A DNA stretch of 64,000 nucleotides from a virus: the IMG/VR virus record IMGVR_UViG_3300030447_000342; one strand, 5' to 3'. The translations under genes were made by a program, and so were the position numbers. Shown here in pieces: positions 1 to 64,000 of this stretch. Below the pieces are notes generated by a model. The model was not told where the DNA came from. It made no database searches and was given only the letters and a program-made list of their open reading frames with translations. Within the stretch, counting starts at the first letter, position 1. Each line of letters opens with the position of its first letter.

Positions 1-788
1 CAAGGAACTCATCCAACATTTTTGTATCGCCGGGATTCAGCGGTTCTTCTGCCCGTGGTGTTCTCGGACGTGCCGCTCTCTGTGCTCGCACCGGTCGTGT
101 GGGTTCAGTAGCAGCGACCGGAACAGCACCGAACCAATCAACTGTCGCACGACCAGTGGCATTCCAATCAAGCTGCGGTGTCGTTACCGGTGTCGTTACT
201 CCTACGAGGTCTTCCATTGCAAGGTCTACAAGCGGGAGGTCAATCGGAATCCCATCGACAAACAACTGCCCATCTCTATAGTTCATTTCTACTGGACGCG
301 CAGCATTAACTGCTGCAGCAGTTACCGTCTCCGCCGCATTTGTCTCATTGATGGCATCAACAGCGGTATTTGTTACGGTTACATTGGCTGTTGCCCTTGT
401 ACCATTTCCAAAACTGACGGTTAACCCCATATCCCGGAAGCAAATCGGTTCTCTGCTCTCAAGCTGGAACAGTCTGTTCTCATCGCCGACAACGATAATG
501 TCATTTACCTCCATGCCGTTGTAATACTCCATTCCGAGCATAGCCGGTTTGAGAATATCGCTGTACCCCTGCTCATTGACAATGCCAATTCTGTACCCAC
601 GATAAATACCGTGGTCAGTATTGCGGACATCAAACGTGGCACCTGCGTGTTCAGAGAGGAATCTATAAACGTCTCTCGTTACAATCAACGCAATTTCGCA
701 TCCTCCACCCGTATAGGCTCGTACTCGCGCTGCTTTCTGAAGAGCCTCCTCCAAAGCATTGTTGAACTCTGCTCTCGTCACTCGTCAT
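1..788 (-). CDS. Hypothetical protein, partial: the reading frame continues past the window edge. It is absent from the supplied ORF track because no stop falls inside the window.
   Basis: The minus-strand frame has no stops from ~788 down to position 1. A GTG at 786-788 sits 9 nt after a GAGGAGGT Shine-Dalgarno. Translation (..FNNALEEALQKAARVRAYTGGGCEIALIVTRDVYRF..GIVNEQGYSDILKPAMLGMEYYNGMEVNDIIVVGDENRLFQLE..) has protein-like composition. Confidence 0.5.
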
Positions 789-993
789 CGACCTCCTCAA
801 TTGGAGACACATTACACTCGCTTACGAGCTTGTCGAAGCAGTCACAGCAAAGCTGCAAATCAACATTGTCTCCGTCATGGATACTGCCGTATCCGATATG
901 TTGTCTATGTATAGAGAAATCTTCCTGCAGGTCAAAGAGGTCAAGCTCCTTGCCGCAATAATTGCAGACACGTTTGTCTGACAAGTTTCGCAC
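778..993 (-). CDS. Small zinc-ribbon-like protein with two CxxC pairs
   Basis: 71 aa with CNYCGK and CCDCFDK cysteine pairs. Packed in the minus-strand operon. Confidence 0.4.
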   Translation of the reverse strand: MRNLSDKRVCNYCGKELDLFDLQEDFSIHRQHIGYGSIHDGDNVDLQLCCDCFDKLVSECNVSPIEEVDDE

Positions 994-1020
994 CTCCTAT
1001 GCACTTATAAAATCTGTGTT

Positions 1021-1473
1021 TTATATCACCCTTACTGTTGAAGCAGCAGGTTTGATTTTGAAACCACTGAGGAAGTCGTCCAGTTCCTCACCGCCATATG
1101 TTCCATCGGTAAACCGCAATGGCTGTTCACAGCGTTCAATCTCAGACAGGATGACCGTGTTCAAGTCACTTAGGTATAGGATGCGGTTAAATGTGCGCCC
1201 CTTGAAATTTTGCGTGTCATATGCGGTAATGAAATACATAGCGGATGATTTCTTCGTGTTTAGAATGGAGTATGTATTAGAGAAGGACGCTACATCAAAT
1301 CCTCTTTGCATTACCCATCCCGGAAGATTCCCCAACTCTATTTCCCTCCAAAGAATCTCGACCAGCTCTTTGGTATTACGCATATTATCAAGTACGACAC
1401 ACACTGAAACATTCTCTTGTTGAGAGCAGAACAATAGTGCTTCTGCCAATGTGTCTCCGGTTAACATTTCCAT
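1021..1473 (-). CDS. Hypothetical protein
   Basis: 150-aa ORF packed between neighbouring genes, immediately downstream of the polymerase gene. Confidence 0.4.
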   Translation of the reverse strand: MEMLTGDTLAEALLFCSQQENVSVCVVLDNMRNTKELVEILWREIELGNLPGWVMQRGFDVASFSNTYSILNTKKSSAMYFITAYDTQNFKGRTFNRILYLSDLNTVILSEIERCEQPLRFTDGTYGGEELDDFLSGFKIKPAASTVRVI

Positions 1474-1487
1474 GTTTTCACCTCCAA

Positions 1488-4400
1488 TTACAGAACCTTG
1501 TCATACGCTGTCAGCTTGAAATACTCACCATCGCGCTGGTAGCCTTTACAGTAAATAATGTCACCGACTTTAACCGGTTCTTTCTTAAACTCACGATTGA
1601 ATAACGTGAACCTACTTTCCTTGCCGCTACCGATTGATTTTGTGAAGACGCTGTAAGCAAATTGCTCACCATCTCTTCTCCGAACCAGTGGCTTCATATC
1701 TGTTATGTATAGCTTGCGTCTGTCCGCTTCATTGCCAGACACATATCCGATATAGCCCATCACATCATAGAAGTTACGGACTTTGATAATATCGCTTAGG
1801 TCGTCCATGCCAACTGCTTTTACCGCATCTTCTGCGCCACGCAAAATTGACATCACATCAAGAAGTGTGTAGCTCTTAGCTTCGCCACCAGACTTTGTAA
1901 CACCGACCGCGTATCGCTTCACAATTTCTTCGAGTGGTGTTCCATCAACCTCAGTCTTTTTGATTTGCTTCGCTTGACCTCTCTTGAAGATATTAAAGAA
2001 CAGGTCAACCATCCGAAGCAGCTCACGCTGATTGCCAAAGTCAGAGAAGAAATCAAGCTTAATCAGAATATCAAGCTGCCTTGAGTTAATACTCGTTTTT
2101 TCATCGAGGTCTTTCAACAAATCCATAAAACAGGAATACTTGTTTTTTGCTGCAAGGTTGTACAGTTCATCGGCAAGACCAGCGCTCATATACTTGATTG
2201 ACGTGAGACCCTTAGCGATGATTTTCCGCTCTCTATCGAAGAAGTATTCACCTCTGGACAACCCCCATTTAGGCAACGTAACTCGAATACCGACCTTATG
2301 GGCATAGCTTGTAATGTCAGCAGTCTTGTCCATATTGTCTCCGAAGATATTCAATGCTGCTGTTAAGAACTCCAATGGGTAATAGTAGCGCAAATATCCG
2401 CAGATATAACCGATGGACGAATAAGCGTCTGAGTGGTTCCACGAGAAGCCATACGCTGACGCATCCAGAATGATTTGCAGGAACGGCTTGATAACCTCTT
2501 CGCAACGCTCTGCACTCATCTTGTACGCCTTTGAGCAATAAGCCACAAAGCGTTCTTCAATCTCCGGCAAGAGCTTTTCTGTTCCTTTTTTCTTGGCAAT
2601 CGCTCGGCGGACGTTGTCTGATTCCGCGCTTGAGTAGCCGCAGAACTTAACCAAGAACTGCATAATGGTTTCCTGCATTGCGATTCGTCCTGCCTCTGGA
2701 GCAAGGAACTCATTCAGTGCATCAAAACCGTTATCGTAAAACTCGCCTTTGGCTACACTATCACGGAAGCTGGCACACGCAGGTCGGAGCAAGCCGTTAC
2801 CAAACGACATCCACTTTAGCATTGAGAAATTCGGAATCTTCGACCGAGCAATATCGAGCGTGGCATCAGACATGAACTGCTTTAGATAATGCTGTGCGCT
2901 GTCAGACTCCCATTGGAAGATAAGCGTCGTATCGTCTCGGATACTTCTCCACACATTCATATCCTCCATATCAGTGTTGTCTGGCGTCAAGCGCTCAATC
3001 CCAAGCATTTTACAGGTATCGTTGATGACACCGATATTATCCAAGCCAAGGATGTCAAGCTTGACATACATCAAGTCGTCCAGCTCTTTCATGTTAATCA
3101 TGGATACCGGATACTCGGATGTGGAGATACTGCACAGACCAACCGTTTGGTCAATAGGTAGGTCACTGATAAGGACTCCACTCGGGTGTGTACCGATGGA
3201 GACGATTGTTCCATTAACGATATCTACATACTTGAAGACATCTGGATACTTCTTTCGGATAGCATCTTCATGGAGCTCCGCTTCTTTGCAGATGTGGTTT
3301 GCCACTTGAAGATAGTTCATGTCTGCGCGGTCTTTATAGAGAGCGCGGCAAACATCGCGGATTGCGCCTTTGAGTGCAATGGTATTAAAGGTAATAATTT
3401 CTGCTGAACGAATACTCGGCAGATTCATCTTATCTTTAAGCAGGAACCGCTTAATTGTTTCTCTGTCCTTGCCAGAATAGTCCGTGTCAATATCAGCATT
3501 TGTAACACGGGACGGATTCATAAAGCGGAAGAAGTTCAAACCATACCTCATACTGTCCATCTGCGTAATCCCCAAGAGATACGCAATCATGCTACCTGAA
3601 ACTGAGCCACGACCATAGCCGCACTGGATATCGTTTTGCTTTTCCCACTCACGCAAGTAAGTTTGGAGCAGCATAAAGTCAATTGACTTCGTTGCCTTAT
3701 AAACATCGAACTCTTCATCGATAGTTTTCTGCAACTCTTCCTTTGTGTGATGCTTGAGTGCATATGGGTGGTTCTCAACTGCTGTCTGAATCTTGTCACG
3801 GAACGTCTTCTCGGGTTCAGAGTAGATATGTGGGTACTTTGTCCCTCTATCTAATTCAAACGGTTCTACCATATCTGCCATCACATTGGTGTTTTCAATG
3901 GCTTGCATATATTCTGCTTCTGGAAGCGACCCTTGCTCTCTATATGCAGCAACTAACTCGTCGTAAGCCTTAAACTTTAAGTCCCAACGTTCTTCACCAT
4001 CAAACGTAATGTTTTTAGATGCCTGTAAGATGCTTCTTCCTTTTTCATGCTCTGCATTGAGGACGTGCGTATCAGTTCCTGCAATCAAAGGGACACCGGT
4101 ACTCTTGCTAAGCAATAACAGTTTTTCGTTGTAGGTGACCTGCTTCTCATCCATGTGGTGACCGACTTCTAAAAAACAGCGGTGCTTATTTCGTTCAAGA
4201 AAATCCAGATAATACTGCTGAACCTGTTCGTCACCTTTTCCGAGAACGCCACCGACACAAGCCGTAGTGATGATAATGTTGTCAGATGTCGCAAACAATT
4301 CGTTGAACGTGATTCGTGGGACGTAGTAAAAATGGTTGTCAGTTCTGCAGAAACTCTTAGACACAAGGCTGTTGAGTTCTAAGAACCCATCGTAGTTCTT

Positions 4401-4685
4401 CGCAAGCAAGACACAGTGGTAGTTGTCTCTGATTTTTTCGTCGAGGTTAAGCGTAAGATATGCCTCGATGCCGTGGATATACTTCATTCCAGCAGCTTCG
4501 ATAGCACTTTTCTTGTGCCACCACTCAAAAACAGAGCCATGCTCCGTAAACGCCATTGCTTTCATGCCGCACTCTTTGGCACGCTCTATGTATTCACCGT
4601 ACTTTGTAACGGAGTCAATGTTGGTAACACCGTTTGAAAGGTCACTATGCAAGTGGTATAGGGTGTATTGATTGCTCATCGCCAT
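1488..4685 (-). CDS. dnaE: DNA polymerase III alpha subunit, DnaE-type replicative polymerase with an N-terminal PHP domain
   Basis: About 1065 aa. N-terminus YTLYHLHSDLSNG..MKAMAFTEHGSVFEWW..GIEAY is typical of the Pol III alpha PHP domain. Length fits Pol IIIa. Start probably at MAMSNQ, not the upstream Met that overlaps the primase gene. Confidence 0.85.
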   Translation of the reverse strand: MAMSNQYTLYHLHSDLSNGVTNIDSVTKYGEYIERAKECGMKAMAFTEHGSVFEWWHKKSAIEAAGMKYIHGIEAYLTLNLDEKIRDNYHCVLLAKNYDGFLELNSLVSKSFCRTDNHFYYVPRITFNELFATSDNIIITTACVGGVLGKGDEQVQQYYLDFLERNKHRCFLEVGHHMDEKQVTYNEKLLLLSKSTGVPLIAGTDTHVLNAEHEKGRSILQASKNITFDGEERWDLKFKAYDELVAAYREQGSLPEAEYMQAIENTNVMADMVEPFELDRGTKYPHIYSEPEKTFRDKIQTAVENHPYALKHHTKEELQKTIDEEFDVYKATKSIDFMLLQTYLREWEKQNDIQCGYGRGSVSGSMIAYLLGITQMDSMRYGLNFFRFMNPSRVTNADIDTDYSGKDRETIKRFLLKDKMNLPSIRSAEIITFNTIALKGAIRDVCRALYKDRADMNYLQVANHICKEAELHEDAIRKKYPDVFKYVDIVNGTIVSIGTHPSGVLISDLPIDQTVGLCSISTSEYPVSMINMKELDDLMYVKLDILGLDNIGVINDTCKMLGIERLTPDNTDMEDMNVWRSIRDDTTLIFQWESDSAQHYLKQFMSDATLDIARSKIPNFSMLKWMSFGNGLLRPACASFRDSVAKGEFYDNGFDALNEFLAPEAGRIAMQETIMQFLVKFCGYSSAESDNVRRAIAKKKGTEKLLPEIEERFVAYCSKAYKMSAERCEEVIKPFLQIILDASAYGFSWNHSDAYSSIGYICGYLRYYYPLEFLTAALNIFGDNMDKTADITSYAHKVGIRVTLPKWGLSRGEYFFDRERKIIAKGLTSIKYMSAGLADELYNLAAKNKYSCFMDLLKDLDEKTSINSRQLDILIKLDFFSDFGNQRELLRMVDLFFNIFKRGQAKQIKKTEVDGTPLEEIVKRYAVGVTKSGGEAKSYTLLDVMSILRGAEDAVKAVGMDDLSDIIKVRNFYDVMGYIGYVSGNEADRRKLYITDMKPLVRRRDGEQFAYSVFTKSIGSGKESRFTLFNREFKKEPVKVGDIIYCKGYQRDGEYFKLTAYDKVL

Positions 4686-5662
4686 GACAGCCTCCCGTCG
4701 TAGAGTTTTTTCCAAGTGTCTTGACCTCTATCGACAGGACTGTCCTTATCGCCAAGCAAATCTTCCTTGTCCCAAATGTATTCAACGTTGACAAACTGCT
4801 TTAACCGCTTGATATTGTGGTCATCCCTGATGCAAACATCCTTGTCAAGGGCAAAAACCACCCTGCACCCAAGGGAGACCAGCAGTTTCATCTGATTCGG
4901 ATTAAGATGCGATGTCAAAATCGCACCAGTGTTGTGTACCCCATATGTATCTGCGAGTAAAACTGACTTACATCCTTCGAAAAGAATGATTTCTCCTTTT
5001 TCCCTGATGCCTTCCATGTTTTCTGCAAGACCATAAATAGTTTTCAGCTCACCCCACGCCATAAAGTAGGTGTATTTACGCAAACCTTTTTCTTTCCATG
5101 CCGGGTCAAGCGTTCTACCACCTACATTTACGATTTTTCCATCTGGATTCCGTATTGGATAGACCAATCTATCCGAAAAGCTGTCGTAGTACACGCCAAA
5201 CTTGTCGAGTGAACCTTTGGATATGCCCTCGCGCTCCCAAACAGCTAATTTGTCCGGTCTTTTTTCATACCGTTCCATATAATCGTCTGGAAGCACAGTT
5301 GATTTTGACTGCTTCTGCACTTTTTTCGGCGGCATAAACCTCTTGGCGACCTCAACTGTCGCCAATTTCTTTCTGGTGACCACATTACCATCGACTCCGC
5401 TGTAATTTTTCAGTTTTTCGATAGCTTCAGCATAACCACACTTGTCGTAATACCGAATGAATGTCAGTACGTTACCGCCGATACCCGATGAAAAGTCGTA
5501 GAATGAGTTTGTTTCCTTACGAACGGAGAAGGAGGGGGTTTTCTCATCTTTGAATGGCGACAATGCCCAATATTCTCCGTTCTTTTCTGTGAACTCTGTA
5601 TATTGCGAGATGTATTCAAGGATATCGACTGATTCAATCAGCTCAGATAGCTCCACCCCCAC
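4676..5662 (-). CDS. DnaG-like DNA primase with a TOPRIM domain and a degenerate zinc-binding N-terminus
   Basis: SPFKDEKTPSFSV matches the DnaG zinc-binding motif CPFHxEKTPSF but the Cys/His are replaced. TOPRIM glutamate in ILFEGCKSV and DxD in VVFALDKD. Confidence 0.7.
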   Translation of the reverse strand: MGVELSELIESVDILEYISQYTEFTEKNGEYWALSPFKDEKTPSFSVRKETNSFYDFSSGIGGNVLTFIRYYDKCGYAEAIEKLKNYSGVDGNVVTRKKLATVEVAKRFMPPKKVQKQSKSTVLPDDYMERYEKRPDKLAVWEREGISKGSLDKFGVYYDSFSDRLVYPIRNPDGKIVNVGGRTLDPAWKEKGLRKYTYFMAWGELKTIYGLAENMEGIREKGEIILFEGCKSVLLADTYGVHNTGAILTSHLNPNQMKLLVSLGCRVVFALDKDVCIRDDHNIKRLKQFVNVEYIWDKEDLLGDKDSPVDRGQDTWKKLYDGRLSWR

Positions 5663-5698
5663 TCCTCCTTCCGTATTTTATTTAATTATGTTGACAGG

Positions 5699-7012
5699 TT
5701 AAAAAGGTGTCTGTGGAATATGCTGTTTTGCCTGTTCATAGAGGATGTGATTTCCATCGAACAGCAAATCTATGTATTCGTCCTGCGTCATCTGCATACC
5801 ATTACGGTTTACAGTTACACGGAGTTTTTTGTTGCCGCACTCGGCACCATCAGCTTCGATTTCCTCTGGGGTTTTATCGGAAATCATTGCAATGGTTGAT
5901 GCGTTACGAGCAATCTTTGCACTATCGGCAAGCTTACCGGTAATGGTTGCTTGAGCGGCGCCAATACCAGCAATATTCATCTCACCGCAAATCTGATTCT
6001 TCACCATATCTACAAATCTGCCAAGCTCTTGATAGCTGTCAAACGCATCGCCCTCGCCTTTACCCTTGAAGTAATCAACAATAAGAACATCAAGCCCTTG
6101 CGTATGTTTCACCTTATTCACAGCCGTAAAAATACTCTGTTGGTCAAACATTGGGATATAGATATGGGTGAACTTGCGCGTTTTTAACCATTCCTTTGCA
6201 TCCAGAATACGCTTTTCCTCTTCGTCGCTATAATTGCCAGATGTCAATCGCTTGTACTCAATACCAGATAGGTGTGCCAAGATTCTTGATGTAAACAGTC
6301 GCGTATTTAGCTCACTGTCCAGATAGAGGACTGCGTAATCCTGCTTCAGCAAGTCAACTGCACAATTCAAAAGCATCATACTCTTGCCCTGCTTTTGCTC
6401 TGCGCCAAAGATGAACAGTTCTCCACGCTCAATGGTCGCATAATCGTTCAATGCAGGAAACTTAAAGGGAATACCTGCGTATCCAGCGCCTTGCCTGCCT
6501 TTGATTTCTTCCCAGCATTTATCTACGACATCTTTGTATGGTGGGACTTCGTTTGTTGCTGAGAACTCCATCATCACATCATCCAGCATCTTGTAGATTT
6601 TCTGTTCGATGTTTTCTTCGGACGGCTGAGTGCAAAGCTTCTGGCACTCTTTGAGTTGCTGAAAAGTATCCCGCCTAAAAGCCGCATCCATAACATTGTT
6701 GACAAGCAGCTTGTACTCTTCAACAGTATTTCGAGCAATGCTGTCACTGTTGTCCATCAATGTATAGAGCTGGTCGATGCTGAGCTCATCTGCAAAACGC
6801 CTTGTCGCTTCTTTCGCAGACAGCGCTTGGATAATGTTATACGGGTCAATCGTCGTAATCCCGTCTCGTGCAAGAGAACAAATTGCCTGATAGATATAGC
6901 GGTTCTCCTCGTTAGTGAAATGGTTTGGCAACAGTTGCTCTGAGTAATATGAGAACTCCGGGTGATGAATCAGCGTAGCGATAATGCCAGCTTCGCTCTC
7001 AACCCTTGCCAT
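5699..7012 (-). CDS. DnaB-like replicative helicase
   Basis: DnaB-like N-terminal domain (IIATLIHHPEF..NRYIYQAI). Walker A FIFGAEQKQGKS. RecA-like C-terminal domain. 437 aa. Confidence 0.8.
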   Translation of the reverse strand: MARVESEAGIIATLIHHPEFSYYSEQLLPNHFTNEENRYIYQAICSLARDGITTIDPYNIIQALSAKEATRRFADELSIDQLYTLMDNSDSIARNTVEEYKLLVNNVMDAAFRRDTFQQLKECQKLCTQPSEENIEQKIYKMLDDVMMEFSATNEVPPYKDVVDKCWEEIKGRQGAGYAGIPFKFPALNDYATIERGELFIFGAEQKQGKSMMLLNCAVDLLKQDYAVLYLDSELNTRLFTSRILAHLSGIEYKRLTSGNYSDEEEKRILDAKEWLKTRKFTHIYIPMFDQQSIFTAVNKVKHTQGLDVLIVDYFKGKGEGDAFDSYQELGRFVDMVKNQICGEMNIAGIGAAQATITGKLADSAKIARNASTIAMISDKTPEEIEADGAECGNKKLRVTVNRNGMQMTQDEYIDLLFDGNHILYEQAKQHIPQTPF

Positions 7013-7036
7013 GTCTTCACTTGCCCTAATAATTCA

Positions 7037-7822
7037 TCACCTCTTTCTCATCAACTCGTAATACTCACACATATCCTGCATTTCACACAGGTGTGTGCAT
7101 TTGAAAAACTCTACTGATGGTTTGAAGTCTGATTCCTCACGAATCTTTCCGATGCTCTTCGCAAGCCATTCTTTAGATTCGGCGTATGCCTGTTCCTTAA
7201 ATGGCTCTATGATAAACAGCTTATCTCTAAAGCAGTTGAAGCAAAGACTCTTTGGCGTCTTACCATATTCTTCTTCAACTGCCGCAGAGTAGATATAAAG
7301 CTGTCTTAAATAAGCATCCAACTCTTCGTCAGCCTTAGTTGGTTTTGCTCTGCTGCTTCGTGGTTTCAAAATCCTCGACTTGTTGTCTACGACATATAGG
7401 TCACCATCTTTTTCCCCAAGGAAGTCTATGTAACCAACAAACGGGATACCGTTTACTACGAAGTCAACTTTCTTTTCGACACCAACCATGCCATACGGGA
7501 ATGGCTGAAGTGCTTTAAGATATTGCAAGCCGCCAGTAAAGTAACTACTGAACACCTTCCTGTTTGGAGCACGTCCCACAACTTCAGTTTTGAAGTCTTG
7601 CAAGTACATATCGACAATCTGCCTTGGCGTTTTTTCACCTTTGTGATACAACTCAATAAGCTTGTGCATAAAAGTACCATAGCTTGAAAAGAACATATCC
7701 TTACCATGAAACTTCTTTATGTACTTCAAGTACCACCTATACGGGCAATCCTCAAAAGCCTTTATTCGTGAGTAGCTCCACACCATGTCATCAATGAGTG
7801 GTGCGTAGTTTACTTCTCCCAT
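7037..7822 (-). CDS. PD-(D/E)XK nuclease of the Cas4/RecB family with a cysteine cluster
   Basis: N-terminal CPYRWYLKY and C-terminal CTHLCEMQDMCEY cysteines in the usual Cas4-like Fe-S arrangement. Core GYIDFLGEKDGDLYVVDNK nuclease motif. Confidence 0.65.
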   Translation of the reverse strand: MGEVNYAPLIDDMVWSYSRIKAFEDCPYRWYLKYIKKFHGKDMFFSSYGTFMHKLIELYHKGEKTPRQIVDMYLQDFKTEVVGRAPNRKVFSSYFTGGLQYLKALQPFPYGMVGVEKKVDFVVNGIPFVGYIDFLGEKDGDLYVVDNKSRILKPRSSRAKPTKADEELDAYLRQLYIYSAAVEEEYGKTPKSLCFNCFRDKLFIIEPFKEQAYAESKEWLAKSIGKIREESDFKPSVEFFKCTHLCEMQDMCEYYELMRKR

Positions 7823-7833
7823 AGGCGATTACC

Positions 7834-8205
7834 TTAGAATGGCAACCGGCTGTCATCAATTTCGCCATCATCAACCGTAGGCTGAGGGTCTGTGGCTTGA
7901 GAGCTACTCTCGTCGCCCTCAACTTCAAAGGAGAACATCTTGAAGTTGGTGTACGTCACCTTTTTCTCCTTGTCGTACTTTGTCGTGACATCAACGTCTC
8001 CAAGCTTAATGCGCTCGCCCTCTTTCAGACAAGCAGCTTTCTTTGCCGCCGCAGTCCCAATGGCAAGAACAAAACCGGAAAAGTCTTGCTCGTACTCATT
8101 GGTCTGCTTGTTCTTTCTGCTGACCGACAACCGAACCTTTGTGCTCGTGTCGCTCATGGGAGTTACTTCCCAAATTTTTGCATAGGCACCTGTACGAAAA
8201 CCCAT
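7834..8205 (-). CDS. ssb: Single-stranded DNA-binding protein
   Basis: OB-fold-sized 123-aa protein. Acidic C-terminal tail DDGEIDDSRLPF is the canonical SSB tail (D-D-D-I-P-F type). Confidence 0.75.
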   Translation of the reverse strand: MGFRTGAYAKIWEVTPMSDTSTKVRLSVSRKNKQTNEYEQDFSGFVLAIGTAAAKKAACLKEGERIKLGDVDVTTKYDKEKKVTYTNFKMFSFEVEGDESSSQATDPQPTVDDGEIDDSRLPF

Positions 8206-8211
8206 AGTGTA

Positions 8212-8907
8212 TCACTCCTCAATCTTAAACGTTTCCTTGAAATCCGACAGAAGTTTTCCTGCCAACACGGACTCTGTAATTGCAAAGTAGTTGCCGCCCT
8301 TTGCGTACTTGGATACAAACTTTTTAACATCGTCTGTTTTATCCTTATGCACACTGAGATACTCTTTCAGAGTCTCATCAAAACTCTGAATGATTTGCTC
8401 GGCAATCATTTTGTCCTCTGCTGTTTCCGCCGCTCTCTGCTTGCTACGGAATGCATCAGGGTCTGCATCAGGTGTAGCAATATTGAAAAACTTGAGCAGG
8501 AAATAACGATTCGAATATGTCAAACCAGAGCCAAATGCCTGAGAAGCATCTCCCTGTTGCCCAACAAGCGCCCACTCAACATCGATACGCTCTTCCGGGT
8601 TGTCGTTATCAACCCAAGACCACATCATATCCGCGCTAACCAAGACTTCGTTGTTGTTTTCTTCATAGATATCACCCTTGCCGGTAGTCTTGGTCTTTTT
8701 GTATGTATATGGGGACACAATTGTGCTGCCCTGCTTGATATTCGGAATCAGAGACAGACCATACTTGTCCATAAATACCGAGATTTTTGCGAGAATCTCA
8801 TCCTCGGAAACATACTTGTAACCGTAGCCACTCTTGTTCTTCTGGATGACCTCCACTTGCTTTCTGATTCTGGCAAGTTTCTGATAAATGTTCATCTGTT
8901 CTGCCAT
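8212..8907 (-). CDS. erf: ERF-family single-strand annealing protein (recombinase)
   Basis: YQKLARI..KNKSGYGYKYVSEDEIL and LTYSNRYFLLKFFNI align with P22 Erf (YARLAEI..KNQYNSFGKYKYRSCEDIL..SYARKYCLNGLFGI). Confidence 0.8.
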   Translation of the reverse strand: MAEQMNIYQKLARIRKQVEVIQKNKSGYGYKYVSEDEILAKISVFMDKYGLSLIPNIKQGSTIVSPYTYKKTKTTGKGDIYEENNNEVLVSADMMWSWVDNDNPEERIDVEWALVGQQGDASQAFGSGLTYSNRYFLLKFFNIATPDADPDAFRSKQRAAETAEDKMIAEQIIQSFDETLKEYLSVHKDKTDDVKKFVSKYAKGGNYFAITESVLAGKLLSDFKETFKIEE

Positions 8908-8908
8908 T

Positions 8909-9487
8909 TCACCCCTCCATTAAATATGTCGCTCCCATGTCGGCAAGATGCAACAGGAGCGCCAGTTTGCTACGCTCAAAAATCTTACCAATGAAAGCGT
9001 TACCACCTTTTACTGCGGTGTCCCAACCGCCCATGTGGGCACGAATTGCCAAGATTTCTTCTGGCTCAAGGCGAATGAAATTCTGAAGGATGATAATAGA
9101 CTTATCTGCGTGTTCTCCACAGGGAAATTTTTCATCAACCTCATAAACCTCTTTTTTATACCACTGCCCAGTCTCTTCATCTTTGACATTCCGAAAGCCC
9201 TTTTTGTAGTAGTTGACTTTACAAAGGTCGTGCATCAAAGAAACAATTGCGATTGTTTCCTCGCTATAGGTGCCTTGTAGTCCGGCTGCCTCGATTCCGA
9301 TTTTCAAACAATCATAAACATTAAGAGAGTGTTGCAAAAGCCCACCCTCATAGCATCCATGATACCTTGTCGAAGCCGGTGCCACGAAGAAATCAGAATG
9401 TTCGAGCCAGTCCAGTAAAGAATCCGAACCCTCTCGCGTAACTGTTTCCTTGTAGACCGCGAGGAATCTTTCCTTTAATTCGCTCAA
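8909..9487 (-). CDS. HD-domain phosphohydrolase
   Basis: H..H..D pattern: RYHGCYEGGLLQHSLNV and SLMHDLCK. Confidence 0.7.
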   Translation of the reverse strand: MSELKERFLAVYKETVTREGSDSLLDWLEHSDFFVAPASTRYHGCYEGGLLQHSLNVYDCLKIGIEAAGLQGTYSEETIAIVSLMHDLCKVNYYKKGFRNVKDEETGQWYKKEVYEVDEKFPCGEHADKSIIILQNFIRLEPEEILAIRAHMGGWDTAVKGGNAFIGKIFERSKLALLLHLADMGATYLMEG

Positions 9488-9499
9488 TGAATCTCCTCC

Positions 9500-9775
9500 T
9501 TAATCAACGCACAACAGCTTGGCGAAGTTCTGCATGATTTTTTCATTCTTGTCGTGAGTGGTGCTGAGGCTGCTGCGAGTATCATTCAACCGCTGCATAT
9601 ATGTATCGATTTCATCCATCGTGGTCTGGATGTCGCTGTTGACCGCTTGCAGATTATCAATGGTGTTCTGAACCATCTGAACCGCATATGCGGACTCTTC
9701 TGTCAATTCAGCCAGACGCTTTTCCTTTTCCTGCAGCAAGTCCAATGCCTCTTGCTTTGTCTTCTTGAAAGCCAT
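9500..9775 (-). CDS. Hypothetical coiled-coil protein
   Basis: 91 aa rich in E/K/Q/L heptads. Confidence 0.35.
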   Translation of the reverse strand: MAFKKTKQEALDLLQEKEKRLAELTEESAYAVQMVQNTIDNLQAVNSDIQTTMDEIDTYMQRLNDTRSSLSTTHDKNEKIMQNFAKLLCVD

Positions 9776-9894
9776 ACACTTTCTCCTTTCTTTCCAGATT
9801 TATACCTAAGCCGTTCGGCGATGTATGTTATTTAATTATGTTGATATATGTAAAAGAGAAACCCACTTCTGTGGGAATCTCTTCATCCGCTTCG

Positions 9895-10845
9895 TTAGAT
9901 TGAAAACGCCAGCTTCCAACGCTGATAATCTTCCATATAATTTTTTTCTATGCGGTTCTGCTTGTGCTCCAACTTGATTCTTCCGTTGAGCACATAAGTT
10001 CTGTCAGCGACAAAGTCTGTTGCTGCTTCTGAGAAATCGACCGGAATACCGGCTCGTTCTCTATCGTACATTCTGTAGAATAACCCTGACATCCATACTC
10101 TGTAGAAACTAAGTTGTTGCTGGGTGAGTCCATCTTCAATGGCTTTTGCTGATTTCTTAGATAAAATTGAACGAAGTGTCGCGGTCTTTTTTACTGCGCG
10201 AATACCACGCATCAAAGTATCGCCAGAAACTCTATCTCGTGTAATCGTTCGAGAATAATTTGGATTCTTGTAGCAGAAGCTATTGAGTTCTGCTGCTTTA
10301 TGGAACGCTGGCAGTGCTTCACGATAAAGCGGGACGTGCGTATCTTGATAGACAATTTCCATGTTGGCGAAGTCAATATCAGACGCTCTTACGAGAAGTG
10401 TATCATCTTCTTTGATGCCACCAAAAGCCATCCAATAATAACAACGGTAGGTGACATCGATTGTCTCTTCGCTCTCTTTGTCAAAGACCTCATCAAGAAT
10501 ACGTTGAAGATGGAGTGGACTTGAGACCATCTGCCGCCTAACTTTTGCTAACCCCGCTGCCTCAATATTAAGCATCCCATCGCAAGCGTCTGGAACCTTC
10601 ATGGCAATACACCATTTTACATACTCTTTTAATATCGTGAGAGACATCCACTGGCTTCTGGAGCGCAGTGCAAGTATCTCATCGATAGCTGGCTGCAGTT
10701 CTTCTCTGTCTCTTGTACAGAGGTCTGCATTCCACGAAGTTTCATACGGTTCAAACGCTTCGAAAACAGTTGTGGCAACGTTAGCCGTGTTGATACTCTT
10801 GGTATAGTCCTTAACGAATCTTGACTTTAACTCCGCATTGTACAT
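9895..10845 (-). CDS. Hypothetical protein
   Basis: 316-aa ORF in the early operon. No motif recognised. Confidence 0.4.
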   Translation of the reverse strand: MYNAELKSRFVKDYTKSINTANVATTVFEAFEPYETSWNADLCTRDREELQPAIDEILALRSRSQWMSLTILKEYVKWCIAMKVPDACDGMLNIEAAGLAKVRRQMVSSPLHLQRILDEVFDKESEETIDVTYRCYYWMAFGGIKEDDTLLVRASDIDFANMEIVYQDTHVPLYREALPAFHKAAELNSFCYKNPNYSRTITRDRVSGDTLMRGIRAVKKTATLRSILSKKSAKAIEDGLTQQQLSFYRVWMSGLFYRMYDRERAGIPVDFSEAATDFVADRTYVLNGRIKLEHKQNRIEKNYMEDYQRWKLAFSI

Positions 10846-10872
10846 AGCGAGCCTCCTACTTAGTATGTAGCA

Positions 10873-11379
10873 TTATGCTGGTACAACAGCGTTTAGGGCT
10901 GCAGCTTTCTTCCACACAGCAAGCAGCGCTTCGATGTCCAGATAGGCGATTGCACCCGTCGCCAGCAAGTTTGCTTCGGCAACTTGCTTCATGTGCTCCT
11001 CTGACAACGTAGTGATGTACTGCCCGAGGCGTTCTTTAGACATACGCTCTGGGTTTTCGCAAAGAACCATGCTGTCTCTGCGAAGCCCACTATCTGCTGC
11101 TTTGATGATAACGTGTGTAGGTTGGTTCGTCTTTTTGAGCGAACTGGTAAGTGGGAGTGCGATGATGTTGGGGCTGTATGCATTCCCCATGTTGTTCTGG
11201 AAGACGACGCCCGGACGCCAACCACTCTGTTCGCTGCCACTGCCACCGAACTTCATCAAATACACTTCACCAATCTGTGGAACCCGTTCTTTATGATTCT
11301 GAAAACCCAATGCGCTAAACCCCTTAAATACAATTATGTTGATGGTTGGAGTATAGCACGCCCAATATGGCATAGTCAA
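10873..11379 (-). CDS. PemK/MazF-family toxin-like endoribonuclease with a C-terminal extension
   Basis: IGEVYLMKFGGSGSEQSGWRPGVVFQNN..NIIALPLTSS..PTHVII..RDSMVLCENPERMSKERL fits the PemK/MazF consensus (GDIvwvdfdpt.GsEq.g.RPalVvsn..vivvPiTs..lv.qirtidk.RL). Confidence 0.7.
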   Translation of the reverse strand: MTMPYWACYTPTINIIVFKGFSALGFQNHKERVPQIGEVYLMKFGGSGSEQSGWRPGVVFQNNMGNAYSPNIIALPLTSSLKKTNQPTHVIIKAADSGLRRDSMVLCENPERMSKERLGQYITTLSEEHMKQVAEANLLATGAIAYLDIEALLAVWKKAAALNAVVPA

Positions 11380-11409
11380 GTCAATTATATAGACAACATC
11401 GAAAAATAT

Positions 11410-11733
11410 TTAACCGGCTAACAGGGTATAGGTGATTTCTTGTTCTTTGTCGTTTCTACCTCCACAAAAAACTGTGAAAACAGTTCCAATCACGGTCATT
11501 TCAGTGTCTATCTCGACACAACGTACTCGGTCAAAACATAAGGTATTTGCTCCAGATTTCAAGCAAATCATATTGGGGTTCTCGCATATCAACATAACCG
11601 GGAATGACAACTTGAATTTGCATGGGTCTGAGACGCAATACCAACTCTGGTTCTCTGTGTAAAAGGAAATCTGCTGAGGCTTATGGTTTTCACAATACTC
11701 TTTAAGTTCCTTGACTGAGACTATCTTCTTCAT
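11410..11733 (-). CDS. Hypothetical Cys-rich protein; first gene of the early leftward operon
   Basis: 107 aa. GGAGG RBS 8 nt upstream. Directly downstream of the divergent promoter region. Confidence 0.4.
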   Translation of the reverse strand: MKKIVSVKELKEYCENHKPQQISFYTENQSWYCVSDPCKFKLSFPVMLICENPNMICLKSGANTLCFDRVRCVEIDTEMTVIGTVFTVFCGGRNDKEQEITYTLLAG

Positions 11734-11743
11734 CCTGTAGTAA

Positions 11744-11772
11744 AAACCTCCATTGATTTACGAGAAATCCCG
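11744..11772 (+). promoter_or_regulatory. Candidate sigma-70-type promoter: TTGATT, 17-nt spacer, TATACT
   Basis: TTGATT at 11744-11749, a 17-nt spacer, then TATACT at 11767-11772. Overlaps the RBS of the divergent minus-strand gene. Confidence 0.45.
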
Positions 11773-11779
11773 TGTTATA

Positions 11780-11920
11780 CTACAAGTGAGTCATTGCTGA
11801 GTGGTGTCAACGATGACTTCGACCTGTCGTTAACGGGTCGTTGCACGCTGTTATTACGTTGGTGTTCATGGCAGTGTGCGTTTTGTGGTAGCTCGTCTAT
11901 ATTGGCGAGCTACCTTTTTA
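11780..11920 (+). ncRNA. Candidate ~140-nt small RNA running from the promoter to an intrinsic terminator; no ORF longer than 8 codons
   Basis: Bounded by the promoter at 11744-11772 and the terminator hairpin at 11887-11920. Internal hairpin-forming segments present. Confidence 0.35.
11887..11920 (+). terminator. Rho-independent terminator: perfect 9-bp stem followed by a T-run
   Basis: GGTAGCTCG / CGAGCTACC stem closing a 10-nt loop, followed by TTTTTA. Confidence 0.6.
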
Positions 11921-11924
11921 ATTA

Positions 11925-11975
11925 TTGACAGAAACAGTTGTTTGTGTTAATCTGTCAATAGAAACAGTTGTTGCG
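11925..11975 (+). promoter_or_regulatory. Repressor-gene promoter (TTGACA, 17 nt, TAATCT) with two direct operator-like repeats GAAACAGTTGTT
   Basis: TTGACA 11925-11930, 17-nt spacer, TAATCT 11948-11953. The repeats GACAGAAACAGTTGTT (11927-11942) and AATAGAAACAGTTGTT (11957-11972) overlap the spacer and the +1 region. Confidence 0.55.
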
Positions 11976-12046
11976 GTTTTATGCTACCACAAACACAGTG
12001 GTCTGTCAACATCAAAACTTGGGCTATTTTTTTGGAGGACTTTAAC

Positions 12047-12850
12047 ATGGACTTCGGGCAGAGGCTAAAGAGCCTTCGTGCAGAACGGAACCTCACACAG
12101 CAAAATCTTGGAGACGCAGTAGGTGTTTCCACAGTTACAATTCGTGCTTGGGAACGCAACGCTAAGAAACCCGCAATGGATGCGTTGCTTTCTCTCGGGC
12201 GGGCTCTCAATATATCGATAGACACGCTACTGGACTTCCATTTGGAGAACGCACCAAACTACGCTTTGGTTCTCACTTCTGCCGAAAAAAAACTTTTGTC
12301 CAGCTATCAAGCTCTTGACAACTATGGCAAAAAAGCAGTTGACGCAATCTGTGTACTTGAGAAGGAAAGGGTCGATGCCGCTAAAACAATTCGTGTCATT
12401 CCAAAGGTCATAGATTTTCAGCAGGTCAACAGCGAGCGATTCATTCCACGCTATACTACTCCATCTGCTGCCGGTAGCTCTGTACCTCTCGACGGGGTTG
12501 ACTTCGAGATGATTCTTGTTGATAGCTCCGTACCAGAGGAAGCAGACTACGCTGTTTATATCCAAGGTAACAGTATGTACCCATATATACATGATGGTGA
12601 TATGGTATATGTAAAAAAAGACGCAGAGCTTTCAGTTGGAGATGTTGGCATCTTCTGTGTCGATGGAGCAATGTATTGTAAGCAATACTATCTTGATGAT
12701 AATAACAATCTGGTTTTGGTTTCTGCAAACCCAGAGCTTCGCCGTACAAACATCTTCGTCTCAGCCGACAGTGGACGTTCTGTAAAAGCCTGCGGTAAGG
12801 TGCTGCTGAAAGAAAAAATTGACCTTCCAGATTATTTGTTTGAGGATTGA
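12047..12850 (+). CDS. CI/LexA-like phage repressor: N-terminal HTH_XRE plus C-terminal S24 autopeptidase
   Basis: HTH QQNLGDAVGVSTVTIRAWERNAKKP. S24 motifs GNSMYPYI (Ser) and VYVKKD (Lys). GGAGGA RBS 7 nt upstream of the ATG at 12047. Confidence 0.85.
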   Translation: MDFGQRLKSLRAERNLTQQNLGDAVGVSTVTIRAWERNAKKPAMDALLSLGRALNISIDTLLDFHLENAPNYALVLTSAEKKLLSSYQALDNYGKKAVDAICVLEKERVDAAKTIRVIPKVIDFQQVNSERFIPRYTTPSAAGSSVPLDGVDFEMILVDSSVPEEADYAVYIQGNSMYPYIHDGDMVYVKKDAELSVGDVGIFCVDGAMYCKQYYLDDNNNLVLVSANPELRRTNIFVSADSGRSVKACGKVLLKEKIDLPDYLFED

Positions 12851-12877
12851 AAAAGTAGGGCTCACGCCCTACTTTTT
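12851..12877. terminator. Bidirectional intrinsic terminator between convergent genes
   Basis: AAAAA GTAGGGC tcac GCCCTAC TTTTT. Confidence 0.6.
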
Positions 12878-13463
12878 ATAATTCCCAATGGATATTACCT
12901 GCTCCATATTTACCGATTGATGGAACAATAAACTCATTTGGCACCCCATGCTCCTTTATGGCTTTCGCACACCAGATAAGAACATACGCCGTCAATGGAG
13001 AGTCTGCTGAGATACCACTTGATATTACACTGGGACTGTAAGACGCGCTTCTGTCTGCGTCATAGTCCAAAATCTTCCCGCGTTTTGCCATCATAATTCT
13101 AAGCGCGTTTTCTGAGTTCTTCATACATACTTCTCGCTGGACTTGCTCGTGATACTCTGGTGTCCATCCTGCTTTTGGTTTGCACCACCGTTCTTTTGGA
13201 AACAACTCGCAAAGTTGCTTACCGGCGAAGATTCCCTCATATACAGGAGCAACTTCCTCAGAAACTTGTTCTTTATTGTCTGGATTATGGATAAAGCTTT
13301 TCAGTCGCTGCTCAAGGCTGCGGTCTGTCACTACACTTTTCCACTCCGAAATTACCTGCTGTTTCTTGTCATACGCCTTTCGAGTATTCCTCACTGCGTT
13401 TTTATCTGACCCAAATTTAATGAGTAAGATAACTCCGAGAATCACAGCAATCACAAGTTCCAT
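12876..13463 (-). CDS. Hypothetical membrane-anchored protein; a possible lysogeny-associated moron
   Basis: N-terminal TM helix MELVIAVILGVILLI. 195 aa. Convergent with the repressor gene. Confidence 0.4.
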   Translation of the reverse strand: MELVIAVILGVILLIKFGSDKNAVRNTRKAYDKKQQVISEWKSVVTDRSLEQRLKSFIHNPDNKEQVSEEVAPVYEGIFAGKQLCELFPKERWCKPKAGWTPEYHEQVQREVCMKNSENALRIMMAKRGKILDYDADRSASYSPSVISSGISADSPLTAYVLIWCAKAIKEHGVPNEFIVPSIGKYGAGNIHWEL

Positions 13464-13478
13464 AAAGCCACCACTACA

Positions 13479-13709
13479 TCAGCCTAACGCAGACTGGATA
13501 TGTCCTTTCGCATCATCAATCTTTTCGAGCGCATCACTGAGACTATCAACCGCATCTTCCATACGCTCAAACTTCTCTGTTCCTTGCAAGTTTTCAGGAT
13601 AGTTATCCATACAGTCTTGCTCACTGTCGCAGACTGTTTCCACAATGGATGCAGCACTGCTCAGCATTTTCAAGGCGTCTCTTAGCCGCCCTCTTCTTTT
13701 TTCATTCAC
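13479..13709 (-). CDS. Hypothetical small acidic protein
   Basis: 76-aa ORF in the operon. Confidence 0.3.
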   Translation of the reverse strand: MNEKRRGRLRDALKMLSSAASIVETVCDSEQDCMDNYPENLQGTEKFERMEDAVDSLSDALEKIDDAKGHIQSALG

Positions 13710-14061
13710 TCATACGCTCCCATACATTCGAAATGTTCAACTCAATTTTGATGAACTCTCGACCCTGCTTTGAAAAGCTAAAAGAGTTCAGTTTCGTAAT
13801 TAGCTTGAAGAACCCGTTGGTTCTTCCTCCGTGAAGCTCAAGCTCATCACACACAATGACAATACGGAGTGTCTTTGTTTTTTCTTCAATATCTGCATGG
13901 ACACTTTCGCATTCAATTTCAGATACCAACTCATCCACGCCATCACAAATCTCATCGATTTTAGAAAGCATTTCTTCTGAAATCTTATAGTCGCGTCCAA
14001 AGACCTTAGAACCATCGCTAATCAACTCCATGACGGAGTCTTTGCAAGTTGTGTACTCCAT
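13702..14061 (-). CDS. Hypothetical protein
   Basis: 119 aa, overlaps its neighbours by 8 nt. Confidence 0.35.
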   Translation of the reverse strand: MEYTTCKDSVMELISDGSKVFGRDYKISEEMLSKIDEICDGVDELVSEIECESVHADIEEKTKTLRIVIVCDELELHGGRTNGFFKLITKLNSFSFSKQGREFIKIELNISNVWERMSE

Positions 14062-14073
14062 TCCAGCCTCCTC

Positions 14074-14463
14074 TTATTCAATCGGTTTAGTGAGACCGTG
14101 GAATGTAAATGTCAAACGGACTCGGTTCTTAACCAATGGATAGACCTCCATGTTGTTTGCAAACTCTGCTACTCTCGCAAACCACTCCGGTTTGTCAAAA
14201 GCCAGCGTCTCTCCCTCGACACTGATGCTTCCCATCGTTTTGAACGGTGTATTTAATTTGTAGGAAACTTCAACGTCAGAATCCTTTGTGATGTATTTTA
14301 GTGCCGCATGAGCAAACTGCATCTGCTGCAGCTTCATCGGATTCAAAACCGTTGTCTTTTCTTCATCTGCTGCGACATCGTCCTTAACGCTATCGATGAA
14401 CTCATCCATTGCGTTTCGCAGCTCCTCGTCTGACATAAACTTCAAGTCAAAGCCGTTATCCAT
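14074..14463 (-). CDS. Hypothetical protein
   Basis: 129-aa ORF. Confidence 0.4.
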   Translation of the reverse strand: MDNGFDLKFMSDEELRNAMDEFIDSVKDDVAADEEKTTVLNPMKLQQMQFAHAALKYITKDSDVEVSYKLNTPFKTMGSISVEGETLAFDKPEWFARVAEFANNMEVYPLVKNRVRLTFTFHGLTKPIE

Positions 14464-14517
14464 TTGACCACTCCTTCAATTCAATTCTATCACAAAGATA
14501 CAGATTATCAAGGCAAA

Positions 14518-15132
14518 TCAACCAAGGTTACACACAATTTCAACCTCTCCAACTGCATTGTCGCCCAAGATATGTAGCAAAGAATTCGCAATCATGTTGA
14601 CATCAATTCTCCCGTTAAAGCACAATGAAAAGCGCTTCATATCCATACTCTGTTTGGAAGCTGCTTCGTCCAACTTGGTAGCTGGCACATCTTCTACTTC
14701 GGCATCCTCATCAGATGTTTTCCCATGCAGCAATTCATCCCACGCATCCTTTTGCGCTGTACTCATAGAGTGACCAACTGGGAACTTGATATTCAGCTTG
14801 TTCATTTGGATATACCGACGAATCGTAAGTGGTTGCACTCCGAACATGGCGGCAAAACTCGTTGCGTTGGCGCCATAGTTTTCCATCATGTGTTTGAGAT
14901 ACTCTTCTTGCATCGAAGCCGTCAGTGTCTTGAAATCATCCCATGTAATTGGCTGGTTCAAATTAACGGTCACAACTTTCCCATTCCTTTCCTTCCATTG
15001 TTTTTGCGTCATGTGGTCTGTTGACATTGAGCATTTCTTGCTCTTGCTTCCGCACTTGCGGTACTTTGCTTGCTGTGCAATACGTTTACGCTGCCAGCAA
15101 TCATACTCAAAATCAGACATCATTGCGCACAC
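14518..15132 (-). CDS. Hypothetical protein with an HTH-like segment
   Basis: ATSFAAMFGVQPLTIRRYIQ is helix-turn-helix-like. Confidence 0.4.
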   Translation of the reverse strand: MCAMMSDFEYDCWQRKRIAQQAKYRKCGSKSKKCSMSTDHMTQKQWKERNGKVVTVNLNQPITWDDFKTLTASMQEEYLKHMMENYGANATSFAAMFGVQPLTIRRYIQMNKLNIKFPVGHSMSTAQKDAWDELLHGKTSDEDAEVEDVPATKLDEAASKQSMDMKRFSLCFNGRIDVNMIANSLLHILGDNAVGEVEIVCNLG

Positions 15133-15338
15133 CTCATTCTCTTTGAAACTTCGAACTTATCCTCAAGCTCTTTCGGCGTCCGTGCTTTCCCAAGCTTCTT
15201 AAACTCTCCGTCAACAAGCTCATACAGGAAATAAAACTCACGGCTCTCTTTACTGGTAAGAATAAAGCAGAGCTCATGCTCGGCATTATAATATCCCACC
15301 CAGACTCTTTCGCCTTTTGGGTATTTGGGTTCAGCCAA
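15120..15338 (-). CDS. Hypothetical small protein
   Basis: 72 aa, overlapping junctions. Confidence 0.3.
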   Translation of the reverse strand: MAEPKYPKGERVWVGYYNAEHELCFILTSKESREFYFLYELVDGEFKKLGKARTPKELEDKFEVSKRMRCAQ

Positions 15339-16677
15339 GAAGCTCCACCGCCCTCTGCAGCAAAGTATTGTGTTCGTTTTCTAAAGCACCCGAAATCACT
15401 TCATCTAAAAGGCTGTTAAGGATTTCGCCAACACGTTTCCCTTGTTCAATGCCGAGGTTCATAATATCTCTTCCGTTGATTTGCAAGTCTTTTAATGAGA
15501 AACACTGCTCCGCTTCTAAAACCTCAGACATAATAGAACCGAGTGCAATGCATCTTTCGATTCTGGACTCCTGTGTACCCTCTGCATGGGCAAGAATATC
15601 AGCCATCCGCACGTCCAAAAACTGCGAGAACCGACGTTCGCCGAGTTTATGCAGCCATTTGCGGACTGTGCGTGGCGTTGGCTCAATCATAGTGTCGTGA
15701 TAAAGCACGAGTTCAAGAACTTCCTGCTTTGTCTTATTATCGAACCGCAGTCTATCCAAAACTTGTTCTGCAATATCACGGCTTGGTACCCCATGACCGT
15801 GGAAGTGCCCACCGTTTTCATCTTCAGTGTAGCATTGTGGCTTCCCGATGTCGTGGAGTAGTAGGGCTACCTTAACAGACACATCGGTACCCTTGTAGTT
15901 CGCAACAGCGTGGGCAATATGCTCGTACACAGTGTATTGATGATACTTGTTGTTCTGTTCAAACCCAATGCAAGGCTCCATTTCTGGAATAATCGTCGCA
16001 ATAACATCTGAGAAATTCAGCAGCACATTTAAGATGCCGTCGCCGAGCAGCATTTTGCAAAGCTCGCCATTGATTCGCTCTGCAGCAATACGTTTTAGCA
16101 TCCAAGCATCCTTGTGGATGGCAGCGGCTGTCTGTTCTTCGATAGAAAAGCCATAGGTCGCTGCGAATCTCAGCGCTCGCAAAATGCGAAGCGCATCTTC
16201 TTCAAAACGCTCATCAGGATTGCCAACACAGCGAATAATCCCTGCTTGTAAATCATCTCTCCCGTGGAAGGGGTCAATCAATCCAGCACTGTTGTACGCC
16301 ATAGCGTTGATGGTGAAATCCCTGCGAGACAAGTCCTTATAAATGCTCTCGGTAAACTCCACATAATCAGGGTGCCTCCCGTCTGTATAGTTTCCATCAA
16401 TTCGAAACGTTGTGACCTCATACTTCCCAACAGTGCCCATGTCAACCGTTACTGTTCCATGCTGCAGCCCAGTATCAATTGTCTTTATACCATGACGATG
16501 CATTAGTTCCTTAACTTCGTCCGGTGTAGCAGAGGTACAGATATCCCAATCTTTTGGTTCTTTCCCAAGCAAACTGTCTCGGACACATCCGCCAACCACA
16601 TATGCCTCATGGTTTTCATATCGGAGATTCAGCAGAACTGCTCGCGCACCTTTAGGGATAGAAATCCTATGCATCAA
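15331..16677 (-). CDS. cca: CCA-adding tRNA nucleotidyltransferase: PolyA_pol head domain plus HD domain
   Basis: AYVVGGCVRDSLLGKEPKDWDICT..RRDFTINAMAY (class II NTase head). LLLHDIGKP HD motif in the C-terminal half. Confidence 0.8.
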   Translation of the reverse strand: MMHRISIPKGARAVLLNLRYENHEAYVVGGCVRDSLLGKEPKDWDICTSATPDEVKELMHRHGIKTIDTGLQHGTVTVDMGTVGKYEVTTFRIDGNYTDGRHPDYVEFTESIYKDLSRRDFTINAMAYNSAGLIDPFHGRDDLQAGIIRCVGNPDERFEEDALRILRALRFAATYGFSIEEQTAAAIHKDAWMLKRIAAERINGELCKMLLGDGILNVLLNFSDVIATIIPEMEPCIGFEQNNKYHQYTVYEHIAHAVANYKGTDVSVKVALLLHDIGKPQCYTEDENGGHFHGHGVPSRDIAEQVLDRLRFDNKTKQEVLELVLYHDTMIEPTPRTVRKWLHKLGERRFSQFLDVRMADILAHAEGTQESRIERCIALGSIMSEVLEAEQCFSLKDLQINGRDIMNLGIEQGKRVGEILNSLLDEVISGALENEHNTLLQRAVELLG

Positions 16678-17689
16678 TCGCCCTCCTGTTTACACTCATA
16701 ACGAACTCCTCAACTTTCTTCATATCCGGGTTATCTGGGAGGCTCGTGTTTTGTTTTGCATAATTGAGTCGTTTTTCAAAGTCAGAAACCATTTCAAAAA
16801 ACTCTGGTCTATATGTTCCATCTTCCAGTTGATAGTCACCCTTACGGATACTCATCAGCAGAGGCAGGTCATCACCACGATATGTGACAATATCCTCTTT
16901 CTCCAGAATATCCAAGCAGAGAAGGTACAAACGAATAAGATGCATCGCGTGTTTGTTCAAATGCTCATCGTCCTTCTTGTGGTTTCTGTGGTTGAGCTTC
17001 TCATACGTCCCGATAACATTCGTCAGGTCGTTGATTACACTATTGAACTCTCTGACCGGATACTTTTTAAGCTGGATATCTGCAAAAATCTCACGGTCTA
17101 AATCCTCTCGCGGACTCTCATCTGTATAGAGAACAATGCTGCCGTTTTCAAAAATCGTGTATCGACTCTCAAATGATTTAACGGCGCCTTTCATAGAGTT
17201 GAGGATATGTTCCTCTCTTCTTGCCTGTGACAGCCTATCTCGCGCAAGAGCATTCTCCAAGCGCCGGAGCTGCTGATTCGCATAACCTCCAAAAGAATGG
17301 ACTGCTCGTTTGGACAGAAACATTTTTCTGTTGGCAATCATTTCTCTACCAATGTCTGAGATATAGAAATAGTGCTCTGGCTTACACCCAAGCATTTCAA
17401 TCGTATTTGGATTACAATTTAGGAGCAGGCTCACCAGCTTATTAAAAGCATAGATTGTCGTATCCGTTTGTGTATTAACGACCTGCTCAAAGCTCGTCAG
17501 ACCAAGCAAATCTGATTCACTGTTCAACGCACACCCTCTTACATCAACATCGGATGTTTCGACGTTCGTTCCATAGGAATAGCTGCCACCAAGCGTAAGA
17601 AAGATAATCTTGCGCCCGAGGTGCTCGTTTGTTCTAAGGAAATCATAAGCAGAACCGTTGACCATCTCTTTGATTTGCTCAATCGTCAT
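16667..17689 (-). CDS. Pol-beta-superfamily nucleotidyltransferase (PF10127/RlaP-like), of the kind often operonic with RtcB
   Basis: LTLGGSYSYGTNVETSDVDVRG fits the GS..G...SD.D.RG nucleotidyltransferase signature. Confidence 0.55.
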   Translation of the reverse strand: MTIEQIKEMVNGSAYDFLRTNEHLGRKIIFLTLGGSYSYGTNVETSDVDVRGCALNSESDLLGLTSFEQVVNTQTDTTIYAFNKLVSLLLNCNPNTIEMLGCKPEHYFYISDIGREMIANRKMFLSKRAVHSFGGYANQQLRRLENALARDRLSQARREEHILNSMKGAVKSFESRYTIFENGSIVLYTDESPREDLDREIFADIQLKKYPVREFNSVINDLTNVIGTYEKLNHRNHKKDDEHLNKHAMHLIRLYLLCLDILEKEDIVTYRGDDLPLLMSIRKGDYQLEDGTYRPEFFEMVSDFEKRLNYAKQNTSLPDNPDMKKVEEFVMSVNRRAIDA

Positions 17690-17693
17690 AACC

Positions 17694-18908
17694 TTACTCC
17701 TTTTCTTCTCTCGCCCTGAGTGCTGAAATGCACCCAGCTAAAATCTGTGCAGCTCTTACGGCTTCATCAGCCGTGTTTTTCTTTGAGAACGAAATTCTGA
17801 TGGAAGACCGCGCTTCATCTTTGGATAATCCCATTGCAGATAAAACGTGACTTGGTTCTGCTTCGTGACTCCTACACGCAGACCCGGCAGAAACACAAAC
17901 TCCATTGCCGTCCAACATAAGCAAGAGCGTTTCGCCATCAACGCCGTCCATTCTCAAGTTAATTGTCTTTCCGGGTGTAAGAATCGACATACCATTTACA
18001 TGGACGCAGCTTTCATCACCCGTATCTTTAAGCGCTTCATTCAGCGCCATGAAAAATCGCTGTTTCAATGTTGAAACCCACACCGTATCTTCGTGCAAAC
18101 TCTTCGATAAAATCTCACAAGCCCTTCCGAATCCTACGATACCAGCAACATTTTCTGTTCCGCCCCTCAGCCCGAACTCTTGCTCTGAACCACCATATAC
18201 AATGGGTGTAAGTTTGGACTTATCCTTTGCGTACAAAGCTCCAATGCCTTTACACCCATGAATCTTATGTGATGACACCGAAAGGAAATCGCAACCGATT
18301 TTCACTACATCAATAGGATAGCATCCTGCAGCTTGCACGCAATCTGTGTGGAACAGAATCCCGCGCTTCATGCAAATCGTTCCAATATCTTCGATTGGGT
18401 TGATTGCGCCTGTTTCATTGTTCGCAAACATCACAGATACGAGCCCCGTATCTGCCCGTAATGCGTCCTCAATGACAGCAGGAGAGACCCTGCACTCATT
18501 GGATACCGGAATATACTCTACATGAAACCCGTCTTTTATAAGCGATTCTGCGGCTCGTAGGACGGAATCATGCTCAACTGCCGATACCAAAATGTGTGTT
18601 TTCCCAACACTTTTCAGGTAGTCCTTCAATCCATGAAAGACTAAATTGTTTGCTTCACTCCCACCGGATGTAAAAATAATTTGTTCTGGCTCTGCATTGA
18701 TTAAAGCTGCCACTTGCGCTCTAGCTTTCTGCACAGCCTCATTCGCAGCTCGTCCAAACTTATAGAGAGTTCCTGCATTACCGTACTCTGTTGTCAGATA
18801 CGGCATCATTGCATCAAGAACCCGCTCATCCATTTGTGTAGTGGCAGCATTGTCCAAGTAAATCACAAGTGACCACTCCTTTTGTTTTATATGATGCACT
18901 AATACCAC
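17694..18908 (-). CDS. Cysteine desulfurase, class V aminotransferase of the IscS/NifS family
   Basis: IYLDNAATTQMD N-terminus, the SGGSEANN motif and the SxHK lysine region (SVSSHKIHG). Confidence 0.8.
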   Translation of the reverse strand: MVLVHHIKQKEWSLVIYLDNAATTQMDERVLDAMMPYLTTEYGNAGTLYKFGRAANEAVQKARAQVAALINAEPEQIIFTSGGSEANNLVFHGLKDYLKSVGKTHILVSAVEHDSVLRAAESLIKDGFHVEYIPVSNECRVSPAVIEDALRADTGLVSVMFANNETGAINPIEDIGTICMKRGILFHTDCVQAAGCYPIDVVKIGCDFLSVSSHKIHGCKGIGALYAKDKSKLTPIVYGGSEQEFGLRGGTENVAGIVGFGRACEILSKSLHEDTVWVSTLKQRFFMALNEALKDTGDESCVHVNGMSILTPGKTINLRMDGVDGETLLLMLDGNGVCVSAGSACRSHEAEPSHVLSAMGLSKDEARSSIRISFSKKNTADEAVRAAQILAGCISALRAREEKE

Positions 18909-18954
18909 TCATCAAGCGCCTTTCAAAGCCTTGTGGCACAAGTGATTCAAGCCA

Positions 18955-19545
18955 TCATTTATTTCTAACAGCCTCGTTATGCGAATTTGCAGCGATGATT
19001 TCATCAAGCGTCCGAGGAGTGTAATCCATCCACGGCATCATCACCCCGACATTGAACATTTGGCAGGGTTTCGTGTACAGTTCCTCCATCAGATATTTGT
19101 CGTGTTCCATCATGTTCCATTCGAAGGAATTATGGACATGACCATACAGGTGGAAGGAGCCATAAAAGTGATTCTTAAAACATGGAATTGGGTAGTGGCA
19201 AAGAATCACTGTTCGCCCATTGTCCTTCACTTCGAGATACTCTGTGACTTTAACAAACTCTCGTAAGAATTTGTTGTCATTGCACCGGTCATGGTTCCCC
19301 TTAATCAGAAACTTCTGTCCTTTTAAGGAACGCAAAATCGGAATAGCATCTTGTGCCTTACACCAAAACATATCTCCAAGAACGTACACGGTGTCGCCCG
19401 GAGAAACCACAGCATTCCACCGGTCAACAAGAGCCTCGTCCATCTCCAGAAGTGATTTGAACGGACGATTGTCAAAGGCAATCACGTTTGCATGACCATA
19501 ATGCCAATCTGAAATGTAGAACTGTTTATTGCTTTGTTCTTGCAT
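18955..19545 (-). CDS. Calcineurin-like metallophosphoesterase
   Basis: DWHYGH, GDMF and GNHD metal-binding motifs. Confidence 0.65.
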   Translation of the reverse strand: MQEQSNKQFYISDWHYGHANVIAFDNRPFKSLLEMDEALVDRWNAVVSPGDTVYVLGDMFWCKAQDAIPILRSLKGQKFLIKGNHDRCNDNKFLREFVKVTEYLEVKDNGRTVILCHYPIPCFKNHFYGSFHLYGHVHNSFEWNMMEHDKYLMEELYTKPCQMFNVGVMMPWMDYTPRTLDEIIAANSHNEAVRNK

Positions 19546-19828
19546 TTTTCAACTCCTCGATTCTGTTTGCCGCAAGAACAAGCAGCCACTTAGGAACACG
19601 GCTTTCATCTCCCATTCGCCCCGGTGCAAGCGTTGTTCCGTATTGACGGAGGAGAATGACCACTTCGTCATCCAGAATCTGTTTGGCTACGTCGTGCAAG
19701 TTTCCGATTGCCTGTAATTTTTGCGGCTCGTGCGACTTTCTTTTGAGGTACTCCGGCTTACTTGCTGGGCATTCATAGCAAGAATACATCTCATAAATAC
19801 CACAGCCACCGTCTTTATAGCAACTCAT
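19526..19828 (-). CDS. Hypothetical protein
   Basis: 100-aa ORF. Confidence 0.35.
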   Translation of the reverse strand: MSCYKDGGCGIYEMYSCYECPASKPEYLKRKSHEPQKLQAIGNLHDVAKQILDDEVVILLRQYGTTLAPGRMGDESRVPKWLLVLAANRIEELKNARTKQ

Positions 19829-19839
19829 ATTTTTCCTCC

Positions 19840-20154
19840 TTAGAACGGAAGGTGTTCGTCTTGCTCAACACGAATAAGCTCCCGAACCCTTAACAAAAAC
19901 TCTTCCTCATCCAGAGCTTGGATGTCTTGGTATCGTAGGTACTCAATCAATTCATGGACAGCCGTCGTCAGTGCTATATCGATTTTGTTTTCGACATCTG
20001 TCTGCTGGCTCAATAGTTCTTCCGTGTGTCGTCTATTTCGTTCTATTGCCGTGCCTAAATCTCCTTGCGTATTTTCAAGGCGACATTCTAAGCGACCGAG
20101 TTTCTCATAGATATCGCAAATACAAGTGGCAACTTCAGTCGGTGTCATATCCAT
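19840..20154 (-). CDS. Hypothetical protein
   Basis: 104-aa ORF. Confidence 0.35.
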   Translation of the reverse strand: MDMTPTEVATCICDIYEKLGRLECRLENTQGDLGTAIERNRRHTEELLSQQTDVENKIDIALTTAVHELIEYLRYQDIQALDEEEFLLRVRELIRVEQDEHLPF

Positions 20155-20969
20155 TTTTCAACATACTCTCTTTCTTGCGAGAAAATGGGAGGCTCTCGGT
20201 CAATAACCCAACGGTTTCTGAAAACTTCAACCGTTTCAGTATTATTGAGAACAGGGACGGTCTCTCTAACTCTTGTTTTGTAGCAAGCCGAACCACGCTT
20301 ACAGTCAACAGGGAAGTCATTCCAGTTGATTCCGCAGTCCTTCCAGAGCATATCTTGAATAACGTTACAGCTTTTACCATGAAGCTCTTTCTGACTAAAG
20401 TTTGCCTGCCCAACTGCCTCGATACTGTTGCGAGTTGCATCTTGCTGACGCCAAATCAGGCAGTTGCAAACTTCGTCTTTGGGAATAGAAAAAACTCTGG
20501 CATCAAACATGGCTGTACCCATCTTTGCGACCAGAGTTTCAATGTACTTATTTGTGCCATTGTCACTGCTGCGCATTGCTTCGGGGAAGTTCTTCCACAG
20601 CTCAGCAGTATAGGCATTTGAAAAGGCAAGCGTAGCCATCGAAGCGGAAACGCTGCACATCTTTTGGATGTTGTATCCGAACCATGCATCCGTTGTGATT
20701 GTTGCATAGTCTGTAAGCACCAACGTGATTTCATCTGACTGCGTATATCCGAAAACACAACCCTGAATGTTTTCACACAGGTACTTCATTGTGTTTTGCA
20801 TCGTTGTCATCAAGATGCGGTCAAACGGCTTTTCCATACCTCTTGTGAATGTATGAAACGCCTTTCCATCCACTCTGATAATGGTTGGAATCCGACGGGT
20901 CAGATAATTACGAGCGATATTCTCGTAACCTTTCATTCTGTCGCCGAGTGAATCATATTTCTTACTCAA
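20145..20969 (-). CDS. Thg1-like protein (tRNA-His guanylyltransferase / 3'-5' nucleotide polymerase family)
   Basis: IIRVDGKAFHTF, GYTQSDEITLVL, FDARVFSIP..LIWRQQDATRNSI and CGINWNDFP..KRGSACYK align with Thg1 (VVRLDGRNFHRF, YGQSDEYSF, FDGRVVVYP..LSWRQADCHINNL, FNINYNNELP..RKGTVL). Confidence 0.75.
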   Translation of the reverse strand: MSKKYDSLGDRMKGYENIARNYLTRRIPTIIRVDGKAFHTFTRGMEKPFDRILMTTMQNTMKYLCENIQGCVFGYTQSDEITLVLTDYATITTDAWFGYNIQKMCSVSASMATLAFSNAYTAELWKNFPEAMRSSDNGTNKYIETLVAKMGTAMFDARVFSIPKDEVCNCLIWRQQDATRNSIEAVGQANFSQKELHGKSCNVIQDMLWKDCGINWNDFPVDCKRGSACYKTRVRETVPVLNNTETVEVFRNRWVIDREPPIFSQEREYVEKWI

Positions 20970-21013
20970 ATTGGTTCACCTCCAAAGTATGTATGCAGGC
21001 TTGGCACCTGCAA

Positions 21014-21514
21014 TTATGATGCGAAGTATCCAGACGGCATTTCAACAAATGGATATGCCGGGGTGGGAATCAGGCACAGACCCGTTTCTGTGCAAGCATT
21101 TGGTTGATTCATGTCAGTTGCTTGTTTGAGGTCGAAGATGATGACTCCCTCATCTGCAAAGCGAACGCCCGGTGCCTTTAACGGAACATTCATCTCGACA
21201 CCAATACCGGCTTTTACAAGTGCCGTCAGCGCACGATTTCCAACCGGAATCATCCTCTTCTTTGGCTTTCCGTCTTTCATAGAATCCGACGTAAAGAACT
21301 TCATTGCGTTCGGTGTTTCTTTGGCACAAGGCTGCAATGCAATTTGTGTTTTGTCTCTGCTGATGAACAGCCGCACAAATGGCGGATAGCCAATCTCAGA
21401 AGCCGTTGCAAGGTTAAAGGAGATGCGGTTCTTCAGGATTCGAACCTCTGCAATACTGAATGTACGAGGGACGCCAACCACATCAAAGTTGTCTAAGATA
21501 CTCATTGTTTCCAT
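21014..21514 (-). CDS. Hypothetical protein, frame-shifted by one nucleotide relative to the recombinase 3' end
   Basis: 166-aa ORF whose start overlaps the recombinase stop. N-terminus SILDNFDVVGVPR resembles the recombinase C-terminus SDILDGFFVIKPRK. Confidence 0.4.
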   Translation of the reverse strand: METMSILDNFDVVGVPRTFSIAEVRILKNRISFNLATASEIGYPPFVRLFISRDKTQIALQPCAKETPNAMKFFTSDSMKDGKPKKRMIPVGNRALTALVKAGIGVEMNVPLKAPGVRFADEGVIIFDLKQATDMNQPNACTETGLCLIPTPAYPFVEMPSGYFAS

Positions 21515-22451
21515 CCTTTCGAGGTTTAATTACAAAAAAGCCATCCAATATCCGAGGAACATCAGATGCAGACAAATCTGCCACCTCATCAACTGATGGA
21601 ACCGGGACAACATTTTCGCCTTTTAGAATCTGTTGTACTTCAAGCCAAAGTGCTCTCGGAATAATTGCCTTGTGGTAACCTTGGATAAAAAACTGATTGG
21701 CACGCCCGTCATTCCGAATAGAGCGATGCGAAAAGATATCTACGGTAACGGTTTTCTGCATCAAAACGTCACCAGAATATTTCTCATTTGTCAAAATTGT
21801 TTTTACCGTAGAGTATGTCCATTGACCGCCCCGTGGAGATGGGATACCTTGCTGGTTTAGGATGTAACAGATTTCAGGAATCGTTCTGTCATCGTAGAAC
21901 ATTTGATAAATCAGCCGCACGACATTCGCTTCGGGCTCGTAAATCTCCAGCAGTCGTTTATCTCTGGTGTACCCGTAGAGGTCTGCGAGTTTTGGAAGCC
22001 CCTTCTCGAATCTTTTCTGGAACCCCCATTTCACGCTCTCAGACTTCGCTTCCGATTCACCTTGTGCAATAGCAGCCATGACGACCATCAGAAGCTCGCC
22101 GGTCTGCGTCAAGGTATTGATTGCAATATCCTCGAAGTAAACAGCAACCGGCTTATCCAGTGCCTTGAGCATACGCACAGTGGCAACACAATCAACGACA
22201 TTGCGTGCGAACCTTGCAATGTTCTTCACGATAATCATATTGATTTTACCCGCTTTACAATCATCAATCATCCGTAAGAAATCCGTGCGTTTCTTTACGG
22301 AAGTCCCGGAAATCCCTTCATCGGCGTAGATGTCATAAAGTCGCCAGCCCGGATGCTTCGACACATATTCTTTGTAATACTGGCACTGCAACTCATAACT
22401 TGCGAGCTGGTCTTTACTGTCCGTACTGACCCTGCAATACGGCGCAACCAT
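21483..22451 (-). CDS. Serine recombinase: resolvase-type catalytic domain plus recombinase domain. Candidate integrase, but short.
   Basis: YCRVSTDSKDQ catalytic Ser motif. GGQWTYSTVKTILTNEKYSGD recombinase-domain motif. Probable start MVAPYCRV at 22451. Confidence 0.75.
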   Translation of the reverse strand: MVAPYCRVSTDSKDQLASYELQCQYYKEYVSKHPGWRLYDIYADEGISGTSVKKRTDFLRMIDDCKAGKINMIIVKNIARFARNVVDCVATVRMLKALDKPVAVYFEDIAINTLTQTGELLMVVMAAIAQGESEAKSESVKWGFQKRFEKGLPKLADLYGYTRDKRLLEIYEPEANVVRLIYQMFYDDRTIPEICYILNQQGIPSPRGGQWTYSTVKTILTNEKYSGDVLMQKTVTVDIFSHRSIRNDGRANQFFIQGYHKAIIPRALWLEVQQILKGENVVPVPSVDEVADLSASDVPRILDGFFVIKPRKDGNNEYLRQL

Positions 22452-22572
22452 CAATGGGTCTTCTTCGCTGTGCTCAGTAGTCTTTTTAATCGAAGCGGGA
22501 ATACACTGGACTTGTGCGCTATGCTCATAAGCATCGCGTATCTCATTTTGCTTATTTGTTTCCAAACTTGTG

Positions 22573-22612
22573 TCACCCCTTTCGAATATGTATGTTAGTA
22601 ATATAGGGTGAC
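22573..22612. promoter_or_regulatory. Imperfect inverted repeat upstream of the serine recombinase; candidate att or operator site
   Basis: GTCACCC and GGGTGAC 7-bp inverted arms flanking an AT-rich ATATGTATGTTAGTAATATA core. Confidence 0.25.
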
Positions 22613-22738
22613 CTATCGTGATGCGGGTGAGGATTTGCACCCCACATGACCTAACAGAGCATCGGTCTCCATCGCTTTTCTGGGCGACATCCGAACTGTA
22701 ATTTGTAAGCGTCTACCTATTCCGCCACCGCATCATTA

Positions 22739-23080
22739 TTATCTCAGCGTATTAAACAAAGGCACCGTCGGTGTTTGCACCGGAGCGCCTTGCTCGACAG
22801 CAAAAATTTTCCAATCAAAGTTCTTGCCATACCGTTCTGCCCATGCGATATCATCAAGAACTACGGCGTTATCATTCAGGTCTTCGCCTTCAAGATAAGA
22901 CTCCTTGACTTCGTCGGGGGAGATATCGTAAACCTCAGCAACACGTCGGCACATCTCATCATGCGCTGCGTCGTGCGTATCGAAATACTCGGGTTCAGAG
23001 ATTTCTCGCTCCATTACTTCAATCAGCATATACTTCATAGCATTTTTCTCCTTATAAAACTCAGGTTTTATTCGTAACAT
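22739..23080 (-). CDS. Hypothetical acidic protein
   Basis: 113-aa ORF. Confidence 0.35.
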   Translation of the reverse strand: MLRIKPEFYKEKNAMKYMLIEVMEREISEPEYFDTHDAAHDEMCRRVAEVYDISPDEVKESYLEGEDLNDNAVVLDDIAWAERYGKNFDWKIFAVEQGAPVQTPTVPLFNTLR

Positions 23081-23376
23081 ACGAACACATGACCCACGAA
23101 ATCGCCACCGCCGATGAGATATGAACCAACATATTTCAGTTTGTCCTTCTCATCTTCTCGGATTTCCTCGCCAGTCATCTTTGTCACAACCTTCATCGGG
23201 TATGTCTGGTTTTCGGTGTCAACCATACACCAAAGGCAAGGTCGAATCATGTCTTGAACATCCACATAAAGAACTTGTTCGTTGCATCTTGCAACGCGGT
23301 CATCGAAGTACAGCATCGGGATATTGATTACCTGTTCTGCTGTAATCTCCAATGGATACTTGTAGATTACCCTCAC
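23068..23376 (-). CDS. Hypothetical protein
   Basis: 102-aa ORF. Confidence 0.35.
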   Translation of the reverse strand: MRVIYKYPLEITAEQVINIPMLYFDDRVARCNEQVLYVDVQDMIRPCLWCMVDTENQTYPMKVVTKMTGEEIREDEKDKLKYVGSYLIGGGDFVGHVFVCYE

Positions 23377-23385
23377 GTTTGCCTC

Positions 23386-23907
23386 CTATAGATTTAGAGA
23401 TTCCAAAAGCCCTCGTTGCGGCGAGAACTCTTTATACAATTCGACCTCCTTGGTCAGCCGAGCTAAGATTGCTTCTTCCTTGACCGCGTATCTTCCCAAG
23501 TAAACTTTCTTATGGTTATAAGTAATGCTGGCAACCCACTTCTTACGTTCTTTGTCGAAGTAGACGCCAGCGACACCGGATGTATTGCACGAATACAAGC
23601 TGCGATTCCTGTCGTTCTCAGAACGCTCGCAACATCGCAAATTTTTCTTCCTGTTATCCGCTTTGTTTTTGTTAATGTGGTCAACACATTGACCGGGTTT
23701 CGCGTGCATCACAAGTCGGTGGAATCGGACAAAGCGTCGAATACCATTATAGAAGTAACTGCTGACGAGGTAACCGTCCTTGTCGCAATACCAACTGTCG
23801 CGTCCCTTTATGAGCGGCAAGTCCTCCAAATCGAATAAGAACTCGCTTGTCTTTATCCGAAGAACGCCGTATGTGTCGTGAAGTTCAACCTGCATTGCTT
23901 CGCCCAA
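23386..23907 (-). CDS. HNH endonuclease with an AP2 DNA-binding domain (homing-endonuclease type)
   Basis: HNH core HRLVMHAKPGQCVDHINKNKADNRKKNLR. AP2-like SGVAGVYFDKERKKWVASITYNHKKVYLGRY. Confidence 0.7.
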   Translation of the reverse strand: MGEAMQVELHDTYGVLRIKTSEFLFDLEDLPLIKGRDSWYCDKDGYLVSSYFYNGIRRFVRFHRLVMHAKPGQCVDHINKNKADNRKKNLRCCERSENDRNRSLYSCNTSGVAGVYFDKERKKWVASITYNHKKVYLGRYAVKEEAILARLTKEVELYKEFSPQRGLLESLNL

Positions 23908-24224
23908 GAGTAGCCGGGGGTTCGGCTAATTGTCTGTCGAGTATTCCTTTTATGGAATCCGCGCTAATTCGAAATGATGTGCATCCAATGCTGTTAAATT
24001 TATCTACGATGGCTTCGTCAATAAAGTCATCACATTGCCCCTCATCTGGGACTTCAAACCTGCACACTTTTTTGTGTAAGCATTTATCACATAACAATTA
24101 TCCCACCTCTTCACTGTAACCGCTTTCCGCATCGGTCGTTTTTCTAACTCCCTCAACCGATGTGCATAAGCATTGGTCGTAAACCAGAACTCACGAGCGT
24201 TGCTTGCAAAGCGAGTGAGTAAAA

Positions 24225-24250
24225 GGAAAAAACCGCCCGCGTAGCGGGCT
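24225..24250 (-). terminator. Rho-independent terminator on the minus strand
   Basis: On the minus strand: GCCCGC tac GCGGGC followed by GGTTTTTTCC. Confidence 0.55.
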
Positions 24251-24349
24251 TCTGGTTTACGAGCATAGTGCCGAATTCTTACTTTTGCCTTTGGCGAAAA
24301 GCTGCTGAAGGAAATATGTATAACAGCAAATCTACAAAGCGGTTGGTCG

Positions 24350-24565
24350 TTATTCTTTGTCTGCGGGGAATAGTTTGCCATCATGTAGGCAGTCTCTTGC
24401 TTTCTGGCTCATTTCAACGAGGCTGTCCACCAGCTTCTTCAAGCCGTCTACAGTGCTTTCACCGTCGTAATCGCAGCCGATAGCCCAGATATCAAAAAGC
24501 CATTCATCAACGCAATCCGGTTCGCACATCTTGCAGCCGGTTGTTTCATCTGTCCAAGTCCTCAC
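24350..24565 (-). CDS. Hypothetical small protein
   Basis: 71 aa, tightly packed. Confidence 0.3.
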   Translation of the reverse strand: MRTWTDETTGCKMCEPDCVDEWLFDIWAIGCDYDGESTVDGLKKLVDSLVEMSQKARDCLHDGKLFPADKE

Positions 24566-24567
24566 GG

Positions 24568-24750
24568 CTATTCCTCCAACTCAAATCCCTTGTGGCAAAA
24601 ACCGGTTACATCAGAGATATAATCGGTAATGTCTTCGAGGTCTGTCATGTTATTAGGGATTTCTATCTCAAGTGGGAGTAGTACGGCACCGCATTCGCAG
24701 TCGTCTTCATCAATATCCCACTGGATGTTGATTGCCTTTCTTTTCTTCAT
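24568..24750 (-). CDS. Hypothetical small acidic protein
   Basis: 60-aa ORF. Confidence 0.3.
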   Translation of the reverse strand: MKKRKAINIQWDIDEDDCECGAVLLPLEIEIPNNMTDLEDITDYISDVTGFCHKGFELEE

Positions 24751-24814
24751 AGCATTACTCCTTGTCCCTGTGACTTGGCGGTGGATTGATGTACGATAAG
24801 ACGTTCTTCATGGA

Positions 24815-25027
24815 CTAACTTTTCGCACTAACCCCGTTCTGAACGAGATATTTTGCAATCGCTACAGGGTCAAGTGTCTGACATTCCATGATAAGTCTGG
24901 TGATGATTGTCACATCATCAGCCGGGGTTCGCTCCGCTTCGAAGTTATAGAAGTCTCTTACGATACACTCGCTGCGATTAACGCCAGAACAAGTTAATTC
25001 ATTTTTGCAAAAATCGCACTTCCTCAT
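24815..25027 (-). CDS. Hypothetical small protein
   Basis: 70-aa ORF. Confidence 0.3.
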   Translation of the reverse strand: MRKCDFCKNELTCSGVNRSECIVRDFYNFEAERTPADDVTIITRLIMECQTLDPVAIAKYLVQNGVSAKS

Positions 25028-25320
25028 GTTGAGACCTCCTCGTCACATATCGGACAGTATCCTGTGGTTTCGCCGGACTGTATATTCACATGGTGCCCAC
25101 ATCTTGGGCAGTGAGTAATTTTATCTCTCGTCTCTCTTTGCAAGAACTTTTTAATACAGCCTCCACAATCATAGCTGACCTTGCAATTGTTCCCGCAACA
25201 ATCGCCATCGCTCACAAAAGAGCAAAGCACATTCTCGCAAGTATCACCGCCGCAAAACTCTATCAGCTCATCGATATTCATATTGGCTATTTTCCTCTTA
25301 ATTTCCTCGAAATTAGTCAT
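25024..25320 (-). CDS. Hypothetical Cys-rich (zinc-binding-like) protein
   Basis: 98 aa with many CxxC/CxC pairs (CGGDTCEN, CCGNNC, CPRCGH, CPICD). Confidence 0.35.
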   Translation of the reverse strand: MTNFEEIKRKIANMNIDELIEFCGGDTCENVLCSFVSDGDCCGNNCKVSYDCGGCIKKFLQRETRDKITHCPRCGHHVNIQSGETTGYCPICDEEVST

Positions 25321-25324
25321 CGAA

Positions 25325-25612
25325 TTAACCTTTCATTTCGCGCCACACGCCGCAAACTTTACAGCTAATGTTAGAGCATTCTCCACAGTTCGTACCATCC
25401 GGTGCCCACCCGCACCCAGAATCGTGAACTCCGCCAAGCTCATCAATATAGTAATCATCTGAATCTGTCGGAAAAAACAGAGCGATACAATGCGGGACGC
25501 CAACTTCATCTCCATAATCATTTAATGCCAGCCGACCATTAGGTTTAAGAATTAGGTCGGAGTCATTGGTGATAAACTTCTTTTTAATTGTGTCGTACAC
25601 TTTATACCACAT
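25325..25612 (-). CDS. Hypothetical Cys-rich protein
   Basis: 95 aa; CGWAPDGTNCGEC. Confidence 0.3.
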   Translation of the reverse strand: MWYKVYDTIKKKFITNDSDLILKPNGRLALNDYGDEVGVPHCIALFFPTDSDDYYIDELGGVHDSGCGWAPDGTNCGECSNISCKVCGVWREMKG

Positions 25613-25618
25613 ATCAAA

Positions 25619-25975
25619 TCAGCCTTTCATCCATTCGTGTATGAATTTAATTGCCGCGCCTTCACTTTTTTGTTCTGCATTAAACTCCATATCATCGAAA
25701 CCAAGCTGTTCAAAAATACATTCTGCCATAATCTGCAACGCTCCACGAAAACCGTAGTCGGCAACCATCTGTTCCAGAGAATCATAGTATGAGGAGCAGT
25801 ATGTGCAAATTTCGTCCAGAGTATAGTCCTGCAGGTCAACAACAGCGTGACATACAATATAATTCCCAAACCACTCTCTGTACTCGATGTAGCTGTATCG
25901 TGTATCCGTCACCTTTGCCATATACTGGGCACAATCTGGGTCTGTGCAGGTATAGTTAAGTTTCAGCTTCTTCAT
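25619..25975 (-). CDS. Hypothetical protein
   Basis: 118-aa ORF. Confidence 0.35.
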   Translation of the reverse strand: MKKLKLNYTCTDPDCAQYMAKVTDTRYSYIEYREWFGNYIVCHAVVDLQDYTLDEICTYCSSYYDSLEQMVADYGFRGALQIMAECIFEQLGFDDMEFNAEQKSEGAAIKFIHEWMKG

Positions 25976-26240
25976 GTCTGCCGTTTACCTCGTTTACCAG
26001 CGATTCCAGCATATCTTTTAGCTCTGTGTCATCTGGCATAATGACATCATAGTTGAATGGGAAGAGGCGCTTAACGCCAAGAACCTGTTCCTTATTGGAA
26101 TAGACGACCTCGGTCACCGAAACCATACACATTTCCATGTACTTCTTTGTAAGCTCGTCTTTTGTATCGCCAACTACTTTGAACCAATAGTCTTCATACT
26201 CATCATCCATATGGTCAAAGACGAAATCTTCTCTTTTCAT
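25956..26240 (-). CDS. Hypothetical acidic protein
   Basis: 94-aa ORF. Confidence 0.3.
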   Translation of the reverse strand: MKREDFVFDHMDDEYEDYWFKVVGDTKDELTKKYMEMCMVSVTEVVYSNKEQVLGVKRLFPFNYDVIMPDDTELKDMLESLVNEVNGRHEEAET

Positions 26241-26261
26241 AAAAATTTTCCCTCCATACTG

Positions 26262-26591
26262 TTACCCGATTCCTACCGCGCTAAGCTCCATTGAAACAGC
26301 GCAATCATCTTTCCCAAACTCGACAGTTTCATTTGTCCCGCCAAATAACAGTAATCCGTCCACCTCAATAAAGCCATGCGGATTCCATCTGATTGACTGC
26401 GCAATACCAACGACCTTTTCCACTCCGTGTTCATCGTATTGAATGATGGGTAGGTTTCCGATATTTTCACAGGATTTCCGAACGGCTTCAATGGAGTAGA
26501 CAACACCATTACCGTCGCAGAATGTTGAGCCGGAGGTAAATGCACCATCAACTGGGATTTCCACATGAATCCGAATGTTTCTACACCTCAT
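26262..26591 (-). CDS. Hypothetical protein
   Basis: 109-aa ORF. Confidence 0.3.
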   Translation of the reverse strand: MRCRNIRIHVEIPVDGAFTSGSTFCDGNGVVYSIEAVRKSCENIGNLPIIQYDEHGVEKVVGIAQSIRWNPHGFIEVDGLLLFGGTNETVEFGKDDCAVSMELSAVGIG

Positions 26592-26603
26592 ACAATCACC
26601 ATC

Positions 26604-26939
26604 CTACCACCGTTTTTTGTCTTGATATCGATTTGGCAGAGGCAAAGAAAGCTGCTCCCCATCGTCACGAAGTTCAACCGAGAATTTGTTGGTATAATCC
26701 TCACCGTCCTTGTTTGCATAGACGAGAATCTCAAACTTATACGGGTTCCAATTGACAACGAGATTATCATCAATGAAGTATGCGTTCCTGATGACTGCCA
26801 AATCCTGATGCCAAATTCCGTCCGAAGTCTCAATGCCAACATAGATTTCATTCTGATATTCCGGGTTAACATTCTGTTCTGCAACCAACTTCAACCCTTT
26901 AGGTAGCTCAATAGCAATACGATTATCGCCGCTCTTCAT
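26604..26939 (-). CDS. Hypothetical protein
   Basis: 111-aa ORF. Confidence 0.3.
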   Translation of the reverse strand: MKSGDNRIAIELPKGLKLVAEQNVNPEYQNEIYVGIETSDGIWHQDLAVIRNAYFIDDNLVVNWNPYKFEILVYANKDGEDYTNKFSVELRDDGEQLSLPLPNRYQDKKRW

Positions 26940-27159
26940 CAGAACCCCTCCTCTTATTCTCCAACTTATTTATCCGATATACTATAAACAAGTTCTTTTC
27001 GTAGCTCATCCTTTAATCTGCGTTTAGCCAACCGCTTATTGGACTTTTTAGCTTTTGCCCACCCATTGTGGTTGTTCGCCCAGCAAGCATATCTGTGGCT
27101 GAACTCGGACTGCCAGCCAAGTTTCCCTTTATAAGTGTTAGCTCTCTTCATAGCTCACA

Positions 27160-27597
27160 TCACATTTCTGCTCTGACTCGCATAAGGATTTTACCAAGGC
27201 GATTTTCTCCAACGCCATCACAGATGCCCCAGATGCGGTCGCCCCAAGTATTACCTTCAATGAGCTCGGCATCCTTGGTCGCAGCAAGCTTGTCTGCCAA
27301 ATCAGGATTCTGTGAGAACTTTGCCTTGCAAATCTCATACATAACGGTATCTTTGACCGCCTCCCAGTCACCACGGAGCTTAACCCTACGCCCAAGCCTC
27401 TTTGCCTCTGACGGATTCAGACGGCAAAACTCAGTCATACGTTCTGGGCATTTAGCCGCTTGAAACGCTGCCTCGTTATTCTCAAAACACATTCCGTTGT
27501 AGGTAACTGGTGCCGAGTAGAAGTTACTCAGAAAATAATACTCGCCTCTAAACTCGCTGATACTTGCTCCCATACTGTCAGTCAACCTCCCACGCAT
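27160..27597 (-). CDS. NADAR-domain protein (YbiA/DUF1768 family; ADP-ribose/NAD-related N-glycosidase fold)
   Basis: YFLSNFYSAPVTYNGMCFENNEAAFQAAK..RLNPSEAKRLGRRVKLRGDWEAVKDTVMYEICKAKFSQNPDLADKLAAT..ELIEGNTWGDRIWG is the NADAR signature. Probable start MRGRL at 27597. Confidence 0.65.
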   Translation of the reverse strand: MRGRLTDSMGASISEFRGEYYFLSNFYSAPVTYNGMCFENNEAAFQAAKCPERMTEFCRLNPSEAKRLGRRVKLRGDWEAVKDTVMYEICKAKFSQNPDLADKLAATKDAELIEGNTWGDRIWGICDGVGENRLGKILMRVRAEM

Positions 27598-28201
27598 AAT
27601 CGAAATGTCTCCGGTACGAATTTCCTTTACGAACGTCGCCCTTATAGCGTCTGATTTTTCTATTGGAATATGTTTTCCAAAACGTCTGCCTGTTTGAGTT
27701 CTTGGGGTACTGGATGTAACTTCCGACCGGCTGATAAACGCCGTCTCTCCAACCCCAGTCTGTATAGCCGATACCTGACTTATATCCATAGGTCATAATA
27801 CGCATCAGCTTTTCTTTCTTCTGTTTGCGCATCTTGCGCCGATATGCTCTCCCGGTTTTTCTCGGTTCACACAGTTTACCATGCGGCTTGTCCGCCTCAA
27901 AAGCATCGCTACAATAACCACTGATAAAAAATTCAGTCTGGACTTTATCGCAACCGCAGTATTCAAGCTGCGGTTCGTAGCCACCCTCTCTTGCAACCCT
28001 GACCCTATGCTCAATGCCTTCACAAATCGGGCATTCATCGCAAGTGAACTTTCTTCCATAGAACTCAAGCATGATTGACCTCCTGCTGAAAAGTCTTACT
28101 GCTTCGTCAAGATGTACTCCGTATTTGCTGTTTGGATGGTAATTGTGTCTTCGCCGTTTCCCCACGGAGTAAAATCCAAAACAGTAGATGTATGTAGGCA
28201 A
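27578..28201 (-). CDS. Hypothetical Cys- and basic-rich protein
   Basis: 207 aa with CDECPICEG..CGCDK cysteines. Confidence 0.4.
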   Translation of the reverse strand: MPTYIYCFGFYSVGKRRRHNYHPNSKYGVHLDEAVRLFSRRSIMLEFYGRKFTCDECPICEGIEHRVRVAREGGYEPQLEYCGCDKVQTEFFISGYCSDAFEADKPHGKLCEPRKTGRAYRRKMRKQKKEKLMRIMTYGYKSGIGYTDWGWRDGVYQPVGSYIQYPKNSNRQTFWKTYSNRKIRRYKGDVRKGNSYRRHFDYAWEVD

Positions 28202-28407
28202 TGATACCGGTCGTCATAATCGGGCAAATACTTGATAAAGCCACGTTCTCCGACCTCCAAGTAAACAACGTATGCCTTTCGACCGAGCACCTCGTCATGC
28301 AATGGATTTGCTCTGCCGTTTTTGCTCTTAATCGATGTAATCGTGTAATAAGCCGCTGGGACATATGTCCTGCTTAGCTCATATCCCTTCCACAAATCCA
28401 TAATCAT
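28096..28407 (-). CDS. Hypothetical protein
   Basis: 103-aa ORF. Confidence 0.3.
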   Translation of the reverse strand: MIMDLWKGYELSRTYVPAAYYTITSIKSKNGRANPLHDEVLGRKAYVVYLEVGERGFIKYLPDYDDRYHCLHTSTVLDFTPWGNGEDTITIQTANTEYILTKQ

Positions 28408-28678
28408 CCTCCATCAATTGCAGTTTCGTCCGCGCTCCTCGCTTTGCGCTGGCGTGTCTTCCTTTTTGCTTCCTCTCTCCGAACTCTTTTACATATTCAC
28501 GGTTCGCCTTACACTGATTGCAGTTATTTCTTTGTTTGCAGAACCAGCACCCGTCTTGCCCCCACCAAAACCAGTCTGTCATTGATGGTCTTGGTTTTCT
28601 TTTCGCCTTACCCACAATTATGCCTCTCACAAGGGAACGGACAACTATCGCACTGCGAATAGTCACAAGCATTTTCAT
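28379..28678 (-). CDS. Hypothetical basic protein
   Basis: 99 aa, K/R-rich. Confidence 0.3.
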   Translation of the reverse strand: MKMLVTIRSAIVVRSLVRGIIVGKAKRKPRPSMTDWFWWGQDGCWFCKQRNNCNQCKANREYVKEFGERKQKGRHASAKRGARTKLQLMEDDYGFVEGI

Positions 28679-28853
28679 AGTCGCACAGGCAAAGACACTT
28701 CAACCAATATGCAAGACCGCCAATGACTGCTGCTGTTGCCAGTGCAAACAGAATTGCACGAAAAATCATGTCCATCACCTCACCAGCAATCGTAGTCAGT
28801 AATGTTTTTTTCTTCGCCGCAGACAGGGCACTTAATTGTAATCGCCGTTCCAA
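28608..28853 (-). CDS. Hypothetical small membrane/Cys protein
   Basis: 81 aa with a TM-like segment and a Cys cluster. Confidence 0.3.
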   Translation of the reverse strand: MERRLQLSALSAAKKKTLLTTIAGEVMDMIFRAILFALATAAVIGGLAYWLKCLCLCDYENACDYSQCDSCPFPCERHNCG

Positions 28854-29142
28854 TGCCTGTTCCGGTCAGCTCGTACAAATACTTGCTGCCATTTTTACAT
28901 GACTTGTAGTGACTGTCTCTGAACGCTCTTTCTGCTTTCTTCTCGTTATCTGATATCTGGCATAAGGAGTGGGTGCGATTATACTCAGCCAGCTCAACTG
29001 CCTTTCGAATCTCTTCGTCCTTATTCCATTCGGCAACTTTCTTTCGCAAGCTTTCGTTCAATTCGACAAGGGAATCATATTCGTCCTGCGCGGCTTTCAA
29101 TAACCCCTTGAAATCTCTGTGAACTCTAAACATTTGTGCCAC
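28780..29142 (-). CDS. Hypothetical protein with C-terminal CxxC
   Basis: 120-aa ORF. Confidence 0.35.
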   Translation of the reverse strand: MAQMFRVHRDFKGLLKAAQDEYDSLVELNESLRKKVAEWNKDEEIRKAVELAEYNRTHSLCQISDNEKKAERAFRDSHYKSCKNGSKYLYELTGTGIGTAITIKCPVCGEEKNITDYDCW

Positions 29143-29216
29143 TCCTTTCGATTCTTTTCTTCAAGCAATCGTTGGCTGGATTGCTCAAAGAAAAGAGCCG
29201 AATAACTCGGCTCTAT

Positions 29217-29696
29217 TTATATGTAAGCGGCTTGTAATGAGCCGCTTCGTTCTCTTCGTAACATTCCGAGAAGCCTGTCTGCGTCTACGTCTGTCAAAAT
29301 CCTGTACCATTCAGAATGGAAGAACCGCTCCAAACTTTTTAACAATCCCTCGTCTTCATTACGAAGTGCCGAACGATAATCATCTGCTGCGACTGCAACA
29401 ATGGCATTCGCCAAATTGCGCCAAGGGTCGTCGTTGCTTTTTCTCAACCGCCCAAGGCTTACCGATGGTTGTGCCATTGCTCTCTCCGGCATTTCACCTT
29501 GCGGAACACCTCTCGGCAAACACCCACAAGATTTTACGGCACCATTTTTGAGGAATCGCCCATCAACGATGCAGGTCTTGCCACATCTACATTCGCACAG
29601 CCACCTTGGTTGACCGCTGTTACTGTTTTCAGCTCGCTTGACCACTTTTAATTCCCCGAATGTTCTGTTGGTCAAGTCTGTTGATTTACCACTCAT
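29217..29696 (-). CDS. Hypothetical protein
   Basis: 159-aa ORF. Confidence 0.4.
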   Translation of the reverse strand: MSGKSTDLTNRTFGELKVVKRAENSNSGQPRWLCECRCGKTCIVDGRFLKNGAVKSCGCLPRGVPQGEMPERAMAQPSVSLGRLRKSNDDPWRNLANAIVAVAADDYRSALRNEDEGLLKSLERFFHSEWYRILTDVDADRLLGMLRRERSGSLQAAYI

Positions 29697-29701
29697 AAAA
29701 A

Positions 29702-30787
29702 TCAGTCCTTTTCTGCGAGAAGGAAGTCAGGATTGATGACCTTGAAGCTGATGTTGCTCTGGACATTGCGCATAACTACACCTTCTCGTTTTTGTTCCTT
29801 ACGAACCACTGATTTTCCCTTGGAATACTCGACCAGCTCAGCGATAGTTTCGGGCAGGGTCTTGTCCTCCTCAACAATCGGAACAGTCTTAATTCCATAC
29901 GGCTCAAGCAGTTTCTTGATTTCTGCCGTGCCACACTTGTGGTCTGGATAAATCAGGTTGAAGGCAAACAAGTCGTACCCACTAATGTGGTACTTGTTGC
30001 CCTGAATCTGGTTGCCGCAAATCTCACCTTGTAAAACGATGGTTTCATAATCACCGACAAGGTGTTTCAGCACATCTTCGATGTGAAGCTGGCGTGCAAT
30101 CGTCCAGTATGAGCTGTTGTCAGGCGTGCCAAGATAGATATTTCGGCTGCAAACGCCAAACTCATACTTGCGTTTGGAAACTTTGCGCAGGTAATACGTC
30201 GCTGACTGCCCATCAACTTTCTCTGTGACAGAGAACTTCGTTCCCTTGTTACGCTCCATCTCAAAGAGCGTCGTAAGGTTTTGAATGCGGGTCTCATCCG
30301 TCTTGGCAATCCAGTCGGGGAATCCTCCCTTGCGCTTGGGCTTCATAAACAGTTTGCGATACCACTTGAATCGCATCAGGAAGCGAGCGATTGCGCTCTG
30401 CGGTTTTTGCGGTTGCTTCGTCAAGAGCTGTGCTTCTTGCTGCGCTTCTGGGTCATACTTCTTAATGCCCAAAGCGTCTGTCACATCGGCGCCAAGAATG
30501 GCAGGAGTACCATTCGGAAGGATTGACAGTGGGAGAACCAAACCCTGACTGACCTGACCACGCAGCTTAATGGTGCGGACTCTGAACTTTCTGTCTCTCA
30601 AGAACTCGAACTCTGGGCGCTCTGGGACGATAGAATCGACCTCAATGTAAACGATATGCTCTCCTGTATGGAACTCGCCTTTCTGAACCACACATTCCCA
30701 ACCATCGACCTGCGCAACTTCAATGCGGTCAGCTCCTGCAATCGGGCGAAGAGATGCAATCTCACGGATTGTTGCCAAATGTCGCAT
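29702..30787 (-). CDS. ATP-dependent RNA ligase (Rnl family, DraRnl-like with a tRNA-binding-like N-terminal domain)
   Basis: N-terminus LATIREIASLRPIAGADRIEVAQVDGWECVVQKGEF. Nucleotidyltransferase motif I KVDGQSATYY (KxDG). Downstream ligase motifs. Confidence 0.6.
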   Translation of the reverse strand: MRHLATIREIASLRPIAGADRIEVAQVDGWECVVQKGEFHTGEHIVYIEVDSIVPERPEFEFLRDRKFRVRTIKLRGQVSQGLVLPLSILPNGTPAILGADVTDALGIKKYDPEAQQEAQLLTKQPQKPQSAIARFLMRFKWYRKLFMKPKRKGGFPDWIAKTDETRIQNLTTLFEMERNKGTKFSVTEKVDGQSATYYLRKVSKRKYEFGVCSRNIYLGTPDNSSYWTIARQLHIEDVLKHLVGDYETIVLQGEICGNQIQGNKYHISGYDLFAFNLIYPDHKCGTAEIKKLLEPYGIKTVPIVEEDKTLPETIAELVEYSKGKSVVRKEQKREGVVMRNVQSNISFKVINPDFLLAEKD

Positions 30788-30823
30788 AGGACACCCTCCT
30801 TTGAATTATTAAAACCATCGTTT

Positions 30824-31315
30824 TTAGCTTCTGCTGATAACTCTTTTGAACTTCAATGAGCTATTTGCGATGTAATCATCAATCAGTTTGCTCTGTGCTT
30901 TTGTCTCTGCATAGGCAGTGATGGTAATGGACTTTTTGCTCCAGTCCAAGGTATAGCTGTCTGCAGCGACATTCGTGATGTGATGTGTTGCCAGAAAATC
31001 TCGAAACTCTTGCATCGCCTCCAAATTATCCGACATAATGACGTTCACATAGGTCTTGTCTTTTGAGAACCTGTTGCTTAATGCGACAGCTAAACAGCAG
31101 CCAACACCGCTTGCAATGGAAACAGTTGCAAGGGCGAGGCTGCTGTCACTTGTTACGATATCTTTTGTGATGCTAAGGTAGATAAAATTTGACAAGCCGA
31201 GAGCGACTCCGGCAAGGACACAACGATTTCTCTGTACCAAGATTGTCTTGGCTGTACCAAGCGTGTTGTCCAGCACCTTAGCGAAAAATAAAATGACCAG
31301 ATATACGGCTGTCAA
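30824..31315 (-). CDS. Hypothetical integral membrane protein
   Basis: 163 aa with several hydrophobic helices. Confidence 0.4.
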   Translation of the reverse strand: MTAVYLVILFFAKVLDNTLGTAKTILVQRNRCVLAGVALGLSNFIYLSITKDIVTSDSSLALATVSIASGVGCCLAVALSNRFSKDKTYVNVIMSDNLEAMQEFRDFLATHHITNVAADSYTLDWSKKSITITAYAETKAQSKLIDDYIANSSLKFKRVISRS

Positions 31316-31331
31316 ATAATCTCCTCCTTAT

Positions 31332-31547
31332 TTAGAAATCAAAAAACTCTTGGTAAGCCCATACGCCGACAAAGATACCAGCGGGGATGCACCACAAAAG
31401 CAGAAAGGCTGGGTTATGCAGCTTGATGCTCCAAACAATTGGCATAATCATCGTAAGAATGATTAGCGCAATCGAGACGATGGAGACAGCAATGCAAATT
31501 AGAACTTTAACCCAATCTTTTGCATTGTCCCACCATTTTCCCATCAC
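31332..31547 (-). CDS. Hypothetical small membrane protein
   Basis: 71 aa, two TM helices. Confidence 0.3.
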   Translation of the reverse strand: MMGKWWDNAKDWVKVLICIAVSIVSIALIILTMIMPIVWSIKLHNPAFLLLWCIPAGIFVGVWAYQEFFDF

Positions 31548-32434
31548 GGTTCGAGACTAATGATGGGCGTTGAGCCAGTCACCGTAGGCAGCTCGCCGTT
31601 CCACTGCTCATACTTGATTTTTTCAATCAACTCATTGGTAAGTGAAGCCGCAATCTTGCGGTTTGCGTCGGCTTCTGCCTCCGCAGCAATACGCAATGTC
31701 TCTGCTTTTGCTTCTGCTTCAATAACTGCTTTCTCTGCGTTAATCTGTGCGACCTCTCTGTCTTTCTCAGCCTGAACCTTGGCGGTTTGCTTTTCAATAT
31801 TCGCCAACTCAAGCTCCTGCTGAGCAGTGACTTTCTTCTGGATAGCCGCAGCCGTTTCATCGTCAACTGAGATATCCGTAAAGTTTACAGTGTCAATAAT
31901 GATGCCATACTGGTCGAACTTCTCACGCAAATAGGTATCCAACTCGGCATTGATTTCAGTACGCTTGTCGCCAAAGATGTCAGTGACAGGGTAGTTTGCG
32001 GAAACTTCCTGCGTCCACGCCACAACCTTGGGCTTAATAAACGAATCCTTGATTGCCTCGCCAGATTTTCCTTTGAACATTGCAAAGGTTTCGGAGACTC
32101 GTGCCTCATCAAAACGATATGAGAACTCAATATTCACTCGGACAGTCTTACCATCAGAGGTAGGGATGTTGAAACTCTCATCCTTGGGTGAGTCGCCCTT
32201 ATCCTCAGCCGTCAGATATGACTGCTCAATACCGATAGAATACTTGGTCACCTTTTTGGTCGGAGCAACCAGATGCCAGCCCTGTTCCAAGACCTCGCCA
32301 TCAACGCCGCCGTTCATGTTATACACAACGCCGACGTAACCTGCGGGAATCTTCTCCAGACACACAACGCAGCAAACCAAGCCGATAATCAACACAAGTG
32401 CCAGCAAGATTGCGCCAAGTTTACCCTTCTTCAT
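31544..32434 (-). CDS. SPFH/band-7 (stomatin/prohibitin-like) membrane protein with a C-terminal coiled coil
   Basis: N-terminal TM segment. SPFH core GYVGVVYNMNGG..RVNIEFSYRFDEARV. A/E/K-rich coiled-coil tail. Confidence 0.7.
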   Translation of the reverse strand: MKKGKLGAILLALVLIIGLVCCVVCLEKIPAGYVGVVYNMNGGVDGEVLEQGWHLVAPTKKVTKYSIGIEQSYLTAEDKGDSPKDESFNIPTSDGKTVRVNIEFSYRFDEARVSETFAMFKGKSGEAIKDSFIKPKVVAWTQEVSANYPVTDIFGDKRTEINAELDTYLREKFDQYGIIIDTVNFTDISVDDETAAAIQKKVTAQQELELANIEKQTAKVQAEKDREVAQINAEKAVIEAEAKAETLRIAAEAEADANRKIAASLTNELIEKIKYEQWNGELPTVTGSTPIISLEP

Positions 32435-32606
32435 TCCTTTACTTCCTTTTCTTCGTCAGTTTTTTTCTCCGTTTCCTCGGAGATTTCTTTCTTCGCATCA
32501 TTGTACAATCGCATTCCAACTCCGCCGACGCCCTTAAAGGCGAAACTCAAACAGAACCAGATAAGCACAAGCACAATGACTACGATGAGCCAGAACACGA
32601 TGTTCA
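32431..32606 (-). CDS. Small membrane protein translationally coupled to the SPFH gene (NfeD-like partner?); below the ORF-track size cutoff
   Basis: 57 aa MNIVFWLIVVIVLVLIWF.. . AGGAGG RBS. Its stop overlaps the SPFH start (GAATGAAG). Confidence 0.4.
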
Positions 32607-33002
32607 TGTTGTTGCCTCCTGCTCTAAGACTCTTGGTATGTATGTGCGGGTTTCCATACGCTCTTCGACCTTTCTGGTCTTACCCAGCGCTTCACGCACA
32701 AGGTTCAAAAGGTTTTTGCCTTTGTCGCTTTCAAGAAACTGAACGAGCGGCTCAAGAATTTCTACCGTATCCTTGCACTCGCGCCGTGTTTGACGACACT
32801 TTGCAAGCTGTGTAGCAACCTTGGCTCGCTCTTTGTAATCAAGACCGTCAAGCTCCAGTTTGTGAAGGTAGTCCTGCGTGAGCCTATCCATGCGGTTCAC
32901 CTCATCATAGTTCCACGCATAGTCCCTTTGCGCATTCTCCATCAGCTTACAGAAACTACTGATAGATTCTGAAAACTGTGGTGCCGCCTTTACTTTACTC
33001 AC
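32604..33002 (-). CDS. Hypothetical coiled-coil protein
   Basis: 132-aa ORF. Confidence 0.35.
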   Translation of the reverse strand: MSKVKAAPQFSESISSFCKLMENAQRDYAWNYDEVNRMDRLTQDYLHKLELDGLDYKERAKVATQLAKCRQTRRECKDTVEILEPLVQFLESDKGKNLLNLVREALGKTRKVEERMETRTYIPRVLEQEATT

Positions 33003-33016
33003 GCAAGCCTCCTTTC

Positions 33017-34291
33017 TCAGCCGTAGCTGACCTCGTCTTTGTCTGTTCGGATAGAAATAAACACCGGGAACTGTAAACTCCCAGCACCGGTGTTTTTGTC
33101 ATATGATATTTCCTTGTATTTTACCTCGCACAACCGTCCGGGCATTTCATCTTTAGCCGCCCAAAAAGCTGTACGCTGCTCATCGGAAAAGCCAGACCCA
33201 ACATTTACTTCGTTGCCTTTATAGTCCAGCACAAATGCGCCCAGCGTTCCTGCAAGCCTGCCGCTTCCTTCTTCACAACGCAAGATATGCAAATCCATAG
33301 TGTAGAAGCGTTTGACTTTGAGAATTCCGTTGTGACGCTTTCGCTTATATGGAACATCAAAGTTGACCATTAAGCCCTCTTTGTCCTCCCGAACCATTTG
33401 CTCTAATAGCTCATCGATTTTTGTCTGGTCTTTACCGTGATATAAAACAGGGAGGATGTTGACTCGACCATCTTGCGGAATGAAGCGATGAAGCTGGTCT
33501 AAGAAAGACCGGCGATACCCATAGCCGCCCTCGCTTACACCAGCATCGAACTCTTCTGTCGTAAGCACATCAAAAACAGTGTAGCAAACTGCCGTTTTAT
33601 CAGTGTCTTCTGAGTTGATAATGCCCGTTGCCTTGCGGAATGCCTCATTGTCAGACAGTGCTCCTTTATCGCGTAAGGTAAGTTCACCGTCAAAAACATA
33701 GCTATCGTTATCGTCGATTTTGAGCGCGTCCAGAATGTGCCCGAGCCCTTCGTAGGGGACTCCGCTTCTTGCGAACAGTTGCCCTTTGTAGTATGTTGCT
33801 CTGACACCATTCAGTTTTTGAGTGAGCCAAAACTCTGTGCCGTCCTTGACTGGGTATTTGTCGATTGGATATGCCTGCTGAACCTCCCATTCGGGAATCA
33901 GTCCGGGGATAACCTTGTTCACAGTTTTCGCTGTGACACCCAACCGAAGTGTCTTTGACAGAAGTTCAATGTAAAACTCGGATGACTCCGGGTCAGTTAA
34001 ACACTGCACGAAGACCCGCACTTGATATACAGTTGCTGCGTCCAATGCTTTTCGCTTTGCCAACACCTCACAAATTTCGAAGATGTCGGTCATTGTGATT
34101 GTAATTGCTGGGTCATACTCGACAGGCGTTCGCAGTGTTTGTTCCGAAATCTTGTACGTTAGCATTGGATTCAAAGCGTAGTACAAAATCTTACGAAAAT
34201 TCTCAACATCTTTGAAGGCTTGCAAGACCTGCATTTTACTAATCGCGCCGCTTGCGTTCTGCAAACAGCGGACGATTGCTATTTCTTCCAT
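33017..34291 (-). CDS. ATP-dependent polynucleotide ligase (DNA/RNA ligase nucleotidyltransferase superfamily)
   Basis: Motif I variant KLNGVRATYY, motif III FDGELTL, motif IV EGLMVNF, motif V LKVK. Confidence 0.6.
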   Translation of the reverse strand: MEEIAIVRCLQNASGAISKMQVLQAFKDVENFRKILYYALNPMLTYKISEQTLRTPVEYDPAITITMTDIFEICEVLAKRKALDAATVYQVRVFVQCLTDPESSEFYIELLSKTLRLGVTAKTVNKVIPGLIPEWEVQQAYPIDKYPVKDGTEFWLTQKLNGVRATYYKGQLFARSGVPYEGLGHILDALKIDDNDSYVFDGELTLRDKGALSDNEAFRKATGIINSEDTDKTAVCYTVFDVLTTEEFDAGVSEGGYGYRRSFLDQLHRFIPQDGRVNILPVLYHGKDQTKIDELLEQMVREDKEGLMVNFDVPYKRKRHNGILKVKRFYTMDLHILRCEEGSGRLAGTLGAFVLDYKGNEVNVGSGFSDEQRTAFWAAKDEMPGRLCEVKYKEISYDKNTGAGSLQFPVFISIRTDKDEVSYG

Positions 34292-34300
34292 ACAATCACC

Positions 34301-35047
34301 TTACGGCTGTGAGCCGTAGGCTGGCATCGGATTGAGCTTGTGCAGGTTCTGCGTATGCTTCTTTGCAATTACTTTGTCGATGTCTTCATCCCCACTACTA
34401 CCGTGCATGATGTAGTTGTCGAGCTGCATATAGGTAAAGCCCAGATTGTCTTCGTCTGTCTTACCGCAAAGACCGTCCGATGGAGTCTTGTCTACCAGCT
34501 CACGAGGAATGGGGAGTTCGTAGCCAATCTGACGAACCTCATGCACCATGATGTTTGCGAGTGGGCTGAAGTCACCAGCGCTGTCACCGAACTTTGTGGA
34601 GTATCCAACATAATCCTCGGAGCGATTGCAGGTGTTTGCCACCCGACCTCCGCGAGCCAATGACTGCGCGACCATATAGAGTGTCGCCATACGCAGCCTT
34701 GGAGGGAGATTGACCGCTGCCTGATTGCTTACTCCAGACGGCATTGCTCTGCCGACTGCATCAACCATCTTGCTGTATGCGCCGCCAATGTCAACTGTAA
34801 TACTTGCAATGCCAAGCGTATCGACCAGCAGCTTGGAGTCTGCGATATCTTTCTGCCGACCATTCGGCATCAGCACACCGATAACCCGCTCTGTGCCAAG
34901 GGCTTCAACACAAAGTGCTGCGACCACGCTGCTATCTTTGCCACCGGAAATGCCGATAACAGCACAACAGTCGTTGCCGTTTGCAGCGAAATATTCTCGA
35001 ATCCACTGCACGATTTCATCTTTTGTTCTTTTCGGATTTGCCAGCAT
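34301..35047 (-). CDS. nadE: NAD+ synthetase, NadE-type PP-loop ATPase
   Basis: PP-loop GISGGKDSS. LRMATLYMVAQ. YSTKFGDSAGDFSPLANIMVHEVRQIGYELPIPRELVDKTPSDGL aligns with NadE TKYGDGGADLLPL..K.P.ADL. Confidence 0.75.
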   Translation of the reverse strand: MLANPKRTKDEIVQWIREYFAANGNDCCAVIGISGGKDSSVVAALCVEALGTERVIGVLMPNGRQKDIADSKLLVDTLGIASITVDIGGAYSKMVDAVGRAMPSGVSNQAAVNLPPRLRMATLYMVAQSLARGGRVANTCNRSEDYVGYSTKFGDSAGDFSPLANIMVHEVRQIGYELPIPRELVDKTPSDGLCGKTDEDNLGFTYMQLDNYIMHGSSGDEDIDKVIAKKHTQNLHKLNPMPAYGSQP

Positions 35048-35048
35048 A

Positions 35049-35501
35049 CTATACCTCTTTTCTCCACAACTCTACTGTGTACTTATCAGACAGTTCCTTT
35101 TGGATAAGACCCAAAATCACATTCCAGTCCCCACCGCCAAGACCGCATCCAATCTTAAACGGCATGGCAATTGTTTCTTCTGCAGGTACGGTCAACTTAA
35201 TCCGTTTTAAGCAGCTCTGAAATGCGGTGTAATCTGTGTACAGTTTCCCATCATATCCGTAGTTGCTCTGCGCAAACATATTGACAACGACTTTACCGTC
35301 GTTAGCTTGAACGAACTGCGTCCGACCGAACGCATTGCGCTCTTCGTTGCAGAAGCCAACATAGGCGTTATAGACTTCTGGATACTTGGCTCGAACCTGC
35401 TTCGCCACACCACTACCCATTCTCGCCTGACAGTTAACCTGATGGCAAATATATTTGGCGTGGGTCTGAAACAAATCTCCATCAATAATTTGTACCGGCA
35501 T
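35049..35501 (-). CDS. Macro-domain protein (ADP-ribose binding/processing)
   Basis: VQIIDGDLF..HAKYICHQVNCQARMGSGVAKQV..GCGLGGGDW resembles the Macro fold (GDIT..D.IVNAAN..GGGV). Confidence 0.7.
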   Translation of the reverse strand: MPVQIIDGDLFQTHAKYICHQVNCQARMGSGVAKQVRAKYPEVYNAYVGFCNEERNAFGRTQFVQANDGKVVVNMFAQSNYGYDGKLYTDYTAFQSCLKRIKLTVPAEETIAMPFKIGCGLGGGDWNVILGLIQKELSDKYTVELWRKEV

Positions 35502-36991
35502 CAGAACGTTCCTCCGTGAAGATTCTTACGAACCTCATCCAGCGTGAACTGCTTTTCAAACTTTCCATCTCTAAACACGGTGCGCAGTTCATTGCTGTCC
35601 TGTGCTTCAGCCCAAGTAAGACCATCAACGTAATCGTAGCCGTCACCAGTTTTGACTACGCGGCAGCAACCACGCTGAGACTTCTTAAAATGTCCTGTGT
35701 CTGTCTTGGGATTCTTGAAAATCATAATCGGTTTGCCGTCGGCATCTTCTGCATATGTCGCTTTAACTGCAATGCCGAATGTATCCCTCGTGTACGGATT
35801 GTACTGTTTGCTTCCATCGCTCTCGATTGTCTCTAAGCACTCCATTGAGAATGAACCGACACCGAGCGAAACATTATTGATTGCAAAGCCGTTTTTCTCC
35901 AAAAGAGAATAGATTTGCTCACAGCGCTGCGGAGTAATGCTGTCTCCGTAAATTGCCTTGACGTGCGGATTCAGCACCTTGTACCCCTTGCTATTTACTG
36001 TGCCGCCAAAGATGTCCCACAGACGATATACGGTCTCAGTGATTACACTAACAGGGTCACCGCTGTCGCCGCGAATTGAGATGAAGCCATCGTGATTTAG
36101 GATGTCATCTTTGAGCTGAGGGAGGACTTTTTCAACAAGATTCCAATAGTCATAGCTGTCGCTAACCATTGAGAAACTTTGATGCGGATACACCTCACAA
36201 AGAAGTCGTCGAATCTGTGTCACCTCATCACCGTCAACAGCAAAGTTGGAACACATTACGCTGTGTTCTGTTGAGAGCGCACCATATGCGACAGGTTCCT
36301 TGCTACAATCACAGTTGTAATTATGCTCAAGCCACAAAATCGCAGGCACTGTCGCCGTATTCAAGAAGCTCAGGCAGAAAGCCGCTGCGCTCTTTGTTGC
36401 ACTTTCAACGCTCTCTTGCCCGCGCATAGAAAAATCGCCAAGGAGTCTCGCACGAACCACACTGTCATCGCAAGTGCGTTCTGCATACTCATTGACGATT
36501 TTACGATATCTGTACCCAACCTCAGCGGAGACTTGCGTATGCCACATTGTGCAAGAGAGCATCGTCTCGATGGTGTTGACCAGCCATACGAAGTTAGGGT
36601 GTGTATTTGAGATTTCAATTTGTGGGACTTTGATATTGGTTCTCGTTCCTTCGGGAACAGCACGAATCTGTAACGGAAGATAGCCGAGGTCGTGCAATTC
36701 ACGAAGCCGTTTCTCTCCAACGCCTTTTGTTCCGATTGTTGCCCCAAGAACTCTGGTGTACTCCTTGAGTACACTATCAAACGGGACATTAAAGAAGTGG
36801 TCGTTGAATGCCTCAATAAGATATTCCTGAATGAATGCCTGAAGTCCAAACAGTGTAACCTTATCGGTATCACCGAGGCGACTCATGCGTGGCGTGTAGT
36901 AGGAGACCATTTTGGTCAAGCCCTTCGGATACTGTTCAGCGTGACAAGTCTTATAGAAGTCCAGACACAGGAGCGGATTATATGTAATCAT
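35501..36991 (-). CDS. Nicotinamide phosphoribosyltransferase family protein (NadV/NAMPT-like; a Namat-like ADPR-PP-dependent enzyme cannot be excluded)
   Basis: 496 aa. The LDFYKTCH N-terminal motif and overall architecture match the NAMPT family. Co-localised with the Prs-like gene. Confidence 0.8.
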   Translation of the reverse strand: MITYNPLLCLDFYKTCHAEQYPKGLTKMVSYYTPRMSRLGDTDKVTLFGLQAFIQEYLIEAFNDHFFNVPFDSVLKEYTRVLGATIGTKGVGEKRLRELHDLGYLPLQIRAVPEGTRTNIKVPQIEISNTHPNFVWLVNTIETMLSCTMWHTQVSAEVGYRYRKIVNEYAERTCDDSVVRARLLGDFSMRGQESVESATKSAAAFCLSFLNTATVPAILWLEHNYNCDCSKEPVAYGALSTEHSVMCSNFAVDGDEVTQIRRLLCEVYPHQSFSMVSDSYDYWNLVEKVLPQLKDDILNHDGFISIRGDSGDPVSVITETVYRLWDIFGGTVNSKGYKVLNPHVKAIYGDSITPQRCEQIYSLLEKNGFAINNVSLGVGSFSMECLETIESDGSKQYNPYTRDTFGIAVKATYAEDADGKPIMIFKNPKTDTGHFKKSQRGCCRVVKTGDGYDYVDGLTWAEAQDSNELRTVFRDGKFEKQFTLDEVRKNLHGGTF

Positions 36992-37212
36992 TCAGCTTTT
37001 CCTCTTTTCTTTAGTTTTTCACCATATTTCGCAAAAAACACAGCAAACGCGAACGGTGCTGCAACAATCCAGAAAACACCTACCATAATATACCCGTCTT
37101 CGAACCCATTATATTTGTTATATGGTTCTACGATAACGTACAAGCGGCAAAGTGCGAATGTTACAATCGCACCAATGCAGAGGTACAGGAGCACTAAAAG
37201 GACTGTCATCAT
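36988..37212 (-). CDS. Hypothetical small membrane protein
   Basis: 74 aa, two TM helices. Confidence 0.35.
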   Translation of the reverse strand: MMTVLLVLLYLCIGAIVTFALCRLYVIVEPYNKYNGFEDGYIMVGVFWIVAAPFAFAVFFAKYGEKLKKRGKAE

Positions 37213-38414
37213 TCCTCTTCACCCGCCTTAAAGTTATAAATCGGCTTGATGATGGCATCAATAGTCACTGTTGGTTCGACATTGTTTACGATATCATCCA
37301 TACCTTTGTATGCCATCGGGCATTCATCGAGCGTGCTTCTTCCAACAGATGTAGTGTAGATACCCTCCATCTGCTTCTTGAACTCAGAAACTGTGAATGT
37401 CTCTTTCGCCGCGCTGCGGCTCATCAAACGCCCAGCTCCATGCGGGGCAGAGAAGTTCCAGTCTTCATTTCCTTTGCCGGTACACAGCAAACTACCGTCT
37501 CTCATGTTGATAGGAATCAGCAGCCGCTCACCAGCTTGTGCAGAGACCGAGCCCTTGCGAAGAATCATATTCTCTACATCGATGTAGTTGTGAATAGTTG
37601 TAAACTGCTCTTCGACATGGAAGCCCATACCCTTAACAATGGTGTCCATCATTGCTTGGCGGTTAAGTTCAGCAAAACGTTGAGCAATTTTCATGTCATG
37701 GATATACTGCTCAAACAATTCTCCCTCAACGTATGCAAGCTGCTTTGGAACTCCCGGCTTCTTCGCCTTCATGCCTTTAAGAACAGATTGGATTTCTTTT
37801 TGTCTTCCAGCCGCTTTTAACTCGTTGACAACCTCCTCGATTTCTTCCTTGGAATACGAGGTTAACGCCTTGAACGCAGCTTCCTGATAGAAGTTAGCAA
37901 TCTCCAGACCAAGGTGTCTACTACCGGAATGCACCACAATATAGATGTGTCCATCATCATCTTTGTTGGCTTCGATGAAATGATTCCCTCCACCAAGCGT
38001 ACCGATGCTTTTATATGCGCGGTCTACATTGACCATCTTTACACAGCACAGTTCCGACAGGTCGATGCTACTTGCATATCTATGAGCTTCTGTGCGAATC
38101 TCGAAACCGGACGGAACTCCTGCACGAATAACTTTGTCCAGCTTCTGCGGTTCGATATGCGTTTCTTTGATACGGATAGTTTCCATGCCGCATCCAATGT
38201 CAACGCCGACAAGGTTCGGGCAAATCTTATCCTTGATGGTCATCGTGGTTCCGATTGTACAACCAGCCCCAGCATGAATGTCTGGCATCATACGGACTTT
38301 GCTTCCCTCGATGTACGGTTGATTCAAAAGATTGATAACCTGAGAGATAGACTCATTATCGACCACGTCGGTAAACACCTTTGCGACGCCAAACTTACCC
38401 TGTAACTCAAGCAT
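37209..38414 (-). CDS. rtcB: RtcB RNA 3'-phosphate/5'-OH ligase
   Basis: MMPDIHAGAGCTIGTT..NLVGVDIGCGM and the HGAGR motif HGAGRLMSR. Confidence 0.85.
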   Translation of the reverse strand: MLELQGKFGVAKVFTDVVDNESISQVINLLNQPYIEGSKVRMMPDIHAGAGCTIGTTMTIKDKICPNLVGVDIGCGMETIRIKETHIEPQKLDKVIRAGVPSGFEIRTEAHRYASSIDLSELCCVKMVNVDRAYKSIGTLGGGNHFIEANKDDDGHIYIVVHSGSRHLGLEIANFYQEAAFKALTSYSKEEIEEVVNELKAAGRQKEIQSVLKGMKAKKPGVPKQLAYVEGELFEQYIHDMKIAQRFAELNRQAMMDTIVKGMGFHVEEQFTTIHNYIDVENMILRKGSVSAQAGERLLIPINMRDGSLLCTGKGNEDWNFSAPHGAGRLMSRSAAKETFTVSEFKKQMEGIYTTSVGRSTLDECPMAYKGMDDIVNNVEPTVTIDAIIKPIYNFKAGEEE

Positions 38415-38433
38415 TTGCCCGCCTCCTTTAAGA

Positions 38434-39222
38434 TTAGATTAGCGAAATCTTTTCGCTGTGTCCGCGATAGATACTGTCTGTGGTAAACACATGGCGGATT
38501 AAGCCATCCGTGAGAACTGTTCCGCTGTGAATTGTGTTTTCACAATGGGTCACATACAAATACACTTCATTCGCGCCAGCCTCTTTTAGTGCCTTAGCTG
38601 TAAAAGTGAATGTGCCACCGCGAGAACAAATATCATCGACAATCAGCACATTTCTATCGGCAACCTTTTCTGGGCTCGTCAGTTCCAGCCGTTCAATTTT
38701 CCCGGTGCGCCAGTCTCTATGCTTGATGCAGAACACATACTCTCTACCAGCTTGCGATGAATATCGTTTTGCTGCTCCCTCATCAGGATAGCACAACAAC
38801 ACATTTTTGTCATCCAACTTGTCCAGAGCTTTCTGGATGTGCGGCTGCGCGTCATATACCTTGACTCTGTCAAGCAATGCTGCTGATACATTCGAGTGAG
38901 GGTCATCGACTAACACGTCGTCAAAATCCAGCGTGTTGATAAACTCCGCAAACCATTTTAGCGTAAACACTTCGTCCGCATTTTTTACTCTATCCATTCT
39001 GGCATTTGGAATGTATGGGAGCAGCAAGCGGAGGCGAACGTCCCGGTCATGGTCGCGGATATGATTTACCAGATACCATAGAAGGATGCACTCCTCATCG
39101 CCGTCATACTTCCATGTGATATTGAAGATGCGAGTCATTGAGCCAAACGGATTATACCTGAAAGAGGTTGTACCATCGGGGAACTTTGTAAACTCGACCT
39201 GCTTGTCGTTGACAAGAATCAT
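38434..39222 (-). CDS. Ribose-phosphate pyrophosphokinase homolog (Prs-like; candidate ADP-ribose pyrophosphokinase Adps)
   Basis: Type I PRTase/PRPP-binding loop NVLIVDDICSRGGT. Prs-like N-domain. Confidence 0.75.
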   Translation of the reverse strand: MILVNDKQVEFTKFPDGTTSFRYNPFGSMTRIFNITWKYDGDEECILLWYLVNHIRDHDRDVRLRLLLPYIPNARMDRVKNADEVFTLKWFAEFINTLDFDDVLVDDPHSNVSAALLDRVKVYDAQPHIQKALDKLDDKNVLLCYPDEGAAKRYSSQAGREYVFCIKHRDWRTGKIERLELTSPEKVADRNVLIVDDICSRGGTFTFTAKALKEAGANEVYLYVTHCENTIHSGTVLTDGLIRHVFTTDSIYRGHSEKISLI

Positions 39223-39779
39223 GCCGTGACCCCCTCGTTCTCGATGTTAATCTGGCACATTTTCATTGCCGACAGTGCAGTCTTGTGACTCTCTGGTGTC
39301 ACGCCAGCGCAGCAGGAAGCATCGACCGTAATCTTAACTTCCGGCATAAACGCCTTGAGCAGCAAGGCATTTGAGATAACACAGATATCGGTACAAAGAC
39401 CGACAAGGACAATTTCTTCTATGCCATCACCAAACGCAACTTCTGGATATAGGCGACCAGCAAGTGCTAATGAACCAAACGTTTTCTTCTCGAAACCATT
39501 CATCTGGTCATCCGCTGGATGCTTGCTCTGAATTGCTGCTTTAACTGAGCTATGAATCTGCCAGCCATTACTTGCAGATATACAGTGTTTTACCGGCAAC
39601 AATCTTCCTTCTTGCGTTTCGAGGTAATCATCAGAATGGGTGTCTTGTGTCCACAAAACTTCCCCATCAAACTCTTCGATTTTCTTGACGACCTTCGGCA
39701 CAATAGCCTGTGCCTCTGGTGTCCCGAGCGTACCATCAATAAAGTCGTTCTGCATATCAACGACAACAAGAACCTTCAT
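39219..39779 (-). CDS. Isochorismatase-family cysteine hydrolase (PncA-like nicotinamidase candidate)
   Basis: VVDMQNDF, the conserved Lys FEKKTFGS, and the catalytic Cys in GLCTDICV. Confidence 0.7.
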   Translation of the reverse strand: MKVLVVVDMQNDFIDGTLGTPEAQAIVPKVVKKIEEFDGEVLWTQDTHSDDYLETQEGRLLPVKHCISASNGWQIHSSVKAAIQSKHPADDQMNGFEKKTFGSLALAGRLYPEVAFGDGIEEIVLVGLCTDICVISNALLLKAFMPEVKITVDASCCAGVTPESHKTALSAMKMCQINIENEGVTA

Positions 39780-39934
39780 TCTTCGCCCTCCGTTTTAAGC
39801 TTGTTCTTAATATTCTTTTCACGCTTACGGTTATAAGCTCGTTTATTTGGAACAATTTGAGTAACGGGGCGAGCACAAGTCCAGAAATTGCGTGCTTTCT
39901 TCGCTTGAAGTTTTCGCCTATTCTTGTCTGTCAT
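39780..39934 (-). CDS. Small highly basic protein (52 aa), translationally coupled; below the ORF-track cutoff
   Basis: MTDKNRRKLQAKKARNFW..KRAYNRKREKNIKNKLKTEGEE. GGAGG RBS 8 nt upstream. Its TGA overlaps the next ATG. Confidence 0.35.
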
Positions 39935-40216
39935 TGAACTCGCCTCCGGTTCTCAATTTGCCGACCGCTTTCCGCATGGGGCGTGATTGTTACAGAAGCC
40001 CCATGTGCACAAAGTGACATTTTTAGCAAGCAATTTCCGGGTTATTATTTTTATTCGCTGAATAAAAATTATAACCTCGGAAATGCGAGGCTAAAAATGA
40101 AGAACTCAAATCTTTTCTTCTGCTTTAAGCGAGAAGATACTACACGTTTTGCTGAGACATATGTATGTAGTCAATCTTCAAAGCGGTCTTTATCACAGCG
40201 GTTATCCGCTTATGTT

Positions 40217-40771
40217 TTAGGTCACAATACGTCTCCCATCCATGCTCAGGAGCTGTGCAAACGCCTCGTCTTCCTCTTGCTGCTTCTCCACCTCATCATT
40301 CTGGATAGCCACAAACACGACACTGCACATACCGATGAGGTCATCGATGGAGAAATCCTCTTCCTCAATGGTTTCGTCTTCGTCTGGTTCCTCTTCAAGA
40401 GAGTCGAGGAAGTCGTCATCTGCATCGGCGTACTCTTCATCTTCCTCTTCTTCGTCGTCCCATGCGCCGTAGTCATCGCCCCATTCGAGGACATCCTCTT
40501 TGTAGTCTTCGAAGTCATCGTCATCGAGACCATCATAATCAAAGGCGCTGTTACGACGGTAGTAATAGTACCCGCTGGGGAGGTTGCCAAGGAAGTCTCG
40601 GATGTCCCTCCAGCCGTAGTCGGCGATAGCATCGCGGATATCTTCTTCGACGCTGTCATCGTAATCATCATCGTCATAGATGTCCTCACAGACATCGCAG
40701 TCAAAGTCGTTGCAAAAGTCTTTCAGTTCACACCACTCAGTGATATTGTCAATAAATTCATTCCTTGTCAT
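40217..40771 (-). CDS. Extremely acidic (D/E/Y-rich) protein; candidate DNA mimic or anti-restriction protein
   Basis: 184 aa with long runs such as DDDDYDD, EEEEDEEYADADDD and EEEPDEDETIEEED. Confidence 0.5.
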   Translation of the reverse strand: MTRNEFIDNITEWCELKDFCNDFDCDVCEDIYDDDDYDDSVEEDIRDAIADYGWRDIRDFLGNLPSGYYYYRRNSAFDYDGLDDDDFEDYKEDVLEWGDDYGAWDDEEEEDEEYADADDDFLDSLEEEPDEDETIEEEDFSIDDLIGMCSVVFVAIQNDEVEKQQEEDEAFAQLLSMDGRRIVT

Positions 40772-40774
40772 GTT

Positions 40775-41257
40775 TTAATCCTCCATTTCCACTATTTCAG
40801 TTGAGACCCTAACGAGCTTGGACAATGCTTTTTCTGTCAGGAACGCATATTGTACGCCAAGCTGCGTACTGGTTAACTCTTTTCGCATTGCTGTAGCCGC
40901 CACGTCAATCGACACATTGCTATTTCTCAGCTTTGTAAATTTACTTTTCAAATTACTTCCTCCGCCAGCCATATATCCGATTACCAAATCGACATTTGGA
41001 GCGGTGCCGAGCCTTGAAGAAACCACGAACCGAAGCCAGTCCTCAGACCTTTCATCAAACTCCAGAACAGAGAGTCCATCCAAGTCTGTGAGCAGATATG
41101 TTTGGACATATCCCACCCGAGAGTTTTTAACTGCCATCGGCAAGGCATCGAAATAATTTTTGGCAAGATAAAAGCCGCATCCGAAATCTCGGTGCGGCTT
41201 ACACTTGTTCAGGGTTGGTACATCGAAATCTGCCGGAGTACCGTGATACAGATACAT
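40775..41257 (-). CDS. Hypothetical protein with an N-terminal L-Y-H-G-T motif
   Basis: MYLYHGTPADF: an HGT motif of the type seen in H-Y-E-class ADP-ribosyltransferases and Tpt1/KptA. Otherwise unassigned. Confidence 0.4.
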   Translation of the reverse strand: MYLYHGTPADFDVPTLNKCKPHRDFGCGFYLAKNYFDALPMAVKNSRVGYVQTYLLTDLDGLSVLEFDERSEDWLRFVVSSRLGTAPNVDLVIGYMAGGGSNLKSKFTKLRNSNVSIDVAATAMRKELTSTQLGVQYAFLTEKALSKLVRVSTEIVEMED

Positions 41258-41278
41258 GGCAACCCTCCTCTATAAAAT

Positions 41279-41355
41279 TGGTCTGGGTGAGAGGACTCGA
41301 ACCCCCGACATCTTGCTCCCAAAGCAAGCGCACTACCATCTGTGCTACACCCAGA
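41279..41355 (-). tRNA. tRNA-Pro (anticodon UGG), CCA encoded
   Basis: Cloverleaf parsed by hand. Anticodon loop TTTGGGA closed by CTTGC/GCAAG. T-loop TTCGAGT. 3' CCA. Confidence 0.8.
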
Positions 41356-41383
41356 TATAATGGTTTTGTTTCCGAACACACAC

Positions 41384-41444
41384 GCACTACTGATGGGTTC
41401 GAACCATCCTCACCATAAGCATCGCCATCAATGCTTAGTAGTGC
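41384..41444 (-). ncRNA. Aberrant 61-nt tRNA-like element: acceptor stem and T-arm present, only one internal arm, no CCA
   Basis: GCACTAC..AGCA[ttgatggcga]TGCT..GATGG TTCGAAC CCATC..GTAGTGC. Too short for D-arm plus anticodon arm. Confidence 0.3.
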
Positions 41445-41482
41445 GTGCCGGGGCAGAAAGGAAAACGGATATGTCAGTCCGT

Positions 41483-41558
41483 TGGAGCTGGTGACAGGGC
41501 TCGAACCCGCAACCCAGTGAGTACAAATCACTTGCGCTACCAATTACGCTACACCAGC
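41483..41558 (-). tRNA. tRNA-Thr (anticodon UGU), CCA encoded
   Basis: Anticodon loop TTTGTAC closed by AGTGA/TCACT. Acceptor GCTGGTG/CACCAGC. 3' CCA. Confidence 0.8.
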
Positions 41559-41602
41559 GTGCACCCTCGTCTTTCCGAGGTGTCAGCTTTTAGCTAAAAG
41601 GC

Positions 41603-41671
41603 TGCTGATGACTGGACTTGAACCAGCGGCTCGCACTTCCGGTGCTGCTCTACCAACTGAGCTACATCAGC
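41603..41671 (-). ncRNA. Aberrant tRNA-like element with a truncated anticodon arm (4-bp stem, 5-nt loop), 1-nt variable region, no CCA
   Basis: Normal acceptor GCTGATG/CATCAGC, D-arm GCTC AGTTGGTA GAGC and T-arm GCTGG TTCAAGT CCAGT. The anticodon region GCAC cggaa GTGC cannot form a 7-nt loop. Confidence 0.3.
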
Positions 41672-41785
41672 ATAGATACGCCCTGCGCCCGTAGGACTCC
41701 GTGTGCACCCGGCTGTGTCTCTTACAGAGATAACAGTTGAGTGATGAACTAACCGTACAAACGTAAGCATGACCAACAGAGCAGA

Positions 41786-41861
41786 TGGAGCTGGAACTCG
41801 GAGTCGAACCGAGAACCCACGCTGTACGAAAGCGTTACTCTACCAGTTGAGCTATTCCAGC
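41786..41861 (-). tRNA. tRNA-Thr (anticodon CGU), CCA encoded
   Basis: ACGCT TTCGTAC AGCGT anticodon arm. T-arm CTCGG TTCGACT CCGAG. 3' TCCA. Confidence 0.8.
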
Positions 41862-42020
41862 ATAGATGCCATCCTGAAACTATGGCGATGTCATTAACAC
41901 CACCAATACAAACTCACTATGATGGCAGTTTTGATAGCGTGAAAGGAGAATCATGGATAAATCATCGTGGCACAAGGGATTGCAGGGATAGAAAACAAGC
42001 TCTAATGCCGAAGATGATTT

Positions 42021-42095
42021 TGGCAGGGGCAGTAGGATTTGAACCTACGAATAACGGAGTCAAAGTCCGCTGTGTTACCGCTTCACCATACCCCT
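42021..42095 (-). tRNA. tRNA-Gln (anticodon UUG), CCA encoded
   Basis: GCGGA CTTTGAC TCCGT anticodon arm. D-loop AAGCGGTAA. Acceptor AGGGGTA/TGCCCCT. Confidence 0.75.
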
Positions 42096-42213
42096 GTATC
42101 TGCAGGCTCATGCAGCGGCGTCCCGCCAAACCAACCTGTAACCGACTTCCAGAGCAGGCTCTGACGTGTCGTAAAGGCATTTCCTTTAACGCATAATTTA
42201 ATGGTTTCTTACT

Positions 42214-42290
42214 TGGAGCGGCGTACCAGACTCGAACTGGCACCACCGGTTTGGAAGACCGGAGTGCTAACCGTTGAACACCAACACCGC
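42214..42290 (-). tRNA. tRNA-Gly (anticodon UCC), CCA encoded
   Basis: CCGGT CTTCCAA ACCGG anticodon arm. 3' GCTCCA. Confidence 0.8.
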
Positions 42291-42476
42291 ATGGTCGGCT
42301 TCTCGCTTAGATTGTCACACGCTACCGGCAACTACGCTCCGAAAAGTCGTAGCCCCTATTCCGTCAGGTCAAACCGGTCTTGACGCATCAAGACAAGCGC
42401 AGTTTTCAGCAAGCATTTTCATTCTTTGTGAGGTAAGCCGATAATCTCTCACATCAGTTGGGAGCTACCCAACAAC

Positions 42477-42552
42477 TGGCAGGGGTGAATGGATTCGAAC
42501 CACCATCTGACGGTTTTGGAGACCGCTATGTTAGCCATTGCACCACACCCCT
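42477..42552 (-). tRNA. tRNA-Trp (anticodon CCA), CCA encoded
   Basis: GCGGT CTCCAAA ACCGT anticodon arm. Acceptor AGGGGTG/CACCCCT. Confidence 0.8.
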
Positions 42553-42642
42553 TGGCGGAGTGGACAGGACTTGAACCTGCACATCCTTTCGGATTACTCA
42601 CGGTTTAGCAAACCGCTGCCTTACCGTTAGGCTTACCACTCC
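42553..42642 (-). tRNA. tRNA-Ser (anticodon GCU), long variable arm, CCA encoded
   Basis: GCGGT TTGCTAA ACCGT anticodon arm. Long extra arm. Directly abuts tRNA-Trp. Its 5' end overlaps the stop region of the downstream CDS by ~10 nt. Confidence 0.8.
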
Positions 42643-43314
42643 ATCGGGATTACTTTATTATACAGAGCAATAAACTGCTCATTGACCTGCTTGTCCACAT
42701 GATAATGTCCAAAGAACCACCGCTTGAATGTGAGGTCGGAACAAACCCTATCTAAAAAGCTGACCATCGGGTCGTTCTCGTACCAGCTTGCGAGCAGAGT
42801 CTGAACACTCCTTGGCGCACAATGTGTAATTACATAGTCAACTCGCCAATGATTTTGTTCGAGCGCTGCAATCGCTCGTTCCATTTCTTCTCTGGACGGC
42901 ATTTCCTCTTTCCACCATGAGATATGTTCCACGCGATACTCTTTATCAACAGAGCGAGCACCGCCCATGCAGAAGATTTTCTTTCCATCAATCGTGAGCA
43001 CCTGCCCTCTGTCCAGATGATAGATGTCAGGAGCGATTTCACGCACCTTTCCGCCAAATTTGTCAATCAGCGGGAACTGGTAGAGCATATCAAAGTTCTC
43101 ATGGTTGCCATCAATCCAAAGTGTCGTGAAGTTTTTCGCTGTCAGCCAGTCTTGCCACCACATCTCTCGATGCGAACCGTCCCAGCAGAGTCCAAAATCG
43201 CCACATATGATTACGAAATCATTCTTCGTCAATTCCTTTTGTTGTGGGAACTTTGTTGTATTAAGCTTGGCAATATCAATGTTTGCGTGTGTATCTCCAG
43301 TGACATAAATCATG
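42633..43314 (-). CDS. Calcineurin-like metallophosphoesterase
   Basis: MIYVTGDTHAN, ICGDFG and GNHEN metal-binding motifs. AAAGGAA RBS before the Met at 43314. Confidence 0.65.
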
Positions 43315-43579
43315 CTCAGTTCCTTTCTCATCTGCAGTCCATATGTATATTCTGTTCTGGTCTCTTCGTTTATCTCCTGTAGCGACGGGATTTAGATGAG
43401 CTGAAAGCGAGTTCAAATCCCAAGCGGCGATGATGAAATCATTGGGAGACAATGGGTTCGACAGTCGCTCATCGGATGGAGATGACAAGACATCCCGAAT
43501 AGTTTTAATGAGCTGTACAGCGAGCTTAGGCGCCTTCGCAGCAGGCTGCGGGCGGGGAATTGTGCTGTCCAGCAAAGTG

Positions 43580-43630
43580 ATACTTCAGCCTTTGGCGTGA
43601 AGCACATTCCTTACGAAATGTTATTCACTG
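43580..43630 (-). repeat. Copy A of the conserved two-hairpin RNA-like motif, ~300 nt downstream of the RT gene
   Basis: Minus strand: CAGTGAATAA-[ACATTTC GTAA GGAATGT]-GC-[TTCAC-G-CC AAA GGC TGAAG]. A GNRA-tetraloop hairpin followed by a GCC/GGC-capped hairpin. Confidence 0.6.
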
Positions 43631-43735
43631 CAAATGATAATTTGATTATCCTGTAATCTACATTGAGGTAGCTCCCTACGAGGAGGAGCTCCGGCACCCA
43701 GTGACTGGCGTGCGACATCTTTTGGTCGTCTCGTT

Positions 43736-43762
43736 GAATCCATTGTGGCACAATGGATTCAA
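43736..43762. other. Perfect 12-bp hairpin with a 3-nt loop, inside the structured non-coding region between motif copies A and B
   Basis: GAATCCATTGTG gca CACAATGGATTC. Confidence 0.5.
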
Positions 43763-43861
43763 GTGATTCGGGCTGCTCACCGGTGGTTCGCAGCCTCGAA
43801 GGATGACTTGAGTCTGCAGGTGAATGCGCCTCCGGGGAGGTTTTCCTCCCTATCAAGTTGT

Positions 43862-43912
43862 TACTTATGCCTTTGGCGATAAGCATTGCTTTCGCAATTA
43901 TGCATTACAGGA
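43862..43912 (-). repeat. Copy B of the two-hairpin motif, 20 nt downstream of the RT stop codon
   Basis: Minus strand: CTGTAAT-GCATA-[ATTGC GAAA GCAAT]-GC-[TTATC-G-CC AAA GGC ATAAG]-TAACAA. Confidence 0.6.
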
Positions 43913-43932
43913 TTGCGGGTTATTTATAGACG

Positions 43933-45069
43933 TTACCGCAGGTCGTCCTTCATCATGCGGATTACATCCACATTCATTTTCTTGTTGATGTAAGCTACAA
44001 TTGCGTCGATGGTCTCTTTTTCGACCATACGATAATAGCTATGCAGACCATACATTACCTGTACATCATTCCGCTCCCAAGCGACACCATTGTTCTTATC
44101 TGTGATGTAATTGTACAGCATTGACTGGAACTGCTTTTTCTTTTTATGACCGACCGTAATCTCGTTGTCCTTATTCAGCATAACGCCAAGATTCCAGTTG
44201 CGCCCCGCTGATGAACCATACCGAGTCTTGCTTGCATTGATTGTGAATGGGGCACCAAAACTGCTCAATGTACTTACTACCAGCTCTTCAACAGAGCGAA
44301 CATCAAAATCATACTTGGATGAAATAATGAAGTCATCCGCATATCTGGTATAAATGAAGCTCTGTTTTTCAAAATTACGGAGCGTATTCGACAGTTTGAA
44401 ATCAACCGGAATCATCATTACGTTTGTGATGAGCGGTGAAATTGGGGTGCCCTGCGGTAGCCCACCATTTAAGAACGCTAACGACATAGCTGTCCGCAAT
44501 GCTGCCTCGCCCTGTGGCTCTTTTACAATCTCACTAAAAGGAAAAACCATCGAGAACATTGAGATGGCATAATCCAATGTTGTGCTGCCAAAAAAGTCGT
44601 GCAGGTCAAGCTTTGCGAACCATTTGCTGCTGTTCTTCTGGTGACGCTTAACCGCATCGACTGTACTCCGCTTCTTTACATAAGCAAACGCGGCAGTATG
44701 ATAGAGTGCATGGAAATCATCCTCGAAAATCGTTTTGAGTCTTCTCAAGGCGTCCATCAGCTCTGCCTTTGGCGCATCGATTCTACGAAGACCACCAGAT
44801 TTCTTTGGGATGTAAAAGGTCTCATACAACTCGCTCCGTTCCTTTGCACGAAGCTCTGCTGTATCGTTATTAAATCGCACGAGTTTTCCGATTAAAGCTT
44901 CAACACCAATCTTGCTGGAAAAATGTTCACTGACATTTTCGACCTCGTATGTTCTTGTGTTTGCAATATTGGCATTGACAACCGGAGGTGTCTGATAGTT
45001 TTGAAACAGGTACTCTTCCAGTGTCATCTGATGATAAATCGGTGACTGCCTAACAGTGATATAGACCAT
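43933..45069 (-). CDS. Reverse transcriptase. Retron/group-II-like RT motifs, no maturase or endonuclease domains, and no DGR-type SQ motif.
   Basis: FYIPKKSGGLRRIDAP (RT motifs 1-2). AYVKKRSTVDAVKRH (region 2a, NAxxH-like). LDLHDFFGS (motif A). LPQGTPISPLITN (motif B', QGxxxSP). YTRYADDFIISS (motif C, YADD). FTINASKTRYG and NLGVML (motifs 6-7). AAGGAGG RBS. Confidence 0.8.
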   Translation of the reverse strand: MVYITVRQSPIYHQMTLEEYLFQNYQTPPVVNANIANTRTYEVENVSEHFSSKIGVEALIGKLVRFNNDTAELRAKERSELYETFYIPKKSGGLRRIDAPKAELMDALRRLKTIFEDDFHALYHTAAFAYVKKRSTVDAVKRHQKNSSKWFAKLDLHDFFGSTTLDYAISMFSMVFPFSEIVKEPQGEAALRTAMSLAFLNGGLPQGTPISPLITNVMMIPVDFKLSNTLRNFEKQSFIYTRYADDFIISSKYDFDVRSVEELVVSTLSSFGAPFTINASKTRYGSSAGRNWNLGVMLNKDNEITVGHKKKKQFQSMLYNYITDKNNGVAWERNDVQVMYGLHSYYRMVEKETIDAIVAYINKKMNVDVIRMMKDDLR

Positions 45070-45095
45070 TTCTTCCCCTCCTTGTCCAATAACTA

Positions 45096-45104
45096 ACTGT
45101 AACC
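45096..45104. repeat. Short inverted repeat ACTGTAACC, just upstream of the RT start, complementary to the CGTTACAGT segment of motif copy C (a1/a2-like)
   Basis: rc(ACTGTAACC) = GGTTACAGT versus CCGTTACAGT at 45429-45438: 8 of 9 nt match. Confidence 0.3.
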
Positions 45105-45388
45105 TACATATGTCTGCTGCTTCCCAGAATTCCTAAGTCTGAAGACTACGTCGTCCCTGTGGGAGGTGGTGCGAGCTCTTGCAAGATGCGAGATTTTTTT
45201 TCTTTGATTTCATTGCGACTGAAAGCATGAGTCTGATGTTAGCACATTTCGTCCTTGTATCGAAGATTTGGCGAAAAGTGCTTGACATTTGGTTTGCTTT
45301 ATGGCGTGATGCTGCCGACCCGTGGCAGCCGGTTTGCTTTCAGGGTTCCACCGCGTCATCCTCCGGGGGTCATCCTCCCGACAATTTG

Positions 45389-45439
45389 TTACTTTAGCCT
45401 TTGGCGTAAAGCTCTCTTACGAGAAAATCCGTTACAGTC
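45389..45439 (-). repeat. Copy C of the two-hairpin motif, ~320 nt upstream of the RT start
   Basis: Minus strand: CTGTAAC-GGATT-[TTCTC GTAA GAGA]-GC-[TTTAC-G-CC AAA GGC TAAAG]-TAACAA. Confidence 0.6.
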
Positions 45440-45441
45440 TG

Positions 45442-45462
45442 TGGCGCATTAAGGCTGCGCCA
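45442..45462. other. Perfect 7-bp hairpin whose loop contains the stop codon of the upstream gene, immediately 5' of motif copy C
   Basis: TGGCGCA ttaaggc TGCGCCA. The TAA stop (rc of tta at 45449-45451) lies in the loop. Confidence 0.5.
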
Positions 45463-46255
45463 TACCTAATAATTCAAACAGTTCTTCGTCCGTAAAGACA
45501 TTTTGAGTTGTGAATGGCTTGATGAAAAACACGCCGTCCTCTCGTTGTTCGACAATCGTGTCAGGGCTCAACGTGCACACCGGTCTTACCCCGGAACAGC
45601 TTGATGCTGTCAGCCTGTTTAACACACCAGAGCGATTCGAAATCGCCGCTCTTTCGGTCTCAACATCGTCTAACAGCCAGAAGCTCATAAATCCACGGTC
45701 TGAATCAAGCCCTGCATAACGAGCTTTCAGGTCGAACAAGTCGGCTGTCGGATTCGGACGAATGCCTTTTCTTTTGAATAAGTCAAAGCGCCGCCCATCT
45801 TGGAGGCTAAAAATGTCTGCAATTGATGGTAGGCGAATCAACGAAGACACTCGGTTCTCTCCGACCACATACTCTTTCCTAACCAAAGAAGCAATCTCGT
45901 GGTCTTCAAAGAAATACAGAAACCCGTAATGGTCTTCATAGCGAGCATAACTATACCTCACAAAGGCACCGGGCGAAGAATCATTATCGTGCATTGCGTG
46001 ATACCACATCATCTGGTCACTGTTCAAGAACGAAAACAGATTTGACACTGGATACTTCGCATTATTAACACGCCTATAATGCCCAGTCTCTTCCGCCGCA
46101 TCGAAGCACAGGTAGTCGATAGCTTTTTCTGTGATAAAATCACAGTTTGGATTGCCTTTCAGCCAAACAATCGGGTACGGGTTGTCTTTGTCCACACCGT
46201 ACTTGCCCATCACGAGTTGTGCGCCAACCTTGAGAGCACCAACGGTCGTGTCCAT
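45449..46255 (-). CDS. Hypothetical protein (268 aa) immediately upstream of the RT-associated non-coding region
   Basis: ORF with a good start context. No recognised motif. Not a detectable DGR variable protein (no VR/TR pair found). Confidence 0.45.
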   Translation of the reverse strand: MDTTVGALKVGAQLVMGKYGVDKDNPYPIVWLKGNPNCDFITEKAIDYLCFDAAEETGHYRRVNNAKYPVSNLFSFLNSDQMMWYHAMHDNDSSPGAFVRYSYARYEDHYGFLYFFEDHEIASLVRKEYVVGENRVSSLIRLPSIADIFSLQDGRRFDLFKRKGIRPNPTADLFDLKARYAGLDSDRGFMSFWLLDDVETERAAISNRSGVLNRLTASSCSGVRPVCTLSPDTIVEQREDGVFFIKPFTTQNVFTDEELFELLGMAQP

Positions 46256-46288
46256 ACCTTACCCCCCTCCCTTCGTTCTTTTTGAAAA

Positions 46289-46966
46289 TTAAAACGCATC
46301 CAGCAGCGGCTGGAATGCGTCACAAATAATCAGCTTATTCAGCCCCTTGCCCCTGATGTACTTGACGAAGTTGCTCACACCCAGAGCACAAATCACTCTG
46401 ACCGTAGTGACAACACCAAGCGTAATGCCGCAAGCTGAGACTGGAGTTTCTTCCGCCGCCTCATCGTGTGTAAAATTCATGGAGTTGAGGAGGTCTTTCT
46501 TCATCTTGTAGTCAGACCAATCAGCAGCATAGTGCTGACCAGCCTCCAGCAGAGTTCTGAAATCAAACATCGCCTTTACATACGGATTGTCGAAGTGTTT
46601 CTCAACAATCTTTTTTCTCAGCTCGATGTTATCAACGCACAAGAACACATAGCCGGATAACTGCTGCCCGTTCCACCCATCCTTGTAAAGCTTCAGGTCA
46701 TCCTTAACATCAGGATTGATGTCGAAAAGAATATCCGCCAATGCCTCGACCTTAGAGCGCCCAATGTCCTGCTGACGGAAAATCTGATTTGCCAGATTGT
46801 GCGGACTTACTGTGTCCATATCCCACAGTGCGATGTTCGTGAGTCCTAAGCGAACCAGTAGCTCCGCAACCGTCGCGCCGACAGAACCACACCCGACGAT
46901 ATGGATTCTACAATCAACCTTCTCGGGCTGGAAATATTCATAGCTCTTTGACAGGTCAATAGCCAT
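46289..46966 (-). CDS. E1-like ThiF/MoeB-family adenylyltransferase
   Basis: Rossmann motif RIHIVGCGSVGATVAELLVRLG. LWDMDTVSPHNLANQ (D.D.V..SNLNRQ-like). Confidence 0.7.
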   Translation of the reverse strand: MAIDLSKSYEYFQPEKVDCRIHIVGCGSVGATVAELLVRLGLTNIALWDMDTVSPHNLANQIFRQQDIGRSKVEALADILFDINPDVKDDLKLYKDGWNGQQLSGYVFLCVDNIELRKKIVEKHFDNPYVKAMFDFRTLLEAGQHYAADWSDYKMKKDLLNSMNFTHDEAAEETPVSACGITLGVVTTVRVICALGVSNFVKYIRGKGLNKLIICDAFQPLLDAF

Positions 46967-46967
46967 A

Positions 46968-47900
46968 TTACTTACCTCCTAAGTATGCATAAGGGTCGTA
47001 GTCATCTTCGTCTTCCCAGCCATGCATTGATTCTTGGCAGGCATTCTGTCCATGCCAACCAGCGCCAATTCTGGTTCTGGGTTTCTCTCCCTCGTTCTTT
47101 TTACCAGATGACTTATCCTTGTTTTCTTCTTTCTTACTGTCCTTCTTGTCGTCGGACTTACCTGCAAGTGGATTGTACGGAGTACCAGCCGGAGCTCCCC
47201 TGTATCCCTGATTGTAGTAACCGCCGTATCCGCTCTGACCGCCATACGCATAGGACTTTGACTTCACCATATCCTTCGCGTTTTTGATAAACTCATCAAG
47301 TCCTTCATTCTGACCGATAATCTTGACCGTGATATCTTTATCCTCAAACATCACGTTCTTCTTGAGGTCATAGATTTTATTTGTGCTTGCAAATGACTTG
47401 TTCCAAATCATAAAGATGTAGAAGTCATTATCGCCAAGCATCCCGAGGATTTCCTCTTGATGATTGAGGTCAACAGAGGATGGAGACGTACCCATATTTA
47501 CATGAGAATGTCCCTGCATATAGATGTGGTTGAAACGCTCATCTTCGATGTTTTCCTGAATCCACAGAGCATATTTCTCGGTGTCCATCTCAACCGTTGC
47601 GCCGGTTACCTCCTGCGGATAGACAACGATGTCATCGATGACATACTCGTCAAGCGATTCATCTTCAGTTCGACGTGCGACACCATGCCATGCGACCTCT
47701 TTATCGAACTCTTTGATAAGCATAGTCATCTTTGCCCACGCCTCTGCGCTGAAGTAAACTACTGCCTTTCTGTCACCACATGAGAACGCTTTGGTAAAAG
47801 AAAGCTTTCCATCCGAGAGCTTTGTAAGTGACAAAGCCTTCTCAAAATCTTGACGGCACTCATCAATGAGTTCCTGCGTCAACTTAATTGGTCTGCTCAT
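46968..47900 (-). CDS. JAB/MPN (JAMM) metalloprotease-domain protein with a low-complexity G/Y/K-rich C-terminus ending ..YLGGK
   Basis: JAMM motif HIYMQGHSHVNMGTSPSSVDLNHQ (H-x-H-x7-S-x2-D) with an upstream Glu in AWHGVARRTEDE. Confidence 0.65.
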   Translation of the reverse strand: MSRPIKLTQELIDECRQDFEKALSLTKLSDGKLSFTKAFSCGDRKAVVYFSAEAWAKMTMLIKEFDKEVAWHGVARRTEDESLDEYVIDDIVVYPQEVTGATVEMDTEKYALWIQENIEDERFNHIYMQGHSHVNMGTSPSSVDLNHQEEILGMLGDNDFYIFMIWNKSFASTNKIYDLKKNVMFEDKDITVKIIGQNEGLDEFIKNAKDMVKSKSYAYGGQSGYGGYYNQGYRGAPAGTPYNPLAGKSDDKKDSKKEENKDKSSGKKNEGEKPRTRIGAGWHGQNACQESMHGWEDEDDYDPYAYLGGK

Positions 47901-49377
47901 TTTGCGCCTCCTCCGTCTGCTCATCCTTTGCCTCCTGCTCATCAAGCCATCTAATTGCTTCGTTCGGCTTTACAACGCGACCATCTGGCAACTCAATACA
48001 ACGACTGACCGTGTTATTTGACCACATGGTTCTCATAAACTCGCCCATAACTGCACTGTCGCCGAAGTTCAGACTCTTACAGGACGCAATACACTGCTCA
48101 AGTGCACCGATATAATTTCGTTTTCTCAGCAGTTCATTGATAGTCCTGCTGTAATTGCCCATGCAATGATAACGGTCAATATGCGTATTAGGCATATAAC
48201 CATCAAATGTGTAATCAGAAAAATCACCAGTCTGCGCAGAAACACTACCATTCAGGTCGAATCTATATGCTGCGCAAAAGCGGATTCTAAGCCGAGGATT
48301 TTCACTTACGAAAATCTCCTGCATCAGCTTCTGCATTTTCTCTGAAGCTGCCGCATTGTGACCGTTGCCACCATCCGGTCGATACACATAACTGCTTCTA
48401 TTGTTGATTGCTCGCTCAGCCATATCTCTGTCAAAGTATTCAAGGTAGTCTTTAACCGAGAAATACATATCCGTATTGCTAACATGAGACAGGACAAGTC
48501 TGTTGTTGCAGAGGAAATAATCCATGATTTCAGAGTCTCCACCGCCCTCTGCAATTCTTTGCTCAAGTCCCAACAATCTGATGCACTTGTCATTGCGGCG
48601 CGACAGATACGCGCCGATAGAATCATTGAGTCGCTGAATCTCCATGTCAATAGATTGGATTTCATTGCGAACAGTATCACATTCGATGCGCTCATATCTG
48701 GTTTCAAAATCACCCAGTAACTGACGAATCCGCGCTGTTCTGAAATCATATCCCTCGGCAAGCTTTGCAATGCACTTCTCATAGTTTGCTGAATTTGTTT
48801 CTCGCAAAGATTGCATCAATGCAAGCTCATCTTCTGTCAAACCATCATCCTGATTCAGATACCACGGCATGAATGCAAGAATAGATACCTGAAGATAATG
48901 CATTTTCTTAACATCAAGATTGTCAACGAAGACAATCACCGACTTCTTGTCAGGGTTGATATAACAATCAACATTGAATGACTTCCGATAAAACGCTTTG
49001 ACCTTATCAAGACGGTGATACTCTGGGTAGATAGAAGTAAACTTGTCCTCCACAATCTGCATACAAGCCAGATTGCTATTTTGGTCAGCATTGAAGCTAT
49101 GAACTATGAGCGCACCGCTGGCATTCATTTGATAACTGCTACAGATAGCACTAACCGCACGTTCTGCTGGAACGTTACGGATAGTGTTCCCATCATAATT
49201 GGTCGAACCGAAAGTCAGGTAAACACTTTCGTCCTCTTTGATTCGAGGTGCAACCAGTGCACGAAGCGTTGAAAGGAACGAACAGTCATTGCCAAAATAG
49301 CTTCCGGTAATGTTCTGAAAAAAGCTATTAGCCGCCTCTGACGTAAACGGTGTCGATGTAATGCTTGTCTTGAACAC
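47884..49377 (-). CDS. Hypothetical protein (497 aa), first gene of the JAB / E1 / 268-aa / RT string
   Basis: Long ORF, no motif recognised. Overlaps the JAB gene start. Confidence 0.5.
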   Translation of the reverse strand: MFKTSITSTPFTSEAANSFFQNITGSYFGNDCSFLSTLRALVAPRIKEDESVYLTFGSTNYDGNTIRNVPAERAVSAICSSYQMNASGALIVHSFNADQNSNLACMQIVEDKFTSIYPEYHRLDKVKAFYRKSFNVDCYINPDKKSVIVFVDNLDVKKMHYLQVSILAFMPWYLNQDDGLTEDELALMQSLRETNSANYEKCIAKLAEGYDFRTARIRQLLGDFETRYERIECDTVRNEIQSIDMEIQRLNDSIGAYLSRRNDKCIRLLGLEQRIAEGGGDSEIMDYFLCNNRLVLSHVSNTDMYFSVKDYLEYFDRDMAERAINNRSSYVYRPDGGNGHNAAASEKMQKLMQEIFVSENPRLRIRFCAAYRFDLNGSVSAQTGDFSDYTFDGYMPNTHIDRYHCMGNYSRTINELLRKRNYIGALEQCIASCKSLNFGDSAVMGEFMRTMWSNNTVSRCIELPDGRVVKPNEAIRWLDEQEAKDEQTEEAQNEQTN

Positions 49378-49403
49378 AGAAACACCTCAATTCATTTTTA
49401 TCT

Positions 49404-49488
49404 TGGTGGGGAATATCGGATTTGAACCGATACGGCATACGCCAACAGAACTTAAATCTGTTGTGTCTTCCAATTCCACCAATTCCCC
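49404..49488 (-). tRNA. tRNA-Leu (anticodon UAA), long variable arm, CCA encoded
   Basis: ACAGA TTTAAGT TCTGT anticodon arm. Extra arm GGCGTATGCCGTATC. Confidence 0.8.
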
Positions 49489-49530
49489 ATGAAAAGAGCC
49501 GCCCCATGAAGGGCGGCTCTAATCTAAAAC

Positions 49531-49758
49531 TTAGGCGTTGTCCGCCTTAACGACATTCAGCAGGAAGCACTTCTCGGTAATGCCGAACTGCTGGAAGGTC
49601 TTATCGAGGTCGCCGGGGTTCAGAGAAGAACCATCGAGGTGCATGACACCACGAGTGTAATCAACGCCGTTTGCCTCAAGGCAGGAGCGCAGGGTGGTAT
49701 TCTCATCGATGATGACAGCCTCACGCTTAACATTGTTGCCAACAGTAACCTTAATCAT
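49531..49758 (-). CDS. Hypothetical small protein
   Basis: 75-aa ORF between tRNA genes. Confidence 0.35.
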   Translation of the reverse strand: MIKVTVGNNVKREAVIIDENTTLRSCLEANGVDYTRGVMHLDGSSLNPGDLDKTFQQFGITEKCFLLNVVKADNA

Positions 49759-49831
49759 TATGTATTCTCCTTTTATTCGTTTTTTGTTTTTTGGGTGGTG
49801 GGGCGGCTATGCCGCCCCGTTGCAGTGTCTC

Positions 49832-50230
49832 TTACTGAGCGACAGTGATGTTGCTCATCACGGTTGCCTTCTCAGCCGCAATCTCTTCGAGAACAGTGGG
49901 GAGCTTCTCTTCGAGCTTGTTGAGGTTGATGATGGCAGCGCCGAGGCGGTCAGCGACCCAATCCTTCACATCGCCGGTAACACCGTCGAGGAACAGGGTG
50001 ATGCACGCCAGCTTGTCATCGTCACGGGTCTCGGAGCCGAAGGATGCGCCAACTGCGTTGATATTGCCTGCACCATGAGTGGTGCCGACACCGAAGATGG
50101 GCTCCTTGCCATCCTCGCCGCCCTTCAGGACGAGCTCCTTGGGACGATACTTCTCGATGGTCTTGATGTCCTCAAGCTTCATTGCGGAAGTGACGACGAC
50201 TGCGTCGCCTGCGATAACGATTTTTGCCAT
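49832..50230 (-). CDS. Hypothetical protein
   Basis: Probable start MAKIVIAGDA with an AAGGAG RBS. GC-richer segment. Confidence 0.4.
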   Translation of the reverse strand: MAKIVIAGDAVVVTSAMKLEDIKTIEKYRPKELVLKGGEDGKEPIFGVGTTHGAGNINAVGASFGSETRDDDKLACITLFLDGVTGDVKDWVADRLGAAIINLNKLEEKLPTVLEEIAAEKATVMSNITVAQ

Positions 50231-50404
50231 GTGTATGTACTCCTTGATTTCAAATGTACCCCTATTAGTTCGTCTTACGACTATCCGCCCACACCACGAG
50301 GAGGTTGGAGCCATTGTGGACATAAAACCACTGAAGCAACTGCCCCAGTGGTTATGGTTTTATCTTGCACCACTTCCGTGGTGCTGATACTTTTGATACA
50401 CAGA

Positions 50405-51064
50405 TTAGAAACTGAAAGCCGGGGCGACGCCACAGGAACTCCTTGCGCCGTTACGGTCCGCGCCGCCGTTCGCGCCCACACCGCAGAAGGCGCCGCTGAT
50501 GCCGTAACTAGGAGAACGCAGCATAGTGTACTCAGCGGAACCATTACGCTTCTTGCCCCAAGGGACATCTTCTTGCCGGTAATATTCGTACCAATGACCT
50601 TCGCCCGGTGCCGAATAGATGTTCCGTCCAAAGGTTTCTTTTTCAGACTTAATCCAAAACTTGCACTCCGTTTCGAGCAATTCGTTCGCTCCGTCATAGG
50701 TGTTTGCAGTAAGCTTGATTACTGGTTCGACCACCTCAAGAATCTCGTCTGGCATGAGCTGGTAAATTACGCCATCTTCGTCGTTCATCTTATGGAACAG
50801 CTCTGTTGCACCCCAAGAGCCTCTGTTTGTGTCGTTGCTATTCCAACGATGCCGGTTTGGAAGGCAGTCAACCATCTCCCAAGTTAGTGGGAGGATACGA
50901 CCACTTTTTGTAACATCGTGTTTGAATCCAATGATACGGAACTGAACCAGTGTATCGTCTTTTAATCTGACGTTTTTGAAATCGCCTAATCTAAGGAAGT
51001 CGGGTGCCATATCCCCAAGCCCCTTCAGCGAACGCCACGGCATATTATCCAAACATTCAGGCAT
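50405..51064 (-). CDS. Hypothetical protein
   Basis: 219-aa ORF. Confidence 0.45.
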   Translation of the reverse strand: MPECLDNMPWRSLKGLGDMAPDFLRLGDFKNVRLKDDTLVQFRIIGFKHDVTKSGRILPLTWEMVDCLPNRHRWNSNDTNRGSWGATELFHKMNDEDGVIYQLMPDEILEVVEPVIKLTANTYDGANELLETECKFWIKSEKETFGRNIYSAPGEGHWYEYYRQEDVPWGKKRNGSAEYTMLRSPSYGISGAFCGVGANGGADRNGARSSCGVAPAFSF

Positions 51065-51092
51065 ATGTTACCTCCGTCCATAATCATTTAGT

Positions 51093-51182
51093 TGGCGGGG
51101 AGTGTAGGATTCGAACCCACGGACGGCTTTCACCGCCAACGGTTTTCAAGACCGCCACCATAAGCCACTCGGTCAACTCCCC
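51093..51182 (-). tRNA. tRNA-Ser (anticodon UGA), long variable arm, CCA encoded
   Basis: GCGGT CTTGAAA ACCGT anticodon arm. Acceptor GGGGAGT/ACTCCCC. Confidence 0.8.
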
Positions 51183-51199
51183 AAATAAAAAGAGACGGG

Positions 51200-51862
51200 T
51201 CATTCGCCCGTCTCAGTCTCAGTTTCATCTTCTTCATCTTCCGGCTCATCCACGCCATCGATATCATATTCATCATACGGAAACTCTGTAAAGACTTCAC
51301 AGCCGCTTTCTTTTTCCGTTATAATCATCGGTCGATAGATATGGAAACCGTAATCTTCTGAAAGCTCTTTCAAAAATCCATCAAGGATTTCATCGACAGC
51401 TTCATAGCCATACGCTTCTAAGATATTTGTTCCGTCGTTGTCACCCTCCTGCAGCGCGATTGCGAGGAAATCTGCCATAGCCAAACGGAGTTCATCATCT
51501 CGCTCATACATAGCATCCTCTATGTCCATCCATGTTTCATCGCTTTCTTCTTTGCCGCCATCTGGATTATCTCCCGGAACATACTTGTTGTCTGTAATCA
51601 CAACAGGAAAGAGATAGCGTGTGTAGAATTTCTTCGACACCGCTGTACAGTCCTCCTCACTCACGCAAGGTTCTTTGTACTCAATTTTTTCGTTGCCCTT
51701 TGCAACAGCCAAAACTGGGAGGTCGTTTTCCTCGGTAAGATACACGGCATACTCCGTGTCGGTGTTCTCAGCAATGAGAACCATTTCTTTGTTCAAACGT
51801 TTTCTGCTTGCTTGGAAAAACCCCCATACTGCATCAGCGGGGATATGAATATGAACTCCCAT
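51200..51862 (-). CDS. Hypothetical protein with a highly acidic C-terminus
   Basis: Start MGVHIHIP with an AAGGAGG RBS. The track's longer ORF reads through the tRNA-Lys gene and is rejected. Confidence 0.45.
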   Translation of the reverse strand: MGVHIHIPADAVWGFFQASRKRLNKEMVLIAENTDTEYAVYLTEENDLPVLAVAKGNEKIEYKEPCVSEEDCTAVSKKFYTRYLFPVVITDNKYVPGDNPDGGKEESDETWMDIEDAMYERDDELRLAMADFLAIALQEGDNDGTNILEAYGYEAVDEILDGFLKELSEDYGFHIYRPMIITEKESGCEVFTEFPYDEYDIDGVDEPEDEEDETETETGE

Positions 51863-51888
51863 AAGGAACCTCCTTATATATTTGACTT

Positions 51889-51964
51889 TGGTACTCCCGA
51901 CGAGGCTCGAACTCGTGACCCCAGCATTAAAAGTGCCGTGCTCTACCAACTGAGCTACGGAAGT
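51889..51964 (-). tRNA. tRNA-Lys (anticodon UUU), CCA encoded
   Basis: CGGCA CTTTTAA TGCTG anticodon arm. T-arm CACGA GTTCGAG CCTCG. Confidence 0.8.
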
Positions 51965-52135
51965 ATATTGACCGGCTATTACGGTATGCCCAGAAAGGTG
52001 GACACGCTTGAGTTCCACAAACAGTTTTGCCCGCAAAAGATGGAGGTGAATATTTGATGGAGGTGTTTATCTTAATGCAGGTACGAAGAAAGGAACTTAC
52101 AAATGAACGAAGGACACGCGCATGGCAAAACTGTC

Positions 52136-52219
52136 TGGTGCAGGATAAGAGACTTGAACTCTTACGCCGGAGGCAGCGGGACTTGAATCCGCCGTGTCTG
52201 CCAATTCCACCAATCCTGC
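52136..52219 (-). tRNA. tRNA-Leu (anticodon CAA), type II with a long variable arm, CCA encoded; A:C mismatch closing the anticodon stem
   Basis: GCGG(A) TTCAAGT (C)CCGC anticodon arm. Extra arm CTGCCTCCGGCG. T-arm AAGAG TTCAAGT CTCTT. Confidence 0.65.
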
Positions 52220-52226
52220 ATATTTC

Positions 52227-52427
52227 TTATATCCAACCAGCTAATACTGCGATTGTTGTCACACTCAAAACGGTTAGTACAATGTTGTCATACACTATTC
52301 GGTTGTGGAGATTTTTGCTTGCTCGCTCAACCTTTCTTTGGAGTCGCTCAATTTCTTCGTTTTTGCTTTCGCGCTCAAATTTGTATTTGCACCACGCTTC
52401 GCCTGATATGAAGTCACCACGCTCCAT
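52227..52427 (-). CDS. Hypothetical small protein with a C-terminal TM helix
   Basis: 66-aa ORF. Confidence 0.3.
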   Translation of the reverse strand: MERGDFISGEAWCKYKFERESKNEEIERLQRKVERASKNLHNRIVYDNIVLTVLSVTTIAVLAGWI

Positions 52428-52455
52428 GTTTATACCTCCTTACCAAAGTCATGTT

Positions 52456-52782
52456 TTATCGAATGCCGTCTACCCACAACTCTAACGTGCGACGATTTGC
52501 GTACTGTTTACAGAGTTCTTCGATGGATACACCATGTGCCTTTGCATCCGTTTTCATTGCCGTAAACTGGTCTCTGTATTTTTTGACCATCTTTTCAACG
52601 GCAAGAAAATGCTCTTTGTCTTTAGGATAGAAGGCAATATCATCAAGGCAGACACTGCTTATATCTCCCGTGTGGCAAATTACTTTCCAGCAATTTTTGC
52701 ATGGCGCATCATCTATGCTCACCATATGATTGATGCAGTCACTGCAGTGGACAACCACTCCATTTACCTTAATTGGTTTCAT
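52456..52782 (-). CDS. Hypothetical Cys-rich protein
   Basis: 108 aa; CSDCINH and CKNCWKVICH cysteine cluster. Confidence 0.4.
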   Translation of the reverse strand: MKPIKVNGVVVHCSDCINHMVSIDDAPCKNCWKVICHTGDISSVCLDDIAFYPKDKEHFLAVEKMVKKYRDQFTAMKTDAKAHGVSIEELCKQYANRRTLELWVDGIR

Positions 52783-52804
52783 TGGTTGCTCCTCCTTTTA
52801 TGAG

Positions 52805-52880
52805 GTGGTGGAGATAGCCGGACTCGAACCGGCGACCCTCTGCTTGCAAAGCAGATGCTCTCCCAGCTGAGCTATACCCC
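52805..52880 (-). tRNA. tRNA-Ala (anticodon UGC) with the G3:U70 identity pair, CCA encoded
   Basis: GGGGGTA TA GCTC AGCTGGGA GAGC; TCTGC TTTGCAA GCAGA; acceptor 3' TATCTCC A CCA. Near-identical architecture to bacterial tRNA-Ala. Confidence 0.85.
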
Positions 52881-53007
52881 CATACTTTACGGCATAAAAC
52901 CCAAGTCAACTCCGCCGTTTGATGTTCCCCACACTAATACCTCAATGCTTCGGATTGCATCAATAAGCCTTGCGCTCCGATACCCAAGGAATGAACATCG
53001 TTCCCAC

Positions 53008-53087
53008 TGGCGCCGAGAGCCGGTCTTGAACCGCCATTATAGCCTGATGTTGACAGCGCTATGTTTTACCAATTAAACTACCTCGGC
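53008..53087 (-). ncRNA. Aberrant tRNA-like element: normal acceptor, D- and T-arms, but an extended 8-bp bulged anticodon stem with loop UCAACAU; CCA encoded
   Basis: GCCGAGG TA GTTT AATTGGTA AAAC; ATAGC-g-CTG [tcaacat] CAG-GCTAT; T-arm GGCGG TTCAAGA CCGGC with one G:G mismatch; GCCA end. Confidence 0.3.
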
Positions 53088-53116
53088 AAAAAGCGCCGTC
53101 GAAAAAACGGCGGCGC
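53088..53116 (-). terminator. Minus-strand intrinsic terminator directly upstream of the aberrant tRNA-like gene
   Basis: Minus strand: GCGCCGCCG ttttttc GACGGCGC followed by TTTTTGCC. Confidence 0.5.
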
Positions 53117-53376
53117 TAAAAAACTCATTCAATCTATCTCACTTAATCTCCGCTACATTGAATTAGGGCTGGTCTCGTGCTTTTCCCATAGTAGAGCCTC
53201 CTAACTACATCCCATGTGGTGCGCCGAATGTCGGCGCTGTTGAAGCATTAGGTATTGCAGATTGAACTGCTTTATATAAACAACTCGCTACCGTCCAGCC
53301 AAGTGGTACTCCCTGCGGTCACATATACACCCGACGAACCATCAGTCTTGGATTTTATAAAAGGTTGGTGTTTATG

Positions 53377-53450
53377 CTTTAAGGCTTGAGCTTTGTTCAA
53401 AGAAAATCTTTAAGCGTTGAGCCTTTAACCTTCAGCTTTGACTTTTGAGT
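53377..53450. repeat. Direct iteron-like repeats CTTTAAG-n2-TTGAGC inside a 570-bp gene-free region
   Basis: CTTTAAGGCTTGAGCTTT (53377-53394), CTTTAAGCGTTGAGCCTTT (53408-53426) and a related AGCTTTGACTTTTGAG. Confidence 0.35.
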
Positions 53451-53670
53451 TTTACAGTGATATTTCACCAGAACCAAGCCGACGTTCATCTTATGTCGCT
53501 TGGTTGCAGTGACTCTTTTCATCATAATTTGATTTTGTAAAACCCATTACAAAAAAATAGACAGCTTAGCAGGCTGGAGCCAAATTCTTTTTTACTTTAC
53601 TTATCTGTATTTGGCGAAAACAGAGAAGGCATATGATTCAGGGTTTTCGGACGGCAGCGAAGTTGATTGC

Positions 53671-54312
53671 TTAATAGGCGATTTCCAGCTCAGTCAGAGC
53701 GTTGGACACAGACAGAGCGGAATCAATCTCGACAACGAAGTCATTGATTTCCTTTTCCAGCGTAGTCAACTCTGTCGTAATGTTGATGGGGTCAACAATC
53801 TCCATCGTCTGAGCAGCGATGAAGTCAGCACGAACCTTTTTGATTTCGTCGCTGGCACCCTTCATATCGACATTACCGTATAGGGACTTGACATACTCGT
53901 CGGCACGCATCTCCAGCGTATCGCCGTTGTTCTTATCCGCCTCAAGACGAGCACGGCGATTGTCATTGTCCAGCTTCTTGAGAAGCAACTGCTTCAGCGG
54001 GATACCGTGGTTCTTCATCTCGATTGCTTCGGCAACCGTGTACTCTTTGCCACCAATCGTTACCTTGACAGTAGCGTTGGACAGCGTAACCGCACGCTTG
54101 ATAGCGTCGCGGCGAGCGATGAGGTCTTTTGCCGACTGATATGCAGCACGAATTTCTTCGCTATAAGTGCCGATGCTAACACCAGCAACCTTGTTGTTGC
54201 TGTGCTTATTTGCAAAAACGAACGTGCCCTGCTGGATGCTCTTCTGAATACGAGCGTCGAGCGTCTTCAGCTCACAGAGCGCCTTATGGACGGTCATCTT
54301 TTCAGTAGTCAT
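53671..54312 (-). CDS. Hypothetical protein
   Basis: 213-aa ORF. Helical, K/E-rich. Confidence 0.45.
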   Translation of the reverse strand: MTTEKMTVHKALCELKTLDARIQKSIQQGTFVFANKHSNNKVAGVSIGTYSEEIRAAYQSAKDLIARRDAIKRAVTLSNATVKVTIGGKEYTVAEAIEMKNHGIPLKQLLLKKLDNDNRRARLEADKNNGDTLEMRADEYVKSLYGNVDMKGASDEIKKVRADFIAAQTMEIVDPINITTELTTLEKEINDFVVEIDSALSVSNALTELEIAY

Positions 54313-54345
54313 TGATTTACTCTCCTAATCTTTGAAATTTGAAAA

Positions 54346-54612
54346 TCACTTGCTGTTTGCAACAGCAGATTTCAGGGTAGAACCCGGCTTAAACACCGGA
54401 ACACGCTTGGCAGGGATATTCACTGGAATATTTGCCCTCGGATTGCGTCCAACTCTTGCTGCTCGTTCCTTACTCTCAAAGGTTCCGAAACCGACGAGCT
54501 GGACTTTGTCGCCAGATACGAGCGCATCAGAAATGATACTGATAACCGCTTCGAGTGCGACTTCTGCACTCACCTTGGTCATTCCCGCTCTCTGTGCAAG
54601 TTCGCTAACCAT
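54346..54612 (-). CDS. HU/IHF-family DNA-binding protein
   Basis: MVSELAQRAGMTKVSAEVALEAV..GDKVQLVGFGTFE..RNPRANIPVNIPAKRVPVFKPG is the classic HU fold signature. Confidence 0.75.
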   Translation of the reverse strand: MVSELAQRAGMTKVSAEVALEAVISIISDALVSGDKVQLVGFGTFESKERAARVGRNPRANIPVNIPAKRVPVFKPGSTLKSAVANSK

Positions 54613-54638
54613 GTCTTCCTTGTTTATCGAAACCACCC

Positions 54639-55451
54639 TCACTTCCAGTTTGTTGTGATACGACCATCAGGATGGATGATGATGTTGGAGTAACCATCCC
54701 CATAGTCATTATGGCGTTGCTGCCACATATCGCCCAGCGTTACACGGGCGTGCTTTCCTGCATAATCAAAGGTTGCATAGACAAAGAAATCTCCAATGCG
54801 GAATGTGTGAACATCAATTTCTGTGTCGTTCTGCAAATCGTTCCAAACACCCACCGGATAGTCTTTCTTTTCGAGACCGCTCAAGAAGCGGAACGAAAAG
54901 CTATTCGCTTCCATCTTCATATACTCTTTGATGAAAGCAAGCGTGGGGTTCTCAATCACCGTCTGCACAGTGCATCCCGGATAATCGACTGGGTCTGCTC
55001 CAACATAATCGTTGCGAGAAAGATTGATGTGTGCCAGTCCATTCAACTCTGTGTTAAAGCCTGTGGTGTTGATAGAACAAAATACGTTGTTGCAATTATC
55101 TTTATAGGTCTGCACAATGTGTGCGATATGCTCAGGATACAAACCCGGCTCGCCGCCAGTGATTGATAATCTGGCATCGGGGTGTTCGGATAAAACCCGC
55201 TTTAGCGCTTCGATTTGTGCTTCAAAGTCATTGTCCCCAGACATCGGGTTCTGCCGCTCCAAGCAAAACGGGCAATGAAACGGACATTCCTGCGTCGTAA
55301 TCATCTGAACATTGATGCGATAATAAAGCGGGCGTCCGAGAGAAGTCTGCGCAGTACGGCTGTTCAATCTGTACTGCAAATCTCTGTTCATTTCTGCCCG
55401 TACATCCTCGTAAGAACTGAGGAACGGTATCTGATTCATTTTGCTACTCAT
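54639..55451 (-). CDS. Radical SAM domain protein
   Basis: CPFHCPFC (CxxxCxxC) cluster near the N-terminus. 270 aa. Confidence 0.7.
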   Translation of the reverse strand: MSSKMNQIPFLSSYEDVRAEMNRDLQYRLNSRTAQTSLGRPLYYRINVQMITTQECPFHCPFCLERQNPMSGDNDFEAQIEALKRVLSEHPDARLSITGGEPGLYPEHIAHIVQTYKDNCNNVFCSINTTGFNTELNGLAHINLSRNDYVGADPVDYPGCTVQTVIENPTLAFIKEYMKMEANSFSFRFLSGLEKKDYPVGVWNDLQNDTEIDVHTFRIGDFFVYATFDYAGKHARVTLGDMWQQRHNDYGDGYSNIIIHPDGRITTNWK

Positions 55452-55452
55452 C

Positions 55453-55605
55453 TAAGGAACCCTCCATTCCTCGTCAACTTGCGAAGTCCTGTAATTCCTC
55501 TTGCGCTTCGCTTATGGTGTCAGCGGAAAACTGAAAGACACCATAGAGAAAAACTTCAATATGCCCACGGACATATCTGAACTCGTAATTCCCATAACTC
55601 ATGTC
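55453..55605 (-). CDS. Possible small protein (~42-50 aa) immediately upstream of the radical SAM gene
   Basis: MSYGNYEFRYVRGHIEVFLYGVFQFSADTISEAQEELQDFAS. Start context weak. Confidence 0.25.
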
Positions 55606-56019
55606 TTACACCTCCCGCAATTTTTTATGGGAGAAGGTTTTACCTCAATAGGTTCGGGCGCGACTCCGAAAACTATTTTCAACTCCAACCTTCCAAGGAT
55701 GCACTTTCATGTTTGTTTTCAACTCCCACGCGGTGGCAGCATTTCCTCCACTTGAACACTTTCGTAGTCCCGCACGCCCCGTAATGGCTTTCAGATTTTG
55801 GATGCCTCCTCACTTACCTTCACCAATACAGGGTCTAAGCGTTAGGTGAGTTGTGCGCACAGGGTTCACATCCCATTAAACCCACCCCACGGAATCGTAC
55901 CGTGCCAGCCTTACGACATCGAACCTCGCTTTAGCGTGAACCAAACCCGACCAACAATCAGGTAGATTCCGCCATACCCATACCACCGGAGTTCAAGGAA
56001 CCCCGGAAAACCGAGCTGT

Positions 56020-56418
56020 TTAACCATGCCAGACCAACTGATTGAAGAGCTCGGTATCGACAAATGCCTTGTCGTTGCTGCCGATATTGTCGAACATTTT
56101 TCTTGCCGCATCACGCTTAATTACAACGTAACGACCAGTGGGATAAACACCCTTCTGCATTTCGACCTTGGTTACACTGTTCGGCTTGTTGGTAGCTTCC
56201 ATCAGTGTTACACCCAACGCCATGTTTGCACGGCATTTTTCGCACGGCTCGTAGTCGATAACCATATGCATCGGCGCTTCAAAATCCTCGTGCTTCCGAC
56301 CGTCACCAATGTGACCGAGAAGTGCAACCTCATTGCGCTCTTCGCCACACCAGAAGCAAACCGGAATTGTTGGGTTAAAACCGTGCTTTGGAGATAACTT
56401 GATTCCTGCGTTTGACAT
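56020..56418 (-). CDS. Hypothetical zinc-ribbon-like protein
   Basis: CFWCGEE .. CEKC cysteine pairs. 132 aa. Confidence 0.4.
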   Translation of the reverse strand: MSNAGIKLSPKHGFNPTIPVCFWCGEERNEVALLGHIGDGRKHEDFEAPMHMVIDYEPCEKCRANMALGVTLMEATNKPNSVTKVEMQKGVYPTGRYVVIKRDAARKMFDNIGSNDKAFVDTELFNQLVWHG

Positions 56419-56564
56419 TTATCAGACCTCCTAACAGAAATCGTTCAGCCACGCTGACACTCAACCCGTTCAAGAAACCTCAGACTTTTCATTGAGTAAA
56501 ACCCTTTTGTATGATTGCAAGTTTTCGACGGTGTTGTAGTGAAAGGAGCTAAAACTTCGAGGCA

Positions 56565-56804
56565 TTACTGGATTACAATATGCCTCGTGAAAAGCAGATA
56601 CAGACCGAACGGGAGAGTAATCAAAGTTGCTGTACAGTCCTTGTCCTCAAACGTTGTGCCTGTGGATGCCATCCAGAAAACTCCGATGGTGATGAGAAGA
56701 AGCACCGCGCCCATCAGCTTCTGTCTGGCAAAAAGTTTCCGGCGGCGCTGGTTTCTTGTTCTCGACCTTTGACGGGGATACGCGACCCCAGTATATGTAG
56801 CCAT
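56565..56804 (-). CDS. Hypothetical small membrane protein
   Basis: 79 aa. Basic N-terminus followed by TM helices. An overlapping plus-strand ORF is ambiguous. Confidence 0.3.
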   Translation of the reverse strand: MATYTGVAYPRQRSRTRNQRRRKLFARQKLMGAVLLLITIGVFWMASTGTTFEDKDCTATLITLPFGLYLLFTRHIVIQ

Positions 56805-56973
56805 ACAGAAACCTCCTGCTTTTGATTTTCCTCACTCTGCGTTTACACGGGCTTGTGACCGTTTATCAAAAACTCGATAAGCCGCATTACGGCGACCGCG
56901 TTGGCTCCCCACCTCATTTAACGCCGCCAATTTCCCTTTTGCCTACGGCGTACCAGCATCGGTCGAATAAAAC

Positions 56974-57246
56974 TCAGATAGTGGCATAAGCGGTATGACC
57001 GCTGCCCCATTTAACAAGAACCCTCGGACAAAGCACATTACCAATGATGGTAACGCCATCAGAGCAGCGGGCAATGTGCTTTCCGTCCTCATGGTGAAAA
57101 CTCACTTTGGAACCGGAGCGATTTACAAGCCCTCTCACTCGTTCTTTGAAAACATCATAGGACATATGAAAAACTCCTTTAGCGAATTGTCGGATATCCG
57201 CAGACGGTGGCTTAAATGCCACCGTTTCGCCGTTATTACGGCTCAT
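56974..57246 (-). CDS. Hypothetical protein
   Basis: 90-aa ORF. Confidence 0.3.
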   Translation of the reverse strand: MSRNNGETVAFKPPSADIRQFAKGVFHMSYDVFKERVRGLVNRSGSKVSFHHEDGKHIARCSDGVTIIGNVLCPRVLVKWGSGHTAYATI

Positions 57247-57349
57247 CAGTGCGGCTCAGGGTATAAGAAAACCACCGGCGGAAGCCCATTAGAAAACAAC
57301 TGCCATATGGCATGGACTCGCAGTGGTTCAAATACCCTCACTGAGATAT

Positions 57350-58099
57350 TTAGTTGTCTTTCTTGGTTTTGAAATCCAGCTCATAGGTCTTGCCTGTGAC
57401 AATGCGGTGGCAAACCTCAGCCAGATAATTGCGGAAATACCGGTGATTTGCGCAGGTCACGGTCAGCGCCTTGCGGTTCTTCTTGGAATAAACCGACATC
57501 AGGAAGTTGACATCATGGCTCGTTGCCTTGTACTGCTCGCCGAGCATAGCGGTGATAACCGTCTGCAAAGTCTTGAGCAGGTTCGTCTTACTGGTCGGAT
57601 TCTTGCCCATATCAAACTCGCGGGCGATTTCGCTCATAGCATAGCTGTCATTGACAGCCTTGGGGTCGATACCAAGGTCAACCGCTTTCTGCGCGGTCAA
57701 CAGGAAGTTCATCTTCTGCGCGATACTCGACCAATTCTCATTGGCGCCGATAGAACCACAATACTTGTGGAGCTTGAGCAGGTCAATCTGCCGTTCCTTG
57801 TCCACGATAGCGCGAACCGGCACCTTGTCATCACCCTTCTGCTCGTCCTTAACCCCGATAGTCACAAAGGACAGGGTCGTGACGGCGGTAAGCATGGGAT
57901 TATCAGTGTTCTTGCAATCCTCGAAGCACATATCCCGAACGGTAGCGGTGTACTCATTGATTTTCTCGGTCATGGCTTTGTCGGCTTTGGAAGCGTCCTC
58001 AAACTTGCCATTCTGGATTGCATCATTGTAATCCTTGACAAGGGCTTCGGTTTCAGAGCGCAACTGTGCCAATTTAGCGGTGTTTTCTTCTCTGGTCAT
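57350..58099 (-). CDS. Hypothetical protein (possible structural or scaffold-like)
   Basis: 249-aa ORF. No motif recognised. Confidence 0.45.
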   Translation of the reverse strand: MTREENTAKLAQLRSETEALVKDYNDAIQNGKFEDASKADKAMTEKINEYTATVRDMCFEDCKNTDNPMLTAVTTLSFVTIGVKDEQKGDDKVPVRAIVDKERQIDLLKLHKYCGSIGANENWSSIAQKMNFLLTAQKAVDLGIDPKAVNDSYAMSEIAREFDMGKNPTSKTNLLKTLQTVITAMLGEQYKATSHDVNFLMSVYSKKNRKALTVTCANHRYFRNYLAEVCHRIVTGKTYELDFKTKKDN

Positions 58100-58649
58100 T
58101 TTGAAATGCCCCTTTCACAGATTTTTTGGTGATAACAAAGTTTATCACTCAAGAAAGCCGCTGAAAGATTTCTCAGTCAGCGGCTCTATCAATGATAAAC
58201 TCAAGGACACGGCGGCGGCTCTGCACTCGGCTCATGGGGCATACCCTGCCCATGCAACTATTGCAGTATCGAACGCCGCTCATATCATTTCTAATACTCG
58301 CGTCGATTGAGTGAAGTTCTGCTTATTCACAATACTCAACCAAATCCGACTTTCATATCTATATGCCCTCATTTTCGGCTCCTCGGAGCACAACACCCTT
58401 GGGTGGAAAACTCGGACGATACTACTAACCATCAGAGGTCTTTTTCGTATAGCCATCAGTTATGCAAGCCGCACTTAGGTTCATAGGCACAAACCTCCGG
58501 GGATTTTCACTATCTCGTACCATGAGCCTAACTCTCATGCACCGGCGACGCCTTTGATAGCAAAGGTACTCACATTGACACTCACTCAATGGTGTGTTGG
58601 CTTGCCATACCCGAAAGTGGCGGACATCTCCGCTTGTATTTCGTGGCTT

Positions 58650-58835
58650 GCCGTGCGGGGTCTTGCCCTGCACCCTTAACCGCAAGGGGTGTACCCTGTG
58701 GCGGCGGGGCGGCGGGGTCTTGCCCTGCACCCTTAACCGCAAGGGGTGTACCCTGTGGCGGCGGGGCGGCGGGGTCTTGCCCTGCACCCTTAACCGCAAG
58801 GGGTGTACCCTGTGGCGGCGGGGCGGCGGGGTCTT
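58650..58835. repeat. Three perfect tandem copies (plus a partial fourth) of a 57-bp GC-rich unit
   Basis: Unit GGGGTCTTGCCCTGCACCCTTAACCGCAAGGGGTGTACCCTGTGGCGGCGGGGCGGC repeated head-to-tail. The core AACCGCAAGGGGTGTACCCTGT recurs once more at 60040-60061. Confidence 0.8.
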
Positions 58836-58941
58836 GCCCCCCCCTTGCGCTTGCCGTGTGCCGTCCTTGCGGTTGCGTGTGCGGTCTGTCCAAAAAGAAA
58901 GGGCGGGGGCGTTGTGCCCCCGCCTTGTGCGGTCTGCGTAT

Positions 58942-59895
58942 TCAGTTGTTCGGGGTCAAGCCAAGGGCAAGCGCCTTTTTCTGGACTTGTTCAACGGTCT
59001 TTGCAATCGCCCTTTGCGTCACTCCAAGATAGGTTGCAATTGCCTTGTACCCCTTGCCCTGCATACGCAGTCTCAACACTTGCGCTTGACGGTCGGTCAA
59101 GTCCAGTCGTGCAACGGTCGTTTCGTAGTCCTCTACGGTCTGCCGGTCGGCGGTGTAGTTGCCGTCGCAGTTGTACCCGCCAAGGTCGGCGTACTTGTGC
59201 AAGCGGTAGTAAATGGTTTCAAGCCCGTTTTCGCTGTCCTCTATGTAAGTATAGCCGTTGCGGGGGTCGGTCTGCGTTGCGCGGCTGTCCTGCACAGCTT
59301 GACGCACAGCGCGGTAAACTTCCTGTATCGGGGTTGTTGTTTCGTCACGGTATGCGCGGCTGTCCTCTGTGCGGATATAGACACGGCGGGAAAGTCGGCG
59401 GGTTGTGTACGGCGTGTCAAGCCAAGGGGCGGCGGGGTCGGCGTGTTCGGCGGCTTGTTCGAGAATGGCAAGGGCGGCGGCGTTCACAAGGTCGATGCCG
59501 TCGGAAAGGGTTTCACCCACAAGGGCGGCAACGGCTTTTTCTGCGTCCTTGTCCACGGTTTCGGTTGTCAAGTCACCGTCGGCGTTGTACGCCGTGCGGG
59601 TTGCCTTGTTCGTTGCCGTGCGCAAGTTGTCCAGCGTTGCAAGGTCGGCGGCTATGCCCCTTTTCAGTTGGACTAATGCGGGGTTGTATCCGTTGTCGGA
59701 TACGGTTTCACGGTCGGCGGCGGTCTTGCGTTGCGGGTCAATACACTTGTTCAAAACAGAGTATGCAACGGCGGTTGCAAGGGCGGTCAATTCCTGCGTG
59801 CTGTCCTTGCCGCTTGCAAGGGCGGTTTCATAGTTGCGCTTGACTTGTTCAAAGTCGGGGCGGCTTTTCGCCGTGTTGGTGGTGTTGGTGTTCAT
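58942..59895 (-). CDS. GC-rich-island protein with a C-terminal sigma-70 region-4/LuxR-like HTH
   Basis: DLTDRQAQVLRLRMQGKGYKAIATYLGVTQRAIAKTVEQVQKK. Probable start MNTNTTN with an AAGGAAA RBS. ~65% GC versus ~47% in flanking DNA. Confidence 0.5.
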   Translation of the reverse strand: MNTNTTNTAKSRPDFEQVKRNYETALASGKDSTQELTALATAVAYSVLNKCIDPQRKTAADRETVSDNGYNPALVQLKRGIAADLATLDNLRTATNKATRTAYNADGDLTTETVDKDAEKAVAALVGETLSDGIDLVNAAALAILEQAAEHADPAAPWLDTPYTTRRLSRRVYIRTEDSRAYRDETTTPIQEVYRAVRQAVQDSRATQTDPRNGYTYIEDSENGLETIYYRLHKYADLGGYNCDGNYTADRQTVEDYETTVARLDLTDRQAQVLRLRMQGKGYKAIATYLGVTQRAIAKTVEQVQKKALALGLTPNN

Positions 59896-60328
59896 GTTTT
59901 CGTTTCCTTTCTGCCGTGTCGGTCGGGCGTGTTGGTGGTGTTGGTGGTGTAGGGGTTGCCCGCCGTGGTTGTCCGGCATGGATAGACTACCACAACGGCG
60001 GCACAATGTCAACACAATTTTTTTGCATACGCAGACAACCGCAAGGGGTGTACCCTGTTCGCCTTGCTTTTTCCGCTGTCCGTGTCGGTCTGTCCGCCGT
60101 TTCTACTTGCCCTTTCTGTGCTATGGCAAGTAGGGGGGGCGGTTATGGTATTTTTGCCCCCTGTCCTTGCCGCACACAGATGTAGTCGGTTCATCTAACT
60201 GACACGCCCCATTTTTAACTCAGTCCATCAACCCCTTGTGTTTCAAGGCTTTTCTGTCCAGAAGAATATTATTGGTTAAGCCTTTTGCGTGGTTGCTTTT
60301 ATCACAGGATTCAACTTTCCAAAAAAGA

Positions 60329-60358
60329 AAAAGGCTTAACTACGCAGCCTTTTATTTA
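60329..60358. terminator. Bidirectional intrinsic terminator
   Basis: AAAAGGCT taactacgc AGCCTTTT followed by ATTT. A- and T-runs on both sides. Confidence 0.55.
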
Positions 60359-60403
60359 CCGTTCATTTTGATTTGTTTTTTCTTATTCTGTCTATATTCT
60401 TCC

Positions 60404-60437
60404 CTTATATCTAAGTAGAATCTATGCTATAATATAG
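60404..60437 (+). promoter_or_regulatory. Promoter for the tyrosine recombinase gene, with an extended -10 (TGCTATAAT) embedded in the palindrome GCTATAATATAGC
   Basis: TTATAT, 17-nt spacer, TATAAT. Palindrome GCTATA-A-TATAGC overlaps the -10. AAAGGAGA RBS before the ATG at 60492. Confidence 0.5.
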
Positions 60438-60491
60438 CATATCAAGTAAATTAAATAAATGACTTCTTGCATCTGAAAGGAGATTCCATCG

Positions 60492-61319
60492 ATGGCTCAG
60501 ATTATCCAGTTAGACTTCAACAAGACGAATAGTGCCTCCGGTGTCATCGACATCGCAACCATCCAGCAGAGCTGCCGTAAGCTCAAGGCTGGTCTCATCG
60601 CTCCTGCCACCGAGGAGGTGCACACTGACCTTGCTGTCGAGCACGCTGCTGAGCCCATCAAGAGTATGGATGACATCATCCGCATCTCCCAGTTCCTCAT
60701 TGGACAGAAGCGTTTCAGAGACAATATGCTGTTCATCGTTGGCATTAACTTTGGACTTCGTATCAGCGACCTTCGCTCTCTGCGCTTCATCCACATCATC
60801 AATGATGACTGCACTTTTCGTGACCGGTTCCCCATTCTGGAAAAGAAGACCCGAAACACACGCAAGCATCAGCGCAACCGCTACATCACCATTAACACCG
60901 CAGTTGTCGAAGCTGTCACCCTGTACCTTGAGAACACTCCAAACGTTCGTCTCAGTGACTATATGTTCCGCAGCCAGTCCAATAATGGAGTGAACGAGAA
61001 TAAGCCCATCAGCAAACAAGCCGTTGACTCAATGCTCAAAGGCATTGCTCGTGACCTTGGACTTGGTAACCGTATGGCAACTCACTCATTGCGTAAGACC
61101 TTTGCTTATCATCAGATGGTGATGAGTGGTAATGACCCTCGCAAACTCCTGCTCCTCCAGAAGATGTTCGGTCACTCGACCGCTGCTCAGACTCTGGACT
61201 ACATCGGTATCACCAGCGAAGAAATTGATGAAGCATACCGGAGCCTCAATCTCGGTAGCATCAACCACAACTATCTGGTCGATAGCGACATTGGAGAAAG
61301 CGAGTCTCTGATGGCATAA
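60492..61319 (+). CDS. Tyrosine site-specific recombinase (phage integrase/Xer-like, small)
   Basis: Box I GLRISD. Box II HSLRKTFA. LQKMFGHSTAAQTLDYI with the catalytic Tyr. Confidence 0.75.
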   Translation: MAQIIQLDFNKTNSASGVIDIATIQQSCRKLKAGLIAPATEEVHTDLAVEHAAEPIKSMDDIIRISQFLIGQKRFRDNMLFIVGINFGLRISDLRSLRFIHIINDDCTFRDRFPILEKKTRNTRKHQRNRYITINTAVVEAVTLYLENTPNVRLSDYMFRSQSNNGVNENKPISKQAVDSMLKGIARDLGLGNRMATHSLRKTFAYHQMVMSGNDPRKLLLLQKMFGHSTAAQTLDYIGITSEEIDEAYRSLNLGSINHNYLVDSDIGESESLMA

Positions 61320-61632
61320 TCCATCACCCATTGCACCTTGACAACTTCATACCGCCAAAACAAAAAAAGACACAGCGTGTGTCCTAACCGTTCCCGCAAA
61401 GCCTTGTCTTGCAACGGTTTCGCAGATGCACTCTATAAAAAGTATTGAGAACAAGAATTGAACTCTACTGGACAGGGCATTCAAAGCAAGTTACAGGCGC
61501 TGCATTGATAGCGACGGTATAGCCAGCCGAGCGGCTTTTGTGTGTCCTAAAATTTTCGCACCCCCACTAATTCCAAAGAAAGGTCGTGATTTCTATACAA
61601 ACGACTATCCATAAAGGTGGTGCTTACCACCG

Positions 61633-62850
61633 ATGAACACCATCACTGTTGTCGATGCCCGAATGGGACGTGGTAAATCCTCCGCTGCCATTCGTTATAT
61701 GAACCGTTACAAAGACTCCAAGCGGTTTCTCTACATCACCCCATATCTGGACGAGGTAGGGCGTATCTGCGAGCGTTGTGATTTTGACCAGCCGGACAGT
61801 GACCACATGAGTAAGTCTACCGAACTCAAACTGCATATGCGGCTCGGACACAATATCGCCGCCACACACTCACTGTTTTACTTAATGGACACAGAAGCCT
61901 TGGAGCTCGTTCGCCAAAAGCACTACTCGCTCATCGTAGATGAAAGCATCCAAGTAATTGAGCGTTTGAATATCACTAACAAGGATTTTGACCTCATTAT
62001 AAACCAGCTCGCCACAGAACATGATGATGGTCGCATCGAGTGGCTGGACGATAGCTATACCGGTCGTTTCTACGACTACAAGGAAATGGCGAACACCGGC
62101 TCCCTGTTCCGATTGGACTCTGCTCTTCTCAACATCTTGAACCCAGAGTTACTCCGGTCTTTCGACGAAGTGTTTATGCTGACATATCTGTTTGACGGAC
62201 AGTATCAGAAGGCATACCTTGACTTCTTTGGATTTGATTACAACATCATCGGTGTCGAGCAGGATGAAAGCGGATACCGTTTCTCGGACAGACCTGACGC
62301 TCCACCTCCGCTGGACTACCGTGAACTGATTCGCATAGTCGATGACCCCAAACTCAATGCCGTTGGTGATAAGCACTATGCCTTGTCTAAGGCTTGGTAT
62401 GACCGCAGGGGGTATGACAATCCCGAAATCCGTAAACTTCGAAATGGCTTAAAGAAGTTCTTTCAAAGTATTCCAGATGGCAGTAGCGAGACGCGGCTTT
62501 GGTCTTGTTTCAAGAGTGATGTCAATAAGCTGGTTGACTCCCGTACCGGGCGCTTCCGCAATAACTTCCTGCAGACGAGCGCCAGAGCTACAAACCAGTA
62601 CAAGAGCAGGACTGACATTGCCTATATGGTGAACCGATTTGCCGACCCCAATATTATGAAGTTTTTTGCCAAGCAGAATGTCACGATTAACCCCGAACAC
62701 TTTGCCTTGTCAGAAATGCTACAGTGGATATGGCGTAGTGCCATTCGAGATGATAAGCCCATTAACCTATACATACCGAGCAGGCATATGAGAGAGCTGC
62801 TCATTAACTGGATTAACACCACAAACCAAGGAGGATGCCCAATTGAATAA
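61633..62850 (+). CDS. P-loop NTPase (Walker A at the N-terminus; Zot-like or replication/assembly ATPase-like)
   Basis: Walker A VVDARMGRGKSSAAI. Walker B YSLIVDESIQV. 405 aa. Confidence 0.5.
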   Translation: MNTITVVDARMGRGKSSAAIRYMNRYKDSKRFLYITPYLDEVGRICERCDFDQPDSDHMSKSTELKLHMRLGHNIAATHSLFYLMDTEALELVRQKHYSLIVDESIQVIERLNITNKDFDLIINQLATEHDDGRIEWLDDSYTGRFYDYKEMANTGSLFRLDSALLNILNPELLRSFDEVFMLTYLFDGQYQKAYLDFFGFDYNIIGVEQDESGYRFSDRPDAPPPLDYRELIRIVDDPKLNAVGDKHYALSKAWYDRRGYDNPEIRKLRNGLKKFFQSIPDGSSETRLWSCFKSDVNKLVDSRTGRFRNNFLQTSARATNQYKSRTDIAYMVNRFADPNIMKFFAKQNVTINPEHFALSEMLQWIWRSAIRDDKPINLYIPSRHMRELLINWINTTNQGGCPIE

Positions 62851-63018
62851 ACGATACCACCGACCGCTGCCAGAGGATTATCTCGTGGAGGAGCGTGTTC
62901 CATATACATACGAAGATGCCGACCTGCTAAATGATGATGAAGCCCTCGAACGGTTCATTGAGAGCGAGCGGTTTGCATTCCGCGAGGAATGGTTCCGTTA
63001 TGCAGAAGAGAACGAGTA
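62842..63018 (+). CDS. Possible small acidic protein (TTG start) overlapping the NTPase stop; below the ORF-track cutoff
   Basis: AAGGAGG RBS 7 nt before the TTG. 58 codons, ..DEALERFIESERFAFREEWFRYAEENE. Confidence 0.3.
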
Positions 63019-63070
63019 ACTTATGCTATATCAACATAATTAAATAAAATACGAAGTGAGGTGACCCATA

Positions 63071-64000
63071 CTGGCTAAACAGTTAGTATGTCAGAAATAC
63101 ATTTTCAAGCTTCATAGCAGCCGCCTGCGAAAGGCGAAGTGGAAGCTTACGCTCCCCATTGCAGAGGCAAGAAAGAATGACGAGGTAATCTCCCTCGCCG
63201 ACAGTCAGGTACTCCGCTGGCTGGACGAATTGAACGGCATCACCGATGCTGAGACGCAGGCGCGGAAAATCAAAGGAGAAATCAAGCGGCTTCGTAAAGA
63301 GCCGAATAGCGTTCCAAATCGTCGTCAAATCAAGAAGCTGTATGCGCAACTGGATGATATCCAGTTTAAGCCGGACTATCTCTGCGTCATCATCGATAAA
63401 GAGAAGGACTACCATCGAGCTTGCCGTGGATTTAGTATTAACGGTCTTCGGTATCAGCGGTTACTTGGAACGAATGGCGGCGTCAAGAACGAGACCATCG
63501 TGTTCATCAGTGAGCGCCATGCCGATGAGATTCGCCGCCGCATTGACAACGGTCGCAACATGGAAAAAGAAATGGTACCTGCCAAACTGGAGGCGTATAA
63601 GGCACTTACCTGCAGCGCATCAATCCCTGTGTCAGTTCCGCATGGCATTCTTGTTGTTAGCGACTGTGAGACCGAGTTCTTGTCGGATATCATCTACCTG
63701 AATGACGAGCAGGACGGAGAGCCAATCATGGAAGAGCGTAAGCAGGTCATGGTGCAACTCAACGAATCCGATGGATACGGCTTGATGCTCCCATCACTTG
63801 CTGCCCGATGGGGTGAAGAGCTTGGCTTAGACTACCTTGTCAGCGGCGTGAACACACGTTTCTCTTGGGAGAAGGGCATGGTCTTCACGTTCGACTTTTT
63901 GGATTTCGCAGAAAATGTCGCTAAGAACTATATTGTTAAAGACGCTTGGGGTAACGATGTGGACATTCGTAATGTTGAGCTGATTCTTACCACGTCCATG
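63071..64000 (+). CDS. Hypothetical protein, 3'-partial: the frame is open to the window end. Start uncertain (CTG/ATA near 63068-63073 after a GAGGTGA Shine-Dalgarno). Absent from the ORF track.
   Basis: Frame 2 has no stop from 63065 to 64000 (>310 codons). ..LDELNGITDAETQARKIKGEIKRLRK..NGGVKNETIVFISERHADEIRRRIDNGRNMEKEMVPAKLEAYKAL.. Protein-like composition. An in-frame stop immediately upstream at 63062-63064. Confidence 0.45.
   Translation, partial: MAKQLVCQKYIFKLHSSRLRKAKWKLTLPIAEARKNDEVISLADSQVLRWLDELNGITDAETQARKIKGEIKRLRKEPNSVPNRRQIKKLYAQLDDIQFKPDYLCVIIDKEKDYHRACRGFSINGLRYQRLLGTNGGVKNETIVFISERHADEIRRRIDNGRNMEKEMVPAKLEAYKALTCSASIPVSVPHGILVVSDCETEFLSDIIYLNDEQDGEPIMEERKQVMVQLNESDGYGLMLPSLAARWGEELGLDYLVSGVNTRFSWEKGMVFTFDFLDFAENVAKNYIVKDAWGNDVDIRNVELILTTSM

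What the first reader, a model, noticed from the sequence alone, without database searches (positions are those of the whole stretch)
45449..49377. E1-like (ThiF) adenylyltransferase plus JAB/MPN metalloprotease pair co-oriented with the RT locus
A 225-aa ThiF/E1 Rossmann protein and a JAMM-motif protein (HxHx7Sx2D) are adjacent. They are flanked by a 497-aa and a 268-aa protein of unknown function and then the RT. E1+JAB pairs are hallmarks of prokaryotic ubiquitin-like conjugation/deconjugation systems (CBASS Cap2/Cap3, Bil/Bub-type systems, sulfur-carrier CysO/Mec+ pathways). A phage-encoded copy next to an RT is unusual. The JAB protein ends in ..YLGGK, suggestive of a processed Gly-Gly terminus. 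No separate beta-grasp Ubl ORF is obvious, so a Ubl may be fused or very small.
Basis: partly seen in the sequence, partly recalled or inferred. Interest (0 to 1): 0.75.

Follow-up and report, generated by a model that had tools for sequence, protein, structure and literature searches.

The report
Phage-encoded ubiquitin-like conjugation cassette with RT
The E1 and JAB genes belong to a full ubiquitin-like tagging kit (small modifier, E2-like protein, JAB protease, E1) carried by a widespread group of large gut phages and always linked to a retron-like reverse transcriptase; such kits were so far described only as bacterial anti-phage defences.

Summary
The E1/JAB observation is real. The 225-aa protein is a ThiF/E1 adenylation domain (Pfam 1.9e-24). 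The neighbouring protein keeps an invariant E...HxHx7Sx2D JAMM motif.

It is not a Bil member:
- The Ubl core ends in ...KADNA, followed in some homologs by short variable extensions. Its C-terminus is Ala, not Gly.
- The E1 is a minimal single domain without the NLxRQ arginine.
- The E2 is three times larger than BilB.
- No sequence model recognises the Ubl or E2; the JAB gets only weak hits.

The YLGGK end of the JAB protein is not conserved.

A six-gene block (132-aa protein, Ubl, E2, JAB, E1, RT) is kept in two phage sublineages that share no other flanking genes. The RT follows a structured, retron-like ncRNA whose closing stem covaries; the window holds four copies.

Most likely this is a phage-run Ubl-protein conjugation pathway with unknown targets. 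It is a new variant of a known kind.

The parts
49832..50230 (-). 132-aa conserved protein of unknown function (mechanical ORF runs to 50323; the conserved start is MAKIVIAG). It always lies directly upstream of the Ubl gene. It is a candidate substrate, adaptor or regulator.
   Evidence: Present upstream of the Ubl in every complete locus of both sublineages. Alignment A6. No Pfam, PHROG, NCBIfam, PADLOC or PDB match. In L069 it is duplicated together with the Ubl as an exact pair.
49531..49758 (-). 75-aa ubiquitin-like modifier (beta-grasp). The conserved core ends ...VVKADNA, so the likely reactive C-terminus is Ala75.
49491..49519 (-). GC-rich hairpin plus U-run directly after the Ubl stop codon (terminator-like). 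A second GC hairpin lies upstream of the Ubl RBS at 49800-49818.
   Evidence: Read from the sequence. That this lets the Ubl be made in excess over the enzymes is inference.
49404..49488 (-). tRNA-Leu(UAA) inserted between the Ubl and E2 genes. It is not a conserved part of the module.
   Evidence: ARAGORN. Present at this position in L016 but absent in L037, L066, L073 and L075.
47884..49377 (-). 497-aa E2-like protein. It has an N-terminal alpha/beta domain, a long helix (residues 224-276) and a C-terminal UBC/RWD-like domain (about 283-460). The candidate catalytic residue is Cys405, with His399 and Pro396.
46968..47945 (-). JAB/MPN+ (JAMM) metalloprotease with a Lys/Arg-rich N-terminus and a low-complexity C-terminal tail. 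The probable start is the ATG at 47900 (MSRPIKL), which overlaps the end of the E2 gene.
   Evidence: Invariant E68, H131-x-H133, S141 and D144, numbered from the 47900 start. Rpn11 is the only PDB family hit, with the motif in register. PADLOC JAB E=0.0026.
46289..46966 (-). 225-aa minimal E1 (ThiF-type adenylation domain). Invariant features are GCGxxG, D49, K72, D112 and Cys179 in TPVSAC. The Arg of the NLxRQ motif is an invariant Asn.
   Evidence: Pfam ThiF 1.9e-24. PDB profile hits to E1 active adenylation domains. Alignment A4. No NCBIfam family cut-off is reached.
45449..46255 (-). 268-aa accessory protein. It shows a weak DUF6273 match and a PHROG 'Hoc-like head decoration' match. It is optional and not part of the conserved core.
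   Evidence: Pfam E=6.6e-4, below cut-off; PHROG 10993 E=2.6e-14. Absent in L037, L062, L064-L068 and in all of sublineage 2.
45093..45434 (-). Structured ncRNA (nc1) filling the 5' UTR of the RT. It is retron-ncRNA-like. The 5' arm CTGTAAC is followed by G, then come two small hairpins and a variable body. The 3' arm GTTACAG lies just before the RT ribosome-binding site.
   Evidence: Alignment A7. The closing stem covaries across more than 130 loci. The hairpin GCTTnnCGCCAAAGGCnnAAGTA shows compensatory nn changes. No Rfam match.
43933..45069 (-). 378-aa retron-related reverse transcriptase. It is the last gene of the conserved six-gene block.
   Evidence: Pfam RVT_1 9.9e-20. NCBIfam retron St85 RT E=2e-51, but 175 bits against a cut-off of 235. 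PADLOC RT_II-A 6.6e-46. It follows the E1 gene in all complete loci.
43648..43914 (-). Second copy of the ncRNA (nc2), downstream of the RT. Its closing stem is CCTGTAAT/ATTACAGG. A third copy (nc3, about 43335-43625) ends at the ATG of the metallophosphatase gene.
   Evidence: Sequence. Fold z-score -7.5. Motif search found 4 copies against 0.03 expected.
24110..24345 (-). Fourth copy of the ncRNA (nc4), 20 kb away. Its closing stem is AACCGCTTT/AAAGCGGTT.
   Evidence: Fold z-score -4.7.

Best explanation
The E1 and JAB genes are the enzymatic core of a complete, phage-encoded ubiquitin-like protein-conjugation cassette. The genes run Ubl (75 aa), E2-like (497 aa), JAB, E1 (225 aa). This is the same order as the bacterial BilABCD system.

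Proposed cycle, all steps inferred by homology:
1. Where the Ubl precursor carries a short C-terminal extension, the JAB protease trims it to expose the conserved ...KADNA end.
2. The ThiF-type E1, probably a homodimer, adenylates the Ala75 carboxylate.
3. The Ubl passes as a thioester to E1 Cys179 and then to Cys405 of the E2-like protein.
4. The E2's large N-terminal domain and coiled coil act as a built-in substrate adaptor, and the Ubl is transferred to lysines of target proteins.
5. The JAB enzyme also reverses the mark.

The cassette is part of a fixed six-gene module: a 132-aa protein, Ubl, E2, JAB, E1 and a retron-like RT with its ncRNA. The module belongs to a large lineage of 125-150 kb phages of gut Clostridia.

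I think the module serves the phage in the infected cell, by tagging host or phage proteins, rather than being swappable defence cargo. Given that the chemistry is right, I put this at about 0.55, against 0.35 for inter-phage exclusion. The targets are unknown.
For: All four component types are present and contiguous on one strand.
- E1: Pfam ThiF 1.9e-24 and PDB E1 hits.
- JAB: the full JAMM motif is invariant down to 35% identity.

Other support:
- The gene order equals BilA-B-C-D.
- The Ubl behaves like a conjugatable modifier. It is the most conserved gene. Its core ends at an invariant ...K-A-[D/T]-N-A, followed in some homologs by short variable extensions. About 12 BilA homologs likewise carry 2-9 aa overhangs after the reactive residue.
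- A C-terminal Ala is accepted by a related E1/E2 (CBASS Cap2) and is natural in some cGAS proteins (PMC10097602).
- Module integrity: 44/44 complete loci of a second sublineage keep all six genes, although none of the window's other flanking genes lie within 7 kb. The same block is found in MAG contigs assigned mostly to Clostridia.
- Fixation: 26/26 loci sampled through the unrelated neighbour p232 (at least 70% identity) carry the full module.
Against: - No experiment has been done and no target is identified.
- The Ubl lacks the C-terminal Gly that is obligatory in Bil and classical Ubls.
- In the E1, the Arg of NLxRQ is an invariant Asn, there is no N-terminal RxxRQ helix, and Arg64 is Phe in sublineage 2. 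Canonical adenylation chemistry is therefore not assured.
- The JAB sequence hits are statistically weak (E 0.003-0.1).
- Apart, the loci were found through module genes, so 'always present' is partly circular.
Confidence: 0.65

Rival explanations
1. The chemistry is the same, but the role is different. The module is a Bil-type anti-phage defence or superinfection-exclusion system carried by a temperate phage. The retron-like RT and its ncRNA act as the infection sensor, and Ubl conjugation to a rival phage's virion proteins is the effector.
For: - The closest structural neighbours of the Ubl and E2 are BilA and BilB, which belong to a defence system.
- The gene order is the same as BilABCD.
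- The RT's best matches are retron families known as defence systems.
- The RT is inseparable from the cassette.
- The window encodes a serine recombinase/integrase, so lysogeny is possible. Prophages often carry defence systems.
Against: - The module is fixed rather than patchy: 26/26 loci in independent sampling. It has diverged together with its phage lineages (E2 23-88% identity), unlike mobile defence cargo.
- It sits co-oriented inside the replication, tRNA and repair gene region rather than in a variable hotspot.
- The ncRNA is present in four copies, in the 5' UTRs of at least the RT and metallophosphatase genes. That is not a retron-defence layout.
Confidence: 0.25
2. It is a sulfur-carrier pathway of the ThiS/MoaD/CysO-Mec+ or TtuB type. 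The E1 adenylates the small beta-grasp protein, which becomes a thiocarboxylate. That thiocarboxylate serves thiolation, for example of the phage's many tRNAs, and JAB acts as the maturation protease.
For: - The best NCBIfam hits of the E1 are ThiF/MoeB-type enzymes.
- The E1 is a minimal single-domain enzyme like ThiF and MoeB.
- The phage invests heavily in tRNA biology.
- JAB+E1+ThiS-like operons for sulfur transfer are known (PMC1779556).
Against: - There is no Gly-Gly terminus.
- No rhodanese, cysteine desulfurase or thiolase/PP-loop partner is among the eight neighbouring proteins scanned.
- All NCBIfam ThiF/MoeB scores are far below cut-off and cover mainly the N-terminal nucleotide-binding part.
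- A conserved 497-aa E2-fold protein with an invariant Cys has no role in sulfur transfer.
Confidence: 0.06
3. The E1 does not feed a protein-conjugation cascade. Instead it modifies the C-terminus of p75 or another substrate in an MccB/PaaA-like way. Alternatively the Ubl is attached to a non-protein target such as the RT's msDNA or a lipid. In either case the 497-aa protein is only a scaffold.
For: - MccB and PaaA are among the PDB hits of the E1.
- The conserved Asn-Ala end recalls the C-terminal Asn of MccA (my own knowledge).
- The E1 lacks canonical Arg residues.
- The E2 assignment is only moderately supported.
- The tight linkage to an RT with its ncRNA invites a nucleic-acid connection.
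Against: - p75 is a folded 75-aa beta-grasp protein under strong purifying selection, not a short peptide precursor.
- There is no export, immunity or peptidase set typical of RiPP clusters.
- The invariant Cys/His loop of the 497-aa protein argues for catalysis rather than scaffolding.
Confidence: 0.06

Closest known systems
BilABCD (bacterial ISG15-like / Bil anti-phage system; Hör et al. 2023 preprint 10.1101/2023.09.04.556158; Chambers et al. PMC10557695)
   Different: - It is encoded by a phage and fixed in a phage lineage, not found in bacterial defence islands.
- The Ubl has a single beta-grasp domain and ends in Ala (KADNA), not Gly.
- The E1 is a 225-aa single adenylation domain. BilD has an inactive domain, an active domain and an inserted Cys domain with a Zn site.
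- The E2 is 497 aa with an extra N-terminal domain and a coiled coil.
- There is no detectable sequence similarity, and no PADLOC, Pfam or NCBIfam model hits the Ubl or E2.
- Two further genes are obligatorily linked: a 132-aa protein and an RT with its ncRNA.
Type II CBASS Cap2/Cap3 (E1-E2 fusion plus JAB acting on cGAS/CD-NTase)
   Same: It combines E1 chemistry with a JAB isopeptidase. The substrate C-terminus may be Ala rather than Gly. The N-terminal nucleotide-binding part of the E1 matches Cap2-type PADLOC E1-E2 models (4e-17) and Cap2 PDB chains.
   Different: E1 and E2 are separate proteins. The conjugated moiety is a dedicated beta-grasp Ubl, not a nucleotidyltransferase. No CD-NTase or effector gene is in the block.
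Retrons (RT plus msr-msd ncRNA plus effector)
   Same: The RT's best family matches are retron RTs. A structured ncRNA lies directly upstream of the RT. Its 5' and 3' ends pair like a1/a2 repeats, and a conserved G follows the 5' arm. The RT is genetically coupled to non-RT 'effector' genes.
   Different: - RT scores are below the family cut-offs (175 against 235 bits).
- The retron VTG motif reads NLG (from the sequence, with motif knowledge from memory).
- The ncRNA body folds into several hairpins instead of one long msd stem.
- There are four ncRNA copies for one RT.
- The associated genes are a Ubl-conjugation set, which no retron type described in the searched literature has.
ThiF/MoeB-ThiS/MoaD and CysO-Mec+ sulfur-carrier pairs; lambda TAPI/TAPK (phage Ubl plus JAB)
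   Same: It has a minimal single-domain E1, a small beta-grasp protein and a JAB protease (PMC1779556).
   Different: There is no Gly-Gly end and there are no sulfur-transfer partners. An E2-fold protein is present. It is not in a tail-assembly gene context, and the JAB is not fused to NlpC/P60.

Membership tests
ThiF/E1 adenylation-domain superfamily (PF00899) | Match to the family model above the curated threshold; Rossmann GxGxxG loop; conserved Asp and Lys of the adenylation site | tested here: met
   86.5 bits against a cut-off of 28.1. GCGSVG, D49, K72 and D112 are invariant.
ThiF/E1 adenylation-domain superfamily (PF00899) | Arg of the NLxRQ motif (ATP phosphate contact) and the N-terminal RxxRQ arginine | tested here: not met
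   The motif reads NLANQ with an invariant Asn60. The N-terminus reads SYEYFQP. Arg64 is Phe in sublineage 2.
JAB/MPN+ (JAMM) metalloproteases | The E...HxHx7Sx2D metal-binding and catalytic motif | tested here: met
   All five residues are invariant in alignments down to 35% identity.
JAB/MPN+ (JAMM) metalloproteases | Significant match to a family model or to a solved JAMM domain | tested here: inconclusive
   There is no Pfam hit. Rpn11 is the only PDB family returned, but at E=0.03-0.11. PADLOC JAB hits at E=0.0026. No structure prediction was made for this protein.
BilABCD | Operon encoding Ubl, E2, JAB DUB and E1 in that order | tested here: met
BilABCD | Ubl with ubiquitin-like beta-grasp fold | tested here: met
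BilABCD | [quoted passage not shown] | tested here: not met
   The conserved core ends in Ala...KADNA, KATNA or KMDNA.
BilABCD | E1 with inactive and active adenylation domains and an inserted catalytic-Cys domain | tested here: not met
   The protein is a 225-aa single domain. The candidate Cys179 lies in the crossover-loop region.
BilABCD | E2 (UBC fold) with a catalytic Cys and an adjacent conserved His | tested here: inconclusive
BilABCD | Sequence membership (defence-system HMMs) | tested here: not met
   PADLOC gives nothing for the Ubl or E2. For the E1 it gives only generic CBASS E1-E2 hits over 70 residues.
Type II CBASS (Cap2/Cap3) | E1-E2 fusion protein, plus a CD-NTase whose C-terminus is conjugated | tested here: not met
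   E1 and E2 are separate genes. No nucleotidyltransferase is among the eight neighbouring proteins scanned.
Sulfur-carrier systems (ThiS/MoaD/CysO) | Carrier with a C-terminal Gly-Gly, and linkage to sulfurtransferase or biosynthetic genes | tested here: not met
   The carrier ends in Ala, and no such genes are among the eight neighbouring proteins scanned.
PRTRC system (ThiF plus JAB-like cassette of conjugative elements) | Match to TIGR03736 PRTRC_ThiF above cut-off | tested here: not met
   31.7 bits against a cut-off of 144.75.
Retron | RT that is a member of a retron RT family | tested here: inconclusive
   The best hit is retron St85 at E=2e-51, but with 175 bits it is below the 235-bit cut-off. 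PADLOC RT_II-A hits at 6.6e-46.
Retron | ncRNA directly upstream of the RT, bounded by inverted repeats (a1/a2), with a G after the 5' arm | tested here: met
   The closing stem covaries over more than 130 loci. A G follows the 5' arm in the eight sublineage-1 loci of alignment A7, in window copies nc2 and nc3, and in two sublineage-2 loci.
Retron | Production of branched msDNA | not testable with these tools
   This needs an experiment.

The most novel reading that the evidence does not exclude
The retron-like RT with its multi-copy ncRNA and the Ubl-E2-JAB-E1 set form one functional machine fixed in a major lineage of human-gut Clostridia phages. This would be the first reverse-transcriptase-coupled ubiquitin-like conjugation system and the first complete Ubl conjugation pathway run by a bacteriophage. 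It would use a non-glycine (Ala) Ubl C-terminus. The RT product might gate or direct the tagging, or the RT/msDNA complex might itself be the thing that is tagged.
Probability: 0.3. Interest if true: 0.9.

Novelty: new variant of a known kind. Interest (0 to 1): 0.8.

Why it matters
Prokaryotic ubiquitin-like protein conjugation (Bil, Bub, CBASS Cap2/3) has so far been described as a bacterial weapon against phages. Here the virus itself carries a full kit. The kit is widespread: the E2-like family alone has 2121 clusters at 50% identity, and the Ubl has about 1900 homologs.

- If the phage uses the kit to tag host or phage proteins, this would mirror how eukaryotic viruses exploit ubiquitin. 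It would give a tractable minimal system: a 225-aa E1 and a 75-aa Ubl with an Ala terminus.
- The obligatory link to a retron-like RT with several ncRNA copies raises a new question about what RTs do in phage genomes.
- Four of the six module proteins (the Ubl, the E2, the JAB and the 132-aa protein) are invisible to Pfam, so such systems are currently missed by annotation.

Tried and rejected
- Sequence-level links of the 497-aa and 75-aa proteins to anything known all failed. I tried Pfam, NCBIfam, PHROGs, PADLOC and PDB profile searches, including distant family members.
- Foldseek of the whole p497 model against the PDB gave nothing significant. The afdb50 library was unavailable.
- The 132-aa partner protein has no match anywhere.
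- The 268-aa protein has no PDB match and no clear relation to its DUF6273 neighbour p219. I rejected it as a core part because it is absent from many loci.
- I considered a diversity-generating retroelement, because the DUF6273 proteins end like C-type-lectin targets. The repeat search found no template/variable repeat pair, and the RT is retron-like.
- I rejected the 'GG-processed JAB tail'.
- I rejected the tRNA-Leu as part of the module.
- Promoter and terminator scans were uninformative.
- nc1 alone does not fold better than shuffles (z -0.5 to -1.6). The case for the ncRNA rests on covariation and on the other copies.
- GenBank phages hold only one unannotated relative, MT835544.
- A ThiF gene of a Xanthomonas jumbo phage lies next to a protein with an E2-like motif, but no relation to p497 could be shown.
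- Literature searches found no report of a phage-encoded full Ubl cassette or of an RT-linked one. The library is incomplete.

Full report
**Observation.**

The region lies in a co-oriented minus-strand gene array of a large phage genome. The window also encodes a DnaE-type DNA polymerase, a DnaB helicase, DNA and RNA ligases, RtcB, a CCA-adding enzyme, NAMPT, a serine recombinase and 13 tRNAs. The polymerase is 45-47% identical to those of phages of Firmicutes such as Thomasclavelia, Clostridioides and Bacillus. Related contigs are 125-150 kb IMG/VR viral contigs and MAG contigs mostly binned to Clostridia, including an Acutalibacter muris assembly.

- ORF 46289-46966 is a ThiF/E1 adenylation domain (Pfam 1.9e-24). 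A profile of the family matches the active adenylation domains of eukaryotic E1s, UBA5, MoeB, ThiF, MccB and Cap2.
- ORF 46968-47945 carries E...HSHx7SxxD. All catalytic residues are invariant down to 35% identity.
- The only PDB family this profile finds is the JAMM protease Rpn11, with the motif in register but weak statistics.

A 75-aa ORF lies 154 nt upstream of the 497-aa gene, at 49531-49758. A tRNA-Leu separates the two genes here but not in other genomes.
- With an alignment of 26 homologs, the 75-aa protein folds confidently (pLDDT 90.5) as a beta-grasp with a flexible C-terminal tail.
- It is the most conserved gene of the neighbourhood. It stays 84-100% identical where the neighbours drop to 50-70%.
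- Its core always ends ...VVK-A-[D/T]-N-A.
- Some of its ~1900 homologs carry short, unrelated extensions after that Ala: HQ, AA, A, LN, QN, HPLSAVKA, LAA.
- This pattern matches Ubl precursors that a deubiquitinase trims. Some BilA proteins have 2-9-aa overhangs after their reactive Gly, and BilC removes such a residue.
- A terminal Ala is unusual. However, the related E1/E2 enzyme Cap2 accepts it, and it occurs naturally in some CBASS cGAS proteins.

**The 497-aa protein.**

No sequence method recognises it. The AF2 model has pLDDT 86.3 but pTM 0.50. It shows an N-terminal alpha/beta domain, a 50-residue helix and a C-terminal alpha/beta domain.

- the Knl1, listerin, Spc24/25, GCN2, RNF25 and RWDD3 RWD domains;
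- the E2-like domain of FANCL;
- Ubc12 and UBE2C;

The C-terminal domain has the UBC order of elements. A helix is followed by two beta-hairpins, separated here by a helical insertion. Then comes a loop and three helices.

In an alignment spanning 22-64% identity to the window protein, the only invariant Cys and His of the whole protein lie in that loop: P396-[N/Q]-x-H399-x5-C405. The Asn-to-Cys spacing equals that of the HPN...C motif of canonical E2s (from memory).

**The module.**

The order Ubl, E2, JAB, E1 is that of BilA-B-C-D. Two further genes always travel with these four: a 132-aa protein directly upstream of the Ubl, and the RT directly downstream of the E1.
- In the window's own sublineage, the block sits in conserved synteny with HU, a radical-SAM protein, a metallophosphatase and others.
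- A second sublineage of 140-150 kb phages was reached through the only GenBank relative, MT835544. Its proteins are only 23-55% identical to the window's.
- In that sublineage, none of the window's other flanking genes lie within 7 kb. Yet 44 of 44 complete loci keep all six genes in the same order.
- Sampling through the unrelated neighbour gene p232 gave the full module in 26/26 loci with p232 at 70% identity or more. It gave none in 14 loci of more distant phages.
- An acidic 184-aa protein is inserted between JAB and E1 in some genomes.
- The E2-like family has 2121 clusters at 50% identity, nearly all full length, and none is annotated.

**The RT.**

It is retron-related: NCBIfam retron St85 gives E=2e-51 but scores below cut-off, and PADLOC RT_II-A gives 6.6e-46.

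The 380-nt gap upstream of it is not random sequence.
- Alignment across loci shows a conserved 5' block (CTGTAAC-G, then two small hairpins), a variable body and a conserved 3' block (GTTACAG) just before the RT ribosome-binding site.
- The two outer blocks are complementary and covary across more than 130 loci. Examples are ACTGTAAC/GTTACAGT, GAATTGTAAC/GTTACAATTC, TACTGTAAT/ATTACAGTA, CTGTATT/AATACAG, GTCTGATAC/GTATCAGAC and, in sublineage 2, ATCGTGAT/ATCACGAT.
- This is the a1/a2 architecture of retron ncRNAs, with a G after the 5' arm.
- The window holds four copies of the element, against 0.03 expected for its hairpin motif. One lies before the RT, two lie after it, and one lies 20 kb away.
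- The copies show compensatory changes in the hairpin. Folding z-scores are -7.5 and -4.7 for two of them.
- Rfam has no match.

**Mechanism.**

Shown by the analysis:
- the presence, order and conservation of the parts;
- the folds of the Ubl (confident) and the E2 (moderate);
- the catalytic motifs;
- the behaviour of the Ubl C-terminus;
- the integrity of the module.

Inferred by homology:
- JAB matures and recycles the Ubl.
- The E1 adenylates Ala75.
- Thioesters form on E1 Cys179 and E2 Cys405.
- The Ubl is transferred to lysines.

Speculative:
- The N-terminal half of the E2 selects targets.
- The 132-aa protein is a substrate or adaptor.
- The GC hairpins that bracket the Ubl gene let it be expressed in excess.

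The E1 deviates from the canon. The NLxRQ Arg is Asn, and there is no N-terminal Arg helix. This is the main chemical uncertainty.

For the biological role I favour a phage-serving function, because the module is fixed and has co-diverged with the phage. Its genomic company also includes RtcB, RNA ligase, tRNAs and NAMPT. A Bil-like exclusion system gated by the RT remains a serious alternative. Sulfur-carrier and MccB-like readings are unlikely.

**Comparison and novelty.**

The cassette works like Bil but fails several defining Bil features: the Gly terminus, the E1 architecture and sequence membership. It is not CBASS, Bub, PRTRC or a ThiS/MoaD pathway.

No paper in the searchable library describes a complete Ubl conjugation cassette in a bacteriophage, or one coupled to an RT. 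The nearest report is of E1-like genes alone in Asgard archaeal viruses.

I file it as a new variant of a known kind. There is a substantial chance that the RT coupling makes it something more.

Noticed in passing
window 45093-45434, 43648-43914, ~43335-43625, 24110-24345 (all minus strand): There are four copies of a 240-340-nt structured RNA with a covarying closing stem, a G after the 5' arm and a conserved hairpin GCTTnnCGCCAAAGGCnnAAGTA. It resembles retron ncRNA and has no Rfam family. The RT- and metallophosphatase-linked copies end just before the next gene's RBS or start codon.
   Followed up: partly
window 55751-55907 (-); 53578-53661 (-): A RAGATH-36 RNA scores 134 bits (E=3e-28), well above its gathering score. 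There is also a sub-threshold RAGATH-27-like match (42.7 bits).
   Followed up: no
window 15331-16677, 29702-30787, 33017-34291, 35501-36991, 37209-38414, plus 13 tRNAs at 41279-53087: The window holds a dense tRNA-repair and NAD-salvage toolkit: CCA-adding enzyme, RNA ligase, DNA ligase, NAMPT, RtcB and many tRNAs. This looks like counter-defence against tRNA-cleaving and NAD-depleting host systems.
   Followed up: no
window 40217-40771 (-); L062 11459-11989, L064 9478-10029, L065 6088-6636: A very acidic 184-aa protein (possibly a DNA mimic) lies 3 kb downstream in the window. In several related genomes it sits between the JAB and E1 genes.
   Followed up: no
L069 9120-9831 and 17269-17980 (Acutalibacter muris assembly GCA_948693885.1, 223-kb contig); also L070, L071: The 131-aa protein and Ubl gene pair is duplicated with identical protein sequences 8 kb apart. 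The duplication appears in three independent assemblies.
   Followed up: partly
window 49800-49818 and 49491-49519 (-): The Ubl gene is bracketed by two GC-rich hairpins built from the same GGGGCGGC/GCCGCCCC arms. The downstream one is followed by a U-run and abuts the tRNA-Leu.
   Followed up: no
window 50405-51064 (-) and 45449-46255 (-): Two DUF6273-like proteins flank the module. The 268-aa one has a conserved C-terminal motif (T/D)EELFELLG(M/V)AQP. The 219-aa one ends in a Gly/Ala/Asn-rich stretch. No template/variable repeat was found.
   Followed up: partly
L068 (MT835544) 1928-2443 and 9511-12280: There is a tandem array of at least eight small paralogous proteins (81-101 aa). All end in a ...DEMFE...C-x-C-x-SLL motif.
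   Followed up: no
L119 (Xanthomonas phage PhiXhv-12, PV764601) 3280-6654: A jumbo phage encodes a 227-aa ThiF that is 27% identical to the E1 here. It lies next to an 892-aa protein with a coiled coil followed by IHPH-x10-SLCLG, an E2-like HPN...C motif. No JAB or Ubl was seen next to it, and no profile link to p497 was found.
   Followed up: partly
window 58001-60000: GC content jumps to 0.56 (the rest of the window is 0.44-0.49), with a strongly negative AT skew.
   Followed up: no
window 21483-22640 (-): A serine recombinase/integrase (PHROG 95, 1.8e-93) suggests a temperate or phage-plasmid lifestyle.
   Followed up: no
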